DNA from: Eledone cirrhosa
Taxonomy: Eukaryota
Length of the DNA: 64,000 nt
Direction: 5' to 3'
NCBI GenBank assembly: GCA_964016885.1
Contig: OZ024741.1
Span: 314,836,001-314,900,000, forward strand
In this document: positions 1-64,000 of the stretch, one piece after another
How the letters are laid out: every line of letters starts with the position of its first letter
Numbering within the stretch: position 1 is the stretch's first letter
Notes under the pieces: generated by a model
Databases searched by the model: none
What the model was told of the DNA's origin: nothing
What the model saw: only the letters and a program-made list of their open reading frames with translations
Made by a program: the position numbers and the translations under genes

Positions 1-17
1 AAACAACAAAAAGAAAA

Positions 18-3000
18 CCCCGTGACCAAGAAATACCGGGATGGCGGCCGGCGGGGAATAGCCATGTCTCTAGGGGAGAACGACCCCTCTAGTCTTGGTT
101 GACACTCGTTCTAGAAGTGGTAACACGAAAAGATTACCCCTTGGCGGATAAGGATAAAACGCGACAAAATAAAGTAGATGTCTAATGATGAAATCTCATA
201 CCGGATCGGCCGTCACCCGGGTAAAAAAGGGCCGCGTCCCTCAGAGAGGAACCAGACTGGGGTCGAAAAATCAGCTAATGGTTCAAACCTTCCCATCACT
301 TCGGAGCTGGAGACCTCCCATAACCGGAATACTCCTACTGTTGGCCCTCCATGCTCACCACCAAGAAATCCAAAGAAAAAGAGAGAAAAATGGTCAAGGG
401 AAGATAATAAAGAAGTCCTTGAGGCTTTCTACACTGCCATGTACTACCCATCAAATACATCGAATACAGAGCAAACATATATCAACTGGAAAAAGAAACA
501 TCCCGAAAACAGAGGCTATATTGACAGTAACAAACTAGCCAATATACGAAGAAATATTGTAAGAAAAAAGTTACTAACTGATATAGAAATTGATCAGATC
601 AAGCTAGTAGCACAAAGTCAGCGAAGGGAAAATGAAGCATGTGTCAGTGAAAACGAGGTAAACTGTAACACTTCGAATCCCAGAGTTGGGGCGGAATCAC
701 TGGCAACAGAACAAATTAAAGAAAGGAGCGAAAAAGTGGAGGGAGTGCATGCTCAGGATGAAACTCCAAATGAAAATAATGAGATCGTAAATGATAAAGA
801 AATGAATGAGAATGAACTTGCCAACTTGAAGGATGAAATTATGATCGAATGGATGAAAATGAAAGAATCTGACATGGGGGAACGAGACACCCTCCCTAAG
901 ATCCAGAACTCCAAACAGAACCAAAAGATAATACACAAGACTAACATAATTCTCAAAAACATTATCATCACAAACAAAATAAACATTACTGACTTAAATC
1001 ATCTCTATTATGCATCGGCTAAAGTCACCACTCACTTATGTGGAGTGAAGATGAAAAAACAAAGGAATTCCCACAAGAAATCTACTTGGCAAGATAACAT
1101 CAATCGCCAAATAAACCTTCTCCGATCTGACATAGAAATTTTAACAAACTATAAAGTAGGTGAACATGTTAAACAAACTAAACTTAGAAAATTGAAAAAA
1201 AAGTACAGTATAAGATCAACATGTGACATAGACATGCTGATAGAAACAATCAAGCAAAAAGTGTCGGCCAAAGCTGCTCGTATAAGGCGCTTTGAAAAAC
1301 GATCTAGATTCTATAAGGACAATAATATGTTCAAAAACAACCAAAGAAACTTCTACAAAAAAATTGGTAAGTCAACAATAACTGCTAAATCAATACCACC
1401 CAAGGAGGAAGTGCAAGAATTCTGGGAAAAGATCTGGGCCGAAGAAAAAGTTCATAACATACATGCCCCATGGATAAACAGACAAATGAAAGAAACAGCT
1501 CACCTTGAAGAACAAACATGGGAAAATATAAAAGTTGAACAGCTGCGCTTGGCTCTAAGAAAAACCAGCAAATGGAAATCCCCAGGAAAAGACAAAATAC
1601 AAAACTTTTGGATAAATGCCTTCACAGAGTCTCATGAGCTGTTAGCCCAACTTTACAATGAAATAGTTAAGGAGCCAGAAAAGATACCATCATGGCTAGT
1701 TAACGGCATTACATTCCTGCTACCGAAGAATGATGAGACAAACAATCCCAAAAATTACAGACCGATAACCTGCTTGACCACAATGTATAAAATTTTAATA
1801 AGGATCGATGCCATAAACACGCTTGCCATACCAGTAGTAACCTACAGTTACAATGTCATCAACTGGTCAAGCCCAGAGATCCGTAGGCTCGATACAAAAA
1901 TCCGAAAATTCTTAACCATCCACAGAATGTATCACCCTAAGGCAGACATAGATAGAATATATCTCCCTAGGAAAGAAGGAGGACGTGGGTTAATCCAGTT
2001 AGACATTGCGTTGAAAACTGCAACAATTGGATTATCCACATATCTAAGGGAATCACATGATTGGATGATCAAACTCGTTTTGAAACACGAAAGCACCAAA
2101 AGATCATATTCCATTACAAAAGATGCACAAAGATACAGTAATGGACTACAAATTTCAGAAGTCCCATTTACTGCTGAAATGGAAAACACAGAAAAAGCAA
2201 AGCAGGTAAAAGTAACTGCAAAGAAAGAACTGCTACAGAAACTGGCTAAGAAATGGCAAGAAAAGCCTCTGTATGGAAAATACCCAGAGCGAGCTAACAA
2301 TCCTGATGTTGACAAAACTTTAACCCATCAGTGATTGGCATCCTCTGGACTGAAATCGGAGACTGAAGGACTGATTATATCCGCACAAGATCAGTTTCTG
2401 CCAACAAAAAATTACCAAGCCAACATAATAAAAAATGGGTGCAGCCCATTATGCCGTGTATGCAAAAAACAACCAGAGACCATTGACCATATAATTTCAA
2501 TGTGCAGTCCTATAGCTCCAACCGAATACCTAAACAGGAATGACAGAGCTGCACAATACATACATTGGATAATGTGTAAGCATTTTGACCTGCCCCATCA
2601 AAAGAATTGGTGGGAACATCAACCACCACCCATACTTGAAAAAGATCACATCTCAATCTTGTGGAACTTTAGCATCCAAACAGACCGAAAAATAGATGCA
2701 AATAGACCTGATATAATATTGAAGGACTTTCAAAGGAGGGTATGCCTGCTAATTGATATGTCTGTTCCAATAGACAAGAATGTATCTATAAAAACATTTG
2801 AAAAATTGAGCAAGTATAAGGACCTGGAGATAGAAATTGGAAAAATGTGGAAATTGAGAACTAAAACAATACCAGTGGTTGTAGGCGCTCTGGGAATGTT
2901 ACCTAAGGGGTCTAACGACTACTTATCGCAAATCCCAGGAAACCCGCGTATAGGAGAAATACAAAAGATAGTACTAATGGGAACTGCCCATATACTAAGG

Positions 3001-3158
3001 AAGATCCTGTCAATATAAGTACATCACAAGTCTAAACACTAAGGATGCATGTGTGAATATGTATGTTCTTTCTTGAACATGGCGGACCTTGTTGTCTCTT
3101 GAGGTCACTGGTTGTGACTTGGTGATAACTCGTATAAACATAAAGCAAGATAAATGCA

Positions 3159-3209
<51 letters not shown>
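18..3209 (+). mobile_element. Dong/R4-clade RLE non-LTR retrotransposon, copy 1 (distinct family, internally deleted)
   Basis: KW..EDN N-terminal motif, WKSPGKD, NYRPITCL, RIYLPRKEGGRGL, CCHC (CRVCKKQPETIDHIISMC), RPDI..D..K..KY endonuclease; ends in (TAA)n at 3160-3209. The 5' boundary is approximate. Confidence 0.9.
178..3018 (+). pseudogene. RT/RLE polyprotein of Dong/R4 copy 1; RT core deleted, one in-frame TGA at 2332-2334
   Basis: ORFs 178..2334 and 2335..3018 share a frame. YRPITCLTTMYKIL joins directly to IRIDAINTLAIPV, so QGD and Y/FxDD are absent. Confidence 0.88.
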
Positions 3210-3210
<1 letters not shown>

Positions 3211-4173
3211 GTGAAGAAGACGCACGAGGTGACGGAGGTCATGAAATCGCTCCCGTAAGTTTTGAATTTTTAACATATTTAAATCATTTGTGAAATAACA
3301 ACTCTTAGTACAAATGCTACGTAAAGCACCCGGCTTGAGCCCCAAAAAATTCGGACCCAAAATATATTGTTATAAGGCTCAAATATTCAAATATTCAACT
3401 TTGTATTGTACACTGTATATCCAAAAAAAAAAATGGCTATAAATGGAAGAAGAAGAACCCCCCCCCCCCCTCCTCTCCTCTGGCTACACTATATAGGACA
3501 GCTAAACTCACCAACACCAGAAACTAGATACACCACCCACCCCATCATCTGTGTACACTAAACACAACAGCATTTTCACCTTCACCGCCACCGCTCACTA
3601 CGGCCATCATTACCACCACTATCCCATCACCGCCGCCACCACCCCTTGACTCCTTCACTGCTGCTGCCACCGCTACAGCACTATCACTACAGTAATACGG
3701 TCGCATCACCGCCACCACTGCCTCGGTATCGACATCACCACCACCACTGTCTCAGTATCGCCAACGCCGCCAGTCTCCCACTTCTCCCTGCTGGCTGCCA
3801 CTTCCACATTATAGAATTCCTACTACTAACAAAGAGGAAGGCATCAAAATATATAGATAGACTCAAAAGAAAAAAGAAAAAACAAACAACAAAACCAAAG
3901 CAGCACAGCAACAACAGCAAAAAACGAGAAAAACAAACAGAGAAAAACAAAAACAAAAAAAGAAACCCCAAAAACGTAAAGAAAATAAGAATGAAGAGAG
4001 AGGCAGGCGGACGGACAGAGAAGAGGGGGGAAAAAGTAAAACTTAAAAAACAAAAACTAAGTCAGACATTCGAATACTACATTACAATGAAACTTATGCT
4101 TATTCATTTTTGGGGCACTTTCTGCCCGTGTGTTTGTTTGTTTATGTGTGTTTGTATACAGCGTGGTGATAAT

Positions 4174-7100
4174 GCCACACAAGGGCTAAGTGGGATGGCG
4201 GATCCACAGATGGCTATGTAAACATACATTCGCCAATCCTCGATAAGAGTGTTTAAATATCGAACATAAACAGTTCGAATAACGGTGAAATGGAGACTAG
4301 AACGTCATGTGACAGACTCTCACCCAACAGGTGCCCCCTGGCTCAGCAGCAGGAACCTGACTGTCAACCAAATACTGCTGATGTTGGAGGAAGAAGAAGA
4401 AGGAAAGGGGCCAGAACCAACTGGACGAAAGAATTGAATAGAACTGTTATGCAATGCTACCTGAAAAGTAACCCCAAGGAGAGGGGCTACAGGAGACGGA
4501 TGCATAACATCTGGAACGAGATTGGTTTATTTAAATTAGATGAACAAAAATTGGCCGGGCAGGCTCGGGTAATAAGAACTAATGGGTGGATAAGCGAGCT
4601 GGAACTGGAGGAACTGAGCAGAGAGAATAGCTTGGAGATGGCGGGTGTAGTATGCCAGACAAGCGAGCCGGCGGGAAATGAAGGTGAGGAGGTCCTGAGA
4701 ACGGAGGAACCACCCGAAGCAGACAATGATCTGAATACTGAGATAAATAATACTTGGAACAGAGATACGGCCACTGAGGAGATGAATGCTGACGGGCTAG
4801 GACAAGATTCGGTTGACATCCTAAATTTAGTGGTAGATGAGTTGAACAATGATAGTGGGAGACCTATGAACCTAAGATTTGTAGAGAGGAAAAAGTTAAA
4901 AGAAACAACAGCTAAGGTAAACAAAGTCATCCCATACCTTGAGGCGAGGAGTCTTCACCAGTGCAACAATATCCTCAAAGCAACAGCAAATACGGTGAGG
5001 AAACTACTTGGTATAAAAGCGAGAGGAAACAACAGACAAGAAAGAGCAGAGCCGTGGTGGAAGAAGCGACTGAGTGGGCAAATCGGGGAAATGAGAAATG
5101 ACATAGGAAAGCTTGAGTCACTACTGAATGGGACACTAAAAAACATAGGCACTAAAAATAGACTGGAAATAAAATACAAAACTAGGAGTAAAAAGCTAAA
5201 TATTATCATAGAGGAATTGAAGCAACGCATTGTAGCAAAGAGTGCCAAAATCAGGCGATACGAGAACAGAGTCAGTCAGTATAAACAGAACCGCATGTTC
5301 GACAACAACCAGAAGATGCTGTTTGGACAGCTTGAGGGGAAAGAAAGAGGCAACGACTTGATCCCTGACGCGGAACAAACTAAAACATTCTGGAGAGGAA
5401 TATGGGAGCAGGATGTTAGACACAATGCCCAGGCAGGGTGGATTGAGACAGTACAGAGGGAGATCGGTGAGCAGGCACAACAACAGACTGATTTGAGTAT
5501 CACAGTTGAAACTCTTAAGGGGCAAGCCAAAAAACTAACCAACTGGAAATCACCAGGCCCAGATGGTGTGCAGGGGTATTGGATTAAACATTTAACATCC
5601 CTCCACCCGAAGCTGACGGCCATGTTCAATGACTGCTTGATGTCGGGTGAGGTGCCAGAGTGGTTGACAAAAGGTACCACAGTTCTGATAATGAAAGACC
5701 GAATCAAGGGTAATGATGTTACCAACTATAGACCTATCACATGTCTGCCCGTAATGTGGAAACTGTTGACGAGCATTGTGTCTGAGCAAATCTACCATCA
5801 CCTCCACACAAACAACTTGTTACCGGACGAACAGAAAGGATGCCGAAAGAAGTCACGTGGTACAAAGGACCAGTTGCTTATTGATAAGATGGTAATGGGG
5901 AATTGCAGGAGGAGACACACTGATCTTGCCATGGGATGGATAGACTACAGAAAGGCATTTGACATGGTGCCTCATTCCTGGATCACCAAAAGCCTGGAGA
6001 TCTTCAGGGTGGCAGATAACATCAGACAGTTGCTGGGCAGGAGTATGGGGTCCTGGGAGACAGAGTTGACATCAACTGGAGTATCCTTGGGAAGCGTGAA
6101 GATCAAGAGAGGTATCTTCCAGGGAGATAGCCTGTCCCCTCTGTTGTTTGTCCTTGCCCTGATGCCCTTGACCATTATGCTGCGAAAAGTGAGAGCAGGA
6201 TACAAGTTGGGAAGGGGAGAGCTTACCATCAATCACCTCCTCTTCATGGACGATCTTAAGCTCTTCGGGAAAAGTGAGAAGGAGTTGGATGTGCTTGTTG
6301 ACACTGTCCGTATTTTCAGCAGTGATATATGTATGAAGTTTGGTATTGGTAAATGTGGAGTCATTGTGATGAAGAGGGGTAGGTTGAGCAGAAGTAACGG
6401 GATACAGATACCAACAGGTGAGATGATAAAGGAAATTGACTCTGAGGAAGGATACAAGTATTTGGGCGTTCTGGAGGCTGATGGCATAAAGAACAAAAAA
6501 ATGAAGGAATTGTTAAGAACTGAAAACATTCGGAGAGTAAGGAGCGTATTGAAGTCACATCTGAACAGCAGAAATGCCATAAGCGCAGTAAATTCCCGAG
6601 CTGTGTCTATTATTAGGTACAGTGCGGGAATTCTGAGATGGAATGTTGCTGAACAAAAAGAAATGGATAGGAAAACTAGGAAGCTATTGACTATCTACAA
6701 CATGTTCCACAAGAGGAGTGATGTCGATAGACTCTACCTAAGGAGATCTGAGGGTGGAAGAGGTCTTATCAGCATAGAGGACTGTGTTCAGATGGAGAAA
6801 AACAACCTATACAAATACGTGACCTATAGTAAGGAGCCAATGCTCAGAACTGTACTGAAGGAGGGGACAGTAGGCCAGGGGATGTCCAAGGAGGAAATAA
6901 CATCAAGGAGGAAGGGCAGCCTTAAGGGAAAATCCCTTCATAGTACCTTCTTTGAGAAAACTGAATTTAGAGATCCACAGACATGGAACTGGTTGAGAAG
7001 AGGAGACCTCAAAAAGGCTACAGAAGGAATGGTAATGGCTGCGCAGGAGCAGGCCCTCAAAACGAAGTGGTTGAAGCACCATATCTACAAGGAGGAGGCT

Positions 7101-7782
7101 AGCCCACTGTGCAGGATCTGTGGAGAGAGAGAGGAGACTGTGGCTCACATTGTGTCCGAGTGTAAACACCTAGCCCAGACCCACTATAAGGGCTGGAGAC
7201 ACGATGTGATGGGCAGGGTGATCCACTGGCACCTGTGCAAAGTAAACAATCTACCACATTCTGAGAAATGGTATGAGCATAGGCCAGAGGCGGTGATGGA
7301 GAACAGTCAGGTGAAGGTGCTGTGGGATTTTAGGATACAGACGGACAAAAAACTGGAACACAATAGACCTGACCTGGTGGTTGTGGACAAAGAAAAAAGA
7401 TCGTGCCTGATTGTGGATGTGGCCTGCCCGTTCGACACGAGAGTGCAAGAGAAGGAGAGGGAGAAAATTAACCGATACCAGGACCTAAAGTGGGAGGTGA
7501 AAAGGATTTGGAACTGCCATGAAGTCAAAGTGATCCCGATTGTCATAGGCGCACTGGGGACTATCTCCAAAGGTTTCCAGGGATGGTTAAAGAAAATCGG
7601 CCCCTTCACGCTTTTTGGAACGCTTCAAAAGGCATGCTTGCTTGGAAGAACCCTCCGATACGTCCTGAATATCTGAGGCTGCAGGTAGTGGCTTGATATT
7701 CAATCCAACGGACTTTTCAGTTAACCAACATCAATGACTGAGATTCAAGGAATAACAATAACAATAATAATAATAATAATAA
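4174..7782 (+). mobile_element. Dong/R4-clade retrotransposon, copy 2, near full length
   Basis: Short 5' UTR, one long ORF, short 3' UTR and a (CAA/TAA)n tail at 7751-7782. The 5' boundary is approximate. Confidence 0.92.
4290..7676 (+). CDS. 1128-aa reverse transcriptase / CCHC / restriction-like endonuclease polyprotein
   Basis: NYRPITCL, IDYRKAFDMV, GIFQGDSLSPLLF, HLLFMDDLK, YKYLG, CRICGEREETVAHIVSEC, RHD, RPDLVVVD, EKINRYQDL; no internal stops. Confidence 0.93.
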   Translation: METRTSCDRLSPNRCPLAQQQEPDCQPNTADVGGRRRRKGARTNWTKELNRTVMQCYLKSNPKERGYRRRMHNIWNEIGLFKLDEQKLAGQARVIRTNGWISELELEELSRENSLEMAGVVCQTSEPAGNEGEEVLRTEEPPEADNDLNTEINNTWNRDTATEEMNADGLGQDSVDILNLVVDELNNDSGRPMNLRFVERKKLKETTAKVNKVIPYLEARSLHQCNNILKATANTVRKLLGIKARGNNRQERAEPWWKKRLSGQIGEMRNDIGKLESLLNGTLKNIGTKNRLEIKYKTRSKKLNIIIEELKQRIVAKSAKIRRYENRVSQYKQNRMFDNNQKMLFGQLEGKERGNDLIPDAEQTKTFWRGIWEQDVRHNAQAGWIETVQREIGEQAQQQTDLSITVETLKGQAKKLTNWKSPGPDGVQGYWIKHLTSLHPKLTAMFNDCLMSGEVPEWLTKGTTVLIMKDRIKGNDVTNYRPITCLPVMWKLLTSIVSEQIYHHLHTNNLLPDEQKGCRKKSRGTKDQLLIDKMVMGNCRRRHTDLAMGWIDYRKAFDMVPHSWITKSLEIFRVADNIRQLLGRSMGSWETELTSTGVSLGSVKIKRGIFQGDSLSPLLFVLALMPLTIMLRKVRAGYKLGRGELTINHLLFMDDLKLFGKSEKELDVLVDTVRIFSSDICMKFGIGKCGVIVMKRGRLSRSNGIQIPTGEMIKEIDSEEGYKYLGVLEADGIKNKKMKELLRTENIRRVRSVLKSHLNSRNAISAVNSRAVSIIRYSAGILRWNVAEQKEMDRKTRKLLTIYNMFHKRSDVDRLYLRRSEGGRGLISIEDCVQMEKNNLYKYVTYSKEPMLRTVLKEGTVGQGMSKEEITSRRKGSLKGKSLHSTFFEKTEFRDPQTWNWLRRGDLKKATEGMVMAAQEQALKTKWLKHHIYKEEASPLCRICGEREETVAHIVSECKHLAQTHYKGWRHDVMGRVIHWHLCKVNNLPHSEKWYEHRPEAVMENSQVKVLWDFRIQTDKKLEHNRPDLVVVDKEKRSCLIVDVACPFDTRVQEKEREKINRYQDLKWEVKRIWNCHEVKVIPIVIGALGTISKGFQGWLKKIGPFTLFGTLQKACLLGRTLRYVLNI

Positions 7783-9572
7783 TGCGGAACATACTAAAAC
7801 ATTCTGGAGAGGAATATGGGAGCAGGATGTTAAACATAATGACCAGGCAGTGTGGATTGAGACAGTACAGAAGGAGGTTAGTGAACAGGCACACCAACAT
7901 ACTGATTTGAGTATCACAGTTGAAACTCTTAAGGGGCAGGCCAAAAAACTAACCAACTGGAAATCACCAGGCTCAGATGGTGTGCAGGGGTATTGGATTA
8001 AAAATATAACATCCCTCCACCCGAAACTGACAACAATGTTCAATCACCTCCTCTTCATGGACGATCTTAAGCTCTTCGGGAAGAGTGAGAAGGAGTTGGA
8101 TGTGCTTGTTGACACTGTCCGTATTTTCAACAATGATATATGTATGCAATTTGCTATTAGTAAGTGTGGAGTCATTGTGATGAAGAGGGTAAGTTGAGCA
8201 GAAGTAACGGAATCCAGGTACCAACAGGTGAGATGATAAAGGAAATTGACTCTGAAGAAGGATACAAGTATTTGGGCGTTCTGGAGGCTGATGACATCAA
8301 GAAAAAAAAAATGAAGGAATTGATAAGAACTGAATACATTCGGAGAGTAAGGTGCGTATTAAAGTCACATCTGAACAGTAGGAATGCCATAAGTGCAGTA
8401 AATTCCCGAGCTGTGTCTATTATTAGGTACAGTGCGGGAATTCTGAGATGGCATGTTGCTGAACAAAAAGAAATGGATGGGAAGACTAGGAAGCTATTTA
8501 ATATCTACAACATGTTCCACAAGAGGAGTGATGTCGATAGACTCTACTTAAGGAGATCTGAAGGTGGAAGAGGTCTTATCAGCATAGAAGACTGTGTTCA
8601 GATGGAGAAAAACAACCTACACAAATACTTGACTGTTAGTAAGGAGCCAATGCTCAGAATTGTACTGAAGGAGAGGACAATAGACCAGGGGATGTCCAAG
8701 GAGGAAATAACAAGGAGGAAGAGCAACGTTCATGAAAAATCTCTTCATAGTACCTTCTTTAAGAAAACTGAATTTAGAGATCCACAGACATGGATCTGGT
8801 TAAAAAGAGGAGTCCTTAATGCAAAAGGAATGCTAATGGCTTCGCAAGAGCAGGCCATCAGAATGAAATGGGTGAAACACCATATTTACAAGGTTCAGTC
8901 TAGCCCACTCTGTAGGATCTGTGGAGAGAGAGAGGAGACTGTGGCTCACATTGTATCCGAGTGTAAACAACTAGCCCAGTCTCACTATAAAGGCTGCAGA
9001 CATGATGTGATGGGCAAGGTGATCCACTGGCACCTATGCAAAGTAAACAATTTACCACATTCTGAGAAGTGGTATGAGCATAAGACAGAGTCGGTGATGG
9101 AAAACGATCAGGTGAAGGTGCTGTCGGATTTTAGGATACAGACGGACAAGAAACTGGAACACAATAGACCTGACCTGGCGGTTTTGGACAAGGGAAAAAG
9201 ATCGTGGCTGATTTTAGATGTAGCCTGCCAATTTGACACGAGAGTGCAAGAAGGGGAGGGAGAAAATTAACCGATACCAGGACTTAAAGTGGGAGGTAAA
9301 AATGATTTGGAACTGTCATGAAGTCAGAGTCGTCTGGATTGTCATAGGTGCTCTAGGTACTATCTCAAAGAGTTTCCAAGGATGGTTAAAGAAAATTAGT
9401 CCAGCCCCGCTTTTTGGAACACTTCAAAAGGCATGCTTGTTGGGAACAGCAAGAATCCTCCGATACGTCCTGAATATATGAGGCAGCAGGTAACGGCTTT
9501 ATATTCATTTCAACAAACTTTCCAGTTAAATAACATCAATGACTGAGACTCAAAGAACAATAATAATAATAA
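7783..9572 (+). mobile_element. Dong/R4 copy 3, same family as copy 2; 5'-truncated, internally deleted, frameshifted
   Basis: Aligns to copy 2 from about 5370. Deletion junction near 8040, frameshifts near 8188 and 9256, own 3' UTR and (TAA)n tail. Confidence 0.92.
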
Positions 9573-9582
9573 TGATTTCATA

Positions 9583-9775
9583 TATAGGTACAAGGCCAGC
9601 AATTTTGGGGGAGGGGGAAAGTCGATTAAACCGACCCCAGTGTGTGACTGGTACTTTATTTTATCGACCCCGTAAGGATGAAAGACAAAGTTAACCTCGG
9701 CGGGATTCGAACTCAGAATGGCAGGGCCGTAAGTCTATGCGCCAAAGCATGGCTGCCGACCCACTACCGATGCTG
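9583..9775 (-). mobile_element. tRNA-derived SINE family A (head truncated by the adjacent Tx1/L1 element)
   Basis: Minus strand has B box GTTCGAATCC and central CTTTCATCC..GGGGTCGATAAAATAAAGTACCAG; six copies in the window. Confidence 0.85.
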
Positions 9776-10299
9776 AAAGGCCACAAGTTCCGACAGATAG
9801 GGGACAATACAAAAGACAGAGACAGTGGCTGTTTACATATACAACGTGTAAACAATATAAATAACAATAACAAAAAAATACAAGAAAAATACAAATAAAA
9901 AACAAAAAAAATACAAGAAATATTCCCTAATAGGGTGGATGACCACTGAGGGTTCACTCAGGTACCACTCCAATCCTTAACGACCCGACGTTTCCAGAGC
10001 ACAAGGGAAGGGCCTCCCTCTCCTCCTCAAATTCACCCACCTACAGGCGCATGATCAGAGTAGGTCCCCTCAAATGGGCCATTCTCTCCACATTTACCCA
10101 CTATTTAGCAAATGTACTGGGGAGGGGAAACACTTCTATCTCCTCCCTCACCTTCCTTTCCAAGTGAAACTTGAAAAAGTTGATGAGGGATTGGCCGAAG
10201 AGAAAAGTGTCTGTCTTCAGTCCTTTCAGCCTGGTCCACCATACAATATCATTCGCTACTGCCACCAAACAGAGTAAAATTGGCTGCCTTTCCTGGCCA

Positions 10300-13200
10300 A
10301 AAGAAGGCGGCGGATCGATCTTCACAATGGACTCGCTGGATAGCCGGATCCGTTCTACACGCGACAACAGGTGTTCGACATAACTTCACAAGTCAGTAAT
10401 GCACGGACACTGGACGAATGCGTGCAGAATGGTTTCGTCGCTCTGCGTGCATCTCGGGCAGGTCCGTCTGACAGCACTTCCGTGCTAGTAGAGTTTATCT
10501 CGAACCGGCAGTGCCCCCCCCCCCCCGGTAGAACTGCCAAGCGAGGGAATTTTGGAAATTATCCATCGTCCCCGACTCGAAAGTCCTCCGGAACAGACTG
10601 GCTAGTTCGACTTCGTCGACGCTTAGAGCTTCTCCGAGTGCGTCGTCGCACTTTCCCACCACTGATCCTCTATAGAACTCGGCGGGAGTGGAAGTTCCAC
10701 TGACCGCATTGCCAGCTTGGTAGAGGGCAGTGGGTGCCTGGCAACATTCCAGATGCCAGTCACCCAGTCTCGGTCTCTTCTTGACCAAGTACTGCAGCAC
10801 AGTCAAAGAGACGAGCTGCGGAATGGCTCGTCTGATAAACAGCGACCACACCTGTTCACCGTTTATGCAGTATATGTGGAGATGCCGCAGCCTCAACGCA
10901 TGTCTACGCATCATTAGCCACGGCGTGTCCAGCCCTCCACGTAGAGGGTGCTGGCAGCAGATGGACCGCCTCACCAGTGGAACCTGTCCCCTCCAAAATA
11001 ATTTGAAGAGGAACCGTTCCAAGTTCCAAGAGGCGCGAACGGGGGCAAAGGACGCCGGTCAGGAGGTAGTAGATGACGGACGCGATGTACGCTTTCGCCA
11101 TTTCCGCCCGACCTTTCAGTGATAGTTTCCTCGCAGCCCATTTCTGGGCCAATTCGAATCCACCTGGAGGTCAAGCCCGAACCAAACCCCGAGCAACTTT
11201 AACAGTCCGTCCGTCCAGCGCCCAAGGACGCTGTTTTGCGGCATGGACTTGCCTCTCCAGGTGCCGATTTGCAACCCCACCGAATTTTCCGGTTTAAGTT
11301 TTGCTGCAACCAACCTTTCATATTCCTCCAATAAGTTACCGTCCACCTCGATTTCCGTGGTATCCGACCCCATCAGGGTGATGTGGTCCGCATAAGCCGA
11401 CACAGCCTTTCTGCGTCCTGGTTCGTGCGGGATGCCCTGCAACAGCTCCAGCTTTCGCAGTAAAAGCTCGAGAGTCAATAAGTACAGGAGGGAAGAGAGA
11501 GGGCACCCTTGACGGACCGATCGGGAGAGCCAAAATGGTTCCGAGAGGTGGCCATTAACTTTGACAACTAAACAGATGCCGATGTGCATTGTAGCGGTCC
11601 GGCTTCTGAAGATGTGCCGAAGTCAGCAGCCTTGAGGACAGCCTCCAGGTACCAATAGTCGACCCTATCGAATGTTTTCGATTGATCTAAATTGATCATG
11701 CCCCACCGAGCCAGGTTTACACCCAACCCTCTCTATGATGTATCGCATCAGGTTGAGGTTGTCGTGTATGGACCTGTGGGATTGCGCAAGTTTGCGCTTC
11801 CCCATCCAAATCCTCGACGACAAGCGCCAACCTCTTCGATAACACCTTGGTCAAAATCTTAAACTCTGTGCTGAGCAAAGATATGGGACTGAAATTGTGT
11901 AATGTGTCACTCTTGTTCTCGTCTTTCCTTATCAGCGTCACTACAGCACGCCTCACAGTACCTGGGAATATTCCCGTTCTGTTGCCAGTTGCAGTAGAGC
12001 GCTTCGAGGAAATCCGAGAACAAGTCTGGCCTATTTACGTAAAGCTCGTCGGGCAGACCATCCAAACCGGGTGACTTGCGCCACATGCAGCAGACAAGGG
12101 CATCCTGAATCTCGGCTGAAGTAATCGGCTCTTCGCAGCGATCAGCGTCGGCTGTCAAGAGTTGCGGCAAACCATCAAGGTAGGAACTGAAGTCCGCCAC
12201 CGTCTCTGACCCACCACTTCCCCCGAACAACTGAGAAAAATGTTGGCAAAAGGCCTCACACATCCGCTTGGAGTTATTTAGCTCGTTTCCGTCTCGTTCC
12301 GTCAAAGACCGAATTGTAGTGTTATTACCACGCTGCGCCTCTACCACGCGGACCCATCGAACAGCTTTCATTCCTTCGTTTCTCAGAGCACGCGCCTTAG
12401 CTCTGACAATACAACCTTCGTCTTTCTCATCGAAGAAATGATCTAATGCCATTTTCACCGTTAGCACGTCAGTTGGAATGCCACTACAAATAGCCTCGTC
12501 TAACTTATATACCAATGCCCCCTTCTTTCTATTTTTCTCTAACGCTACTTCTTTGCTAAACCCTATCGACATTACTCTAATCTCTCTTTTGAGAAACCCT
12601 CACCATCTAATGTTATTGACGACTCCCCCTGACAACTTTTTCTTAACTAAATTGTTGACCCGGTCCCTGTAAGCCTTACGTGTCGGAAACGACATGGCAG
12701 CATCCAGTAACCAGATCCTAACCTACGCATATTATCTAGGTCGACCATACAGATCACAAACTTGTGATCTGAATAGGCGACCGTATGTAATTTTGGGCAC
12801 CCTATGCTATCCTTATCCATTATTCTAATTAGAAACTTAAGTACTATCTAGATGTCCCTAAACGATTTGTCCAGTTCCACACTGGCGCATTAGGGAAATC
12901 TAGTCGCTACCTGTCAGAGAGTTGGAACTGGCTGATCAGGTACTTGAGGCTTTTACACCCCCCGCACATATCGGATAATCCCACACAGTCCCAGTGTGCA
13001 CCTAAGATGCCGTTCCAGTTCCCCGCTAACAGTAAAGGGCGAGACGTACCCAGAAAGGCTTCCAGGCATCTAAAGAAATCTAGCCGTTCTGCCTCGGTAG
13101 GGTCGCAGGCGGCCACCAGAATAAAGGCACCACCTTCGCTATTGCTCACGTCCAAGACCACCAACTTACTGTCCGGGTCCAAGAAGATCGACCTTACCTC

Positions 13201-13428
13201 GAGAGCCAGGGCTTTCCTAAACAGCACTGCCACCCCACCTCCTATTCCCGGCCGACTGACCGATGAGAAGATCTGATAGTCGTCGAAAATGGGGCTAGTG
13301 CGCGCGTGAACAAAATCCTGGTCTCGCTGACGGCAATTACATCCATTTCTCGAGACCTGAGGTCGTTGAGCGGGTGACCCTGCTTCCAGGTCACGAACAT
13401 TTAAGCATCCTACTCTTAATATGGCCAT
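10300..13428 (-). pseudogene. Tx1/L1 ORF2 (APE endonuclease + RT), several frameshifts and stops
   Basis: GCLNVR, LLLAGNWN (GDWN-like), YSDHK, KSPGLDGLP, PISLLSTEFKILTK, RQGCPLS, AYADH (YADD-like), KLLGVWF. The 3' end is approximate. Confidence 0.87.
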
Positions 13429-13554
13429 GTTGGCAGGCTTAAACAGAAAGCAAACGTTAACTTAGCTCCCGGAGTCTTGTGAACGTCGGGTGGTTGGACC
13501 TCCATAGTTTATGGGATTTCTTTGGGAACCCCTTTTAAAGCCTATTTGAGGCTT

Positions 13555-15362
13555 TTACACTGGGTGTTCCCACGTCGTTGGGGAAGCTCTCCTTATTGTT
13601 TTATAATCGTTTAGTGCCATTCGTACCAGGAACATTTTTTGTGGCACCTTGAAGGTGCAGGTATTAAACGCCTCCCCCTCTTTCTCTATTTCCTTACTTC
13701 GTGTTATGAGGTTCTGTAGTTTTGTGTTCGATTTCCTCACTAACACGAAGTTAGGTGTTGTTGTGGTTGTAAGTTGTTGCTGTGAGTGTTTTCTTTTAGT
13801 TGTTTTTGTTAGTGTTGTTGGTGGAGATGGTGTTTGTGTTGACGGTGGTGCTGTTGAGGGGATGGATGTTGTAGTACGTGTGTCTCTGTTTGGTGCGAAT
13901 GTGTCTTTTTGTTTGTTGATGTGTGAGATTTCTTCTTGTCTTGATTTTTTGGCTTTTGGTGTTCCTGTTCATCTTCGCTCAGTGATGAAGAGGTTTCTGT
14001 GTTTGTGTCAGATGTAAGTGGCTGTGCATGTATGGGTGTGTGTGTGGGGGGGGGTGTTGAAGTGTGGGGTGGGGGGAGCTTCTTTGGAGTGGCCCATGGG
14101 TGGTCTTGGTGGTCTTTGCAGTTGTTGTTGTTGGTTCTGCTGGTGTTGCTGCAGATTTTGTTCTTGGTGCTGTTATTTCGCGATGAGGTCCCGTCGTCGG
14201 TAGCAGCAGAGACTTTTGACCCCCTGCATTTTTCAACAGCTGAGGGCAGATGGCTCGTCAGTGTGTTGTTCCGCCGCATCGGAAACATTGCGGCCTTTTC
14301 CCTCAGCCATCATTTGTAGAGCCGTCCCATTTTGGAGGCGGATCTGCTCCGGAATTTTCTGCATTTCTTCAGGTTTGATCTGGAGATACTTCTCCAAATC
14401 AACCCCGGACCAGTCCTCTCTTCCTGCCCTGGTTACCTCTATTGGGACGGCATCTGACTCCTCCACAATCACGTATCCCAAGAGCCACCACATATCTAAT
14501 CCAGGTGGAATCCTGGAATGCTGATTCTAATCGTTCTTTTTCCCATGGGGGAGGGGTACATAATAACCTTGCTGGTTTTGCAAGGGGTCGACGAGTGCTT
14601 CAAAGCGAGAACCTCCGACGTATACCGCACCGAGATAGTGCCGTAATTTCGCCCCTTCGCTACGTACTCTGTATCTCCTCTTATGCACCTCAGCGCAGCA
14701 TCGACATCTGCTTGGGGAGAGTTTGTGGCTCTTTTCGTCTCAGTTGAGATGCATCTTAAGACCAGAGTCCTCTTCTCCACCGCTTTTACGGCTTCTGCCG
14801 GGAAAGTTAAGTTGGCCAAAGTTTGCTCCTGTTTGATGAGCTTCCATAACTGGGCCAACTTTGTCTCCTTGTTTGTCAAGTCCATGTTGAAGCATGGCCT
14901 TTTCTTGGTTGCTGCCACAGCGAAAGTGTTCTTGTTGTCGTTGGTATTGTTGTTATTGGTTGCGGTGCTGCTGTTGTTGGTGGTGTTTTTCGTTGTTCTT
15001 GTTGGTGTTGTCGTTGTTGCAGACGTATTGTTCTTGGAGCTGTTGTTGGTGTTGCTGCTGCTGTGGCTACTACTACTACTGGTGTTGTTTTTACTGCTGC
15101 TGCTGCTGGTACGTCGTTTGTTGCCAAATGCATCAGCAGCAGCCACTTCTCGACCGCCACTTGATAAAAAAGAAGATGAAACGGCCTTTGCCTGACTTAC
15201 ACTACGTGACAATGAAGAAGATGAAAATAGAAGCGAGACTCCACGCTGACAGCTTGGTGAAGAACAAAGTTTTGAGTGAAGACAAGGTAGAGAAACGGAT
15301 TTTTTGAGTGACGCCATATTTCTATTTGTTTTGTGGGCGTATTTGCCAAATGCAAAGTTCAA
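13555..15362 (-). pseudogene. Tx1/L1 ORF1 (gag-like), frameshifted
   Basis: S/T/N-rich N-terminus, then a globular region, then CFRCGGTTH*RAIC (CX2CX4HX4C) at about 14245-14290 on the minus strand. Confidence 0.75.
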
Positions 15363-16187
15363 ATTGTAATTTAGCCACGAAGTGCTAAATACTGATTAAT
15401 TTCGACCACCTCAAGAGAAGCGGGGTGTGTTTAAACACTAAACAATATAAATTTTACAATAAGTTCTCAATAAAAACTGTTCAAAAATCACAAACATACG
15501 GGAGCAAAATTTCCTGCGATGTGTTTACTTCCACAATAAAAGTAATAAAAACAATAATAATAATTTATTTGTTTTCGTTAAATGTAAGAATATCAGTGAT
15601 AAATAATGCAGAAACTGATAAGTAGTGTAAAGGCTTTAATATTTTTGAATGTAATTTTGCTACTTATATTGATTGTTACTTCCATATGGTTCCGGAACAT
15701 TATATTCAAATATAATCTCTATGTGTAATGTAGTGTATCAATATAATATTATGTATATCACCGTTTGTAAAGCCCTCCGAATGACTGAAGCAATTCAATA
15801 AAACCATCCCGTTTTCCCCCTATGGTAGACACAACACCAGAAAACACACCATAATAAGTCAGATAAACAAACAGAAGTGTTGGCCCTTAATAATGGGGGA
15901 GAAGTTACATCTTCTTAATTCATGTTAATTTTCCCACGTTCCGTCACCTCGGAATATCGACACAATAAAATCTACTCTCAAAGACGGCATGTTACAATTA
16001 ACATGCCGGGAGTATGAATATTCGTCTACATACGATTTGGGTTTTAATCTTCGGAGTAATCTCATGGTAAGCCAACATCCAGGTCATTCATCATCAGATT
16101 TTTTTGTAACTTATCACCGATTCCTGCAGTTGACCTTAATGTGACCTAAGCGTATGCAAGTGTTTTGAATCAATATCAGTGGATGTG

Positions 16188-16219
<32 letters not shown>

Positions 16220-16999
16220 GAATGTATGAATAGTATATTTGGCAATATATCGTATGTTTAATTAAACACATTTAGATGACCATTCGCTATGAGTTTTAAA
16301 GTAGTGACTATGCCACTTACTTATTTTCGGCGAAAATAAAGGGAGAGTGATTGACAGTCTGTTTTTCGCTTGTTGGCGTTTATCAAACAACACACTCCCC
16401 TGCGCTACATGGAAGAATATCACAAATAATAATATATTCTGTAATTATATAGGTGGATATATGCATATATATTACATTAAAAATTACAGATATCATGTTT
16501 GAAAGAATCTCAAACAAGCGCCCTGTCACCTGTAGAAGCTCAAAGCAAGTTTCTAAGCAATATATCAATCATTTTTTATAAATTATTGATTGACATTATA
16601 CATATATATCGAATGGCATGCATGCATAAAATAACATATCAAACTTTAACATGAGATAAACTGTAGAAAATGTAAAAACACATAGTTCCTTAAGGTAACA
16701 TATTAAAATGTAACAAAACAATTTCAAATAAAGATACCTGGCAGAAAATTAGTTATATTCCTTCCTATGTTTCCCGCTATAGTTATGAAATACGTTTCAC
16801 TAAATATAAAGTGTAGTTCAGTGATCAATCAGGATCCTCTGCGAAGGAAATCGCCTGCCGACCGGCCGACCGATACTGGCAGTCAACAAATGGACAGACT
16901 ACAACTACCACGTCTCTTACCAACAAACTTACCACTAACAGAACGCAAAGAATTGGACGCACTGGTGCGTTTACACAAACCCACCATTCCTTCTCTCTA

Positions 17000-17700
17000 G
17001 TGTGAAAGACTAATACGAACTTTACATGACTGCAACAATGTCAGCGCACACCACGCGCTTGATAGAGATTAGTGTATTTCAATTGTACGCATGTAGCAGA
17101 TAAAGAAGTCCACACATTGTTCCATTCCTCGACATATCTCTTTACTCTCGGAAAACTCTCCTATCGATGTATATGAAATCCGAAATCCTGAACAATCAGT
17201 CGACCTTTAGATATCCGGATAAACGATCGTCCACGAAACTCGCGAGCCACGTAGACTCAGGCGTAGGTTACTCCATCCAATGGAAAGCTATCAACAAGTC
17301 GAAGCCATACGCAAGAGGCTATCCGTCTTGTGGACTGTGCATTGAAGAACAGATCAATATTCTGAGAAGAGTACGTAATAGAGATTGCCTAAATTCAACG
17401 AATGGGCTTTTCCAAGTTGTCCACACGTCTGGAAACACATATTGCATAATTACTAAGCTCCGGGTTGAATAACATGAACATTCTAATATTCTAATCAACT
17501 CGACTAATTCATTCCGGACTTTCGCAGTTATCTCCCTTACACCTTTCGACCGTCGGATTATATCCCCTGGGAGAAGTGACCGTTTCTGATCATGCGTATT
17601 CACACGGTTATCTTTCCTTTTCCGTACAACCACACTCAGACCAAGCCAAAGATCCGCAAGCTGAAACATTTGTTCTTGGTATGGTAAACTAACTGTTGTG
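17000..17700 (+). mobile_element. Old Penelope-like remnant (GIY-YIG C-terminal half plus 3' UTR)
   Basis: ORF 17167..17472 has KRSSTKLASHV..YSIQWKAI..PY..CGLCIEEQINIL, the same pattern as the PLE endonucleases at 31.5 kb and 57.8 kb. Confidence 0.65.
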
Positions 17701-17850
17701 AGTGATACTACTTTACTTCTACCAAACTCGTCCCATGGACTGAGTGCTCTACTACTGCGGATATAACCCTCCAGTGTTCTACTAATATATATATATATAT
17801 ACTGACATTTAACGACAATAATTCAATATATGTATATATATATATACACA

Positions 17851-17909
<59 letters not shown>

Positions 17910-17914
<5 letters not shown>

Positions 17915-18020
17915 AACGAGTAGGACCCCAACGGCTGAGCTCAAGCCGTTTCAACGGCTAATTCTGAATTAGCCGTGGAAACGGCTTGAGCTCAGCCGTC
18001 GGGGTCCTACTCGTTCCTAT
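17910..18020. repeat. 111-bp near-perfect palindrome beside (TA)n
   Basis: 55-bp arms, 1-nt loop, 2 mismatches: ataggaacgagtaggacccc...ggggtcctactcgttcctat. Confidence 0.95.
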
Positions 18021-18099
18021 TACCCAAACTACTACACTAAGTATTGAGTACTTTGGTGTGTTATGGTCCACCTGGTTCCTTACCACTTTTCCTTCGTTA

Positions 18100-18135
<36 letters not shown>

Positions 18136-18138
<3 letters not shown>

Positions 18139-20328
18139 CGTTTCTGAATTTGTTTAGCAAGATTCTTTATCTGAAATCGTGTGTTGAAACCGATATTGTT
18201 ATACTTTGGGAGGGTCATGTTGCCAATAAGAAACACGCACCAGTTGCTTTCACTTCAATTTATTATAATAAATTTATAATAAATTTATAAATTTCTGGTT
18301 GGTTGGTTGGTTCCACAACCAGATAGTTGTTTATACATAGTCATAGTTCTATCGTCACACACTCTGTGACCTCTTCAGTGACTGGGGATTCCTTTCTTTG
18401 TTTCTGTGCCTCTCCTTTGTTCTGTCCTACGCCATTTTGTTTCTGTGTGTGTGTTGTTTGCTCAGTCTGCGCATGCGCCACATCCGGGTGACTGTGTGTG
18501 TTTATGTTCATTTATTTATTTGTTTATTTACATGTTACTGGTTGGTTGTTTGTTCTATGTGTGTGTGTGTTTTCATTTTGTCCTTAATTGTAAGTTGTGA
18601 TGTTGCTGTTCCACTCATATTTTCTATTTAATTTTGGTTGTAATTCTTTTATGTTTATTGCCTCTTTAATTTGTCTAAACATTGCGTCTTTTTTGTGTGT
18701 AGATTCTATTTTTATTTCTATGTTCTCTAATGTATCCTTGTGTTCTATTTTAGCATGTTGGTAGAGTACAGATGATTCTTTACTATCTTGAAGGTCTCGC
18801 CAGTGTTCATTTATCCGTTCCCCTACACTACGAGCTGTTTCACCTATGTACACTATATTTTTGTCTCTACATTGTCCTTCAGTACATCTTATGCTATACA
18901 CTACATTTCTAGTTTTACAGTTAATATGGGGGCTTATTTTACAGGTTATACATTTCTTATCTATACATGAGGTTCTTTGAAAAGGATATGTCTTGCCAAT
19001 AAGTGTTTTTACGGAGGTACCTGGTCTTTCTACTATCTTAATATTGAGTTTATGTTTATTTAGGGCCCTTCTAAATTTGTAAGCTAATTCACCTCTAGGG
19101 GTTGTATCGATGAACATTAGACTCTGGTATTTATTGCTATCATACCATGAGTTTATTCTATTAGCCTTGTTCCTAGTTCTTTCTATTCTATTCCAAAATT
19201 TGCTCCTATACAAGGGGCAGGTCCCATTTATGTCATTATTTACCATTTTTTCCCATTTGGTTCTGGCTCCTCTATACACTCTGATTTTATATCTCTGATT
19301 GTAGCCAGAGAACTGCATACGGTGGTGGAAGTGTTGTATGTGTCTCTCTAGTTCTTCGGGGTTGCACATGCGGGACACATTTCTCATCACTCGTACCAAA
19401 TCCGCAATCAGTATGTTGATTTTGGTATGGTCCGAAACGGCCGTGTTTCGGTGGATCAGATGTTTGGAAGTCATGGGTTTGGCATAATGGGAATGGAGGA
19501 TTTGTTTTTTGTTGTTAATGGTATCTAACCAGAGCTCTGTGTCTAGTACAGGTAATCGATGGTTGGGGTGTTTACTTGGGTAGTCTATAGTAACTCTAAT
19601 GCTCTGGTGGATGGAGTTTGCTATTTGCTGGATGCTTTCCATCGTGTTTTTCTCTAGTTCCTGACTGTTCTCTAGTGGGGGTGTCTTAACTACGATGTTT
19701 ATATCATCAACGTAGCGGGAGTACATTATCATGTTTAAGGGGTCTTCTAATTGTTCTTTAAGTTTAAGTTTAAGTCAACTGTCCCACCATACCATGAATA
19801 AGTTAGCTATGTCGCCTGCAATGATAACACCAATGGCTGCTCCTTCCTCTTGGGCATATCTTTTTCCATTAAATTTGAACATATGTTCCTTAAGGGTTAG
19901 TTTTATGCTGGCCCCTACCGCATGTGCAATCATTTTCTTCAGTTCATCGTGGTTTTCGGGTGTCCGATTGGCTCTGGTCCACCCGTTCCATCTATCTGTG
20001 TGGGTTTTCTTGGCCATTGAGGTAATGGTAGGTGGTCTGCCTCTTGCTGGTCTTATAGGGCACAGGTTGCTAAGGTCATATGTGTCTAGGTAATTATTAC
20101 TATAGGTAAGCTTAAGTAGGAGTCCCAGCTCACTGGTATCAATCCCACGGAACTCAACCTTTCTCTCACTGATCATTTCTACGCATTTCTCCACAGCAAA
20201 ATCCACGTCAATAGATGGATACAGGGACACAACATCCATACTGCCTATTATGCAGTTTGTTAGGTCCCTAGATCGGTTACTCACGCAGATTCTGCTGAGG
20301 AGGTCCTCCGTGCTGTCACATACATCTG
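18136..20328 (-). mobile_element. Penelope-like element family 1 (probably Neptune-like), inverted 5'-truncated copy
   Basis: SMDVVSLYPSI, YAQEEGAAIG, RYVDD, Cys-rich linker, VYSI..YIGETARS..ER..EH GIY-YIG; single stop at 19775-19777. Confidence 0.92.
18339..18383 (-). ncRNA. Hammerhead ribozyme motif of PLE family 1, core mutated (GAAA to GATA)
   Basis: Minus strand reads agtca CTGAAGA g gtcaca gagtg tgtgac GATA gaa CTA tgact. Confidence 0.6.
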
Positions 20329-23300
20329 AAGGTAAATATGATTAGTTGTCTGTCAAGAAGGTAAATATGATTAGTTGTCTGTCAGAAATAGAAAAAACAT
20401 TTACAAGACTACGCTGGAGCCTCAAAAACAAAAACAAAAACAAAAGCAACAATATACGCACACACATATACAACACACATCCCAACAACAACAGACACAC
20501 AGACACACAGACACAAACAACAATAACAACAACACACACACCAACAACAATAACAGCATACCCAGAAACAACAACCACAGACACGCAGACACAAACAACA
20601 ATAACAACACACACAACAACAATAACAAACACGGAGACAACAACAACACACATCAACAACAGCACACATCAACAACAACAACAACACACACACACATTCA
20701 ATGCCTCTCACCACCACCACAATCTTAACAAGCACACAGACACAGAAAACAAGTAATGACAGTAGCACAGAAATCACAGAAATAAGGGAAAGTAATAGGA
20801 TTAAAAAGAGAAGGGAGACTAAGGACAAAGAGAATAACCAAGACGAACACACAGACACACAAAATAGGGTAGATAACAACAATGAGCCAGTGGAAAGAGA
20901 CAGGAGTAATTATGAGAGACATAGAAACAACCATGAGGCTGTTGGTGGAAATAGAAATAGAAACAACACAACTAACAATAACAATAGCACTAGTACACAT
21001 AAAGCAGCTGCCTGGAACTCTACGTTTTATAATCCCTCCGATAAATCGTTCGACCTGCGACGAGTCCACGCCACGACTTTACCATTTAACAAACGCACGC
21101 AATTGCCGTCGCAGGTCGATGAACAAACAGAAGCACAATTTAGTATAGCTAGATCCGAACTTAGAAACATTATAGAACAGTATAGCAAGAAGCATAATAG
21201 AATGGAGGCCCAGCAACTGGGAGAAAAATCTGCAAATGGCTTGCGTAAGCTCATGCAGCGCTCACGTAATGGAGAGATAGCATGCTTTCCAACAGACAAG
21301 TCTGGCAGAATGTCGGTTGACAGCCTGCCAAACTACATCCAGGCAATGCAACCCCACATCACTAACACAAGAGAGGTAACACCACAGGAGCATGAGGATA
21401 GAGAAAAAGCCCTCAATGCCCATATGGTGATGTGGACGAATATAATGCAGCCCAACAAAAGGACTGCCAACAACTTCCAGGCCTGGATCAATGACGTGCC
21501 GGCGTTGTATGGGCTTCGAAAAGACCATAAAACGGGTATATGACCCTATCGCGGGACCACCAACACGGCCAGTCTGTGGAGCTAACATTGCTAGTAACTA
21601 CAGACTGTCCTACTTCCTCTCCCTGATCATACGCCCCATCATTGAAATGTCCCCAGATGTATGTGACAGCACGGAGGACCTCCTCAGCAGAATCTGCGTG
21701 AGTAACCGATCTAGGGACCTAACAAACTGCATAATAGGCAGTATGGATGTTGTGTCCCTGTATCCATCTATTGACGTGGATTTTGCTGTGGAGAAATGCG
21801 TAGAAATGATCAGTGAGAGCAAGGTTGAGTTCCGTGGGATTGATACCAGTGAGCTGGGACTCCTACTTAAGCTTACATATAGTAAGAATTACCTAGACAC
21901 ATATGACCTTAGCAACCTGTGCCCTACAAGACCAGCAAGAGGCAGACCACCTACCATTACCTCAATGGCCAAGAAAACCCACACAGATAGATGGAACGGG
22001 TGGACCAGAGCCAATCGGACACCCGAAAACCACGATGAACTGAAGAAAATGATTGTACATGCGGTAGGGGCCAGCATAAAACTAACCCTTAAGGAACATA
22101 TGTTCAAATTTAATGGAAAAACATATGCCCAAGAGGAAGGAGCAGCCATTGGTGTTAGCATTGCAGGCGACATAGCTAACTTATACATGGTATGGTGGGA
22201 CAATAGACTTAAATTTAAACTTAAAGAACAATTGGAAGACCCCTTAACCCTGATAATGTACTCCCGCTACGTTGATGATATAAACATCGTAGTTAAGACA
22301 CCCCACTAGAGAACAGTCAGGAACTAGAGAAAAACACAATGGAAAGCATCCAGCAAATAGCAAACTCTATCCACCAGAGCATTAGAGTTACTATAGACTA
22401 CCCAAGTAAACACCCCAACCATTGATTACCTGTACTAGACACAGAGCTCTGGTTAGATACCATTAACAACAAAAAACAAATCCTCCATTCCCATTATGCC
22501 AAACCCATGACTTCCAAACATCTGATCCACCGAAACTCGGCCGTTTCGGAGCATACCAAAATCAACATACTGATTGCGGATTTGGTACGAGTGATGAGAA
22601 ATGTGTCCCGCATGTGCAACCCCGAAGAACTAGAGAGACACATACAACACTCCATCCACCGTATGCAGTTCTCTGGCTACAATCAGAGAGATAAAATCAG
22701 AGATAAAATCAGATAAAATCAATATAGAGGAGCCAGAACCAAATGGGAAAAAATGGTAAATAATGACATAAATGGGACCTGCCCCTTGTATAGGAGCACA
22801 TTTTGGAATAGAATAGAAAGAACTAGGAACAAGGCTAATAGAATAAACTCATGGTATGATAGCAATAAATACCAGAGTGTAATGTTCATCGATACAACCC
22901 CTAGAGGTGAATTAGCTTACAAATTTAGAAGGGCCCTAAATAAACATAAACTCAATATTAAGATAGTAGAAAGACCAGGTACCTCCGTAAAAACACTTAT
23001 TAGCAAGACATACCCTTTTCAAAGACCCTCCTGTATAGATAAGAAATGTATAACCTGTAAAATAAGTCCCCATATTAACTGTAAAACTAGAAATGTAGTG
23101 TATAGCATAAGATGTACTGAAGGACAATGTAGAGACAAAAATATAGTGTACATAGGTGAGACAGCTCGTAGTGCAGGGGAACGGATAAATGAACACTGGC
23201 GAGACCTTCAAGATAGTAAAGAATCATCTGTACTCTACCAACATGCTAAAATAGAACACAAGGGTAAATTAGAGAACATAGAAATAAAAGTAGAATCTAC

Positions 23301-23801
23301 ACACAGAAAAGACGCAATGTTTAGACAAATTACAGAGGCAATAAACATAAAAGAATTACAACCAAAATTAAGTAGAAAATATGAGTGGAACAGCAACATC
23401 ACACCTTACAATTAAGGACAAAATGAAAACACACACACACATAGAACAAACAACCAACCAGTAACATGTAAATAAACAAATAAATAAATGAACATAAACA
23501 CACACAGACACCCGGATGTGGCGCATGCGCAGACTAAGCAAACAACACACACACAGAAAAAAAAATGGCGTAGGACAGAACAAAGGAGAGGCACAGAAAC
23601 AAAGAAAGGAATCCCCAGTCACTGAAGAGGTCACAGAGTGTGTGACGAAAGAACTATGACTATGTATAAACAACTATCTGGTTGTGGAACCAACCAACCA
23701 ACCAGAAATTTATAAATTTATTATAAATTTATTATAATAAATTGAAGTGAAAACAACTGGTGCGTGTGTTTCTTATTGGCAACATGACCCTCCCAAAGTA
23801 T

Positions 23802-23808
<7 letters not shown>
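20329..23808 (+). mobile_element. Penelope-like element family 1, longer direct copy, frameshifted
   Basis: SEIEKTFTRLRW, PTDKSGR, LYGLRKDHK, RPVC, RT and GIY-YIG motifs across ORFs 20346-23415; 3' UTR ends in (TA)n. Confidence 0.93.
23617..23661 (+). ncRNA. Minimal type I hammerhead ribozyme motif in a PLE 3' UTR
   Basis: Stem I agtca/tgact, CTGAAGA, stem II gtcaca/tgtgac, GAAA, CTA cleavage triplet. Confidence 0.75.
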
Positions 23809-23890
<82 letters not shown>

Positions 23891-24024
23891 TATATTGGAA
23901 AATGTGTGAAATCCTTGGTACAGTTGGCTATATTGAAAGAAAAAGAAAATAATGACTTTACCTTATATATATATATACATATCAGGTAAAGAGCAATTAA
24001 GTTAGTCCGGAGAAGGAAAAGGTG

Positions 24025-24085
<61 letters not shown>

Positions 24086-24086
24086 G

Positions 24087-24179
<93 letters not shown>

Positions 24180-24450
24180 AGATTTGAATGGATACAGTTT
24201 AGTTGAAAGGAATTTATTGACACGTGTTTCTATAACAGTTACATAACCTAAAACAGCTATCTACAAACTTTTAGTTATGCAGACATTCAATATTTCAATT
24301 TACTGTCATTTCATCAGAATAATATTACTGAGGACCTATTTAGTTTTTATAGAGAATATTAGGAAGGAGGGGTGAAGTTGTTAGAAGAATAGTTGAAGGA
24401 GTGGTTTTTCGATAGCAGTGAGAATTTATATTACAACACAACGGAAAATA

Positions 24451-24576
<126 letters not shown>

Positions 24577-24588
24577 TGTATATATGTA

Positions 24589-24649
<61 letters not shown>

Positions 24650-24713
24650 CCTTTGCCACCTTCGGTGTAGCGTAATTGCTTTTTACCTTATTTATTTATA
24701 TATATACATACAT

Positions 24714-25320
24714 GGTGGCTGCCAACTCGTTTTCGAGTACGGCCACTACTTTATATCCATGTAGGAGAACCCCTACCGATGCGCTGAACGAGTGTGACTT
24801 TTTAGTCCAGCCAGCGACTTGAAAACTCTGGTACAAACACTACACTTGTGACAATTATTGACACATAGTGCTGGGCCCATGGTACCATGTGATGACAAGT
24901 GCAGAGAGATCTCCAGATATAAAGCAATGCCTGTGCTGTGAAGCTTTTATAGTGAGCAAAGGAACTGCACAAAGCCAGTCCCACTCTCTTAACCAAGATG
25001 ATATTTACCAAAAAGAAGAACAAGTCAACATCATTGGATACCATCAGGGTTGCAGGTGTTATATCAGAGTTTTCCTTCTCTTAGAATTCTGCCTTGACAA
25101 AAGGCTAAGGGGTCATCTCTCCCAGTGATTTTGGATGGCCATTGACTCTTAAGAGCTCCTTTGCCCTTCGACAGGTTTTGTTTTTAGTCCTGCAGGATGT
25201 CCAAAGTCACCCTCCTCACCAAGAAACCTTGGTGGGGTTGCCAGTTTAGTCGCCAACGATCCCACCATGAGACAGGTTGTACTGGGATACATGTTACCAG
25301 TAGCACCAAGTGGTGACCTG
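24714..25320 (-). mobile_element. Short bipartite RTE-derived non-autonomous retroelement in (CATA)n
   Basis: Minus strand encodes a terminal C2H2 finger CSVCTRVFKSLAGLKSHTRSAHR* (24773-24853) typical of RTE ORF ends, with an RTE-like 5' UTR part. Absent from unit B. Confidence 0.65.
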
Positions 25321-25406
25321 ACATACATACATACATACATACATACATACATACATACATAAATACATACATACATACATACAATATATATATATATATA
25401 TATATA

Positions 25407-25468
<62 letters not shown>

Positions 25469-25475
25469 TATATAC

Positions 25476-25522
<47 letters not shown>

Positions 25523-25570
25523 TACAAATACAAATACATACATACATACATACATACATACATACATACA

Positions 25571-25671
<101 letters not shown>

Positions 25672-26021
25672 GGAAAAAATGAAACGAAATTCCATGTCCC
25701 ACTCTTAGTACGGCTGTTACTTAAATATAAGTATGTACACGTACATACATATATGTATACAGACGTACAGTAGTATGTATATATATATACATGCACACAT
25801 ATATATATGTACGTATGGATTCACCGAACATTTATTATAATGCTCGTTGTGTTTGTAAACAAACATCCCGTATTAAGCCGTAGTATCTAGCAACCATCGT
25901 TCCTCGTTTGTTCAACACTTACAAAGGAACGCTGTACTAGTTTCATATATATATATATATATAAGGTAAAGTGCAGTACACTTAGTCCGGAGGAGACAAA
26001 GGTGATTAGTTATGCAGATTA

Positions 26022-27511
26022 CACCGTGTAACAAAAACAAAATTTCTCTGTTCCTGGCTTGTAATCACTTTTTTTCAAAATAAATAATTGTTTCTACTTT
26101 AGGCACAAGGCCAGCAATTAACCAGTGCATTACTGGTACTTTATTTTATCGACCCTGTATGGATGAAAGGCAAAGTCAACCTCGGCGGGATTTGAACTCA
26201 GATCGTAAAGGGACGTAACTATGCTGGAAGGCATGGCGTCCGACCCTCTACCGATACTGCCAATCCAAATAAATAATAAAGTGCTATTAAACAGTTAAAA
26301 GTTTGGGTTTGTAAAAATTCTAAGCTATCCACTAGAATTATTTGTATGCTGGATTTTACGTTGTATGTAAGCTTAACTTTCTTATGTGAAATGATTTTTT
26401 TTTATATATGTTTCAGGTTAAATTAAAATTATTAAATAAAGAGTAATACATAAAGAAAATTATAAAAGTGCAATAAAGTATAACATTGTTAAAAAGTGGA
26501 TTAAAGAGATTTATTGATACTGGGGTACCAGAAAAAGTTCCTCACTTCCCAAACCAAAAAGAAGTCAATGACTTTGTCAGAGATATGTGTCTAACCAAGT
26601 CCAATGCAGAGCTATTCCTTTTCTGAATGAAGCAGTGGAACTTGGTCATGTGGGAGCCACTGGTTGATCCCAGGATTGTGCTCATACCGCCACTGCACAT
26701 TAAGTTGGGGTTGATGAAGCAGTTTGTGAAGGCTCTCAATCAAGAATCATCCGCTTTTAAGTACCTTCTTGAGTTCTTCCCCAAGTTATCTGAGGCCAAA
26801 ATCAAAGGTGGAATTTTTGTTGGACCTCAGATAAAGAAGGTGTTTGATTCTATCGAGTTCTCCAATAAGCTCAATAGGATTGAGAAAACAGCATGGAACT
26901 ATTTCATGTCAGTTGTTAAGGGCTTCCTGGGTAACTACTGACCTGAAAACTACCAGCAACTGGTGCAGGATCTGATAATGGCTTTTGGCGCCATGGGATG
27001 CAGGATGTCGCTTAAACTCCATATTCTGGACGCTCACCTGGAAAAATTCAAGGACAATATGGGCGCCTACTCAGAAGAACAAGGCGAACGATTCCACCAG
27101 ATGTGAAAGAGTTAGAGCGGAGGTAGCAGGGCCACTACATGAACAAATGATGGGGGACTATATCTGATTGCTAGTGCAGGAATGCGACCTGGACTACAAC
27201 CGCAAATCCAGAAAATCCCGTCATTTCTGACGTGTATAAGTTGCATTATAAGTGTTATTTGTTTTTACTTGTTTGCTTTTGATAAGCTTGTGTAATAAAA
27301 TAAATATATACTCTGTTGATTTAATTATATGTACTGATAAATTGAAAAAAAATGTGTTTTTTCTTGAAAAATATAAACATTTCGAAATAACAAACTCCTG
27401 ACAAAAGACCCAAACTTCTGATTAAATAATAGTATTTTTTGATAATAATGGGATATATCAAACCAGGAAATAATAAGTAAAGCAGGGGAACAATAAATAT
27501 ATTACACGGTG
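26022..27511 (+). mobile_element. Chapaev3-type (CMC superfamily) DNA transposon, deleted copy
   Basis: Termini caccgtgtaa/ttacacggtg, TTA target duplication, transposase motifs PPLHIKLGLMKQFVKAL, MSLKLH, SEEQGERFHQ. Confidence 0.85.
26085..26266 (-). mobile_element. tRNA-derived SINE family A nested in Chapaev3
   Basis: A box TGGCAGTATCGG and B box GTTCAAATCC on the minus strand. Confidence 0.85.
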
Positions 27512-27794
27512 TTACTAGCCATTATAGAGAGGTTAGTGTGGTCAATGCATATAAGTTGTTAGACCAGCGAGCCATGCAATTAGATGTAAAGAGAGATAGC
27601 TTAATAGTCGACGCGCACACACACACACACGCACGTACACACAAACACGCACGCACTCACACACACGTGTTTATTTGCTATGGGTAAATGTAAGAATATC
27701 AGTGATAAATAACGCAGAAACAGATAAGTACTGTAAAAGTTTTAATATTTCTGAGTGTAATTTTGCAGCTTATATTGATTATTACTTCCATATC

Positions 27795-28290
27795 AACATC
27801 ATCATCATCATCCTCATTCATTGCCCATCTTCCACGCTAGTATGAGTAAGATAGCCTATCCGTTTGTGAGGGATCAGGCTGGGATCCGTGATTCGCTCAC
27901 ACAGAATTCATTTTGGCTTGGTTTCTATGGATGGTTGCCCATACTTATGCCAAACACATTTAGAGTGTGTACTGGGTGCATTTTGCTGTGTCACCTACAC
28001 AACCACTTTATAGCATTGACTGGATGCTTTTTGCCGTGTCGCCTACACAACCACTTTACAGTGTGGACTGAGCGCTCGCTTTTGTCATGACACGTACATG
28101 ACAACTATGGTGTGGGGTGGGCTCTTTTGGTGTAGCTTCCGGGGATCCATTTATAGAGGAGGTTGAAAATTAGGAAGATACTTTGTGAAATTGGGGACGG
28201 AAGTATTGGGAAGGTTTATGGGAGGTTTATGGACGTGAGTATTGGGGAGGATTATTGGGGAGGTTGGGAGCCGTGTTACAAGCAATTGCA
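27795..28290. repeat. Interspersed repeat beginning at (CAT)n; also at about 40418-40900 and 53660-54150
   Basis: Three alignable copies at equivalent positions in the units; family not identified. Confidence 0.6.
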
Positions 28291-28316
28291 ATAATCTTAG
28301 CAGAGTTTGCAGCCTG

Positions 28317-28398
<82 letters not shown>

Positions 28399-29025
28399 AA
28401 TTAAAAATATAACTAAAAAAAAGTGTAATACCCAGAATCACTTATGACTGCAGTTCTGTTTACATGCTAACACATGAGCAAGTATGAGGGGCTCATTCTA
28501 GTGACATGGCTTTTAAAAAGAGGCGTGTTTGCATGATTTCAAACTAATAGAATATTATTATTAATATTAGAAAACCTCAGATTATATTTATTGTATTCAG
28601 CCATGTAGGGCGATTTTTTTTTCATTTGAATATTGCAAAGCCAGCCATAAATAGCTCGTATTTTGTCGTTAAATGTAAGAATATCACTAATAATTATAGT
28701 AGAACTGTTTCAAGGAAAGATTTCCGATAATAATATTCGATTCGTTTGCAATTTCTGATATATGCAATGCTTCTAATTATATTGATTATTATTTTCCATA
28801 AGGTCATAAGGCATTGTAAAATTGCTATTCTGGTTTTACATGAACTTAACATCTCTTTATGTAATATACTGTATCAATATATTATTTAATAGTTGTATGC
28901 AGACTGATTCGTTTATCAACACTTTAATCTTATAATTATTGATATGGTATAAAATTGATACCACATCTACAATTGTATGTAATTAATAATATCTTCAACA
29001 TTATCATATATACTGATATTTTCAG

Positions 29026-29160
29026 AATGCCCAGAAGGAAAGTATGGTTTATTATGTAATGGGACATGCCATTGTATGAACAACACTAACTGCGACAAGA
29101 GAACTGGATCTTGTTCAGATGGATGTGCTGCAGGTTATATTGGTGACAGCTGCCAACAAG
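29026..29160 (+). CDS. Exon 1: EGF-like 8-Cys repeat (MEGF10/Draper/SCARF type), internal coding exon
   Basis: ttttcag acceptor, AG|gtattt donor, 135 bp, phase 1-1; [45 protein letters not shown]. Confidence 0.9.
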
Positions 29161-29221
29161 GTATTTCCTAAAGATGCTAAGTATTTACAATATATATATA
29201 TGTATATATATATATATATGT

Positions 29222-29332
<111 letters not shown>

Positions 29333-29470
29333 AATACTATTTATAGTTATGTATATAGTATAAACAACTATAAACAGGAAGGTTTGTAATTTCCTACTAA
29401 CTTATTACCTACCAGTAAGAGAAATAGCTGAATGTATGAACATCAGATGTTTTACAGAGCAGAAAAATAA

Positions 29471-29820
29471 ATAAATTATACAATTATCATCAAAGTTGTG
29501 TTCAAATCATTTAATAGCTGACAATCGCTTATTCCAAACTCTCATTTGGGATCATCGGAGCGTTATCAATGTTTGCACATGTAATTAACCTCCTATTCAA
29601 CTGAACAGTAATATACATACATATATATTGATGTCGTAAATACGAAACTGTTGCTCACAACATCAATATATATGTATGTATGTTACTGTTCAGTTGAATA
29701 GGAGCTTAATTACATATGCAAACATTGATAATACCCCGATAATTCCAAATAAGAGTTTGGAAGAAACGATTGTCAGCTATTAAATGATTTGAACACAACT
29801 TTGATAATTGTATAATTTAT
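29471..29820. repeat. About 350-bp hairpin (about 160-bp arms), unit A copy
   Basis: ataaattatacaattatc...attgatgt is the reverse complement of acatcaat...gataattgtataatttat. Confidence 0.93.
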
Positions 29821-30108
29821 ATATATATATATATGTCTGTGTGTGTGCGTAAACGGGTACCTATAGTAGTTCCTAAACTTGAGTTTCTGCCACTTTTAAT
29901 GCAGCAGTAGGGTGCACTACACACTCTGTCCGCATATATTATGCAACAATGCATAATCGGTGCATATGGCTTCATCAGCAGTTTACGCCTAAAAAATAAT
30001 CAATCGATTGACAGAGTTCAACTCCAGTCCGTGATGGCTATGAATGCTTGTGACGGCCAGCACAGTAAAGTGATTAGCAACTGAGATCTGATACAATGCT
30101 GTAATCCG

Positions 30109-30235
<127 letters not shown>

Positions 30236-30449
30236 TAAAAGGAAAAGAAAATGCTGACAAATTGTTCCCAGTGAAAAATAGTTTAATTAGGAATAAGTAA
30301 AAGTTAGTAATAGTATTGGTTAGTATTCAGTTTTGGTTTTAAGTTTTACCGGATGCGCATTTCTAATGCTTTTCAAAAATAATTTTGAGATAGAGCGCCC
30401 GTGATGTTTGCTCGAATGTATATAAAATATATATATATATATATATTAT

Positions 30450-33400
30450 TAATTACTTTCTAATTAATTTCAACAATGAGTATTGGACCCGTTCAGATAG
30501 GAATAGAAACTTTGATATTACCATGGGATCATCGGACTCAGCGCAGGTCACCGATCTTCTGGGGATTTTTTTTCTTAAATATGGTAAATAGAAAACTGCC
30601 GGAGATTACCGGTGGTTTATATAGTGACGATATTTTATTTACGGTTGTCAAACATAGCAATACAGAATTAAATAGGGTTAAGAAAACTATAATTGAATTC
30701 TTAAAAAATTATGACCTTAAATTAGAATTTGAAAGTAGTACCAAAATAGTTAATTTCCTTCACGTTACCCTTAACTTAAACTCTGGTTTTTATTACCCTT
30801 TCTATAAGCCCAATGAAAACTTAAATTACGTTAACTATTACTCTAATCACCCTAAATCCGTGAAAAATGCAATAGACAATAGTGTACAGAAACGTATAAC
30901 TAGAATTTACGCTAATAAATCCATATATGATGAAAAAGCAGGATATTATAATGACGCGCTTAGAAAGGCATGTTATAAAAATAATATTGAATATATAGAT
31001 AATAATAATTTTAATTATAATCCTGATAAAAATAAGACTAACATATACAAACAAGATTCTAAAAATTATAATACAAACACCGTGAATAAATCGGCGAAAA
31101 AAATCAGAACTAAATCAGTTATATGGTTTACCCCCCAGCTTCTGTAGCAATAAAAACACCACTCGCAAATCTATTCTTTAAAGCTTTGGATAAATGCTTC
31201 CCCTATTCAACACAAATACCGGTCCATATTTAACAGACACACAATTAAGCTTTCTTATTCTACAACTATGAAAATGGCCCAGAACATCGCAAAAATAAAT
31301 AGTAGAATTCTAAATCATAATCAACAAACAATTAGCGATAATGAATATTAAGACTAGGAATAACAATAACATTGATCTCAACACAATCAATAGAACACTT
31401 CAAAGTACTAAAATGTTAATGTCAATTGTCCAATTTATAGTAATAACAATAAATCGAAATGTAATTGTAGAAATAGATCAAATTGCCCTCTGCAAAATAA
31501 TTGTCTGGATAGCAATCTGGTCTATAAATGCATCGTAAAAGCAAATAACATCACATACAACAACATTGATGCAACTTCATCGACATTTAAATTAAGATTT
31601 GCGAATCATAGATGCTCTTTTTCGAATCCTAATAGGAAATCTTCGACTTCTTTATCACAACTTATATGGTCGTTAAAAGACAAAAATTTAAAATACTCGA
31701 TTTCTTGGTCGAAGCTGTGTAATAGTCGAATATACTCGAATTCTTCAATATCACCTTACTGCAATCTCTGTACCATGGAGACCCTATTAATAATTACTAA
31801 TTATGATAATTTAATTAACAAAAAAAGTGAATTATTCTCAAATTGCCTTCATAAAGCTTCCTCTACATTCCAAGCCTCGCAAAAGGTCAAGAAAAAACAC
31901 TAAATAAATACGTTCTAATTTTTGACGTCTCGTATCAACTAAGTGTGTAAAATGTGATATTAACTTTTTTACTCATTTATGATTTGATAATTGTTAGATT
32001 AAGGGTTGTATATAAATATATTAACATATAGATTGTTAACACGATCTCTTGATGAATATGCATATTTTTTGATTGTGTAGATACATTTAATTTGTTTGGG
32101 ATTCTTGTATTTTTTTAAAATATATAGCTTATATGGTTGACAGATGTAATGAACCGTAAACAATTCTTGCTTTTATGTATTTATGTATTTATTCTATTGA
32201 AGTATGTTAGTTTTAAGATTCACGATGTTTGATTTATATATTTATATTTGTTTATATATATGTATGGTTTATGCGCCGCACAAAGTTTTCTCTTTCTCAT
32301 ATTTGCAGACACTTTAAATATGATACTATACTACTATATAGATCCTTAAAAGTTTTCTTGTATTTTAAATTATATAGCTTAAATATTTGGCACTTATATG
32401 ATTGCAAACAATTTATTTATTTATTTTGAATCTGGTTCGTTTCCTTATGATTCATGAAATTTTTATAGTATTACAGGATCCTAAGATACAATAATTAATC
32501 TAAAACCTTAATTCTAACAATATTAACAGTACGTTATTCATTCTATCATATTATATTGTGTTATATATAACTGATTAATATCGTCTTGAACTTTAGACAA
32601 TATACTTTTTGTATATATTTGGACAAATGCATATATCAAATTTAATAATAACTTTTTAAAGTTTAATTGTAAGGCCTTTAGATGCTTTAGGGCATTCTAA
32701 TTGTTGATTTAAAATGTTTAAAGTTATAACTGTAATTATTTTCTAAATTATATAGTGATAATTATTTTAGTATGGGAAAATAATATAAGATAACATAATT
32801 TAATATGGTTTAACTTCGTGTGGATGAAAATACTAAGTTTCTTTCTCATGTTTGAAAATACTTTAAATATGATTTTATAAATTAAATATATTAGTATACT
32901 TTAATATTAATATAGAAATTTATAAACTTTTATAGCCTGAAATATTATATCTTTAGTTTAATCCATTATACTTAGCTAACATAAGAAATTTGAAATTTAA
33001 CGGTCAGCCGGATAAGTTTGGATATATATGGAGTATAAATAATTGTTAGTATATTTCTTATTAATTGAGGAATTAAACCCTCATATAATTACACCCAGAT
33101 ATATTTAATATTTAGATAGATGGATACTTCTAGATAATTCAAAGATTCGAGTTTACTCTTTCACAATGCTATGCCCAAATGTATATTCATGTATTTATCT
33201 ATGCTTTATCTATAAAAATTATTCCCCTGTGTCTCTCTATCCTTGATCAATTCTCTTTTGCTTTCTATACTTCTAGTAACTATATTTTTTCCTCATCTGT
33301 TTCACTATGTCTTTCTTATTTCTTTCTTCTTTCTTCAATAATTTAAATTATTTCAATCTCTAAAAGTTATGTAAATTTCTATTATGTATTTTTAAGCTTT

Positions 33401-33648
33401 CTCACACGCACCTTCTGTATTATATGTAAGTTTTTTCATGTCTCAATCTTAAGGTATATAAATATTGAGCTTGTCATATCATATTCACTACCATGACTGA
33501 ATCTTAACCATCTACTATGTCAGGGTATGTCATGCATCATCTTATTTTATCTGATGAGAACGTACTGTTGAAGATAGCTCAGTACCCCTGAAATATGTAT
33601 AATAAAATATACTTGATCACACGAATGTCTATTTTTGTTAATATTCTG
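30450..33648 (+). mobile_element. Penelope-like element family 2, 5'-truncated, with a long AT-rich 3' UTR (unit A)
   Basis: FDITMGSSDSAQV, GGLYSDD, VNFLHVTLNL, SNHP, IWFTP, CNCRNRSNCPLQNNCL..LVYKC, CNLC..E..II, CLHK (ends 31883). Confidence 0.88.
33543..33609 (+). ncRNA. Type I hammerhead ribozyme motif at the 3' end of PLE family 2
   Basis: Stem I tattttat/ataaaata, CTGATGA, stem II core gtactg/cagtac (base of stem mismatched), GAAA, ATA triplet. Confidence 0.65.
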
Positions 33649-33653
33649 AAATA

Positions 33654-34950
33654 ACGGGACGTCGCCTGGCGGACCGATTCACTGAGCACCTCCGGGATAT
33701 TCGTCTCGGTGGTAGTTCCCCCATCGCCCGGCACTTTGGTGGCCCTGGACATTCCGCACGCCATCTCACAGTCTGTGGCCTACTCCAATGCCACGGAACA
33801 CCCGCCAATCGCCTTAGAGTCGAACAAAGAAAAATCTTCATCTTACAGACCCACACTCCCCCCGGCATGAACTCCCCACCTTTATTGCTTTAGCCTTCGA
33901 CCGCCCCCCTCCCCCCACACTTATCCTCCACTAACACACCCCTCCTTTTCACCGCCCACCCCACAACTAACAATACTAACAGCTCCACTCCACCCCTCAT
34001 CCCACCACCCTTCCCCAACTAACATACTAACATCCATCCCTTCTTCTCCTTCCCCCCTCCTTATCACACGCACACACCCACCGGCACATATATACACGCG
34101 CTCACACTAAACACACACCCTACTACCACCACTAACCCTCACCCCCACACCACCATCCCAACACCCCGCAACTAACCTCACTAACACCCCCTGACCCCAA
34201 GCACACGAACACACGCACCCAATTACACCAACTCTACACACCCTACCACCACTAACCCCCACTTACACCTGCATTCAACCCTTTCCCCACCTCCCGTATA
34301 CCAACACCCACTAACACCCCCTTCATTAAACTACACACACACCAGTACACCACATTTCCTCCATAGAACTACACACACCCTTCTCTCCCCGCTCCACCCA
34401 CACCCTCGCTCCACACTCACTCATCCCACTAACACCTCTACTAATACACACACACACCCTCCTCACTCCAACTTTCACACCTACCCATCCTCGCCCCTTT
34501 ATCACTCCACCCGACTGCTGCTATGCCCTCTGACCACCTCCCAGCACAAACAGACACACAGCACTCCCACCGCTTGACCACTTCCTGTTGCGCGCGCACC
34601 CCACATCTCTCCTCTTCCGACCATCTCTTCATGGAATACTCGTATGTGGAACTTGACCACCATGGAATCTACTAAACATCATAGGAATTTACCAACATTT
34701 CAACCACCCTCTTACGGAATCACCTATATAACTCACCCACACACACGCCCAAAAAAATGTTTTTCTCCCACACGCCACCTACGCCCACAACACGCTTAAA
34801 CCCCACACACACGTGCTTTCCACCACATATTTACACCCTCAGCCTCCTGATTCCTCTCCCCCCACCCCTCTATCCACACACGCACAGACACTCCGACCCC
34901 CCCCCCCCACATCTTCCTGAAATGCAACCCCGTTCTTCCCCCAACGCTTA

Positions 34951-34990
<40 letters not shown>
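33654..34990 (+). mobile_element. Penelope-like element family 3 (GIY-YIG end plus C/A-rich 3' UTR), cut by the duplication breakpoint
   Basis: 33654..33893 translates TGRRLADRFTEHLRDIR..PIARHF..GHS..LTVCGL..RLRVEQRKIFILQTHTPPGMN; not in the supplied ORF track. Confidence 0.85.
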
Positions 34991-34994
<4 letters not shown>

Positions 34995-37174
34995 TCATAT
35001 TTACCTTCTTGACAGACAACTAATCATATTTACCTTCAGATGTATGTGACAGCACGGAGGACCTCCTCAGTAGAATCGGCGTGAGTAACCGATCTAGGGA
35101 CCTAACAAACTGCATAATAGGCAGTATGGATGTTGTGTCCCTGTATCCATCTATTGACGTGGATTTTGCTGTGGAGAAATGCGTAGAAATGATCAGTGAG
35201 AGCAAGGTTGAGTTCCGTGGGATTGATACCAGTGAGCTGGGACTCCTACTTAAGCTTACATATAGTAATAATTACCTAGACACATATGACCTTAGGAACC
35301 TGTGCCCTACAAGACCAGCAAGAGGCAGACCACCTACCATTACCTCAATGGCCAAGAAAACCCACACAGATAGATGGAACGGGTGGACCAGAGCCAATCG
35401 GACACCCGAAAACCACGATGAACTGAAGAAAATGATTGCACATGCGGTAGGGGCCAGCATAAAACTAACCCTTAAGGAACATATGTTCAAATTTAATGGA
35501 AAAACATATGCCCAAGAAGAAGGAGCAGCCATTGGTGTTAGCATTGCAGGCGACATAGCTAACTTATACATGGTATGGTGGGACAGTAGACTTAAATTTA
35601 AACTTAAAGAACAATTAGAAGACCCCTTAACCCTGATAATGTACTCCCGCTACGTTGATGATATAAACATCGTAGTTAAGACACCGCCACTAGAGAACAG
35701 TCAGGAACTAGAGAAAAACACAATGGAAAGCATCCAGCAAATAGCAAACTCCATCCACCAGAGCATTAGAGTTACTATAGACTACCCAAGTAAACACCCC
35801 AACCATTGATTACCTGTACTAGACACAGAGCTCTGGTTAGATACCATTAACAACAAAAAAACAAATCCTCCATTCCCATTATGCCAAACCCATGACTTCC
35901 AAACATCTGATCCACCGAAACTGGGCCGTTTCGGACCATACCAAAATCAACATACTGATTGCGGATTTGGTACGAGTGATGAGAAATGTGTCCCGCATGT
36001 GCAACCCCGAAGAACTAGAGAGACACATACAACATTTCATCCACGGTATGCAGTTCTCTGGCTACAATCAGAGGGATAAAATCAGAGATAAAATCAGATA
36101 AAATAAATATAGAGGAGCCAGAACCAAATGGGAAAAAATGGTAAATAATGACATAAATGGGACCTGCCCCTTGTATAGGAGCAAATTTTGGAATAGAATA
36201 GAAAGAACTAGGTATCATGGTATGATAGCAATAAATACCAGAGTGTAATGTTCATCGATACAACCCCTAGAGGTGAATTAGCTTACAAATTTAGAAGGGC
36301 CCTAAATAAACATAAACTCAATATTAAGATAGTAGAAAGACCAGGTACCTCCGTAAAAACACTTATTAGCAAGACATACCCTTTTCAAAGACCCTCCTGT
36401 ATAGATAAGAAATGTATAACCTGTAAAATAAGTCCCCATATTAACTGTAAAACTAGAAATGTAGTGTATAGCATAAGATGTACTGAAGGACAATGTAGAG
36501 ACAAAAATATAGTGTACATAGGTGAGACAGCTCGTAGTGCAGGGGAACGGATAAATGAACACTGGCGAGACCTTCAAGATAGTAAAGAATCATCTGTACT
36601 CTACCAACATGCTAAAATAGAACACAAGGGTAAATTAGAGAACATAGAAATAAAAGTAGAATCTACACACAGAAAAGACGCAATGTTTAGACAAATTACA
36701 GAGGCAATAAACATAAAAGAATTACAACCAAAATTAAGTAGAAAATATGAGTGGAACAGCAACATCACAACTTACAATTAAGGACAAAATGAAAACACAC
36801 ACACACATAGAACAAACAACCAACCAGTAACATGTAAATAAACAAATAAATAAATGAACATAAACACACACAGACACCCGGATGTGGCGCATGCGCAGAC
36901 TAAGCAAACAACACACACACAGAAAAAAAAATGGCGTAGGACAGAACAAAGGAGAGGCACAGAAACAAAGAAAGGAATCCCCAGTCACTGAAGAGGTCAC
37001 AGAGTGTGTGACGAAAGAACTATGACTATGTATAAACAACTATCTGGTTGTGGAACCAACCAACCAACCAGAAATTTATAAATTTATTATAAATTTATTA
37101 TAATAAATTGAAGTGAAAACAACTGGTGCGTGTGTTTCTTATTGGCAACATGACCCTCCCAAAGTATAACAATA
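34991..37174 (+). mobile_element. Penelope-like element family 1, third copy (start of unit B)
   Basis: ORFs 35081-36781 are nearly identical to 21654-23415. The first 46 bp are the reverse complement of 20329..20374. Confidence 0.93.
36983..37027 (+). ncRNA. Minimal hammerhead ribozyme motif, PLE family 1
   Basis: Identical to 23617..23661. Confidence 0.75.
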
Positions 37175-37318
37175 TATATATATATATATTGGAAAATGTG
37201 TGAAATCCTTGGTACAGTTGGCTATATTGAAAGAAAAAGAAAATAATGACTTTACCTTATATATATATATACATATAAGGTAAAGAGCAATTAAGTTAAT
37301 CCGGAGAAGGCAAAGGTG

Positions 37319-37365
<47 letters not shown>

Positions 37366-37379
37366 GTATATATATATAT

Positions 37380-37499
<120 letters not shown>

Positions 37500-37548
37500 A
37501 TATTTATATATACATATATATATATATATGTATATATGTATATATATG

Positions 37549-37583
<35 letters not shown>

Positions 37584-37709
37584 ATAACCTTTGCCACCTT
37601 CGGAGTAGCGTAATTGCTCTTTACCTTATTTATTTATATATATACATACATACATACATACATACATACATACATACATACATACATACATACATACATG
37701 CATACATAC

Positions 37710-37767
<58 letters not shown>

Positions 37768-38106
37768 GGAAAAAATGAAACGAAATTCCATGTCCCACAC
37801 TTAGTACGGCTGTTACTTAAATATAAGTATGTACACGTACATACATATATGTATACAGACGTACAGTAGTATGTATATATATATATACATGCACGCATAT
37901 ATATATGTATGTATGGATTCACCGAACATTTATTATAATGCTCGTTGTGTTTGCAAACAAACATCCCGTATTAAGCCGTAGTATCTAGCAACCATCGTTC
38001 CTCGTTTGTTCAACACTGACAAAGGAACGCTGTACTAGTTTCATATATATATATATAAGGTAAAGAGCAGTACACTTAGTCCGGAGAAGACAAGTTATGC
38101 AGATTA

Positions 38107-40069
38107 CACCGTGTAACAAAAACAAAATTTCTCTGTTCCTGGCTTGTAATCACTTTTTTTCAAAATAAATAATTGTTTCTACTTTAGGCACAAGGCCAGC
38201 AATTAACCAGTGCATTACTGGTACTTTATTTTATCGACCCTGTATGGATGAAAGGCAAAGTCAACCTCGGCGGGATTTGAACTCAGATCGTAAAGGGACG
38301 TAACTATGCTGGAAGGCATGGCGTCCGACCCTCTACCGATACTGCCAATCCAAATAAATAATAAAGTGCTATTAAACAGTTAAAAGTTTGGGTTTGTAAA
38401 AATTCTAAGCTATCCACTAGAATTATTTGTATGCTGGATTTTACGTTGTATGTAAGCTTAACTTTCTTATGTGAAATGATTTTTTTATATATGTTTCAGG
38501 TTAAATTAAAATTATTAAATAAAGAGTAATACATAAAGAAAATTATAAAAGTGCAATAAAGTATAAAATTGTTAAAAAGTGGATTAAAGAGATTTATTGA
38601 TACTGGGGTACCAGAAAAAGTTCCTCACTTCCCAAACCAAAAAGAAGTCAATGACTTTGTCAGAGATATGGTTCTAACCAAGTCCAATGCAGAGCTATTC
38701 GTTTCCTGAATGAAGCAGTGGAACTTGGTCAAGGAGGAAGTACAGGTGATAAGTCAGAGAAGTTGACACAAACCTTTCTCAGGCTTTTACACTCTTAGGG
38801 ATGGCCTCTGCTTCTGCCATGACGTGCCTGGATTGTCTGACGTTATTGGGGTGCCGTTTGTGCCAAAGGAGTGGTGGCTATTTATATACAGCTCCACCAC
38901 AAGTTTGAAGGCTGTCCTCCTCCACAATGGAAACAAGTTCCCGCCACTGCCCCTAGCTCATTCAGTCTGCCTGAAGGAAGATTACTACAGTGTGAAAGTC
39001 CTCTTGGAAGCTCTGCAATACAACCTGTACAATTGGGAAATTATTGGAGACTTCAAGATGGTGGCTTTCCTGCTTGGACTCCAAGGAGGCTTTATCAAAT
39101 TCCAATGCTTGCTCTGCCTTTGGGACAGCAGAACCACCTCTGACCACTACAAAAGAAAGAACTGGGAGCAGCGAACAGAATTTGTAGTTGGGACCCGGAA
39201 CGTCATGTGTGAGCCACTGGTTGATCCCAGGATTGTGCTCATACCGCCACTGCACATTCAGTTGGGGTTGATGAAGCAGTTTGTGAAGGCTCTCAATCAA
39301 GAATCATCCGCTTTTAAGTACCTTCTTGAGTTCTTCCCCAAGTTATCTGAGGCCAAAATGAAAGGTGGAATTTTTGTTGGACCTCAGATAAAGAAGGTGT
39401 TTGATTCTATCGAGTTCTCCAATAAGCTCAATAGGATTGAGAAAACAGCATGGAACTGTTTCATGTCAGTTGTTAAGGGCTTCCTGGGTAACTACTGACC
39501 TGAAAACTACCAGCAACTGGTGCAGGATCTGATAAAGACTTTTGGCGCCATGGGATGCAGGATGTCGCTTAAACTCCATATTCTGGACGCTCACCTGGAA
39601 AAATTCAAGGACAATATGGGCTCTTACTCAGAAGAACAAGGCGAACGATTCCACCAAGATGTGAAAGAGATAGAGCGGAGGTAGCAGGGCCACTACATGA
39701 ACAAATGATGGGGGACTATATCTGATTGCTAGTGCAGGAATGCGACCTGGACTACAACCGCAAATACAGAAAATCCCGTCATTTCTGACGTGTATAAGTT
39801 GCATTATAAGTGTTATTTGTTTTTACTTGTTTGCTTTTGATAAGCTTGTGTAATAAAATAAATATATACTCTGTTGATTTAATTATATGAACTGATAAAT
39901 TGAAAAAAAATGTGTTTTTTCTTGAAAAATATAAACATTTCGAAATAACAAACTCCTGACAAAAGACCCAAACTTCTGATTAAATAATAGTATTTTTTGA
40001 TAATAATGGGATATATCAAACCAGGAAATAATAAGTAAAGCAGGGGAACAATAAATATATTACACGGTG
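38107..40069 (+). mobile_element. Chapaev3-type DNA transposon, longer copy with a decayed transposase
   Basis: Same termini and TTA duplication. ORF 38824..39498 has SLKAVLLHNGN, GDFKMV..LLGLQGGF.K..C.LCLWDSR, PPLHI.LGLMKQFVKAL. Confidence 0.88.
38171..38352 (-). mobile_element. tRNA-derived SINE family A nested in Chapaev3 (duplicate)
   Basis: Matches 26085..26266. Confidence 0.85.
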
Positions 40070-40937
40070 TTACTAGCCATTATAGAGAGGTTAGTGTGGT
40101 CAATGCATATAAGTTGTTAGACCAGCGAGCCATGCAATTAGATGTAAAGAGAGATAGCTTAATAGTCGGAATTTCGTAGGGAGGAGACTAATTTAAATTC
40201 AAATGCACAGATATACACACACGCGCGCGCGCGTACGCGCACACACACACACGCACGCACACACAAACACGCACGCACTCACACACAAGTGTTTATTTGT
40301 TGTGGGTAAATGTAAGAATATCAGTCATAAATAACGCAGAAACAGACAAGTACTGTAAAAGTTTTAATATTTCTGAGTGTAATTTTGCAGCTTATATTGA
40401 TTATTACTTCCATATCAACATCATCATCATCATCCTCATCATTGCCCATCTTCCACGCTAGTATGAGTAAGATAGGCTATCCGTTTGTGAGGGATCAGGT
40501 TGGGATCCCTGATTCGCTCACACAGAATTCATTTTGGCTTGGTTTCTATGGATGGTTGCCCATACTTATGCCAAACACATTTAGAGTGTGTACTGGGTGC
40601 ATTTTGCTGTGTCGCCTACACAACCACTTTATAGCATTGACTGGGTGCTTTTTGCCGTGTCGCCTACACAACCACTTTACAGTGTGGACTGAACGCTCGC
40701 TTTTGTCATGACACGTACATGACAACTATGGTGTGGGGTGGGCTCTGTTGGTGTAGCTTCCGGGGATCCATTTATAGAGGAGGTTGAAAATTGGGAAGAT
40801 GCTTTGTGAAATTGGGGACGTAAGTATTGGGAAGGTTTATGGGAGGTTTAAGGACGTGAGTATTGGGGAGGATTATTGGGGAGGTTGGGAGCCGTGTTAC
40901 AAGCAATTGCAATAATCTTAGCAGAGTTTGCAGCCTT

Positions 40938-41003
<66 letters not shown>

Positions 41004-41631
41004 AATTAAAAATATAACTAAAAAAAAGAGTAATACCCAGAATCACTTATGACTGCAGTTCTGTTTACATGCTAACACATGAGCAAGTATGAGGGGCTCA
41101 TTCTAGTGACGTGGCTTTTAAAAAGAGGCGCGTTTGCATAATTTCAAACTAATAGAATATTATTATTAATATTAGAAAACCTCAGATTATATTTATTGTA
41201 TTCAGCCATGTAGGGCGATTTTTTTTCATTTGAATATTGCAAAGCCAGCCATAAATAGCTCGTATTTTATCGTTAAATGTAAGAATATCACTAATAATTA
41301 TAGTAGAACTGTTTCAAGGAAAGATTTCTGATAATAATATTCGATTCGTTTGCAATTTCTGATATATGCAATGCTTCTAATTATATTGATTATTATTTTC
41401 CATAAGAGGTCATAAGGCATTGTAAAATTGCTGTTCTGGTTTTACATGAACTTAACATCTCTTTATGTAATATACTGTATCAATATATTATTTAATAGTT
41501 GTATGCAGACTGATTCGTTTATCAACACTTTAATCTTATAATTATTGATATGGTATAAAATTGATACCACATCTACAATTGTATGTAATTAATGATATCT
41601 TCAACATTATCATGTATAATGATATTTTCAG

Positions 41632-41766
41632 AATGCCCAGTAGGAGAGTATGGTTTATTATGTAATGGGACATGCCATTGTATGAACAACGCTAACTGCG
41701 ACAAGAGAACTGGATCTTGTTCAGATGGATGTGCTGCAGGTTATATTGGTGACAGCTGCCAACAAG
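41632..41766 (+). CDS. Exon 2: EGF-like 8-Cys repeat
   Basis: Canonical AG/GT, 135 bp; [45 protein letters not shown]. Confidence 0.9.
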
Positions 41767-41795
41767 GTATTTCCTAAAGATGCTAAGTATTTACA

Positions 41796-41924
<129 letters not shown>

Positions 41925-42057
41925 AATATTTATAGTTATGTATATAGTATAAACAACTATAAACAGGAAGGTTTGTAATTTCCTACTAACTTATTACCAG
42001 TAAGAGAAATAGCTGAATGTATGAACATCAGATGTTTTACAGAGCAGGAAAATAAAT

Positions 42058-42399
42058 AAATTATACAATTATCAAAGTTGTGTTCAAATCATTTAATAGC
42101 TGACAATCGTTTCTTCCAAACTCTCATTTGGAGTCATCGGAGCATTATCAATGTTTGCACATGTAATTAACCTCCTATTCAACTGAACAGTAATATACAT
42201 ACATATATATTGATGTTGTAAATACGAAACTGTTGCTCACAACATCAATATATATATGTATGTATGTTACTGTTCAGTTGAATAGGAGTTTAATGATATG
42301 TGCAAACATTGATAATACCCCGATGATTCCAAATGAGAGTTTGGAAGAAACGATTGTCAGCTATTAAATGATTTGAACACAACTTTGACAATTGTATAA

Positions 42400-42401
<2 letters not shown>
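42058..42401. repeat. About 345-bp hairpin, unit B copy
   Basis: Same inverted arms as 29471..29820. Confidence 0.93.
42094..42147 (-). ncRNA. Hammerhead-like motif with CCGATGA core (mirror at 42313..42366 +; solo copy at 51877..51930 +)
   Basis: taatgct CCGATGA ctccaaa tgagag tttggaa GAAAC gatt GTC agctatta. Confidence 0.55.
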
Positions 42402-42476
<75 letters not shown>

Positions 42477-43179
42477 ATATGTATATATATGCATATATAT
42501 ATATATATACACACACATGTATATAATAAGAAAATTTGAAGTACTTTCAGATGTTAAAGTTCTTTAATGATAATGCTGTGATACATATTTAAATGACGTC
42601 AGTGGCCACAATTTTCTGTGTGCCCAGTGTTGTGACATCATCAGACAGCTTTTTACATAATAAGGTTATGTTCCCGAGGCAATCTAATTTGAATCAACAA
42701 GGGAACGGACAAAGCCGGTGTTCTTGATTTCTTCGCCCGATACCTTGTGAGTTCAGATTTACGCCACCGGTTTCCAATGGCGCAAGTCCGAAGGAAGTTG
42801 ACCATCCACTATCTCAAAACTCTACGAAACTCGCCTAGGCAGGTCCCCTCACACCGCAACGAAACAATCAACCCCCAACGCGGTCTGTAATATGACACGA
42901 TTATAGTTTACTTCTAGTCGCCCTGCTAGTGGCAGTTGAACGAAACCTAGTGGTGGCGGCAGTGTATGAGTTTCAATAGACCTCGACACTACCCCTAAAT
43001 TATGCATGGACAATATAATTGACCATCACCCGCTAAGAGAATATAAACTTAAACTTAATGCTAGATATTATGGTTTCATAGAAGAAATTATGATTGAAAA
43101 TTAGAAAGTAAGAGATTACAAGCTAAAATCTTAAATTGAAGTAAATAAAGCAAAAATAAATAAATTAAAAGAATATATA

Positions 43180-43364
43180 TAATTGTTTCTACTTTTTGGC
43201 ACACGGGCAGCAATTGTCTAGTGCATTACTGGTACTTTATTTTATTGACCCCGTAAGGATGAAAGGCAAAGTTAACCTCGGCGTGAATCAGAATGGCAAC
43301 GGCCGTAAATCTATGCGTCAAAGCATGGCGTCCGACCCCCTACCGATACTGCCAATCCACCGCC
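43180..43364 (-). mobile_element. tRNA-derived SINE family A
   Basis: Head GGCGGTGGATTGGCAGTATCGG on the minus strand plus the central domain. Confidence 0.85.
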
Positions 43365-44242
43365 ATATATATATATATATTTGTATATATGTATAGTTAT
43401 GTAATAAAGAACATAAGATAATTATTTCATTTACCAGTGGTTTCTTGAAAGCAAACAAATTTGCCTTCAGTCAGCAGAATGAAAAAATCCTGGTGTATTT
43501 ATTGACAGTGGATTTGAAAAACCTAATAAGCTATGTAACCTACATAGAGAGCTCTTTTTTCATGGACCTTTCCGACGGAATTACTTCACTAACGTATGTA
43601 TATATATGTATAATAACTAATAACTAATAAATAGGGAGATTTTAAATTATAGTAAGAAGTTTTGAACGTGGGATCAATATTACAGATGTATTATCCATTT
43701 ATTAAATGATAATACCGTACAGTAGAACGGAGGGTAAATTATAGTATGAAAAGTAGTAATTAGGCAAATAATTAGTTAATATCTTCTTCTATCACATGCA
43801 TCAAAACAAAACAAAACCTACATAGATGCAAAATGTGAGAGGAGACATTTATGAGAAAAAATATACGAGGAAGATAAACTGAAACCGGTTCCATCTCCGC
43901 GTACTCAATAGGTAATGTAAAATACACTCCCAGAGTATACACATAGTTATTCGCTTCAATGCAACACACGTAAACGGGTACCTATAGTAGTTCCTAAACT
44001 TGAGTTTCTGCCACATTTAATGCAGCAGTAGGGTGCACTACACACTCTGTCCGCATATATTATGCAACAATGCATAATCGGTGCATATGGCTTCATCAGC
44101 AGTTTTCGCCTGAAAAATAATCAATCGATTGACAGAGTTCAACTCCAGTCCGTGATGGCTATGAATGCTTGTGACGGCCAGCACAGTAAAGTGATTAGCA
44201 ACTGAGATCTGATACAATGCTGTAATCCGATATATATATATA

Positions 44243-44328
<86 letters not shown>

Positions 44329-44544
44329 TAAAAGGAAAAGAAAATGCTGACAAATTGTTCCCAGTGAAAAATAGTTTAATTAGGAATAAGTAAAAGTTAG
44401 TAATAGTATTGGTTAGTATTCAGTTTTGGTTTTAAGTTTTACCGGATGCGCATTTCTAATGCTTTTCAAAAATAATTTTGAGATAGAGCGCCCGTGATGT
44501 TTGCTCTAATGTATATAATATATATATATATATATATATATTAT

Positions 44545-47500
44545 TAATTACTTTCTAATTAATTTCAACAATGAGTATTGGACCCGTTCAGATAGGAATA
44601 GAAACTTTGATATTACCATGGGATCATCGGACTCAGCGCAGGTCACCGATCTTCTGGGGATTTTTATCTTAAATATGGTAAATAGAAAACTGCTGGAGAT
44701 TACCGGTGGTTTATATAGTGACGATATTTTATTTACGGTTGTCAAACATAGCAATACAGAATTAAACAGGGTTAAGAAAACTATAATTGAATTCTTAAAA
44801 AATTATGACCTTAAATTAGAATTTGAAAGTAGTACCAAAATAGTTAATTTCCTTCACGTTACCCTTAACTTAAACTCTGGTTTTTATTACCCTTTCTATA
44901 AGCCCAATTAAAACTTAAATTACGTTAACTATTACTCTAATCACCCTAAATCCGTGAAAAATGCAATAGACAATAGTGTACAGAAACGTATAACTAGAAT
45001 TTACGCTAATAAATCCATATATGATGAAAAAGCAGGATATTATAATGACGCGCTAAGAAAGGCATGTTATAAAAATAATATTGAATATATAGATAATAAT
45101 AATTTGAATTATAATCCTGATAAAAATAAGACTAACATATACAAACAAGATTCTAAAAATTATAATACAAACACCGTGAATAAATCGGCGAAAAAAATCA
45201 GAACTAAACCAGTTATATGGTTTACCCCCCAGCTTCTGTAGCAATAAAAACACCACTCGCAAATCTATTCTTTAAAGCTTTGGATAAATGCTTCCCCTAT
45301 TCAACACAAATACCGGTCCATATTTAACAGACACACAATTAAGCTTTCTTATTCTACAACTATGAAAATGGCCCAGAACATCACAAAAATAAATAGTAGA
45401 ATTCTAAATCATAATCAACAAACAATTAGCGATAATGAATATTAAGACTAGGAATAACAATAACATTGATCTCAACACAATCAATAGAACACTTCAAAGT
45501 ACTAAAATGTTAATGTCAATTGTCCAATTTATAGTAATAACAATAAATCGAAATGTAATTGTAGAAATAGATCAAATTGCCTTCTGCAAAATAATTGTCT
45601 GGATAGCAATCTGGTCTATAAATGCATCGTAAAAGCAAATAACATCACATACAACAACATTGATGCAACTTCATCGACATTTAAATTAAGATTTGCGAAT
45701 CATAGATGCTCTTTTTCGAATCCTAATAGGAAATCTTCGACTTCTTTATCACAACTTATATGGTCGTTAAAAGACAAAAATTTAAAATACTCGATTTCTT
45801 GGTCGAAGCTGTGTAATAGTCGAATATACTCGAATTCTTCAATATCACCTTACTGCAATCTCTGTACCATGGAGACCCTATTAATAATTACTAATTATGA
45901 TAATTTAATTAACAAAAACTGTGAATTATTCTCAAATTGCCTTCATAAAGCTTCCTCTACATTCCAAGCCTCGCAAAAGGTCAAGAAAAAACACTAAATA
46001 AATACGTTCTAATTTTTGACGTCTCGTATCAACTAAGTGTGTAAAATGTGATATTAATTTTTTTACTCATTTATGATTTGATAATTGTTAGATTAAGGGT
46101 TGTATATAAATATATTAACATATAGATTGTTAACACGATCTCTTGATGAATATGCATATTTTTTGATTGTGTAGATACATTTAATTTGTTTGGGATTCTT
46201 GTATTTTTTAAAAATATATAGCTTATATGGTTGACAGATGTAATGAACCGTAAACAATTCTTGCTTTTATGTATTTATGTATTTATTCTATTGAAGTATG
46301 TTAGTTTTAAGATTCACGATGTTTGATTTATATATTTATATTTGTTTATATATATGTATGGTTTATGCGTCGCACACGATCCTATTCGACAAACGTTTTC
46401 CACTTAACTTGATGTTAAACTTCAATTATAATTTTACTAACAATGTTTTTTATTATTTATTTATTATATGTATATGGATCACTAATATCGTCTCGAGTTC
46501 CGAACAGAATACTCTGTATGTGTTTGGAAAAGTGTGAATATCTGGTTTAATAACAGGCTTCTAGCTACATGTATAAGTACTCTAGATACTTAAGGACATT
46601 CTAGTGTTATAATTGTTAAATATTTTCTAAATTATATAACGATTATTATTTTTTAATTTAATTAAATTCGGGTTACCTTCGGGTCGATGAAAATCTTAAG
46701 TTTTCTCTTTCTCATATTTGCAGACACTTTAAATATGATACTATACTACTATATAGATCCTTAAAAGTTTTCTTGTATTTTAAATTATATAGCTTAAATA
46801 TTTGGCACTTATATGATTGCAAACAATTTACTTATTTATTTTGAATCTGGTTCGTTTCCTTATGATTCATGAAATTTTTATAGTATATATGTATTACAGG
46901 ATCCTAAGATACAATAATTAATCTAAAACCTTAATTCTAACAATATTAACAGTAACTTATTCATTCTATCATATTATATTGTGTTATATATAACTGATTA
47001 ATATCGTCTTGAACTTTAGACAATATACTTTTTGTATATATTTGGACAAATGCATATATCAAATTTAATAATAATTTTTTAAAGTTTAATTGTAAGGCCT
47101 TTAGATGCTTTAGGGCATTCTAATTGTTGATTTAAAATGTTTAAAGTTATAACTGTAATTATTTTCTAAATTATATAGTGATAATTATTTTAGTATGGGA
47201 AAATAATATAAGATAACATAATTTAATATGGTTTAACTTCGTGTGGATGAAAATACTAAGTTTCTTTCTCATGTTTGAAAATTTTTTAAATATGATTTTA
47301 TAAATTAAATATATTAGTATACTTTAATATTAATATAGAAATTTATAAACTTTTATAGCCTGAAATATTATATCTTTAGTGTAATCCATTATACTTAGCT
47401 AACATAAGAAATTTGAAATTTAACGGTCAGCCGGATAAGTTTGGATATATATGGTGTATAAATAATTGTTAGTATATTTCTTATTAATTGAGGAATTAAA

Positions 47501-48072
47501 CCCTCATATAATTGCACCCAGATATATTTAATATTTAGATAGATGGATACTTCTAGATAATTCAAAGATTCGAGTTTACTCTTTCACAAAGCTATGCCCA
47601 AATGTATATTCATGTATTTATCTATGCTTTATACTATAAAAATTATTCCCCTGTGTCTCTCTATCCTTGATCAATTCTCTTTTGCTTTCTATACTTCTAG
47701 TAACTATATTTTTTCCTCATCTGTTTCTCTCTGTCTTTCTTATTTCTTTCTTCTTTCTTCAATAATTTAAATTATTTCAATCTCTAACAGTTATGTAAGT
47801 TTCTATTATGTATTTTTAAGCTTTCTCACACGCACCCTCTGTATTATATGTAAGTTTTTTCATGTCTCAATCTTAAGGTATATAAATATTGAGCTTGTCA
47901 TATCATATTCACTACCATGACTGAATCTTAACCATCTACTATGTCAAGGTATGTCATGCATCATCTTATTTTATCTGATGAGAACGTACTGTTGAAGATA
48001 GCTCAGTACCCCTGAAATATGTATAATAAAATATACTTGATCACACGAATGTCTATTTTTGTTAATATTCTG
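44545..48072 (+). mobile_element. Penelope-like element family 2 (unit B), hammerhead motif at 47967..48033
   Basis: Duplicate of 30450..33648 with about 320 extra bp near 46378-46696. Confidence 0.88.
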
Positions 48073-48077
48073 AAATA

Positions 48078-49455
48078 ACGGGACGTCGCCTGGCGGACCG
48101 ATTCACTGAGCACCTCCGGGATATTCGTCTCAGTGGTAGTTCCCCCATCGCCCAGCACTTTGGTGGCCCTGGACATTCCGCACGCCATCTCACAGTCTGT
48201 GGCCTACTCCAATGCCACGGAACACCCGCCAATCGCCTTAGAGTCGAACAAAGAACTATCTTCATATTACAGACCCACACTCCCCCCGGCCTGAACTCCC
48301 CACCCTTATTCCTTTAGCCTTCGATCCCACCCTCCCCCCACACTTATCCCCCACTAACACCACTAACACACCCCTCCTTTTCACCGCCCACCCCACAACT
48401 AACAATACTAACAGCTCCACTCCACCCCTCATCCCACCACCCTTCCCCAACTAACATACTAACATCCATCCCTTCTTCTCCTTCCCCCCTCCTTATCACA
48501 CGCACACACCCACCGGCACATATATACACGCGCTCACACTAAACACACACCCTACTACCACCACTAACCCTCACCCCCACACCTCCATCCCACCACCCCG
48601 CAACTAACCTCACTAACACCCCCTGACCCCAAGCACACGAACACACGCACCCACTTACACCACCCACCTCACACGCAACTAACATCACTAACACCCCCAA
48701 CCCCACGCACACGTACCCACACACCCTCGTACACCACCAACTCTACACACCCTACCACCACTAACCCCCACTTACACCAGCATTCAACTCTTTCCCCACC
48801 TCCCGTATACCAACACCCACTAACACCCCCTTCATCAAACTACACACACACCAGTACACCACATTCCCTCCATAGAACTACACACACCCTTCTCTCCCCG
48901 CTCCACCCACACCCTCGCTCCACACTCACTCATCCCACTAACACCTCTACTAATACACACACACACACCCTCCTCACTCCAACTTTCACACCTACCCATC
49001 CTCGCCCCTTTATCATTCCACCCGACTGCTGCTATGCCCTCTGACCACCTCCCAGCACAAACAGACACACAGCACTCCCACCGCTTGACCACTTCCTGTT
49101 GCGCGCGCACCCCACATCTCTCCTCTTCCGACCATCTCTTCATGGAATACTCGTATGTGGAACTTGACCACCATGGAATCTACTAAACATCATAGGAATT
49201 TACCAACATTTCAACCATCCTCTTACGGAATCACCTATATAACTCAGCCACACACACCCAAAAAAAATGTTTTCTCCCACACGCCACCTACACCCACAAC
49301 ACGCTTAAACCCCACACACACGTGCTTTCCACCACATATTTACACCCCCAGCCTCCTGGTTCATCTCCCCCCACCCCTCTATCCACACACGCACAGACAC
49401 TTCGACCCCCACACCTCTTCCTGAACATGCAACCCCGTTCTTCCCCCAAGGCTTA

Positions 49456-49498
<43 letters not shown>

Positions 49499-49926
49499 AC
49501 ACGTACACCTACACACACACACCACCTTCAGCCCTCCCCTCTCGGACACCCCGTCTCCCTCTCCCCACTCCACCAGCCACCACCCCTACACACCCCACAC
49601 CCTTCCACTACCTGTTTTACCCCTTTTTAATTTCAGTTTATTTTGATCAGGCTTTTATATATATTTATTTTTATTTCATTCCTTTTATTTTGATCATGCT
49701 TTATTTTTAATTTTATTTTTAATTTCTTTCGCACCGTTTCCTTTCGCTATATGTCTCTCCACCACTCCCCTACACACCCTTTGAACTCTGTTCCCACACA
49801 CTTCTCACCTGAGGAAGGGCTTATGCCCGAAACGTCGTTCTCCACCACCACCACACTCTCCAGAGCGTGAAATTAATAAACATTCTTTGTACTGCCTCTC
49901 TGTTTTATTCCTGTTCAAATTTTTCC

Positions 49927-49927
<1 letters not shown>
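48078..49927 (+). mobile_element. Penelope-like element family 3 (unit B) with a complete 3' end
   Basis: Duplicate of 33654..34990 that continues to a hammerhead-like motif, AATAAA (49875) and (TA)n. Confidence 0.85.
49806..49840 (+). ncRNA. Minimal hammerhead-like motif, PLE family 3
   Basis: CTGAGGA a gggc ttat gccc GAAAC GTC; stem I is weak. Confidence 0.55.
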
Positions 49928-49956
<29 letters not shown>

Positions 49957-49960
<4 letters not shown>

Positions 49961-50127
49961 TAAACGGAATAGAAAATGCTGACAAATTGTTCACAGTGAA
50001 AAATAGTTTAATTAGCAATAAATGAGAATTAGTAATTGTATTGGTTAGTATTCAGTTTTGGTTTTAAATGTTTACCGGTTACGCATTTCTAAATGCATTT
50101 GTCAGCATTTTCTATTCCGTTTACAAA
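49957..50127. mobile_element. MITE-like element with 31-bp terminal inverted repeats in (TA)n; partial copies at 30232 and 44325
   Basis: ttggtaaacggaatagaaaatgctgacaaat / atttgtcagcattttctattccgtttacaaa, one mismatch. Confidence 0.7.
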
Positions 50128-50165
50128 TATATAATAACTTGTGTGTTACACCTCTATTCTTTTAA

Positions 50166-50235
<70 letters not shown>

Positions 50236-51085
50236 AAATATTTGCTTTTGTATTCTTTCCGTTCCTACACAAAATTCATGGTCATAGGTATAGGCTGATA
50301 CAAAAATATCAAATTGAAGATAGCGAATTTGGCTTTTAGACATACCTCCCTTCTTCTCATCATTGGATGCTGAAGTTGGCGCAATGTATATATATATAGA
50401 GAGAGAAATAATACACCCCGCAACGTGGAAAATTTAACTATATATATATATATATAAATTAAATATATAACTAAAAAAGGGAGTAATACCCAGAATCACT
50501 TATGTCTGCAGTTCTGTTTACATGCTAACACATGAGCAAGAAGGAGGTACTCATTCTAGTTGCATGGCTTTTTAAAAAGATGCGTGTTTGCATAATTGCA
50601 AACGAATCGAATATTATTATTAATATCCGAAAACCTCAGATTACATTTATTGTATTCAGCCATGTAGGGCGAATTTTTTTTAAATATGAATATTGCAGAG
50701 CCAGTCATAAATAGCTCGTATTTTGTCGTTAAATGTAAGAATATCACTAATAATTATAGTAGAACTGATTCAAGGAAAGATTTCTGATAATAATATTCGA
50801 TTCGATTGCAATTTCTGATATATGCAATGTTTCTAATTATATTGATTATTATTTACCATAAGGTCATAAGGCATTGTAAAATTGCTGCTTTGGTTTTACA
50901 TGAACTTAACATCTCTTTATGTAATATACTGTATCAATATATTATTTAATAGTTGTATGCAGACTGATTCGTTTATCAACACTTTAATCTTATAATTATT
51001 GATATGGTATAAAATTGATACCACATCTACAATTGTATGTAATTAATGATATCTTCAACATTATCATGTATACTGATATTTTCAG

Positions 51086-51220
51086 AATGCCCAGTAGGAG
51101 AGTATGGTTTATTATGTAATGGGATATGCCATTGTATTAACAACACTAACTGTGACAAGGGAAATGGCTCTTGTCCAGATGGATGTGCTGCAGGTTATAT
51201 TGGTGACAGCTGCCAACAAG
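51086..51220 (+). CDS. Exon 3: EGF-like 8-Cys repeat
   Basis: Canonical AG/GT, 135 bp; [45 protein letters not shown]. Confidence 0.9.
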
Positions 51221-51965
51221 GTATTTCCTAAAGAAGCTAAGTATTTACAATATATATATATATAATAAGAAAATGCGAAGTAGTTACAGATATTAAAGTT
51301 TTTAATGATAATGCTGTGATACATATTTCAATGATGACAGTTGCCACACGCTTCTGTGTGCTCAGCGTCTTGACATCATCAGCCAGCTTTTTACATAATA
51401 AGGTTATGTTCCAGAGGCAATCCAAATTGAATCGACAAGGGAACAGACACAGCGGGTGTTCTTGAATCCTTCGTCCGATACCTTGTGAGTCCAAATTCAC
51501 CCCCACTGGTTTCCACAGGCGCAAGTCCGAAGGAAGTTGACCATTCACTATCCCAAAACTCTACGAAACTCGCCTAGGCAGGTCACCTCACACCACAACG
51601 AAACAAATCCCCCATCCCGGTCTGTAATATGACACGGTTATAGTTTACTTCTAGTCGCGCTGCCACTGGCAGTTGAAGGAAACCTAGTGGTGGCGGCAGA
51701 GTATGAGTTTCAATAGGCCTCGATACTACCCCTAAATTATACTTGGACAATATAATTGACCATCACCCGCTGAGAGAAAATAAACTTAATTCTAGATATT
51801 ATGGTTTCACAGTTGAAATAAATGATAGAAAATTAGAAATTAAAAGATTACAAGCTAAAATCTTAAATTGAATTAATAATGCTCCGATGACATCAAATGA
51901 GAGTTTGGAAGAAACGATTGTCAGCTGTTAAATGATGTGAACACAACTTTGACAACTGTATGATT

Positions 51966-52070
<105 letters not shown>

Positions 52071-52649
52071 ACTAATAAATAGGGAGATATTTAATAGTTT
52101 TAAAAGGAAGATCAATATTACAGATATATTATCCATTTATTGAACGATAATACTGAACAGTAGAACGGAGGGTAAATTTTAGTATGAAAAGTAATAATTA
52201 GGCAAATAATTAGTTAATATCTTCTTCTATCACATGCATCAAAACAACACAAAAAGTACATAGATTCAAAATGAGAGAGGAGACATTTATGAGAAAAAAT
52301 ATACGAGGAAGATAAACTGAGACCGTTTCCATCTCAGCGTACTCAAAAGGTAATGTAAAATACACTCCCAGAGTATTTACACATAGTTATTCGCTTCAAT
52401 ACAACACATGTAAACGGGTACCTATTGTAGTTCCCAAACTCGACTTTATGCCACATTTAATGCAACAGTAGGATGCTCTGTCCGCATATATTATGCAACA
52501 ATGCATAATCGGTGCATATGGCTTCATCAGCAGTTTTCGCCTAAACAATAATCAATGGATTATTGTTTAGGCGTGCTGGCTATGACTGCTTGTGACGGCC
52601 AACGTTGTAAAGTGTTTAGCAACTGGGATCTGATACAATGCTGTACCCC

Positions 52650-52697
<48 letters not shown>

Positions 52698-53207
52698 CGT
52701 TTGTATTCTTTCCGTTCCTACACAAGTTTCATCGCCATAGGTAAGAGCTGGTATGAAAAAATGAAATTGAAGATATCGAATTTGGCTTATACACATACCT
52801 CCCTTCTTCCTATCACTGGATGCTGAAGTTGGCGCAATGTGGAAAATTTAACTAGGCGAAGGATGTATAAAAGTGGGGATGAGGTATTCCTTTAAATCCT
52901 CATCAACACTCCTTCACTCCCCCTCCCGACACACCCAAATCTCTTATATATAGAGTCACAGATGACAACACAACCTGAGATGAGTTTGACAATCGCTAAC
53001 CGACAAATGCGAAAAAATTCTCTAGGAAAAATAATCGGGAATCTTTCAAATTCTCCCCACCAAAGTTAACAAAGAATTTACTAGATCTACAAAACCAAAT
53101 TGTAAAATTATGTAATTAATAAAAGAGATATTCTATAGAACTACAGGTGAAGTCATTCTTTTCCTTTCTTTCAATATGGCCAACTGTACTAAGGATTTCA
53201 CACAATT

Positions 53208-53280
<73 letters not shown>

Positions 53281-53850
53281 CTAAAAATCAATTAAGCTAA
53301 TCCGGAGGAGACAAAGGTGATTAGTTACGCAGATTACTAGCCATTATAGAGAGGTTGGTGTGGTCAATGCATATAAGTTGTTAGACTAGCGAGCCATGCA
53401 ATTAAATGTAAAGAGAGATAGCTTAATAGTCGGAATTTCGTAGTGAAGAGGCTAATTAACATTCAAATGCACAAATACACACACACACATGAAAACATAC
53501 ACACGCACACGCACACACACGCACACACACACACGTGCTTATTTGTTGTCGTTAAATGTAAGAATATCAGTGATAAATAATGCAGACACCGATAAGTAGT
53601 GTAAAAGTTGTAATATTTTTTTGTGTAATTTAGCAGCTTATATTGATTGTTACCTCCATATCAACATCATCCTCATCATCGTTCATTGCCCATCTTCCAC
53701 ACTAGAATGGGTAAGATAGGCTATCCCATTGTGAGGGATCAAGTTGGGATCCGTGATTCACTCACATAGAATTCATTTTGGCTTGGTTTCTATGGATGGT
53801 TTCCCATCCTTACGCCAAACACATTTACAGTGTGTACTGGGTGCATTTAG

Positions 53851-53930
53851 CTGTGTCGCCTACATTCTGTGTCGCCTACATTCTGTGTCGCCTACATTCT
53901 GTGTCGCCTACATTCTGTGTCGCCTACTTT
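53851..53930. repeat. 16-bp minisatellite (ctgtgtcgcctacatt) x5
   Basis: Read directly; the paralogous repeats at 27.9 and 40.6 kb lack this tandem expansion. Confidence 0.9.
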
Positions 53931-54658
53931 CTAGCATTGCCTGTGTGTTTCTTGTCGTGTCGCGTACACAACCACTTTACAGTGTGGACTGGGCGCTCGC
54001 TTTTGTCATGACACCTACATGACCACAATTGAGTGGGCTGCGCTCTTTTGGCGTGGTTTCCGGGGGATCCTTTTATAGAGGAGGTTGAAAATTGTGAAGA
54101 TGCTTGGGGAAATTGGGGACGTCATAAGTATAGGGGAGGTTTATGGGATGGTTGGGAGTGGTGTTGCCTACTAGGTATATGCCTGAGCCCGAGAATAATA
54201 GAAGTTGAGTTTTCTGTAATACATCATAGCACGATAAGTCACAGTCCTGTGTCATCGCCTTAATGAGATGTAATAGAGCAAAGTCAGCTTTATTACCACA
54301 TCTCAAGTCTTCCTAGACCGTCCTCCTTATGTACTTGCCTATCTAGTTGCAGCGTTGCTGACGTACCAGGATAGGGAAACCTGAAAAATAACTGCGGCTT
54401 CTGAACCTGCAGGTTCGTCGGACACTTGCAATAATTTCGGATCATATTTTCCCACTGTGGTGTTAGCGTCAAAAAACATCTTCCTCGCTTGTCCTGCTGT
54501 TGGCCGTTGTTTTTCTACGTCATCATAAATTCTGGCCAATAGTAGTTGTCAGACTGGCCATCAGCTGTCCCTCTGCCTGGCCCGACACACTTCAATGTAT
54601 TCATGCTGGGTTTGGTATTTCACAAGTCCACTCGCGGTCTGACACACACATATATACA

Positions 54659-54737
<79 letters not shown>

Positions 54738-54793
54738 TATATGAAATATAAATATATGAAAAATGGCGTGCTTCGTGGTTGCAAATGGGTTAC

Positions 54794-55632
54794 ATATGAA
54801 TAAAATTAGTCCTTCATCAGTGATCTTCCAACCTTCATTGGCATTTCCTCGCTTTAAACATCATATACTTCTGGTTGGTGCGAGCAATAACTAAAGAAAG
54901 TTATTGGGACACGTAAAATAGGGTGAAGCGAGCGAGACATGTAAACAAACATAGACGGTAATGCAACGGAAAGAGAGGAAGGGAAGAGACAAGTCCCTGA
55001 TATCTATGAACTTAAGTACCGTGAAATCATAGACGAGAGATAAAGACCATCCGACCTGGTTGAGATGTGAGTGAGAAAAGGATTTCACGCAGGTCAAACG
55101 GGAGGAAGTGAGAGAGGGGAGTAGCAGAGAGTGAGTGAGAGAAATTGTGAGGAAGAGGCCAGCTGAGAGAAAGTGACTGGCTATACATCAGGTTGGTGCG
55201 AGCAATAACGAAAAAAAGTTATTGACCCTCTTTTTACCCCCTCTGCCAGTCTCTCTCTCTCTCTCAGCTGGCCTCTTCCTCACACTTTCACTCACTCACT
55301 CTCTGGTACTACCACCTCTTCCTCCCGTTTGGCCTGTTTGAAATCCTTTTCTCGCTCACATCTCACCCAGGTCGGATGGTCTTTATCTCTCGTCTATGAT
55401 TTCACAGAACTTAAGTTCATAGATATCACGGACTTGTTTCTTCTCTTCCTCTCTTTCCGTTGCATTACCATCTATGTTTTTTTACATGTCTCGCTCGCTT
55501 CACCCTAATTTACGTGTCCCAATAACTTTTTTTAGTTATTGCTCGCACCAACCAGAGGTATATGATCTTTAAAGCGAGGAAATGCCAATGAAGGTTGGAA
55601 GATCACTGATGAAGGACTAATTTGATTCATAT
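54794..55632. repeat. Inverted repeat with about 375-bp arms nested in the family 4 left arm
   Basis: 54794..55170 is the reverse complement of 55260..55632. Confidence 0.92.
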
Positions 55633-55635
55633 ATT

Positions 55636-55856
55636 TTAAGGATCGATCGACTTTCGTCAAATCAGACCGAGGAAACAATGTTTTCGTCGGTCTTTCCGGT
55701 TGCTAATACTATCTATCGGTCGCAACTTCAGGTAAAAGGAGCAACGTGAAATAAAGTGTCTTGCTCAAGGACATAACGCATCGCCTGGTCCAGGTATTGA
55801 ACTCACAATCTCAAGATTGCGAATGCAATTCTCTAACCAGTCAGCCACACGCCTTC
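55636..55856 (-). mobile_element. tRNA-derived SINE family B
   Basis: Minus strand: GGCGTGTGGCTGACTGGTTAGAG (A box), GTTCAATACC (B box-like), TGTCCTTGAGCAAGACACTT. Confidence 0.7.
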
Positions 55857-55916
<60 letters not shown>

Positions 55917-56446
55917 CTCACATACACACACACACGCACAGAACCATATAACTAATAACATTCGCGTCCACGGAGGCCTGCCTACATGCCCGCGTACATC
56001 ATCTCTCATACACACACGCGCATACACACCCGCACGCGCATACATCCGTACACACATATAAATGTACACACAAACAAGCGCTTACCCTACAGTAGGTGCA
56101 CGTACACACACACACATACACATACACACACACACACACTGGCTCATATACACTCAAACAAATACGCACCTAATATCTACATGCCCCGTACATCTACAAA
56201 GATACATACACACATACATATATCTGTCCGTACTCAAATATGATATACTCACAGAGTCATATAAATCTGCACAATGGGTCATACAGGGTCATCCATGAAA
56301 GGATGTATCTTGTTATACACATCACATGCACAAATATAAACAATGCAACCAAATACATACATCCATACACATACATGCATGTATACATACACACATATAA
56401 ATAAATAAATAAGTATATGAAAAAGAAATAAATGTATATATATATG

Positions 56447-56502
<56 letters not shown>

Positions 56503-57363
56503 TACACATATATATGTACATGCACACACATACGTACACATCTATAAAAAAAACTACAACATACAAAAATATACATATAACGTCATACATTAAAAGATGT
56601 ATCTTGTACTAAACATGCACGAATATAAACAGTATATTCATATACATACATCCATACACATTCACATACATATCTCTCTCTCTCTACACACACACATATA
56701 TATATATATATATACACATACGCATACACGTATACACACATAAAAACATATATATACAATATATTAAAATATACATATAACGTCACATAGAGATATATAA
56801 AAAAAAAAGAGAAGAAAGATGGAGGGACGTGTATGCGTATGATATAGTACATATGGGGAATATACATCCGCGATTTAAAGGTCGTGGATGTTGCGCCGAT
56901 GGAGGTGAACTTTATATTGTGGGTGCTAACCACACATTTATATACCAGGCCCTTCGTCAGGCATCTTCTCTGTACGGGGCACTGGGTGCCCGCACTGCAG
57001 TAACCTGATCTGTCGTTATTATGTTCAATTCGGACGCCTGGCCCTCGATCTGCTAGGGCCCTTCTCCCGATTCTCAGGGTGTTGTTCCGCTGGCACGATG
57101 CCCCCCCCCCCCTTCCGCCACTAGTCCTCTCCTGGCGTTGGATTATATCGCCTTCCGTGGGCGTGGCGGCCTCCGCGGGGCCGGGTTGTAGTTGTAAGGC
57201 CGCTCCCCGTAGGTTTCTCCACGCTCCGATGGATGGTCATTCTGCCGCCGCGGTTGACGGTCGATGTTCCACATCTTTATCGCGTTGGTTTATTCGGCCA
57301 TGTTAGGTGCTGTTGAGAAGGAAATCTTCACCGTGTGACGGTTGGAAATCTTGTGGTATTTTG

Positions 57364-59595
57364 TCAACAGCACCTAACATGGCCGACTACATGGCCAAAA
57401 CCAACGCGGTAAAGATGGGGAGCATCGACCGTCAACCGTGGCGGCAGAATGACAGTCCATCGTAGCGTGGAGGAACCTTCGGGGCCCGGCCTTCCAACAA
57501 CAACCCGGCCCCCCGCAGCGGCCGCCACGCCCGTGGAAAGCTATATAATCCAACGCCAGGAGGGAACAAGTGGCGGTGGGGGGAGGGAGACCATCGTGCC
57601 GGCGGTTCAACACCCTGAGAATCGGGAGAGGGACCTAGCAGATCGAGGGCCAGGCGTCCGAAGTGAAAAAAATAACGACAGACACATGTAACTGCAGAGC
57701 GGGCATCAGAGCCCCCTACAGAGAAGATGCCTGACGAAGAGCCTGGTATTTAAATGTCTGGTTAGCACCCACAATATAAAGCGCACCTACATCGGCGCAA
57801 CATCCACGACCTTTAAATCGCGGATGTATAACCACACAAACTCTTTCAAGGACCACAGTAAGAGGCACTCTACTAAGCTAGCGGACCTGGTGTGGGACTT
57901 GAAAGACAAAGGCCCTTGACTGGAGTATCGTTCGGCACGCGAATGCATACTCGGCTGCAAGTAGAAACTGTAGCCTATACCTATACGAGACCATGGAAAT
58001 AGTCGACCTGAAGGATGATGCGGTCAACCTGAAATCGGAAATGATCATGACCTGCAGACACCAGAGAAGGTGCACACTCTCCGCATGGAATCCACCGGGA
58101 AGCCCAGACTAAGGACATGCGGCTGAGCACGCACCGACCAGAGCCACAAAACTGGTTCAAGGGATCAGACACCATAGGCTGATGATAATATATGCCCCGT
58201 GGGGTAAACTAAAACAACCCAAGATGCATACCCGACTCTGCACGTTACCCTAGGCAAGGTCATCGCCTGAGCCGGGACAGTTTGACCCGGATTCCGCGGT
58301 CTTTCAGTCAAATACCTTACACCTATAGGACAACATACCTCAACCACAGTGACATACTCCAATATGGCCGGGCTAAGCACCCCCATGCATGTGTACCTTT
58401 TCAATCGAGAAAACATATATTCTCCACGTGTTCCATTTTGGAACACATATTATTTGTTCCGTATACAGACCCAATTGTGCATCTCATATTCCCCATATGT
58501 ACTATATCATAAGCATACACGTCCCTCCTTCTTTCTTCTCTTTTTTAAATATATCTATGTGACGTTATATGTATATTTTAATATATTGTATATTTATTTT
58601 ATTTATTTTATGTGTGTATATGTGTATGCGTATGTGTATATATATATATGTGTTAGTATGTACATGGTATGTGAATGTGTATGGATGTATGTATATGAAT
58701 ATACTGTTTATATTCGTGCATGTTTAGTACAAGATACATCTTTTAATGTATGACGTTACATGTATATTTTAGTATAATGTAGTTTTTTTATAGATGTGTA
58801 TGTATGTGTGTGCATGTACATATACATGTGTGTGTGTGTGTATGTGTGTGTATATATATATGTATGTGTATATATATATACATTTATTTCTTTTTTATAT
58901 ACTTATTTATTTATTTATATGTGTGTATGTATACATGCATGTATGTGTATGGATGTATGTATTTGGTTACATTGTTTATATTTGTGCATGTGTATAACAG
59001 GATGCATCCTTTCATGGATGACCCGGTATGACTCATTGTGCAGATTTATATGACTGTGACTATATCATATTTGAATACGGACAGGTATATGTATGTGTGT
59101 ATATTTATGTGTGTGAACATATACATATATACATGTGTGTTTGGGAGCGAGTCTGTTATTGTGCCTGTATATACGGACACGTGTATGTACGTGCGTGTGC
59201 GTCTGTGTGTGCGCGTGTATGTGTGAGAGAGCAGATGTACGTGGGCATGTAGGCAGGCGTCTGTGGACGCGTATGTTGTTAGTTATATGGTTGTGTGCGT
59301 ATGTGGGTGTATGTGAGTGTGTTTATATATATATATATGTGTGTGTATGTGTATATGTGTGTGTGAGTGCGCGAGTCGACTTGGGAAATAGCAAACCCAG
59401 CATGAATTCATTGAAGTGTGTCAGGCGGAGGGTCAGCTGATGGCCAGTCTGACAGAAACTATTGGCCAGAATTTATGATGACGTAGAAAAACAACAGTCA
59501 ACAGCAGAACAAGCGAGAGAGATATTTTTTTAGGCTAACGCCACAGTGGGAAAATTTGATTCGAAATTATTGCAAGTGTCCGCAAACCTGCAGGT
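57364..59595 (+). mobile_element. Penelope-like element family 4, right arm (GIY-YIG plus microsatellite-rich 3' region)
   Basis: About 57685-58112 translates CLTKSLVFKC..TYIGATSTTFKSRMYNH..SF..STKLADLVW..WSIV..TCRHQ. Confidence 0.85.
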
Positions 59596-59769
59596 CCATA
59601 ATCAAACAGATCCATACAATGATCGTGTCTCGAGCTGTCTGCGGCGAAACAATTGTAACACACAAAAAATTCACTGATTTTGCGTTTTATATTATATCAC
59701 ACTCTGCTCTGTAAGAACATAGAGTGCTCATCCGGCATACCGCCTATGGAAGCATCTTAGCTACCATCA

Positions 59770-59913
<144 letters not shown>

Positions 59914-60010
59914 ACTAAAAATGTGGTTAATACCCAGCATCACTAGTACCTGCAGTTCTGTTTACATGCCAACACATGAGCAAGAATTAGGGGCTCATTC
60001 AATATGACTA

Positions 60011-60187
60011 ATAATTGTTTCTATTTTAGGCACAAGGCCAGCAATTACCCAGTACGTTACTGGTACTTTATTTTATCGACCCCGCAAGGATGAAAGGCAA
60101 AATTAACTTCGGCCGGATTTGAACTCAGATCGTAAAGGGACGTAACTATGCTGGAAAGCATGTCCGACCCTCTACCGATACTGCCAA
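60011..60187 (-). mobile_element. tRNA-derived SINE family A
   Basis: Matches the other family A copies. Confidence 0.85.
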
Positions 60188-60348
60188 AATTATAGTAGAA
60201 CTGATTCAAGGAAAGGTTTCTGATATTTATGCATGCAATGTTTCTAATTATATTGATTATTATTTACCATAAGGTCATAAGGCATTGTAAAATTGCTGTT
60301 CTGGTTTTACATGAACTTAACATCTCTTTAAGTAATATACAGTATCAA

Positions 60349-62085
60349 TGTATATGGACGGGTCTAATCTCAACATCAAATATTTAGAATTACAGTCGGT
60401 CACAGTTAGTGTGAGTGAGTACACACACCGACGCAAGGTCGAAGAAAAAATATATATACAAACCAACATAGTATTCACCGAAAGTTAGTTTACAAAACGA
60501 CAAATGTTATATTAGTCAAATCTCCATTTGACGGTGTACATTGGAGAAAATTGGGTCAACCGCAATCATATACACACGCAAGTAAATTCAGTTCAATATT
60601 CTGCTATACGTGTATCGATTGAATTGTAAATAGTGTGTTTTGGTATATACACATCCGTATCGTCTAAAAAGTGTATGTTTTGGGATATACACATCCACGT
60701 GAAGAGCAAGTAGTCAGCTCATATCAAACTCTGTATGTGCCGTTGTACCATTGAGAATCTGAGTCCCCAAATCTGTGCGTGCAAGCAACCGCCATGTAGG
60801 CCACCAAGAGACTCTGTGTAGGGTTGGGTATTTGAGTTAAGGTGTCAGTATGTGCTTTTCCCGTCAAATGGGCCCCTGGGCTTTTAAGATAGGTGTTTGA
60901 GTGGTGGAGGGGTGTTACCCAACACAGAAATAAAATAAAATAAAATAAAAAAGAATAGCAAAACCCCGAGGATGTGTGTAAGCCCATTAACGGTGTGTAA
61001 GTAATATTTCCAATCAGTAACCGTGAACACTCCATGGTTAGATGATCACGGATCAAAACCTAGTGTAGTGTTCAATTGATAGGATCGTGACCAGTCATAA
61101 CTGTGGGAACTCCGTGTCTAAAGAGACCGGGTAATGTGTAGAGTCATGTATGAAGAGCGTAATCGGTCTTAACTGAATGTGTAATACGTCTAACTATTTA
61201 CTAACCGAGAGAACTCAATGGATGGGTATTCTAAAGTAATGGTGAAAGCGCGTAATCGGTCTTAACTGAGTGTGTAATCATTCTAACTATTTACTAACTA
61301 GGTATTCTAAAGTAGTGGTAAATGTGCACTCAGCTGTGAGAACTCCGGGGAAACAAACCGAGTACCGTTTGTAAGTGAGCAAATGATCTAAGCTGTCTAC
61401 TACCTGAGTGTATGATTGTCTGTGTTTTGCTAATTGACAGAACTCTATGGCTAAGGTAAAAAGGGAGGAGTTAGTGGTAGGTTACTTTCCAAAAATCCTG
61501 CGGAAGATTTTCGAGGTTCTATGTTGGCAGTTGCTGAAACAATCCGCTCTCCTATTGATTAATAGGAGGCCGCCTCTAATAATATTAAAGGTTTCAGCGA
61601 TATATAAATTACAGACGCCCGTGCTGCTGTAATAAGGCTGGGCTGAGCAAATTATGGACCAGGAAAAGGAGTGTTCTATATTCCAGACTAATTCAGAAAG
61701 CGCAGTGCTATTTTTTTAATCTAATCTATTAAAGGTGATTATACCATCTATCCTTAAATTCAGTGGCAGTTGCTCCATCATACATGAAGGTTCTACCTTA
61801 CAGTCCTAGACTATGTTTTTGGTGAGGCATTCACCAGCCATGGGGCAAGTGGCGGTGTTCCTGAAATTCCATTTTCTGTTATCGACCTGGGTAGTTCCAG
61901 AGGAACCACGGTACCTCTGATGACGGGTCTCAGTTATTGTCTGCTCTATGGGTAAGTTCCCAGGGGTTGGGGTGACCCGACTCGCCTCACGCGTATGAGA
62001 CCGTTCATCCATAGAGCTGCCATTAATTCTGCCATGTCTCATCCCGCCTTGGGCTGTCCTAAGTCTACTACAATTCATCTTATTT
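60349..62085 (-). mobile_element. Penelope-like remnant family 5 (GIY-YIG plus probable 3' UTR)
   Basis: Minus strand: CPMAGECLTKNIV, GATATEFKDRWYNH, NSTALSELVW, WSII..AQPY..CNL..AE..II, NCQH. The left boundary is inferred from where the unit's intron sequence is interrupted. Confidence 0.7.
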
Positions 62086-62560
62086 TGATATATAATTGCA
62101 AACGAATCGAATATTAGTATTAATATTCGAAAACCTCAGATTACGTTTATTGTATTCAGCCATGTAGGGCGAATTTTTTTTTTATTTGAATATTGCAAAG
62201 CTAGACATAAATCGCTTGTATTTTGTCGTTAAATATAAGAATATCACTAATAATTGTAGTAGAACTGATTCAAGGAAAGATTTCTGATATTTGTGCATGC
62301 AATGTTTCTAATTATATTGATTATTATTTTCCATAAGGTCATAAGGCATTGTCAAATTGCTGTTCTGGTTTTACATGAACTTAACATCTCTTTATGTAAT
62401 ATACTGTATCAATATTTTATTTAATAGTTGTATGCAGACTGATTCGTTTATCAACACTTTAATCTTATAATTATTGATATGGTATAAAATTGATACCACA
62501 TCTAAAATTGTATGTAATTAATGATATCTTCAACATTATCATTTACACTGATATTTTCAG

Positions 62561-62695
62561 AATGCCCAGTAGGAAAGTTTGGTTTATTTTGTCATGGGAT
62601 ATGCCATTGTATGCACAACTATTTCTGTGACAAGAGATATGGATATTGTTTAAGTGGATGTGCTGCAGGTTATTTTGGTCGCAACTGCCAAGAAG
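62561..62695 (+). CDS. Exon 4: EGF-like 8-Cys repeat, divergent and aromatic-rich
   Basis: Canonical AG/GT, 135 bp; ECPVGKFGLFCHGICHCMHNYFCDKRYGYCLSGCAAGYFGRNCQE. Confidence 0.9.
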
Positions 62696-62753
62696 GTATT
62701 TCCTAAAGATGCTAAGTATTTATTTGAGAACGCAAATATCGTATATATATATA

Positions 62754-62795
<42 letters not shown>

Positions 62796-62816
62796 TGTAC
62801 TTGTGTGTAAGTATGG

Positions 62817-62862
<46 letters not shown>

Positions 62863-62899
62863 GTGTGTATGTGTGTGTATGTGTATAAATGTGTGTATG

Positions 62900-62930
<31 letters not shown>

Positions 62931-63930
62931 ATGTATATGTGTGTGTGCGTGTGTGTGTGTGCATGTATGTTTATCTACTTTTATATTTATTATTTTTCCT
63001 TTACTTCTTCCTTTTCCAGCCTCACTTTCATATATATTATATTATATATTATATTTTTGTTTTTAAAATCCACTGTCAATAAATATACCAGGATTTTTTC
63101 ATTCTGATGACTGAAAGCAAATTTTGTTTGCTTTCAAGAAACCACTGGTAAATGAATTAATTATTTGATGTTGTTTATTACATAACTAATAAGCTCTGTA
63201 ACCTACATAGAACACTCTTTTTTCCTGGAACTTTCCGACGGAATTAATTCTTTTATATATATATATATATATATAATAAGAGAATGCGAAGTAGTTTCAG
63301 ATTTTAAAGTCCTTTAAGGGTGTGATACATATTTCAATGACGACAGAGGCCACCCGCTTCTGTGTACCAAGTGCCGTGACATCATCTGATAGCGTATACA
63401 TAATAAGGTTATGTTCCCGAGGCAATCCAAATTAAATCGACAAGGGAACGGACACAGCGGGGGTTCTTGAATCCTTCGACCGATCCCGTGTGTCTAAATT
63501 CACCCCACCGTTTTCCGCAGGCGCAAGTCCGAAGGAAGTTGAACATCCACTATCCCAAAACCCTACGAAACTCGCCTAGGCATGTCCCCTCACACCACAA
63601 CGAAATAATCTCCCATCCAGGTCGGTAATATGAGACGGTTATAGTTTACTTCTAGTCGCCCAGCCAGTGGCAGTTGAACGAAACCTAGTGGTGGTGGCAG
63701 AGTATGAGTTACAATAGACCTCGATTCTGCCCCTAAATTATGCTTGGACAATATAATTGACCATCACCCGCTAAGAGAATATAAACTTAATTCTAGATTT
63801 TATGATTTCACAGTTGAAATTATGATAAAAAATTAGAAATTAAAAAATTACAAGCTAAATTCTTAAATTGAAGTAAATAAATAAAAAATGTTTTTTTAAA
63901 TATACATATATAGATAAATGTGGCACAATG

Positions 63931-64000
63931 TGGCACAATGCCAGCAATTACACAGTGCATTACTGGTATTTTATTTTATCGACTCCGTAAGGATGAAAGG
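63931..64000 (-). mobile_element. tRNA-derived SINE family A, cut by the window end
   Basis: ggcacaatgccagcaatt...ttttatcgactccgtaaggatgaaagg, at the position equivalent to the 43180 copy. Confidence 0.8.

Follow-up and report, generated by a model that had tools for sequence, protein, structure and literature searches.

A chimeric tandem-duplication junction at the inner end of a Penelope-like palindrome, with a possible origin in two template switches

In the human DUP-NML-INV/DUP rearrangements at PLP1, one template switch runs between LINEs of opposite orientation and another proceeds by microhomology (PMC6902434). The choice between an inversion allele and two switches was ambiguous in three PLP1 patients, and the inversion allele was favoured there (PMC6902434). 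In the DUP-TRP/INV-DUP class, inverted repeats down to ~0.9 kb at 98% identity are found, and the second junction shows 1-9 bp of microhomology in 14 of 24 samples (PMC11293582). In the usual form of Penelope-like elements (PLEs), an inverted, 5'-truncated copy adjoins the 5' end and one of the two ends bears a tail (PMC8557442, PMC3846280, PMC11167929). Within this group, a CX2-5CxxC linker marks the Neptune and Nematis clades and is absent in Penelope and Poseidon (PMC8557442). We describe a locus in a 64-kb window (the whole stretch of DNA analysed) where the inner end of a PLE palindrome coincides with the junction of a tandem duplication. The junction appears to be a real chimera of the known rearrangement class. 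It is most likely the product of a double template switch and not the record of a standing flipped isomer of the palindrome, as the preliminary description had proposed.

In a masked self-comparison of the window, a 2.15-kb arm is present three times. Arm A (18193..20328, minus strand) is an inverted, 5'-truncated Penelope-like copy with an RT core, a C-terminal GIY-YIG, a 3' UTR/pLTR and one TGA stop. Arm B (21654..23808, plus strand) opens the first unit of the duplication, and arm C (35037..37171, plus strand) has an A-type junction and B-type alleles. The spacer between A and B (20329..21653, plus strand, 1,325 bp) is the 5' part of the element's own ORF; it is contiguous with arm B, into which it reads in frame, and contains frameshifts. 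It holds an E.EK.F..LRW motif, an Asn/Thr-rich stretch and DKSG. The E.EK.F..LRW motif stands at the spacer's first codons, the same place as in 15 of 20 long relatives. The low-complexity stretch at 20420-21070 is rich in Asn, Thr and Gln, with ~220 codons from LRW to PFN against 42-74 in 15 relatives, and recalls the Asn-rich inserts of rotifer Penelopes (PMC3846280). A tail of ~55 bp (18138..18192, minus strand) is present in arm A only and extends the short ORF beginning (MTLPKYNN...) that lies in the pseudo-LTR. Both ends of the insertion adjoin a (TA)n target microsatellite, at 18098..18137 on the left and 23806..23888 on the right. As a head-to-head insertion of a Penelope-like element into (TA)n, the palindrome is ordinary, and it has the usual form, including the inverted 5'-truncated copy, a tail at one end and the ORF start in the pLTR. 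We dropped the tail as a guide to ancestral orientation because it may sit at either end (PMC3846280, PMC8557442). Just left of the insertion site, a near-perfect 111-bp hairpin (17910-18020, 95%) lies between two (TA)n tracts.

The arms encode the RT core and then the GIY-YIG, with RYVDD and VVY..YIG motifs in that order. Pfam matched the arm ORF to RVT_1 below cut-off only (E 5e-4) and gave no match to a GIY-YIG domain. A homolog search returned 80 RT relatives, the best being a predicted Octopus vulgaris protein at 72%, and a second search (32 matches) added four more O. vulgaris proteins at 58-74% and one at 61%. The host species is probably an octopus. The pLTR contains a hammerhead-like core (CUGANGA, stem II, GAAA) at 23616..23662 (plus), and further cores lie at 36982 (plus) and at 18384 (minus), where GAAA has become GATA. 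These motif calls follow what we take to be the hammerhead core consensus. The candidate type I hammerhead has the core motif, stem I and stem II, and its fold z is about 0; in Rfam the pLTR gave no hammerhead match, only chance matches of the hairpin type. Hammerhead ribozymes in PLE pLTRs are described in the available text of bioRxiv 10.64898/2026.07.22.740005. Following the description in PMC8557442, we assigned the CCHH-type endonuclease residues to two Cys in VVYSIRCTEGQCRDKNIVYIG and to the His in ERINEH and LYQH. The linker CIDKKCITC upstream of the GIY-YIG reads CX4CxxC, which fits CX2-5CxxC and points to a putative Neptune/Nematis-type element. The endonuclease is C-terminal, and not N-terminal as in Naiad/Chlamys elements. 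A reading of the TGA codons as selenocysteine, as in some Naiads, was rejected, because the TGAs differ between the arms and the one in B and C replaces a conserved Arg. Compared with the Neptune/Nematis-type head-to-head PLEs in the available text of PMC8557442, PMC3846280 and PMC11167929, the element shares the domain order, the linker, the inverted truncated copy, the one-ended tail, the ORF start in the pLTR, the (TA)n target and the hammerhead-like core. It differs in its tail (~55 bp versus 30-40), in its long Asn/Thr-rich N-terminal stretch, and in that its arms would have served as substrate of a host duplication, which the available PLE descriptions in these three papers do not include.

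The duplication consists of unit 1 (21654..34990, plus strand, 13,337 bp) and unit 2 (34991..49493, plus strand, 14,503 bp), the latter ending in (CA)n at 49460-49493. To the right of the junction, arm C through 46376 pairs with arm B through 32282 in the same order, with five large indels, and to the left 32283-34954 pairs with 46698-49459. Because the flanks on both sides match in order, the junction joins the two copies of a tandem duplication head to tail. Excluding microsatellites and 10 bases around each gap, 145 of 10,603 sites (1.37%) differ between the units; a looser filter gives 157 of 10,937. Since the arms are more diverged (A versus B, 46 substitutions in ~2,130 bp, 2.2%), the duplication is younger than the insertion. 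Unit divergence is uneven, with chi-square P values of 0.0004 in 1-kb windows, 0.0008 in 500-bp windows and 0.07 in 300-bp windows. A candidate stretch of error-prone synthesis beside the (CA)n break, with 16 differences in a 343-base window, was a mis-aligned poly-C tract and became ordinary after realignment under the stricter of these two filters.

The junction reads from (CA)n through 46 inverted bases of the spacer into the B-type arm C. Direct base-by-base comparison bears out the reverse-complement identity given in the preliminary description: 34991-35036 (minus strand) equals the spacer start at 20329-20374 letter for letter. When both strands of the whole 64-kb window were searched, the 46-mer occurred once per strand, and the 40-bp sequence across the border of 46-mer and arm occurred solely at 35017 (plus) and 20309 (minus). 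An internal repeat with a period of 29 bp reduces the 46-mer to ~29 independent bases, which is still far beyond chance. On the distal side lies (CA)18 (34955..34990), with AC microhomology at 34990-34991. The other break had been placed in (CA)n, and the tract at 34955-34990 is indeed homologous to the one at 49460-49493; arm C also matches the flank of arm B for ~13 kb up to that tract, in line with the downstream flank said to be shared by the two plus-strand copies. At the head-to-head junction, two 28-nt copies lie 1 base apart (20328..20384, plus strand), and this pair predates the large duplication because arm C has 1.6 copies. A second, unrelated element relic (33650..34954, plus strand) retains a GIY-YIG C-half and a C-rich 3' UTR, and the distal break falls in a (CA)n tract inside that UTR; from its motifs we take the relic to be Penelope-like. 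The relic is cut off at (CA)n in unit 1 and runs on to ~49928 in unit 2, where it has a hammerhead-like core at 49803. A special local fold at the junction was considered and dropped, as the fold was nothing unusual (z=+1.0). On the strand of the host gene, the junction makes a branch-point-like CTAAT, a pyrimidine tract and CAG within 35001-35090. A GTGAGT donor stands 41 bases after this acceptor-like site, which lies at 35039, and the putative cryptic exon between the two would throw out the reading frame.

A three-way table of the arms over 2,161 columns gave 37 substitutions in A only, 9 in B only and 9 in C only, and arm C therefore combines the junction of A with the body of B. The changes were polarised with 41 of the 80 relatives, of which 39 were counted and two shown apart. 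B and C share a CGA>TGA stop (22423/35807; column 771) and an insertion of 18 bp that brings in a TAA in frame (22703-22720/36088-36105). The stop is derived because 36 of 39 homologs have Arg at its site, and the insertion is derived because it breaks an ORF that stays open in A. Along the arm, F>Y at column 532 (F in 37 of 39 homologs) is the earliest change that is clearly derived and common to B and C. Several other sites at which B equals C are A's own mutations. At column 165, A carries R where 33 of 39 homologs have S, column 273 (T in 21 of 39 homologs) was counted likewise, and the TGA at column 552 and the change of GAAA to GATA in the hammerhead-like core also belong to A. Not every B=C site is thus a shared derived defect of the kind reported earlier for the third copy; the stop and the 18-bp insertion are, and these sites are not. 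Between A and B/C, 6 of 28 changes are synonymous, against a neutral expectation of 23%. Given this neutral ratio, the arms were alike at insertion and have since decayed to 2.2%, and an origin of the arms from two different active masters was rejected.

Differences between A and B are spread evenly along the arm, indicating that arm exchange is rare. The longest identical run is 166 bp, which is expected somewhere in the arm (P=0.65 for the longest run anywhere). It occupies the first, inner 166 bp, with P about 0.02 for that position, and C differs from both A and B at two sites within it, 35071 and 35078. No excess of A=C sites was seen at the inner arm end in the three-way table. An A-only site limits the switch from A to B only if it is older than the duplication, therefore A's own changes cannot serve as bounds; the first A-only site (column 167) was discarded as a hard bound for this reason. 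In a likelihood scan, the switch falls most likely in columns 0-166, that is 35037-35202. The 95% bounds are columns 435, 471 and 680 for three assumed duplication ages, and a hard bound is set by the B=C change F>Y at column 532 (before 35568). Relative to an inner-end crossover, one placed uniformly along the arm reaches a likelihood ratio of 0.10-0.18. The three-way comparison that had been suggested for placing the crossover thus puts the switch most likely near the inner arm end, and both the switch and the break lie within ~0.2 kb of that end. Over the last 981 bp of the arm B and C differ at 1 site, versus 17 over the first 1,177 (P=0.004; 22831-23805 vs 36214-37171), which may reflect either a mosaic of haplotypes or conversion between the tandem units in the recent past. 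Together with the uneven unit divergence, it calls for later gene conversion or two haplotypes. At the second join the perfect overlap is AC, a 2-bp microhomology. When mismatches are allowed, the join ranks among the top 41 of 1,313 inverted-spacer positions (3%) for likeness to (CA)n, which gives modest support to a join that may have been guided by homeology.

The junction shows an exchange between the two inverted arms, since A's junction stands on a B-type arm and flank. On its own it is no proof of a flipped isomer. The best fit is a single replication-repair event that included two template switches, to which we give about an even chance; this and the weights below are judgements and not computed values. 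The arms would first have drifted ~0.7% apart. A fork copying leftwards through arm B would then have switched, within the last ~170 bp, to the matching position in the inverted arm A. The switch would have reversed the direction of copying and taken it across A's junction and 46 bp of spacer, after which AC microhomology would have allowed a jump to (CA)n 13 kb downstream and a second copying of the unit. Read from the other strand the path would be equivalent, and a flipped spacer would never be required. We infer all of these steps from the structure, which is what the assembly displays. The preliminary description had offered template switching across the palindrome as its other option, and we favour it because one short excursion accounts jointly for a break and a switch that both lie close to the inner end of the arm. 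The age order is also right, with the arms (2.2%) more diverged than the units (1.37%). The identity of A and B over the inner 166 bp counts against two switches, as it suits crossover with gene conversion, unlike a template switch; so do the uneven unit divergence and a microhomology of only 2 bp. A flipped allele followed by simple duplication also gives an identical junction. Recombination between the arms would have inverted the 1.3-kb spacer either before the duplication, on another haplotype, or after it, in the upstream copy, and a simple microhomology-mediated tandem duplication would have broken 46 bp inside the spacer and in (CA)n. This history yields exactly the observed junction, the inner identity of A and B with C apart at two sites is as after a crossover with conversion, and the mosaic unit divergence suits exchange between two homologs. 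Inversion alleles between inverted repeats underlie the same pattern in humans (H2 at PLP1, 42% frequency; PMC6902434, available text). However, two independent events must then both have happened close to the inner end of the arm: a crossover at the place favoured by the likelihood scan and a break in the first 46 of 1,325 spacer bases. There is no sign of other arm exchange over 2 kb, and a second palindrome in the unit, which is a weak control as it is older with arms of 89-91%, has the same orientation in both copies. We consider arm recombination unlikely on balance. What stands of the earlier proposal is the arm exchange visible at the junction; the flipped isomer itself is one of two histories with the same junction and is mildly disfavoured by the sequence.

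An assembly artefact carries a real chance, which we judge somewhat lower than that of arm recombination. Two haplotypes could have been set in tandem by linking a contig that ended in (CA)n to one that began inside the palindrome, or the spacer at 20.3-21.7 kb could be mis-oriented. The unit divergence of 1.4% with several large indels is near the heterozygosity of O. vulgaris (>1.1%; PMC6472339, available text) and is mosaic, as between alleles. The two ends are in sequence prone to contig breaks, inverted PLE structures are a known source of assembly difficulties (PMC8557442), and the switch is located in the only long run of identity between the arms. However, the window has zero N, a 2-base overlap cannot drive an overlap-based mis-join, and the join lies at a position that ranks in the top 3% for likeness to (CA)n. 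Older copies of the same exon, 4-8% diverged, show that the gene expands in this way, and the resolution of long interrupted microsatellites suggests long reads. Retrotransposition of arm C is very improbable. A family master already carrying the junction would have inserted in (CA)n, or 13 kb of flank would have been carried along by transduction. Host DNA that includes introns can be mobilised by PLEs between pLTRs (PMC3846280, available text), and both break regions are within PLE sequence. Yet C shares with B nonsense mutations that arose after insertion and 11 kb of non-element flank, stands exactly in tandem register, and has neither a pLTR nor a target duplication at the far end. The junction peptide occurred in 0 of 112 retrieved relatives, a weak negative because none is closer than 80% to its query.

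Each duplication unit carries one in-frame EGF-like exon of 135 bp, of phase 1-1, with intact ag/gt and 8 Cys. The unit 1 copy lies at 29026..29160 (plus strand), and the unit 2 copy (41632..41766, plus strand) differs from it by 3 substitutions, all non-synonymous. An older copy (51086..51220, plus strand) is 4.3-4.9% from the two young copies over exon and flanks, and the oldest (62561..62695, plus strand) is ~8% from the others, flanks included. The EGF-like label follows Pfam matches below cut-off, and a search for exon homologs returned 1 candidate, none scored, so that no homolog was identified in it. The host gene is presumably akin to MEGF/scavenger-receptor-like EGF-repeat proteins. 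Expansion of symmetric (phase 1-1) exons is a known mode for EGF-repeat proteins, and the array shares with it one 135-bp in-frame exon per unit and copies of graded age. Since the older copies are 4-8% diverged versus 2.2% between the arms, growth of the exon array had begun by the time the element inserted, and the palindrome accounts for at most one exon duplication. The suggestion that the palindrome triggered the exon-unit duplication is thus possible for this one duplication and does not extend to the two older copies. Changed codons among the four exons are mostly non-synonymous (3/3, 7/9 and 16-17 of 17-18) with all Cys kept, and these small numbers would be compatible with diversifying selection as a possibility. 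One E-for-K change is common to exon copies 2 and 3 relative to copies 1 and 4. A 124-bp repeat (15564, 27670, 40292, 53539) was rejected as a repeated exon, having no splice acceptor and stops in two copies.

Several other repeats lie in the window. The second palindrome in the unit (344 bp; 29474-29817 and 42059-42401) has the same orientation in both units and shows ~2x the average unit divergence. As a control for arm exchange it was set aside; it is not flipped, and its 13 substitutions are not polarisable. At 54399-59601, older palindromes are nested (54794-55632; 56861-57830) with outer arms at 82-87%, and GIY-YIG-like remains in opposite directions lie around 57236 and 57692. On sequence features, these palindromes are probably more head-to-head PLE insertions. 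A decayed element with RT and GIY-YIG-like parts lies within the unit (30234-32282 and 44327-46376; 0.74% between copies). An ORF remnant at 38732-39498 and 26480-27230, which we take to be transposase-like, had no Pfam match, and unit 1 is without 470 bp of it. Non-LTR retrotransposon ORFs occupy 178-3018, 4257-9270 and 10495-13461, among them a 1,139-aa open frame at 4257-7676, after which comes a related partial copy, 89% identical. A dispersed 140-190 bp repeat (9636-9775, 26077-26267, 38162-38352, 43172-43359, 60010-60187, 63932-64000) resembles the common octopus SINE.

If real, the junction is a clean and datable case of the inverted arms of a retroelement joining in a host exon duplication, by a mechanism known mainly from human disease alleles and read here in an invertebrate germ line. 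It predicts an excess of duplication breakpoints at the inner junctions of PLE palindromes wherever a genome has many of these. Seen at one locus in one assembly, the case leaves existing principles as they stand: the PLE form is usual, rearrangements of this class have been described, and growth of the exon array predates the element. Among the matches listed in the open-access literature, we found no report of a PLE palindrome at a host duplication breakpoint, which is a weak negative. A broader view would make the head-to-head PLE a built-in rearrangement cassette whose spacer toggles orientation in the population, whose inner junction seeds in-frame exon duplications, and whose palindromes drive repeat growth in cephalopod EGF-repeat genes. 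We regard this as improbable.

The closest comparison is with the PLP1/MECP2 rearrangements of the DUP-NML-INV/DUP and DUP-TRP/INV-DUP classes, as given in the available text of PMC6902434 and PMC11293582. The assembly has the DUP-NML-INV/DUP layout, with 20329-20374 doubled and inverted, 20375-21653 single and 21654-34990 doubled. The junction types also agree: the chimeric arm C lies in the inverted repeats, and the other junction has an AC overlap at a position in the top 3% for homeology. Only 46 bp of the second spacer orientation are present in the window. Judged by these structural features of the assembly, the case would work like the two human classes. In both systems one junction is hidden in a pair of inverted repeats as a chimeric repeat, and the other has short microhomology, 1-9 bp in the human cases and 2-bp AC here. 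Retroelements in opposite orientation are possible repeats at PLP1/MECP2 and are the actual repeats in the window, and both systems share the ambiguity between an inversion allele with simple duplication and two template switches. The window differs from PLP1/MECP2 in that the inverted piece is only 46 to ~210 bp and the event is old (1.4% divergence) and known from one assembly only. It also differs in that both repeats come from a single retroelement insertion and lie only 1.3 kb apart, and it is this substrate, two inverted arms from one insertion, that is slightly new.

Follow-up and report, generated by a model that had tools for sequence, protein, structure and literature searches.

Evidence for diversifying selection on tandem EGF-like exons of a predicted receptor family in Eledone cirrhosa

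In the snail Biomphalaria, the SudRes1 and LG5R receptor genes, which are clustered and combine MEGF with galactose-binding (plus PTP) domains, map to schistosome resistance, and they have many replacement differences and EGF loss (PMC12297450, PMC13712769). The locus from Eledone cirrhosa analysed here resembles these 'scavenger class F-like' genes in being a cluster of molluscan genes that have duplicated and carry tandem EGF repeats of MEGF10/SCARF type, and in its many nonsynonymous differences, its gain and loss of EGF repeats and its structurally unstable region. A galactose-binding-domain exon also occurs in the E. cirrhosa cluster. Unlike in Biomphalaria, single EGF exons have been amplified here to arrays of dozens to more than 100, dN/dS above 1 was measured among the repeats, and no link was found between the array and TM or PTP exons.

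Among named proteins, the closest relatives are from Octopus and have F5/8 (galactose-binding), EGF and TM parts, often with PTP. The F5/8-EGF-TM-PTP proteins of Octopus sinensis and O. vulgaris (P0151, P0152, P0166 and P0171) have the same 44-residue repeat as the array, 57–61% identical at best, and P0017 and P0023 are relatives of the same kind without PTP. The order at the head of the Octopus proteins, EGF-EGF-lectin-EGF, is that of a gene head neighbouring the array. Among the human proteins with EGF-like repeats, SCARF1 has a cysteine spacing that aligns with the array repeat, although the latter has extra residues before the seventh cysteine, unlike SCARF1, MEGF10 and PEAR1. SCARF1 recognises ligands via charged residues in an N-terminal EGF-domain fragment (PMC11563577). 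No description of rapid tandem-exon diversification was found for SCARF1, MEGF10 or PEAR1.

Snake-venom PLA2 and three-finger toxin genes, in which exons outrun introns and KA is at or above KS (PMC7285919), are similar in pattern alone (fast exons, scaffold kept); the proteins are unrelated and there is no sign of a toxin here. In oyster sperm bindin, tandem F-type lectin repeats diversify by positive selection, recombination and splicing (PMC5712786). Like the array, bindin is a molluscan system of one-exon tandem modules with positive selection and recombination; it diversifies a lectin repeat and the array an EGF repeat. No study of selection in the cephalopod members of the EGF receptor family was found in the literature covered, which mostly excludes subscription journals.

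The window, a stretch of 64,000 nt (C2:314836001-314900000) of the 3.0-Gb genome, contains four of the array exons, E1 to E4. Positions are those of the window:

29026-29160, + strand: E1, paralogous EGF-like exon (135 nt, TTTCAG acceptor, GT donor, phase 1-1)
41632-41766, + strand: E2, paralogous EGF-like exon (135 nt, TTTCAG acceptor, GT donor, phase 1-1)
51086-51220, + strand: E3, paralogous EGF-like exon (135 nt, TTTCAG acceptor, GT donor, phase 1-1)
62561-62695, + strand: E4, a single 8-cysteine EGF-like (MEGF10/SCARF-type) repeat (135 nt, TTTCAG acceptor, phase 1-1)
62696-62701, + strand: splice donor (GT) of E4
62331-62560, + strand: acceptor-proximal intron, homologous across E1-E8, slower than the remaining flank and at about the rate of synonymous sites
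60355-62560, + strand: upstream block of about 2.2 kb common to E4 and its sister unit E6, about 2% diverged, a clean clock for E4
63543-64000, + strand: start of a 1.8-kb downstream block common to E4 and E6, 3.3% diverged, continuing beyond the window end

Six further intact exons, E5 to E10, follow within 47 kb downstream of those in the window, such that the array comprises ten intact tandem phase 1-1 exons, on one strand and in frame, over 80 kb, in which units of exon plus intron have multiplied in tandem. The sister of E4 in both the exon tree and the intron tree is E6 (C2:314915541), 17 kb downstream. All ten exons have eight invariant cysteines in the eight-cysteine laminin-type EGF spacing. 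The repeat has a profile match to SCARF1 in the PDB (8hna, E=0.0026) and also aligns to repeats of 6u11, and its nearest Atlas clusters are EGF/laminin-EGF (0.91). Pfam gave weak EGF_laminin and EGF_STAB1-2 matches, the best for E4 being 18.6 bits, below the cut-off of 27; in the Pfam domain register, the exon borders are internal. A homologue search with a single exon as query returned no match.

Other elements were also observed in the window. Retroelement-like copies (18193-23809, 34982-37175, and 30233-34954 / 44326-49459; weak RVT_1 match at 21446-22306) are partly duplicated along with the E1 and E2 units, at 96–99% identity. An element at 56206-59102 has terminal inverted arms of about 660 bp and an internal inverted duplication; its internal frame is putatively that of a GIY-YIG/Penelope-like retroelement. 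Long transposon-like frames are present at 178-3015, 5370-9576 and 38767-39495, with a single weak zf-RVT match at 8164-9267.

The sequence-only reading had held that the exon diverges about five times faster than its own intron, almost entirely by amino acid replacement, and its counts were reproduced exactly. E3 and E4 differ at 23 of 135 nt (18 codons, 17 replacements and one silent change) and at 7 of the 230 nt of upstream intron; E1 and E2 differ by three changes, all replacements, and E2 and E3 by six replacements and two silent changes, with all eight cysteines fixed across E1-E4. The excess in the exon is real, but its size depends on the clock and ranges from 2.4-fold with the full flank to 4.5-fold with E6. 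Between E3 and E4 the flank is slowest in the proximal intron, with 7/230 differences as compared with 15/229 further upstream and 189/2366 downstream (3.0% proximal vs 8.0% downstream, Fisher p=0.004); with all 2825 aligned flank bases outside microsatellites as the clock, the exon as a whole shows a composition-matched excess of 2.4-fold (p=1.4e-4). E4 and E6 differ at 16 of 135 exon positions (14 replacements and two silent changes) and at 106 of 3925 flank positions, a 4.5-fold composition-matched excess (p=1e-6), with flanks evenly 2.2–3.3% diverged on both sides throughout 3.9 kb; against silent sites alone, the 14 to 2 ratio is not significant. In the exon-versus-flank test of nine pairs, the excess was significant in four of the five containing E4 (E2-E4 being the exception, p=0.054), while in the four without E4 or E6 the exon was only 1.0–1.5 times as diverged as the flank. 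Since E4 was chosen from a genome scan, these single-pair p-values are optimistic.

Across 18 distant comparisons, divergence was 14–25% in the proximal intron, 8–36% at silent sites and 22–42% at replacement sites, replacement exceeding silent divergence in 17. The proximal intron and silent sites are thus similarly diverged, and the former is a fair clock for silent change. Within E1-E8, the proximal 230 nt evolve 2–5 times more slowly than the downstream flank (significant in seven of nine pairs), which is not accounted for by base composition and may reflect joint conversion of the exon and its proximal intron, or a splicing element or constraint. An Rfam search of window positions 61500-64000 gave no match. 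A second part copy of the proximal intron, without an exon, is present at 60188-60349 (96% identical to 62252-62413) and adjoins a short interspersed repeat.

The slow proximal intron raises the possibility that the non-cysteine positions are neutral, and that the contrast comes from splicing constraint slowing the proximal intron and silent sites, or from gene conversion homogenising them. The significant slowness in seven of nine pairs is consistent with this, as are exon tracts with a discordant pattern of sharing (for example, between E3 and E7, or between E8 and E4/E6) and the near-equality of exon and flank in pairs lacking E4 and E6. Against it, replacement sites between E4 and E6 have reached 14% with flanks that are 2.2–3.3% diverged over 3.9 kb, so that recent conversion of the intron is rejected as the cause for this pair; replacement sites between E3 and E4 (21.7%) exceed the full flank (7.5%); and simulations with recombination give omega of 0.5–0.8, not 1.8. 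This explanation is largely refuted for E4/E6 and we regard it as distinctly unlikely for the array. Differences in rate confounded a Sawyer-type run test applied across intron and exon, which was left out of the evidence.

The divergence of E4 could alternatively have been imported, if the exon had been overwritten by conversion from an older, distant paralog. The states F6, Y26 and L30 of E4 do recur in distant paralogs, and up to four of its nine private sites are shared, singly. No donor was found, however, among 67 exons or the scored genomic matches: the best match to the 3' 96 nt of E4 is E6 (86%, 40 of 54 candidates scored, so that a donor could lie among the others or have been lost), and none of the 67 exons contains an exact tract holding two of the private sites. 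An old exon would also bring silent changes with it, of which E4 has one or two relative to E1-E3 and E6, and intermediate codons are present in the sister E6. Import is therefore very unlikely. That E4 is an assembly or consensus error, in a region that is highly repetitive and of mixed orientation, is less credible still, and we give it almost no weight. A short-read contig of run X1 is identical to window positions 62584-62722 with zero differences, which makes such an error unlikely, although the run may derive from the assembly's own sample, and errors would not leave all cysteines, the frame and the silent sites untouched.

Codon models were fitted with our own Muse-Gaut-type code, not codeml; in the site models, branch lengths were fixed up to scale and site calls were NEB. 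The local set, E1-E8, consists of the copies with homologous introns and was analysed on two trees (exon and intron) under two frequency models. Whole-exon omega was 2.1–2.6 in all four combinations (p 0.006–0.03). M8 was favoured over M8a (p=6e-4 on the exon tree, 7.5e-5 on the intron tree), with omega of 3.6–4.5 on about half of the sites; positions 5, 20, 25, 30 and 38 were selected on both trees, to which the exon tree added 31 and 40. The site tests remained significant without E4 (p=0.004) and without E4 and E6 (p=0.005), but M0 alone did not (p=0.065 and 0.12, respectively). A branch test on E4 gave p=0.034. A count made without a tree found 54 replacement and 8 silent steps, a ratio of 1.9–2.4, the test being marginal (p 0.008–0.055, varying with kappa). 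None of the 54 replacement steps falls in a cysteine codon (chance about 2e-5 by hand calculation), which argues that the exons are translated now or were until recently.

The five codons with two-base differences between E3 and E4 noted earlier were counted correctly, but four of them represent successive single steps on different branches: the intermediate is present in another copy for codons 21, 30 and 31, and the first step at codon 40 is common to E6, codon 20 having no resolved intermediate. The estimated rate of double hits is 0 and the likelihood drops as the multi-nucleotide rate is raised; multi-nucleotide mutation was rejected as the cause. CpG- or GC-driven hypermutation was likewise rejected, as half of the exon changes start from A and the excess survives composition matching. 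Under neutral simulation with within-exon recombination, one of 68 runs reached the local statistic.

A protein search of the genome, with 1817 first-look candidates, matched all 150 that were scored, and the family therefore comprises at least 150 exons; by hand count, C2 310-315 Mb has 116 of these and C10 25.9-27.3 Mb the other 34. One false exon call and broken copies were excluded before reaching a sample of 67 intact exons, part of which was chosen by DNA similarity to E4; removal of one exon with a codon deletion and seven duplicates left 59 distinct exons for testing. These gave omega of 1.81 (p=2e-6; 1.62–1.66 under other codon frequencies) and a site-test 2dlnL of 113. Omega was 1.72 for the 51 exons other than E1-E8 and 2.06 for the 16 exons on C10 alone. 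Heavy simulated neutral recombination gave omega of 0.51–0.82 and a 2dlnL often above 6, so the site-test p-values are inflated; none of 32 runs came near 113, the maximum being 41.6. The excess is not found in every sub-array, as one short-unit array on C10 has a raw N/S of 0.94. At C2:314528000-314623000, a further array (L018-L030) consists of 13 or more nearly identical units, each about 7 kb long and with one EGF exon; its 10 replacement steps and one silent step are not significant against silent sites alone. The selection signal is family-wide and strongest on the E4/E6 lineage. The proposal of diversifying selection has thus held with more paralogs, and the signal survives the tests for recombination and double mutations and the removal of E4; we consider the selection on the array exons very probably real.

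E4 has 11 F, Y, W or H residues, the highest number among the 67 exons (median 4), and E6 is second with nine; these aromatic and histidine gains came stepwise. An N-glycosylation sequon is absent from both exons, and, as at least one is found in 46 of the 67, this absence is not rare by itself. The sequences suggest a change from a glycosylated spacer-type repeat to an exposed candidate binding patch. The AlphaFold model of E4 is of low confidence (pLDDT 62.6), and a Foldseek search with it gave no match at E<=0.001, the weak rows being mostly EGF domains. The changed positions may be surface residues engaged in an arms race, as was proposed from the sequence.

A gene head with the order EGF-EGF-lectin (two exons)-EGF is located 0.5 Mb downstream of the array (C2:315422331-315516392). 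Its lectin includes a PF22633 exon at C2:315461051 (+ strand), to which an orphan lectin exon at 314022915 (− strand) is homologous. Of the F-type lectin motifs h2DGx (cation) and HX24RXDX4(R/K) (fucose) (PMC5712786), the gene-head lectin has the former and does not match the latter, its exon junction being approximate. No EGF body was found after this head up to 315.80 Mb, with a 200-N assembly gap at 315618134, and no galactose-binding exon was found upstream of the array on the + strand. Neither tblastn nor a scan for hydrophobic exons yielded a credible TM exon, short divergent exons being easily missed. PTP exons were sought at C2 310-316 Mb, where 0 of 72 PF00102 matches and 0 of 35 Octopus-PTP matches fell, in an exon-wise search that may miss short exons; the PTP-bearing counterparts of the Octopus proteins are at C2 257 and 261 Mb, outside the array cluster. 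In about 1.7 Mb searched, the array's own head and tail were not found, there being no signal peptide, lectin, TM or PTP exon that could be linked to E1-E10. Because of this, membership of E1-E10 in the molluscan galactose-binding-domain plus EGF (with or without PTP) receptor family, to which their sequences point, is put no higher than likely.

A hydrophobic frame at window positions 15564-15695 and its copies, considered as a TM or signal exon, were rejected, as they proved to be AT-rich intron with stops in some copies, homologous to a stretch 230–340 nt upstream of each exon; that stretch was itself considered as a decayed exon, for which alignment gave no support. An inversion joining the lectin exon at 314.02 Mb to the array was also considered, but had no gap or matching exon in its support.

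Further copies and clusters were seen elsewhere in the genome. Several EGF exon copies in the same cluster (L008, L011 and L014; C2:314932936, 315069744 and 315077423) are broken or partial (frameshift, stop or lost acceptor) and reflect birth-and-death of exons. At C2:313.9-314.5 Mb, EGF exons in mixed orientation accompany the orphan lectin exon, without assembly gaps in the parts examined; the mixed orientation is due to inverted duplications. About 12 short EGF-like exons with a 258-bp period lie at C2:231112968-231115916, inside a lectin-EGF-PTP cluster at 230-233 Mb. More than 20 near-identical F5/8 lectin-like exons, 100–200 kb apart, occur at C20 3.5-5.3 Mb, C27 13.1-15.4 Mb, and on C16, C22 and C23; they are another recent expansion, in a related family.

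The reading we favour, and hold to be somewhat more probable than all others together, is that the repeats are under diversifying selection on the outward-facing side of what is predicted to be a cell-surface receptor, probably one with variable non-self ligands. Tandem duplication has multiplied in-frame 135-nt exon units, each encoding one eight-cysteine EGF-like repeat, in which amino acid changes have accumulated faster than silent and intronic changes while the cysteines stayed fixed. Splicing would place the exons in the ectodomain of a SCARF/MEGF10-like receptor, one of the galactose-binding-domain plus EGF (with or without PTP) kind, in which E4 and E6 would have turned from glycosylated spacer-type repeats into an exposed binding patch, with pathogen or parasite ligands as the putative driver. 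Granted the selection, an immune driver is fairly probable.

The same selection could be exerted by a non-immune partner, in gamete recognition or in self-recognition between cells of the nervous system or skin. MEGF10/Draper act in neural engulfment and protocadherins are expanded in cephalopods, both of which would suit such a partner, and the sequence signal does not separate partner types. The tandem lectin repeats of oyster bindin, diversified by positive selection, recombination and splicing, are a molluscan precedent (PMC5712786), but the only functional data found for the molluscan architecture point to parasite resistance. A non-immune partner is accordingly possible, though considerably less probable than the non-self reading.

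A few genes with megabase arrays might draw on more than 100 interchangeable EGF cassette exons, under diversifying selection, through combinatorial splicing, giving cephalopods a Dscam-like repertoire of recognition receptors in which E4/E6 are a new aromatic binding module. Symmetric phase 1-1 exons permit alternative splicing of the array, and the search of C2 310-315 Mb, with its roughly 116 scored exons, yielded a single complete gene head and a single orphan lectin exon. The uniform phase, the few heads and the slow 230 nt of acceptor-side intron are consistent with this scheme, which we nevertheless think unlikely.

The type of receptor is already known in molluscs, while the scale of the EGF exon arrays is unusual. 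In receptors of this type, the EGF repeats are generally taken to be stalks. In the present family it is these repeats that bear diversifying selection, in dozens of exons on two contigs, with positions 5, 20, 25, 30 and 38, which were selected in all local fits, as candidate contact positions. On the favoured reading, the exons represent a candidate cephalopod family for non-self recognition, parallel to the schistosome-resistance loci of snails; if the arrays are alternatively spliced, they would constitute a new diversity-generating system in molluscs.
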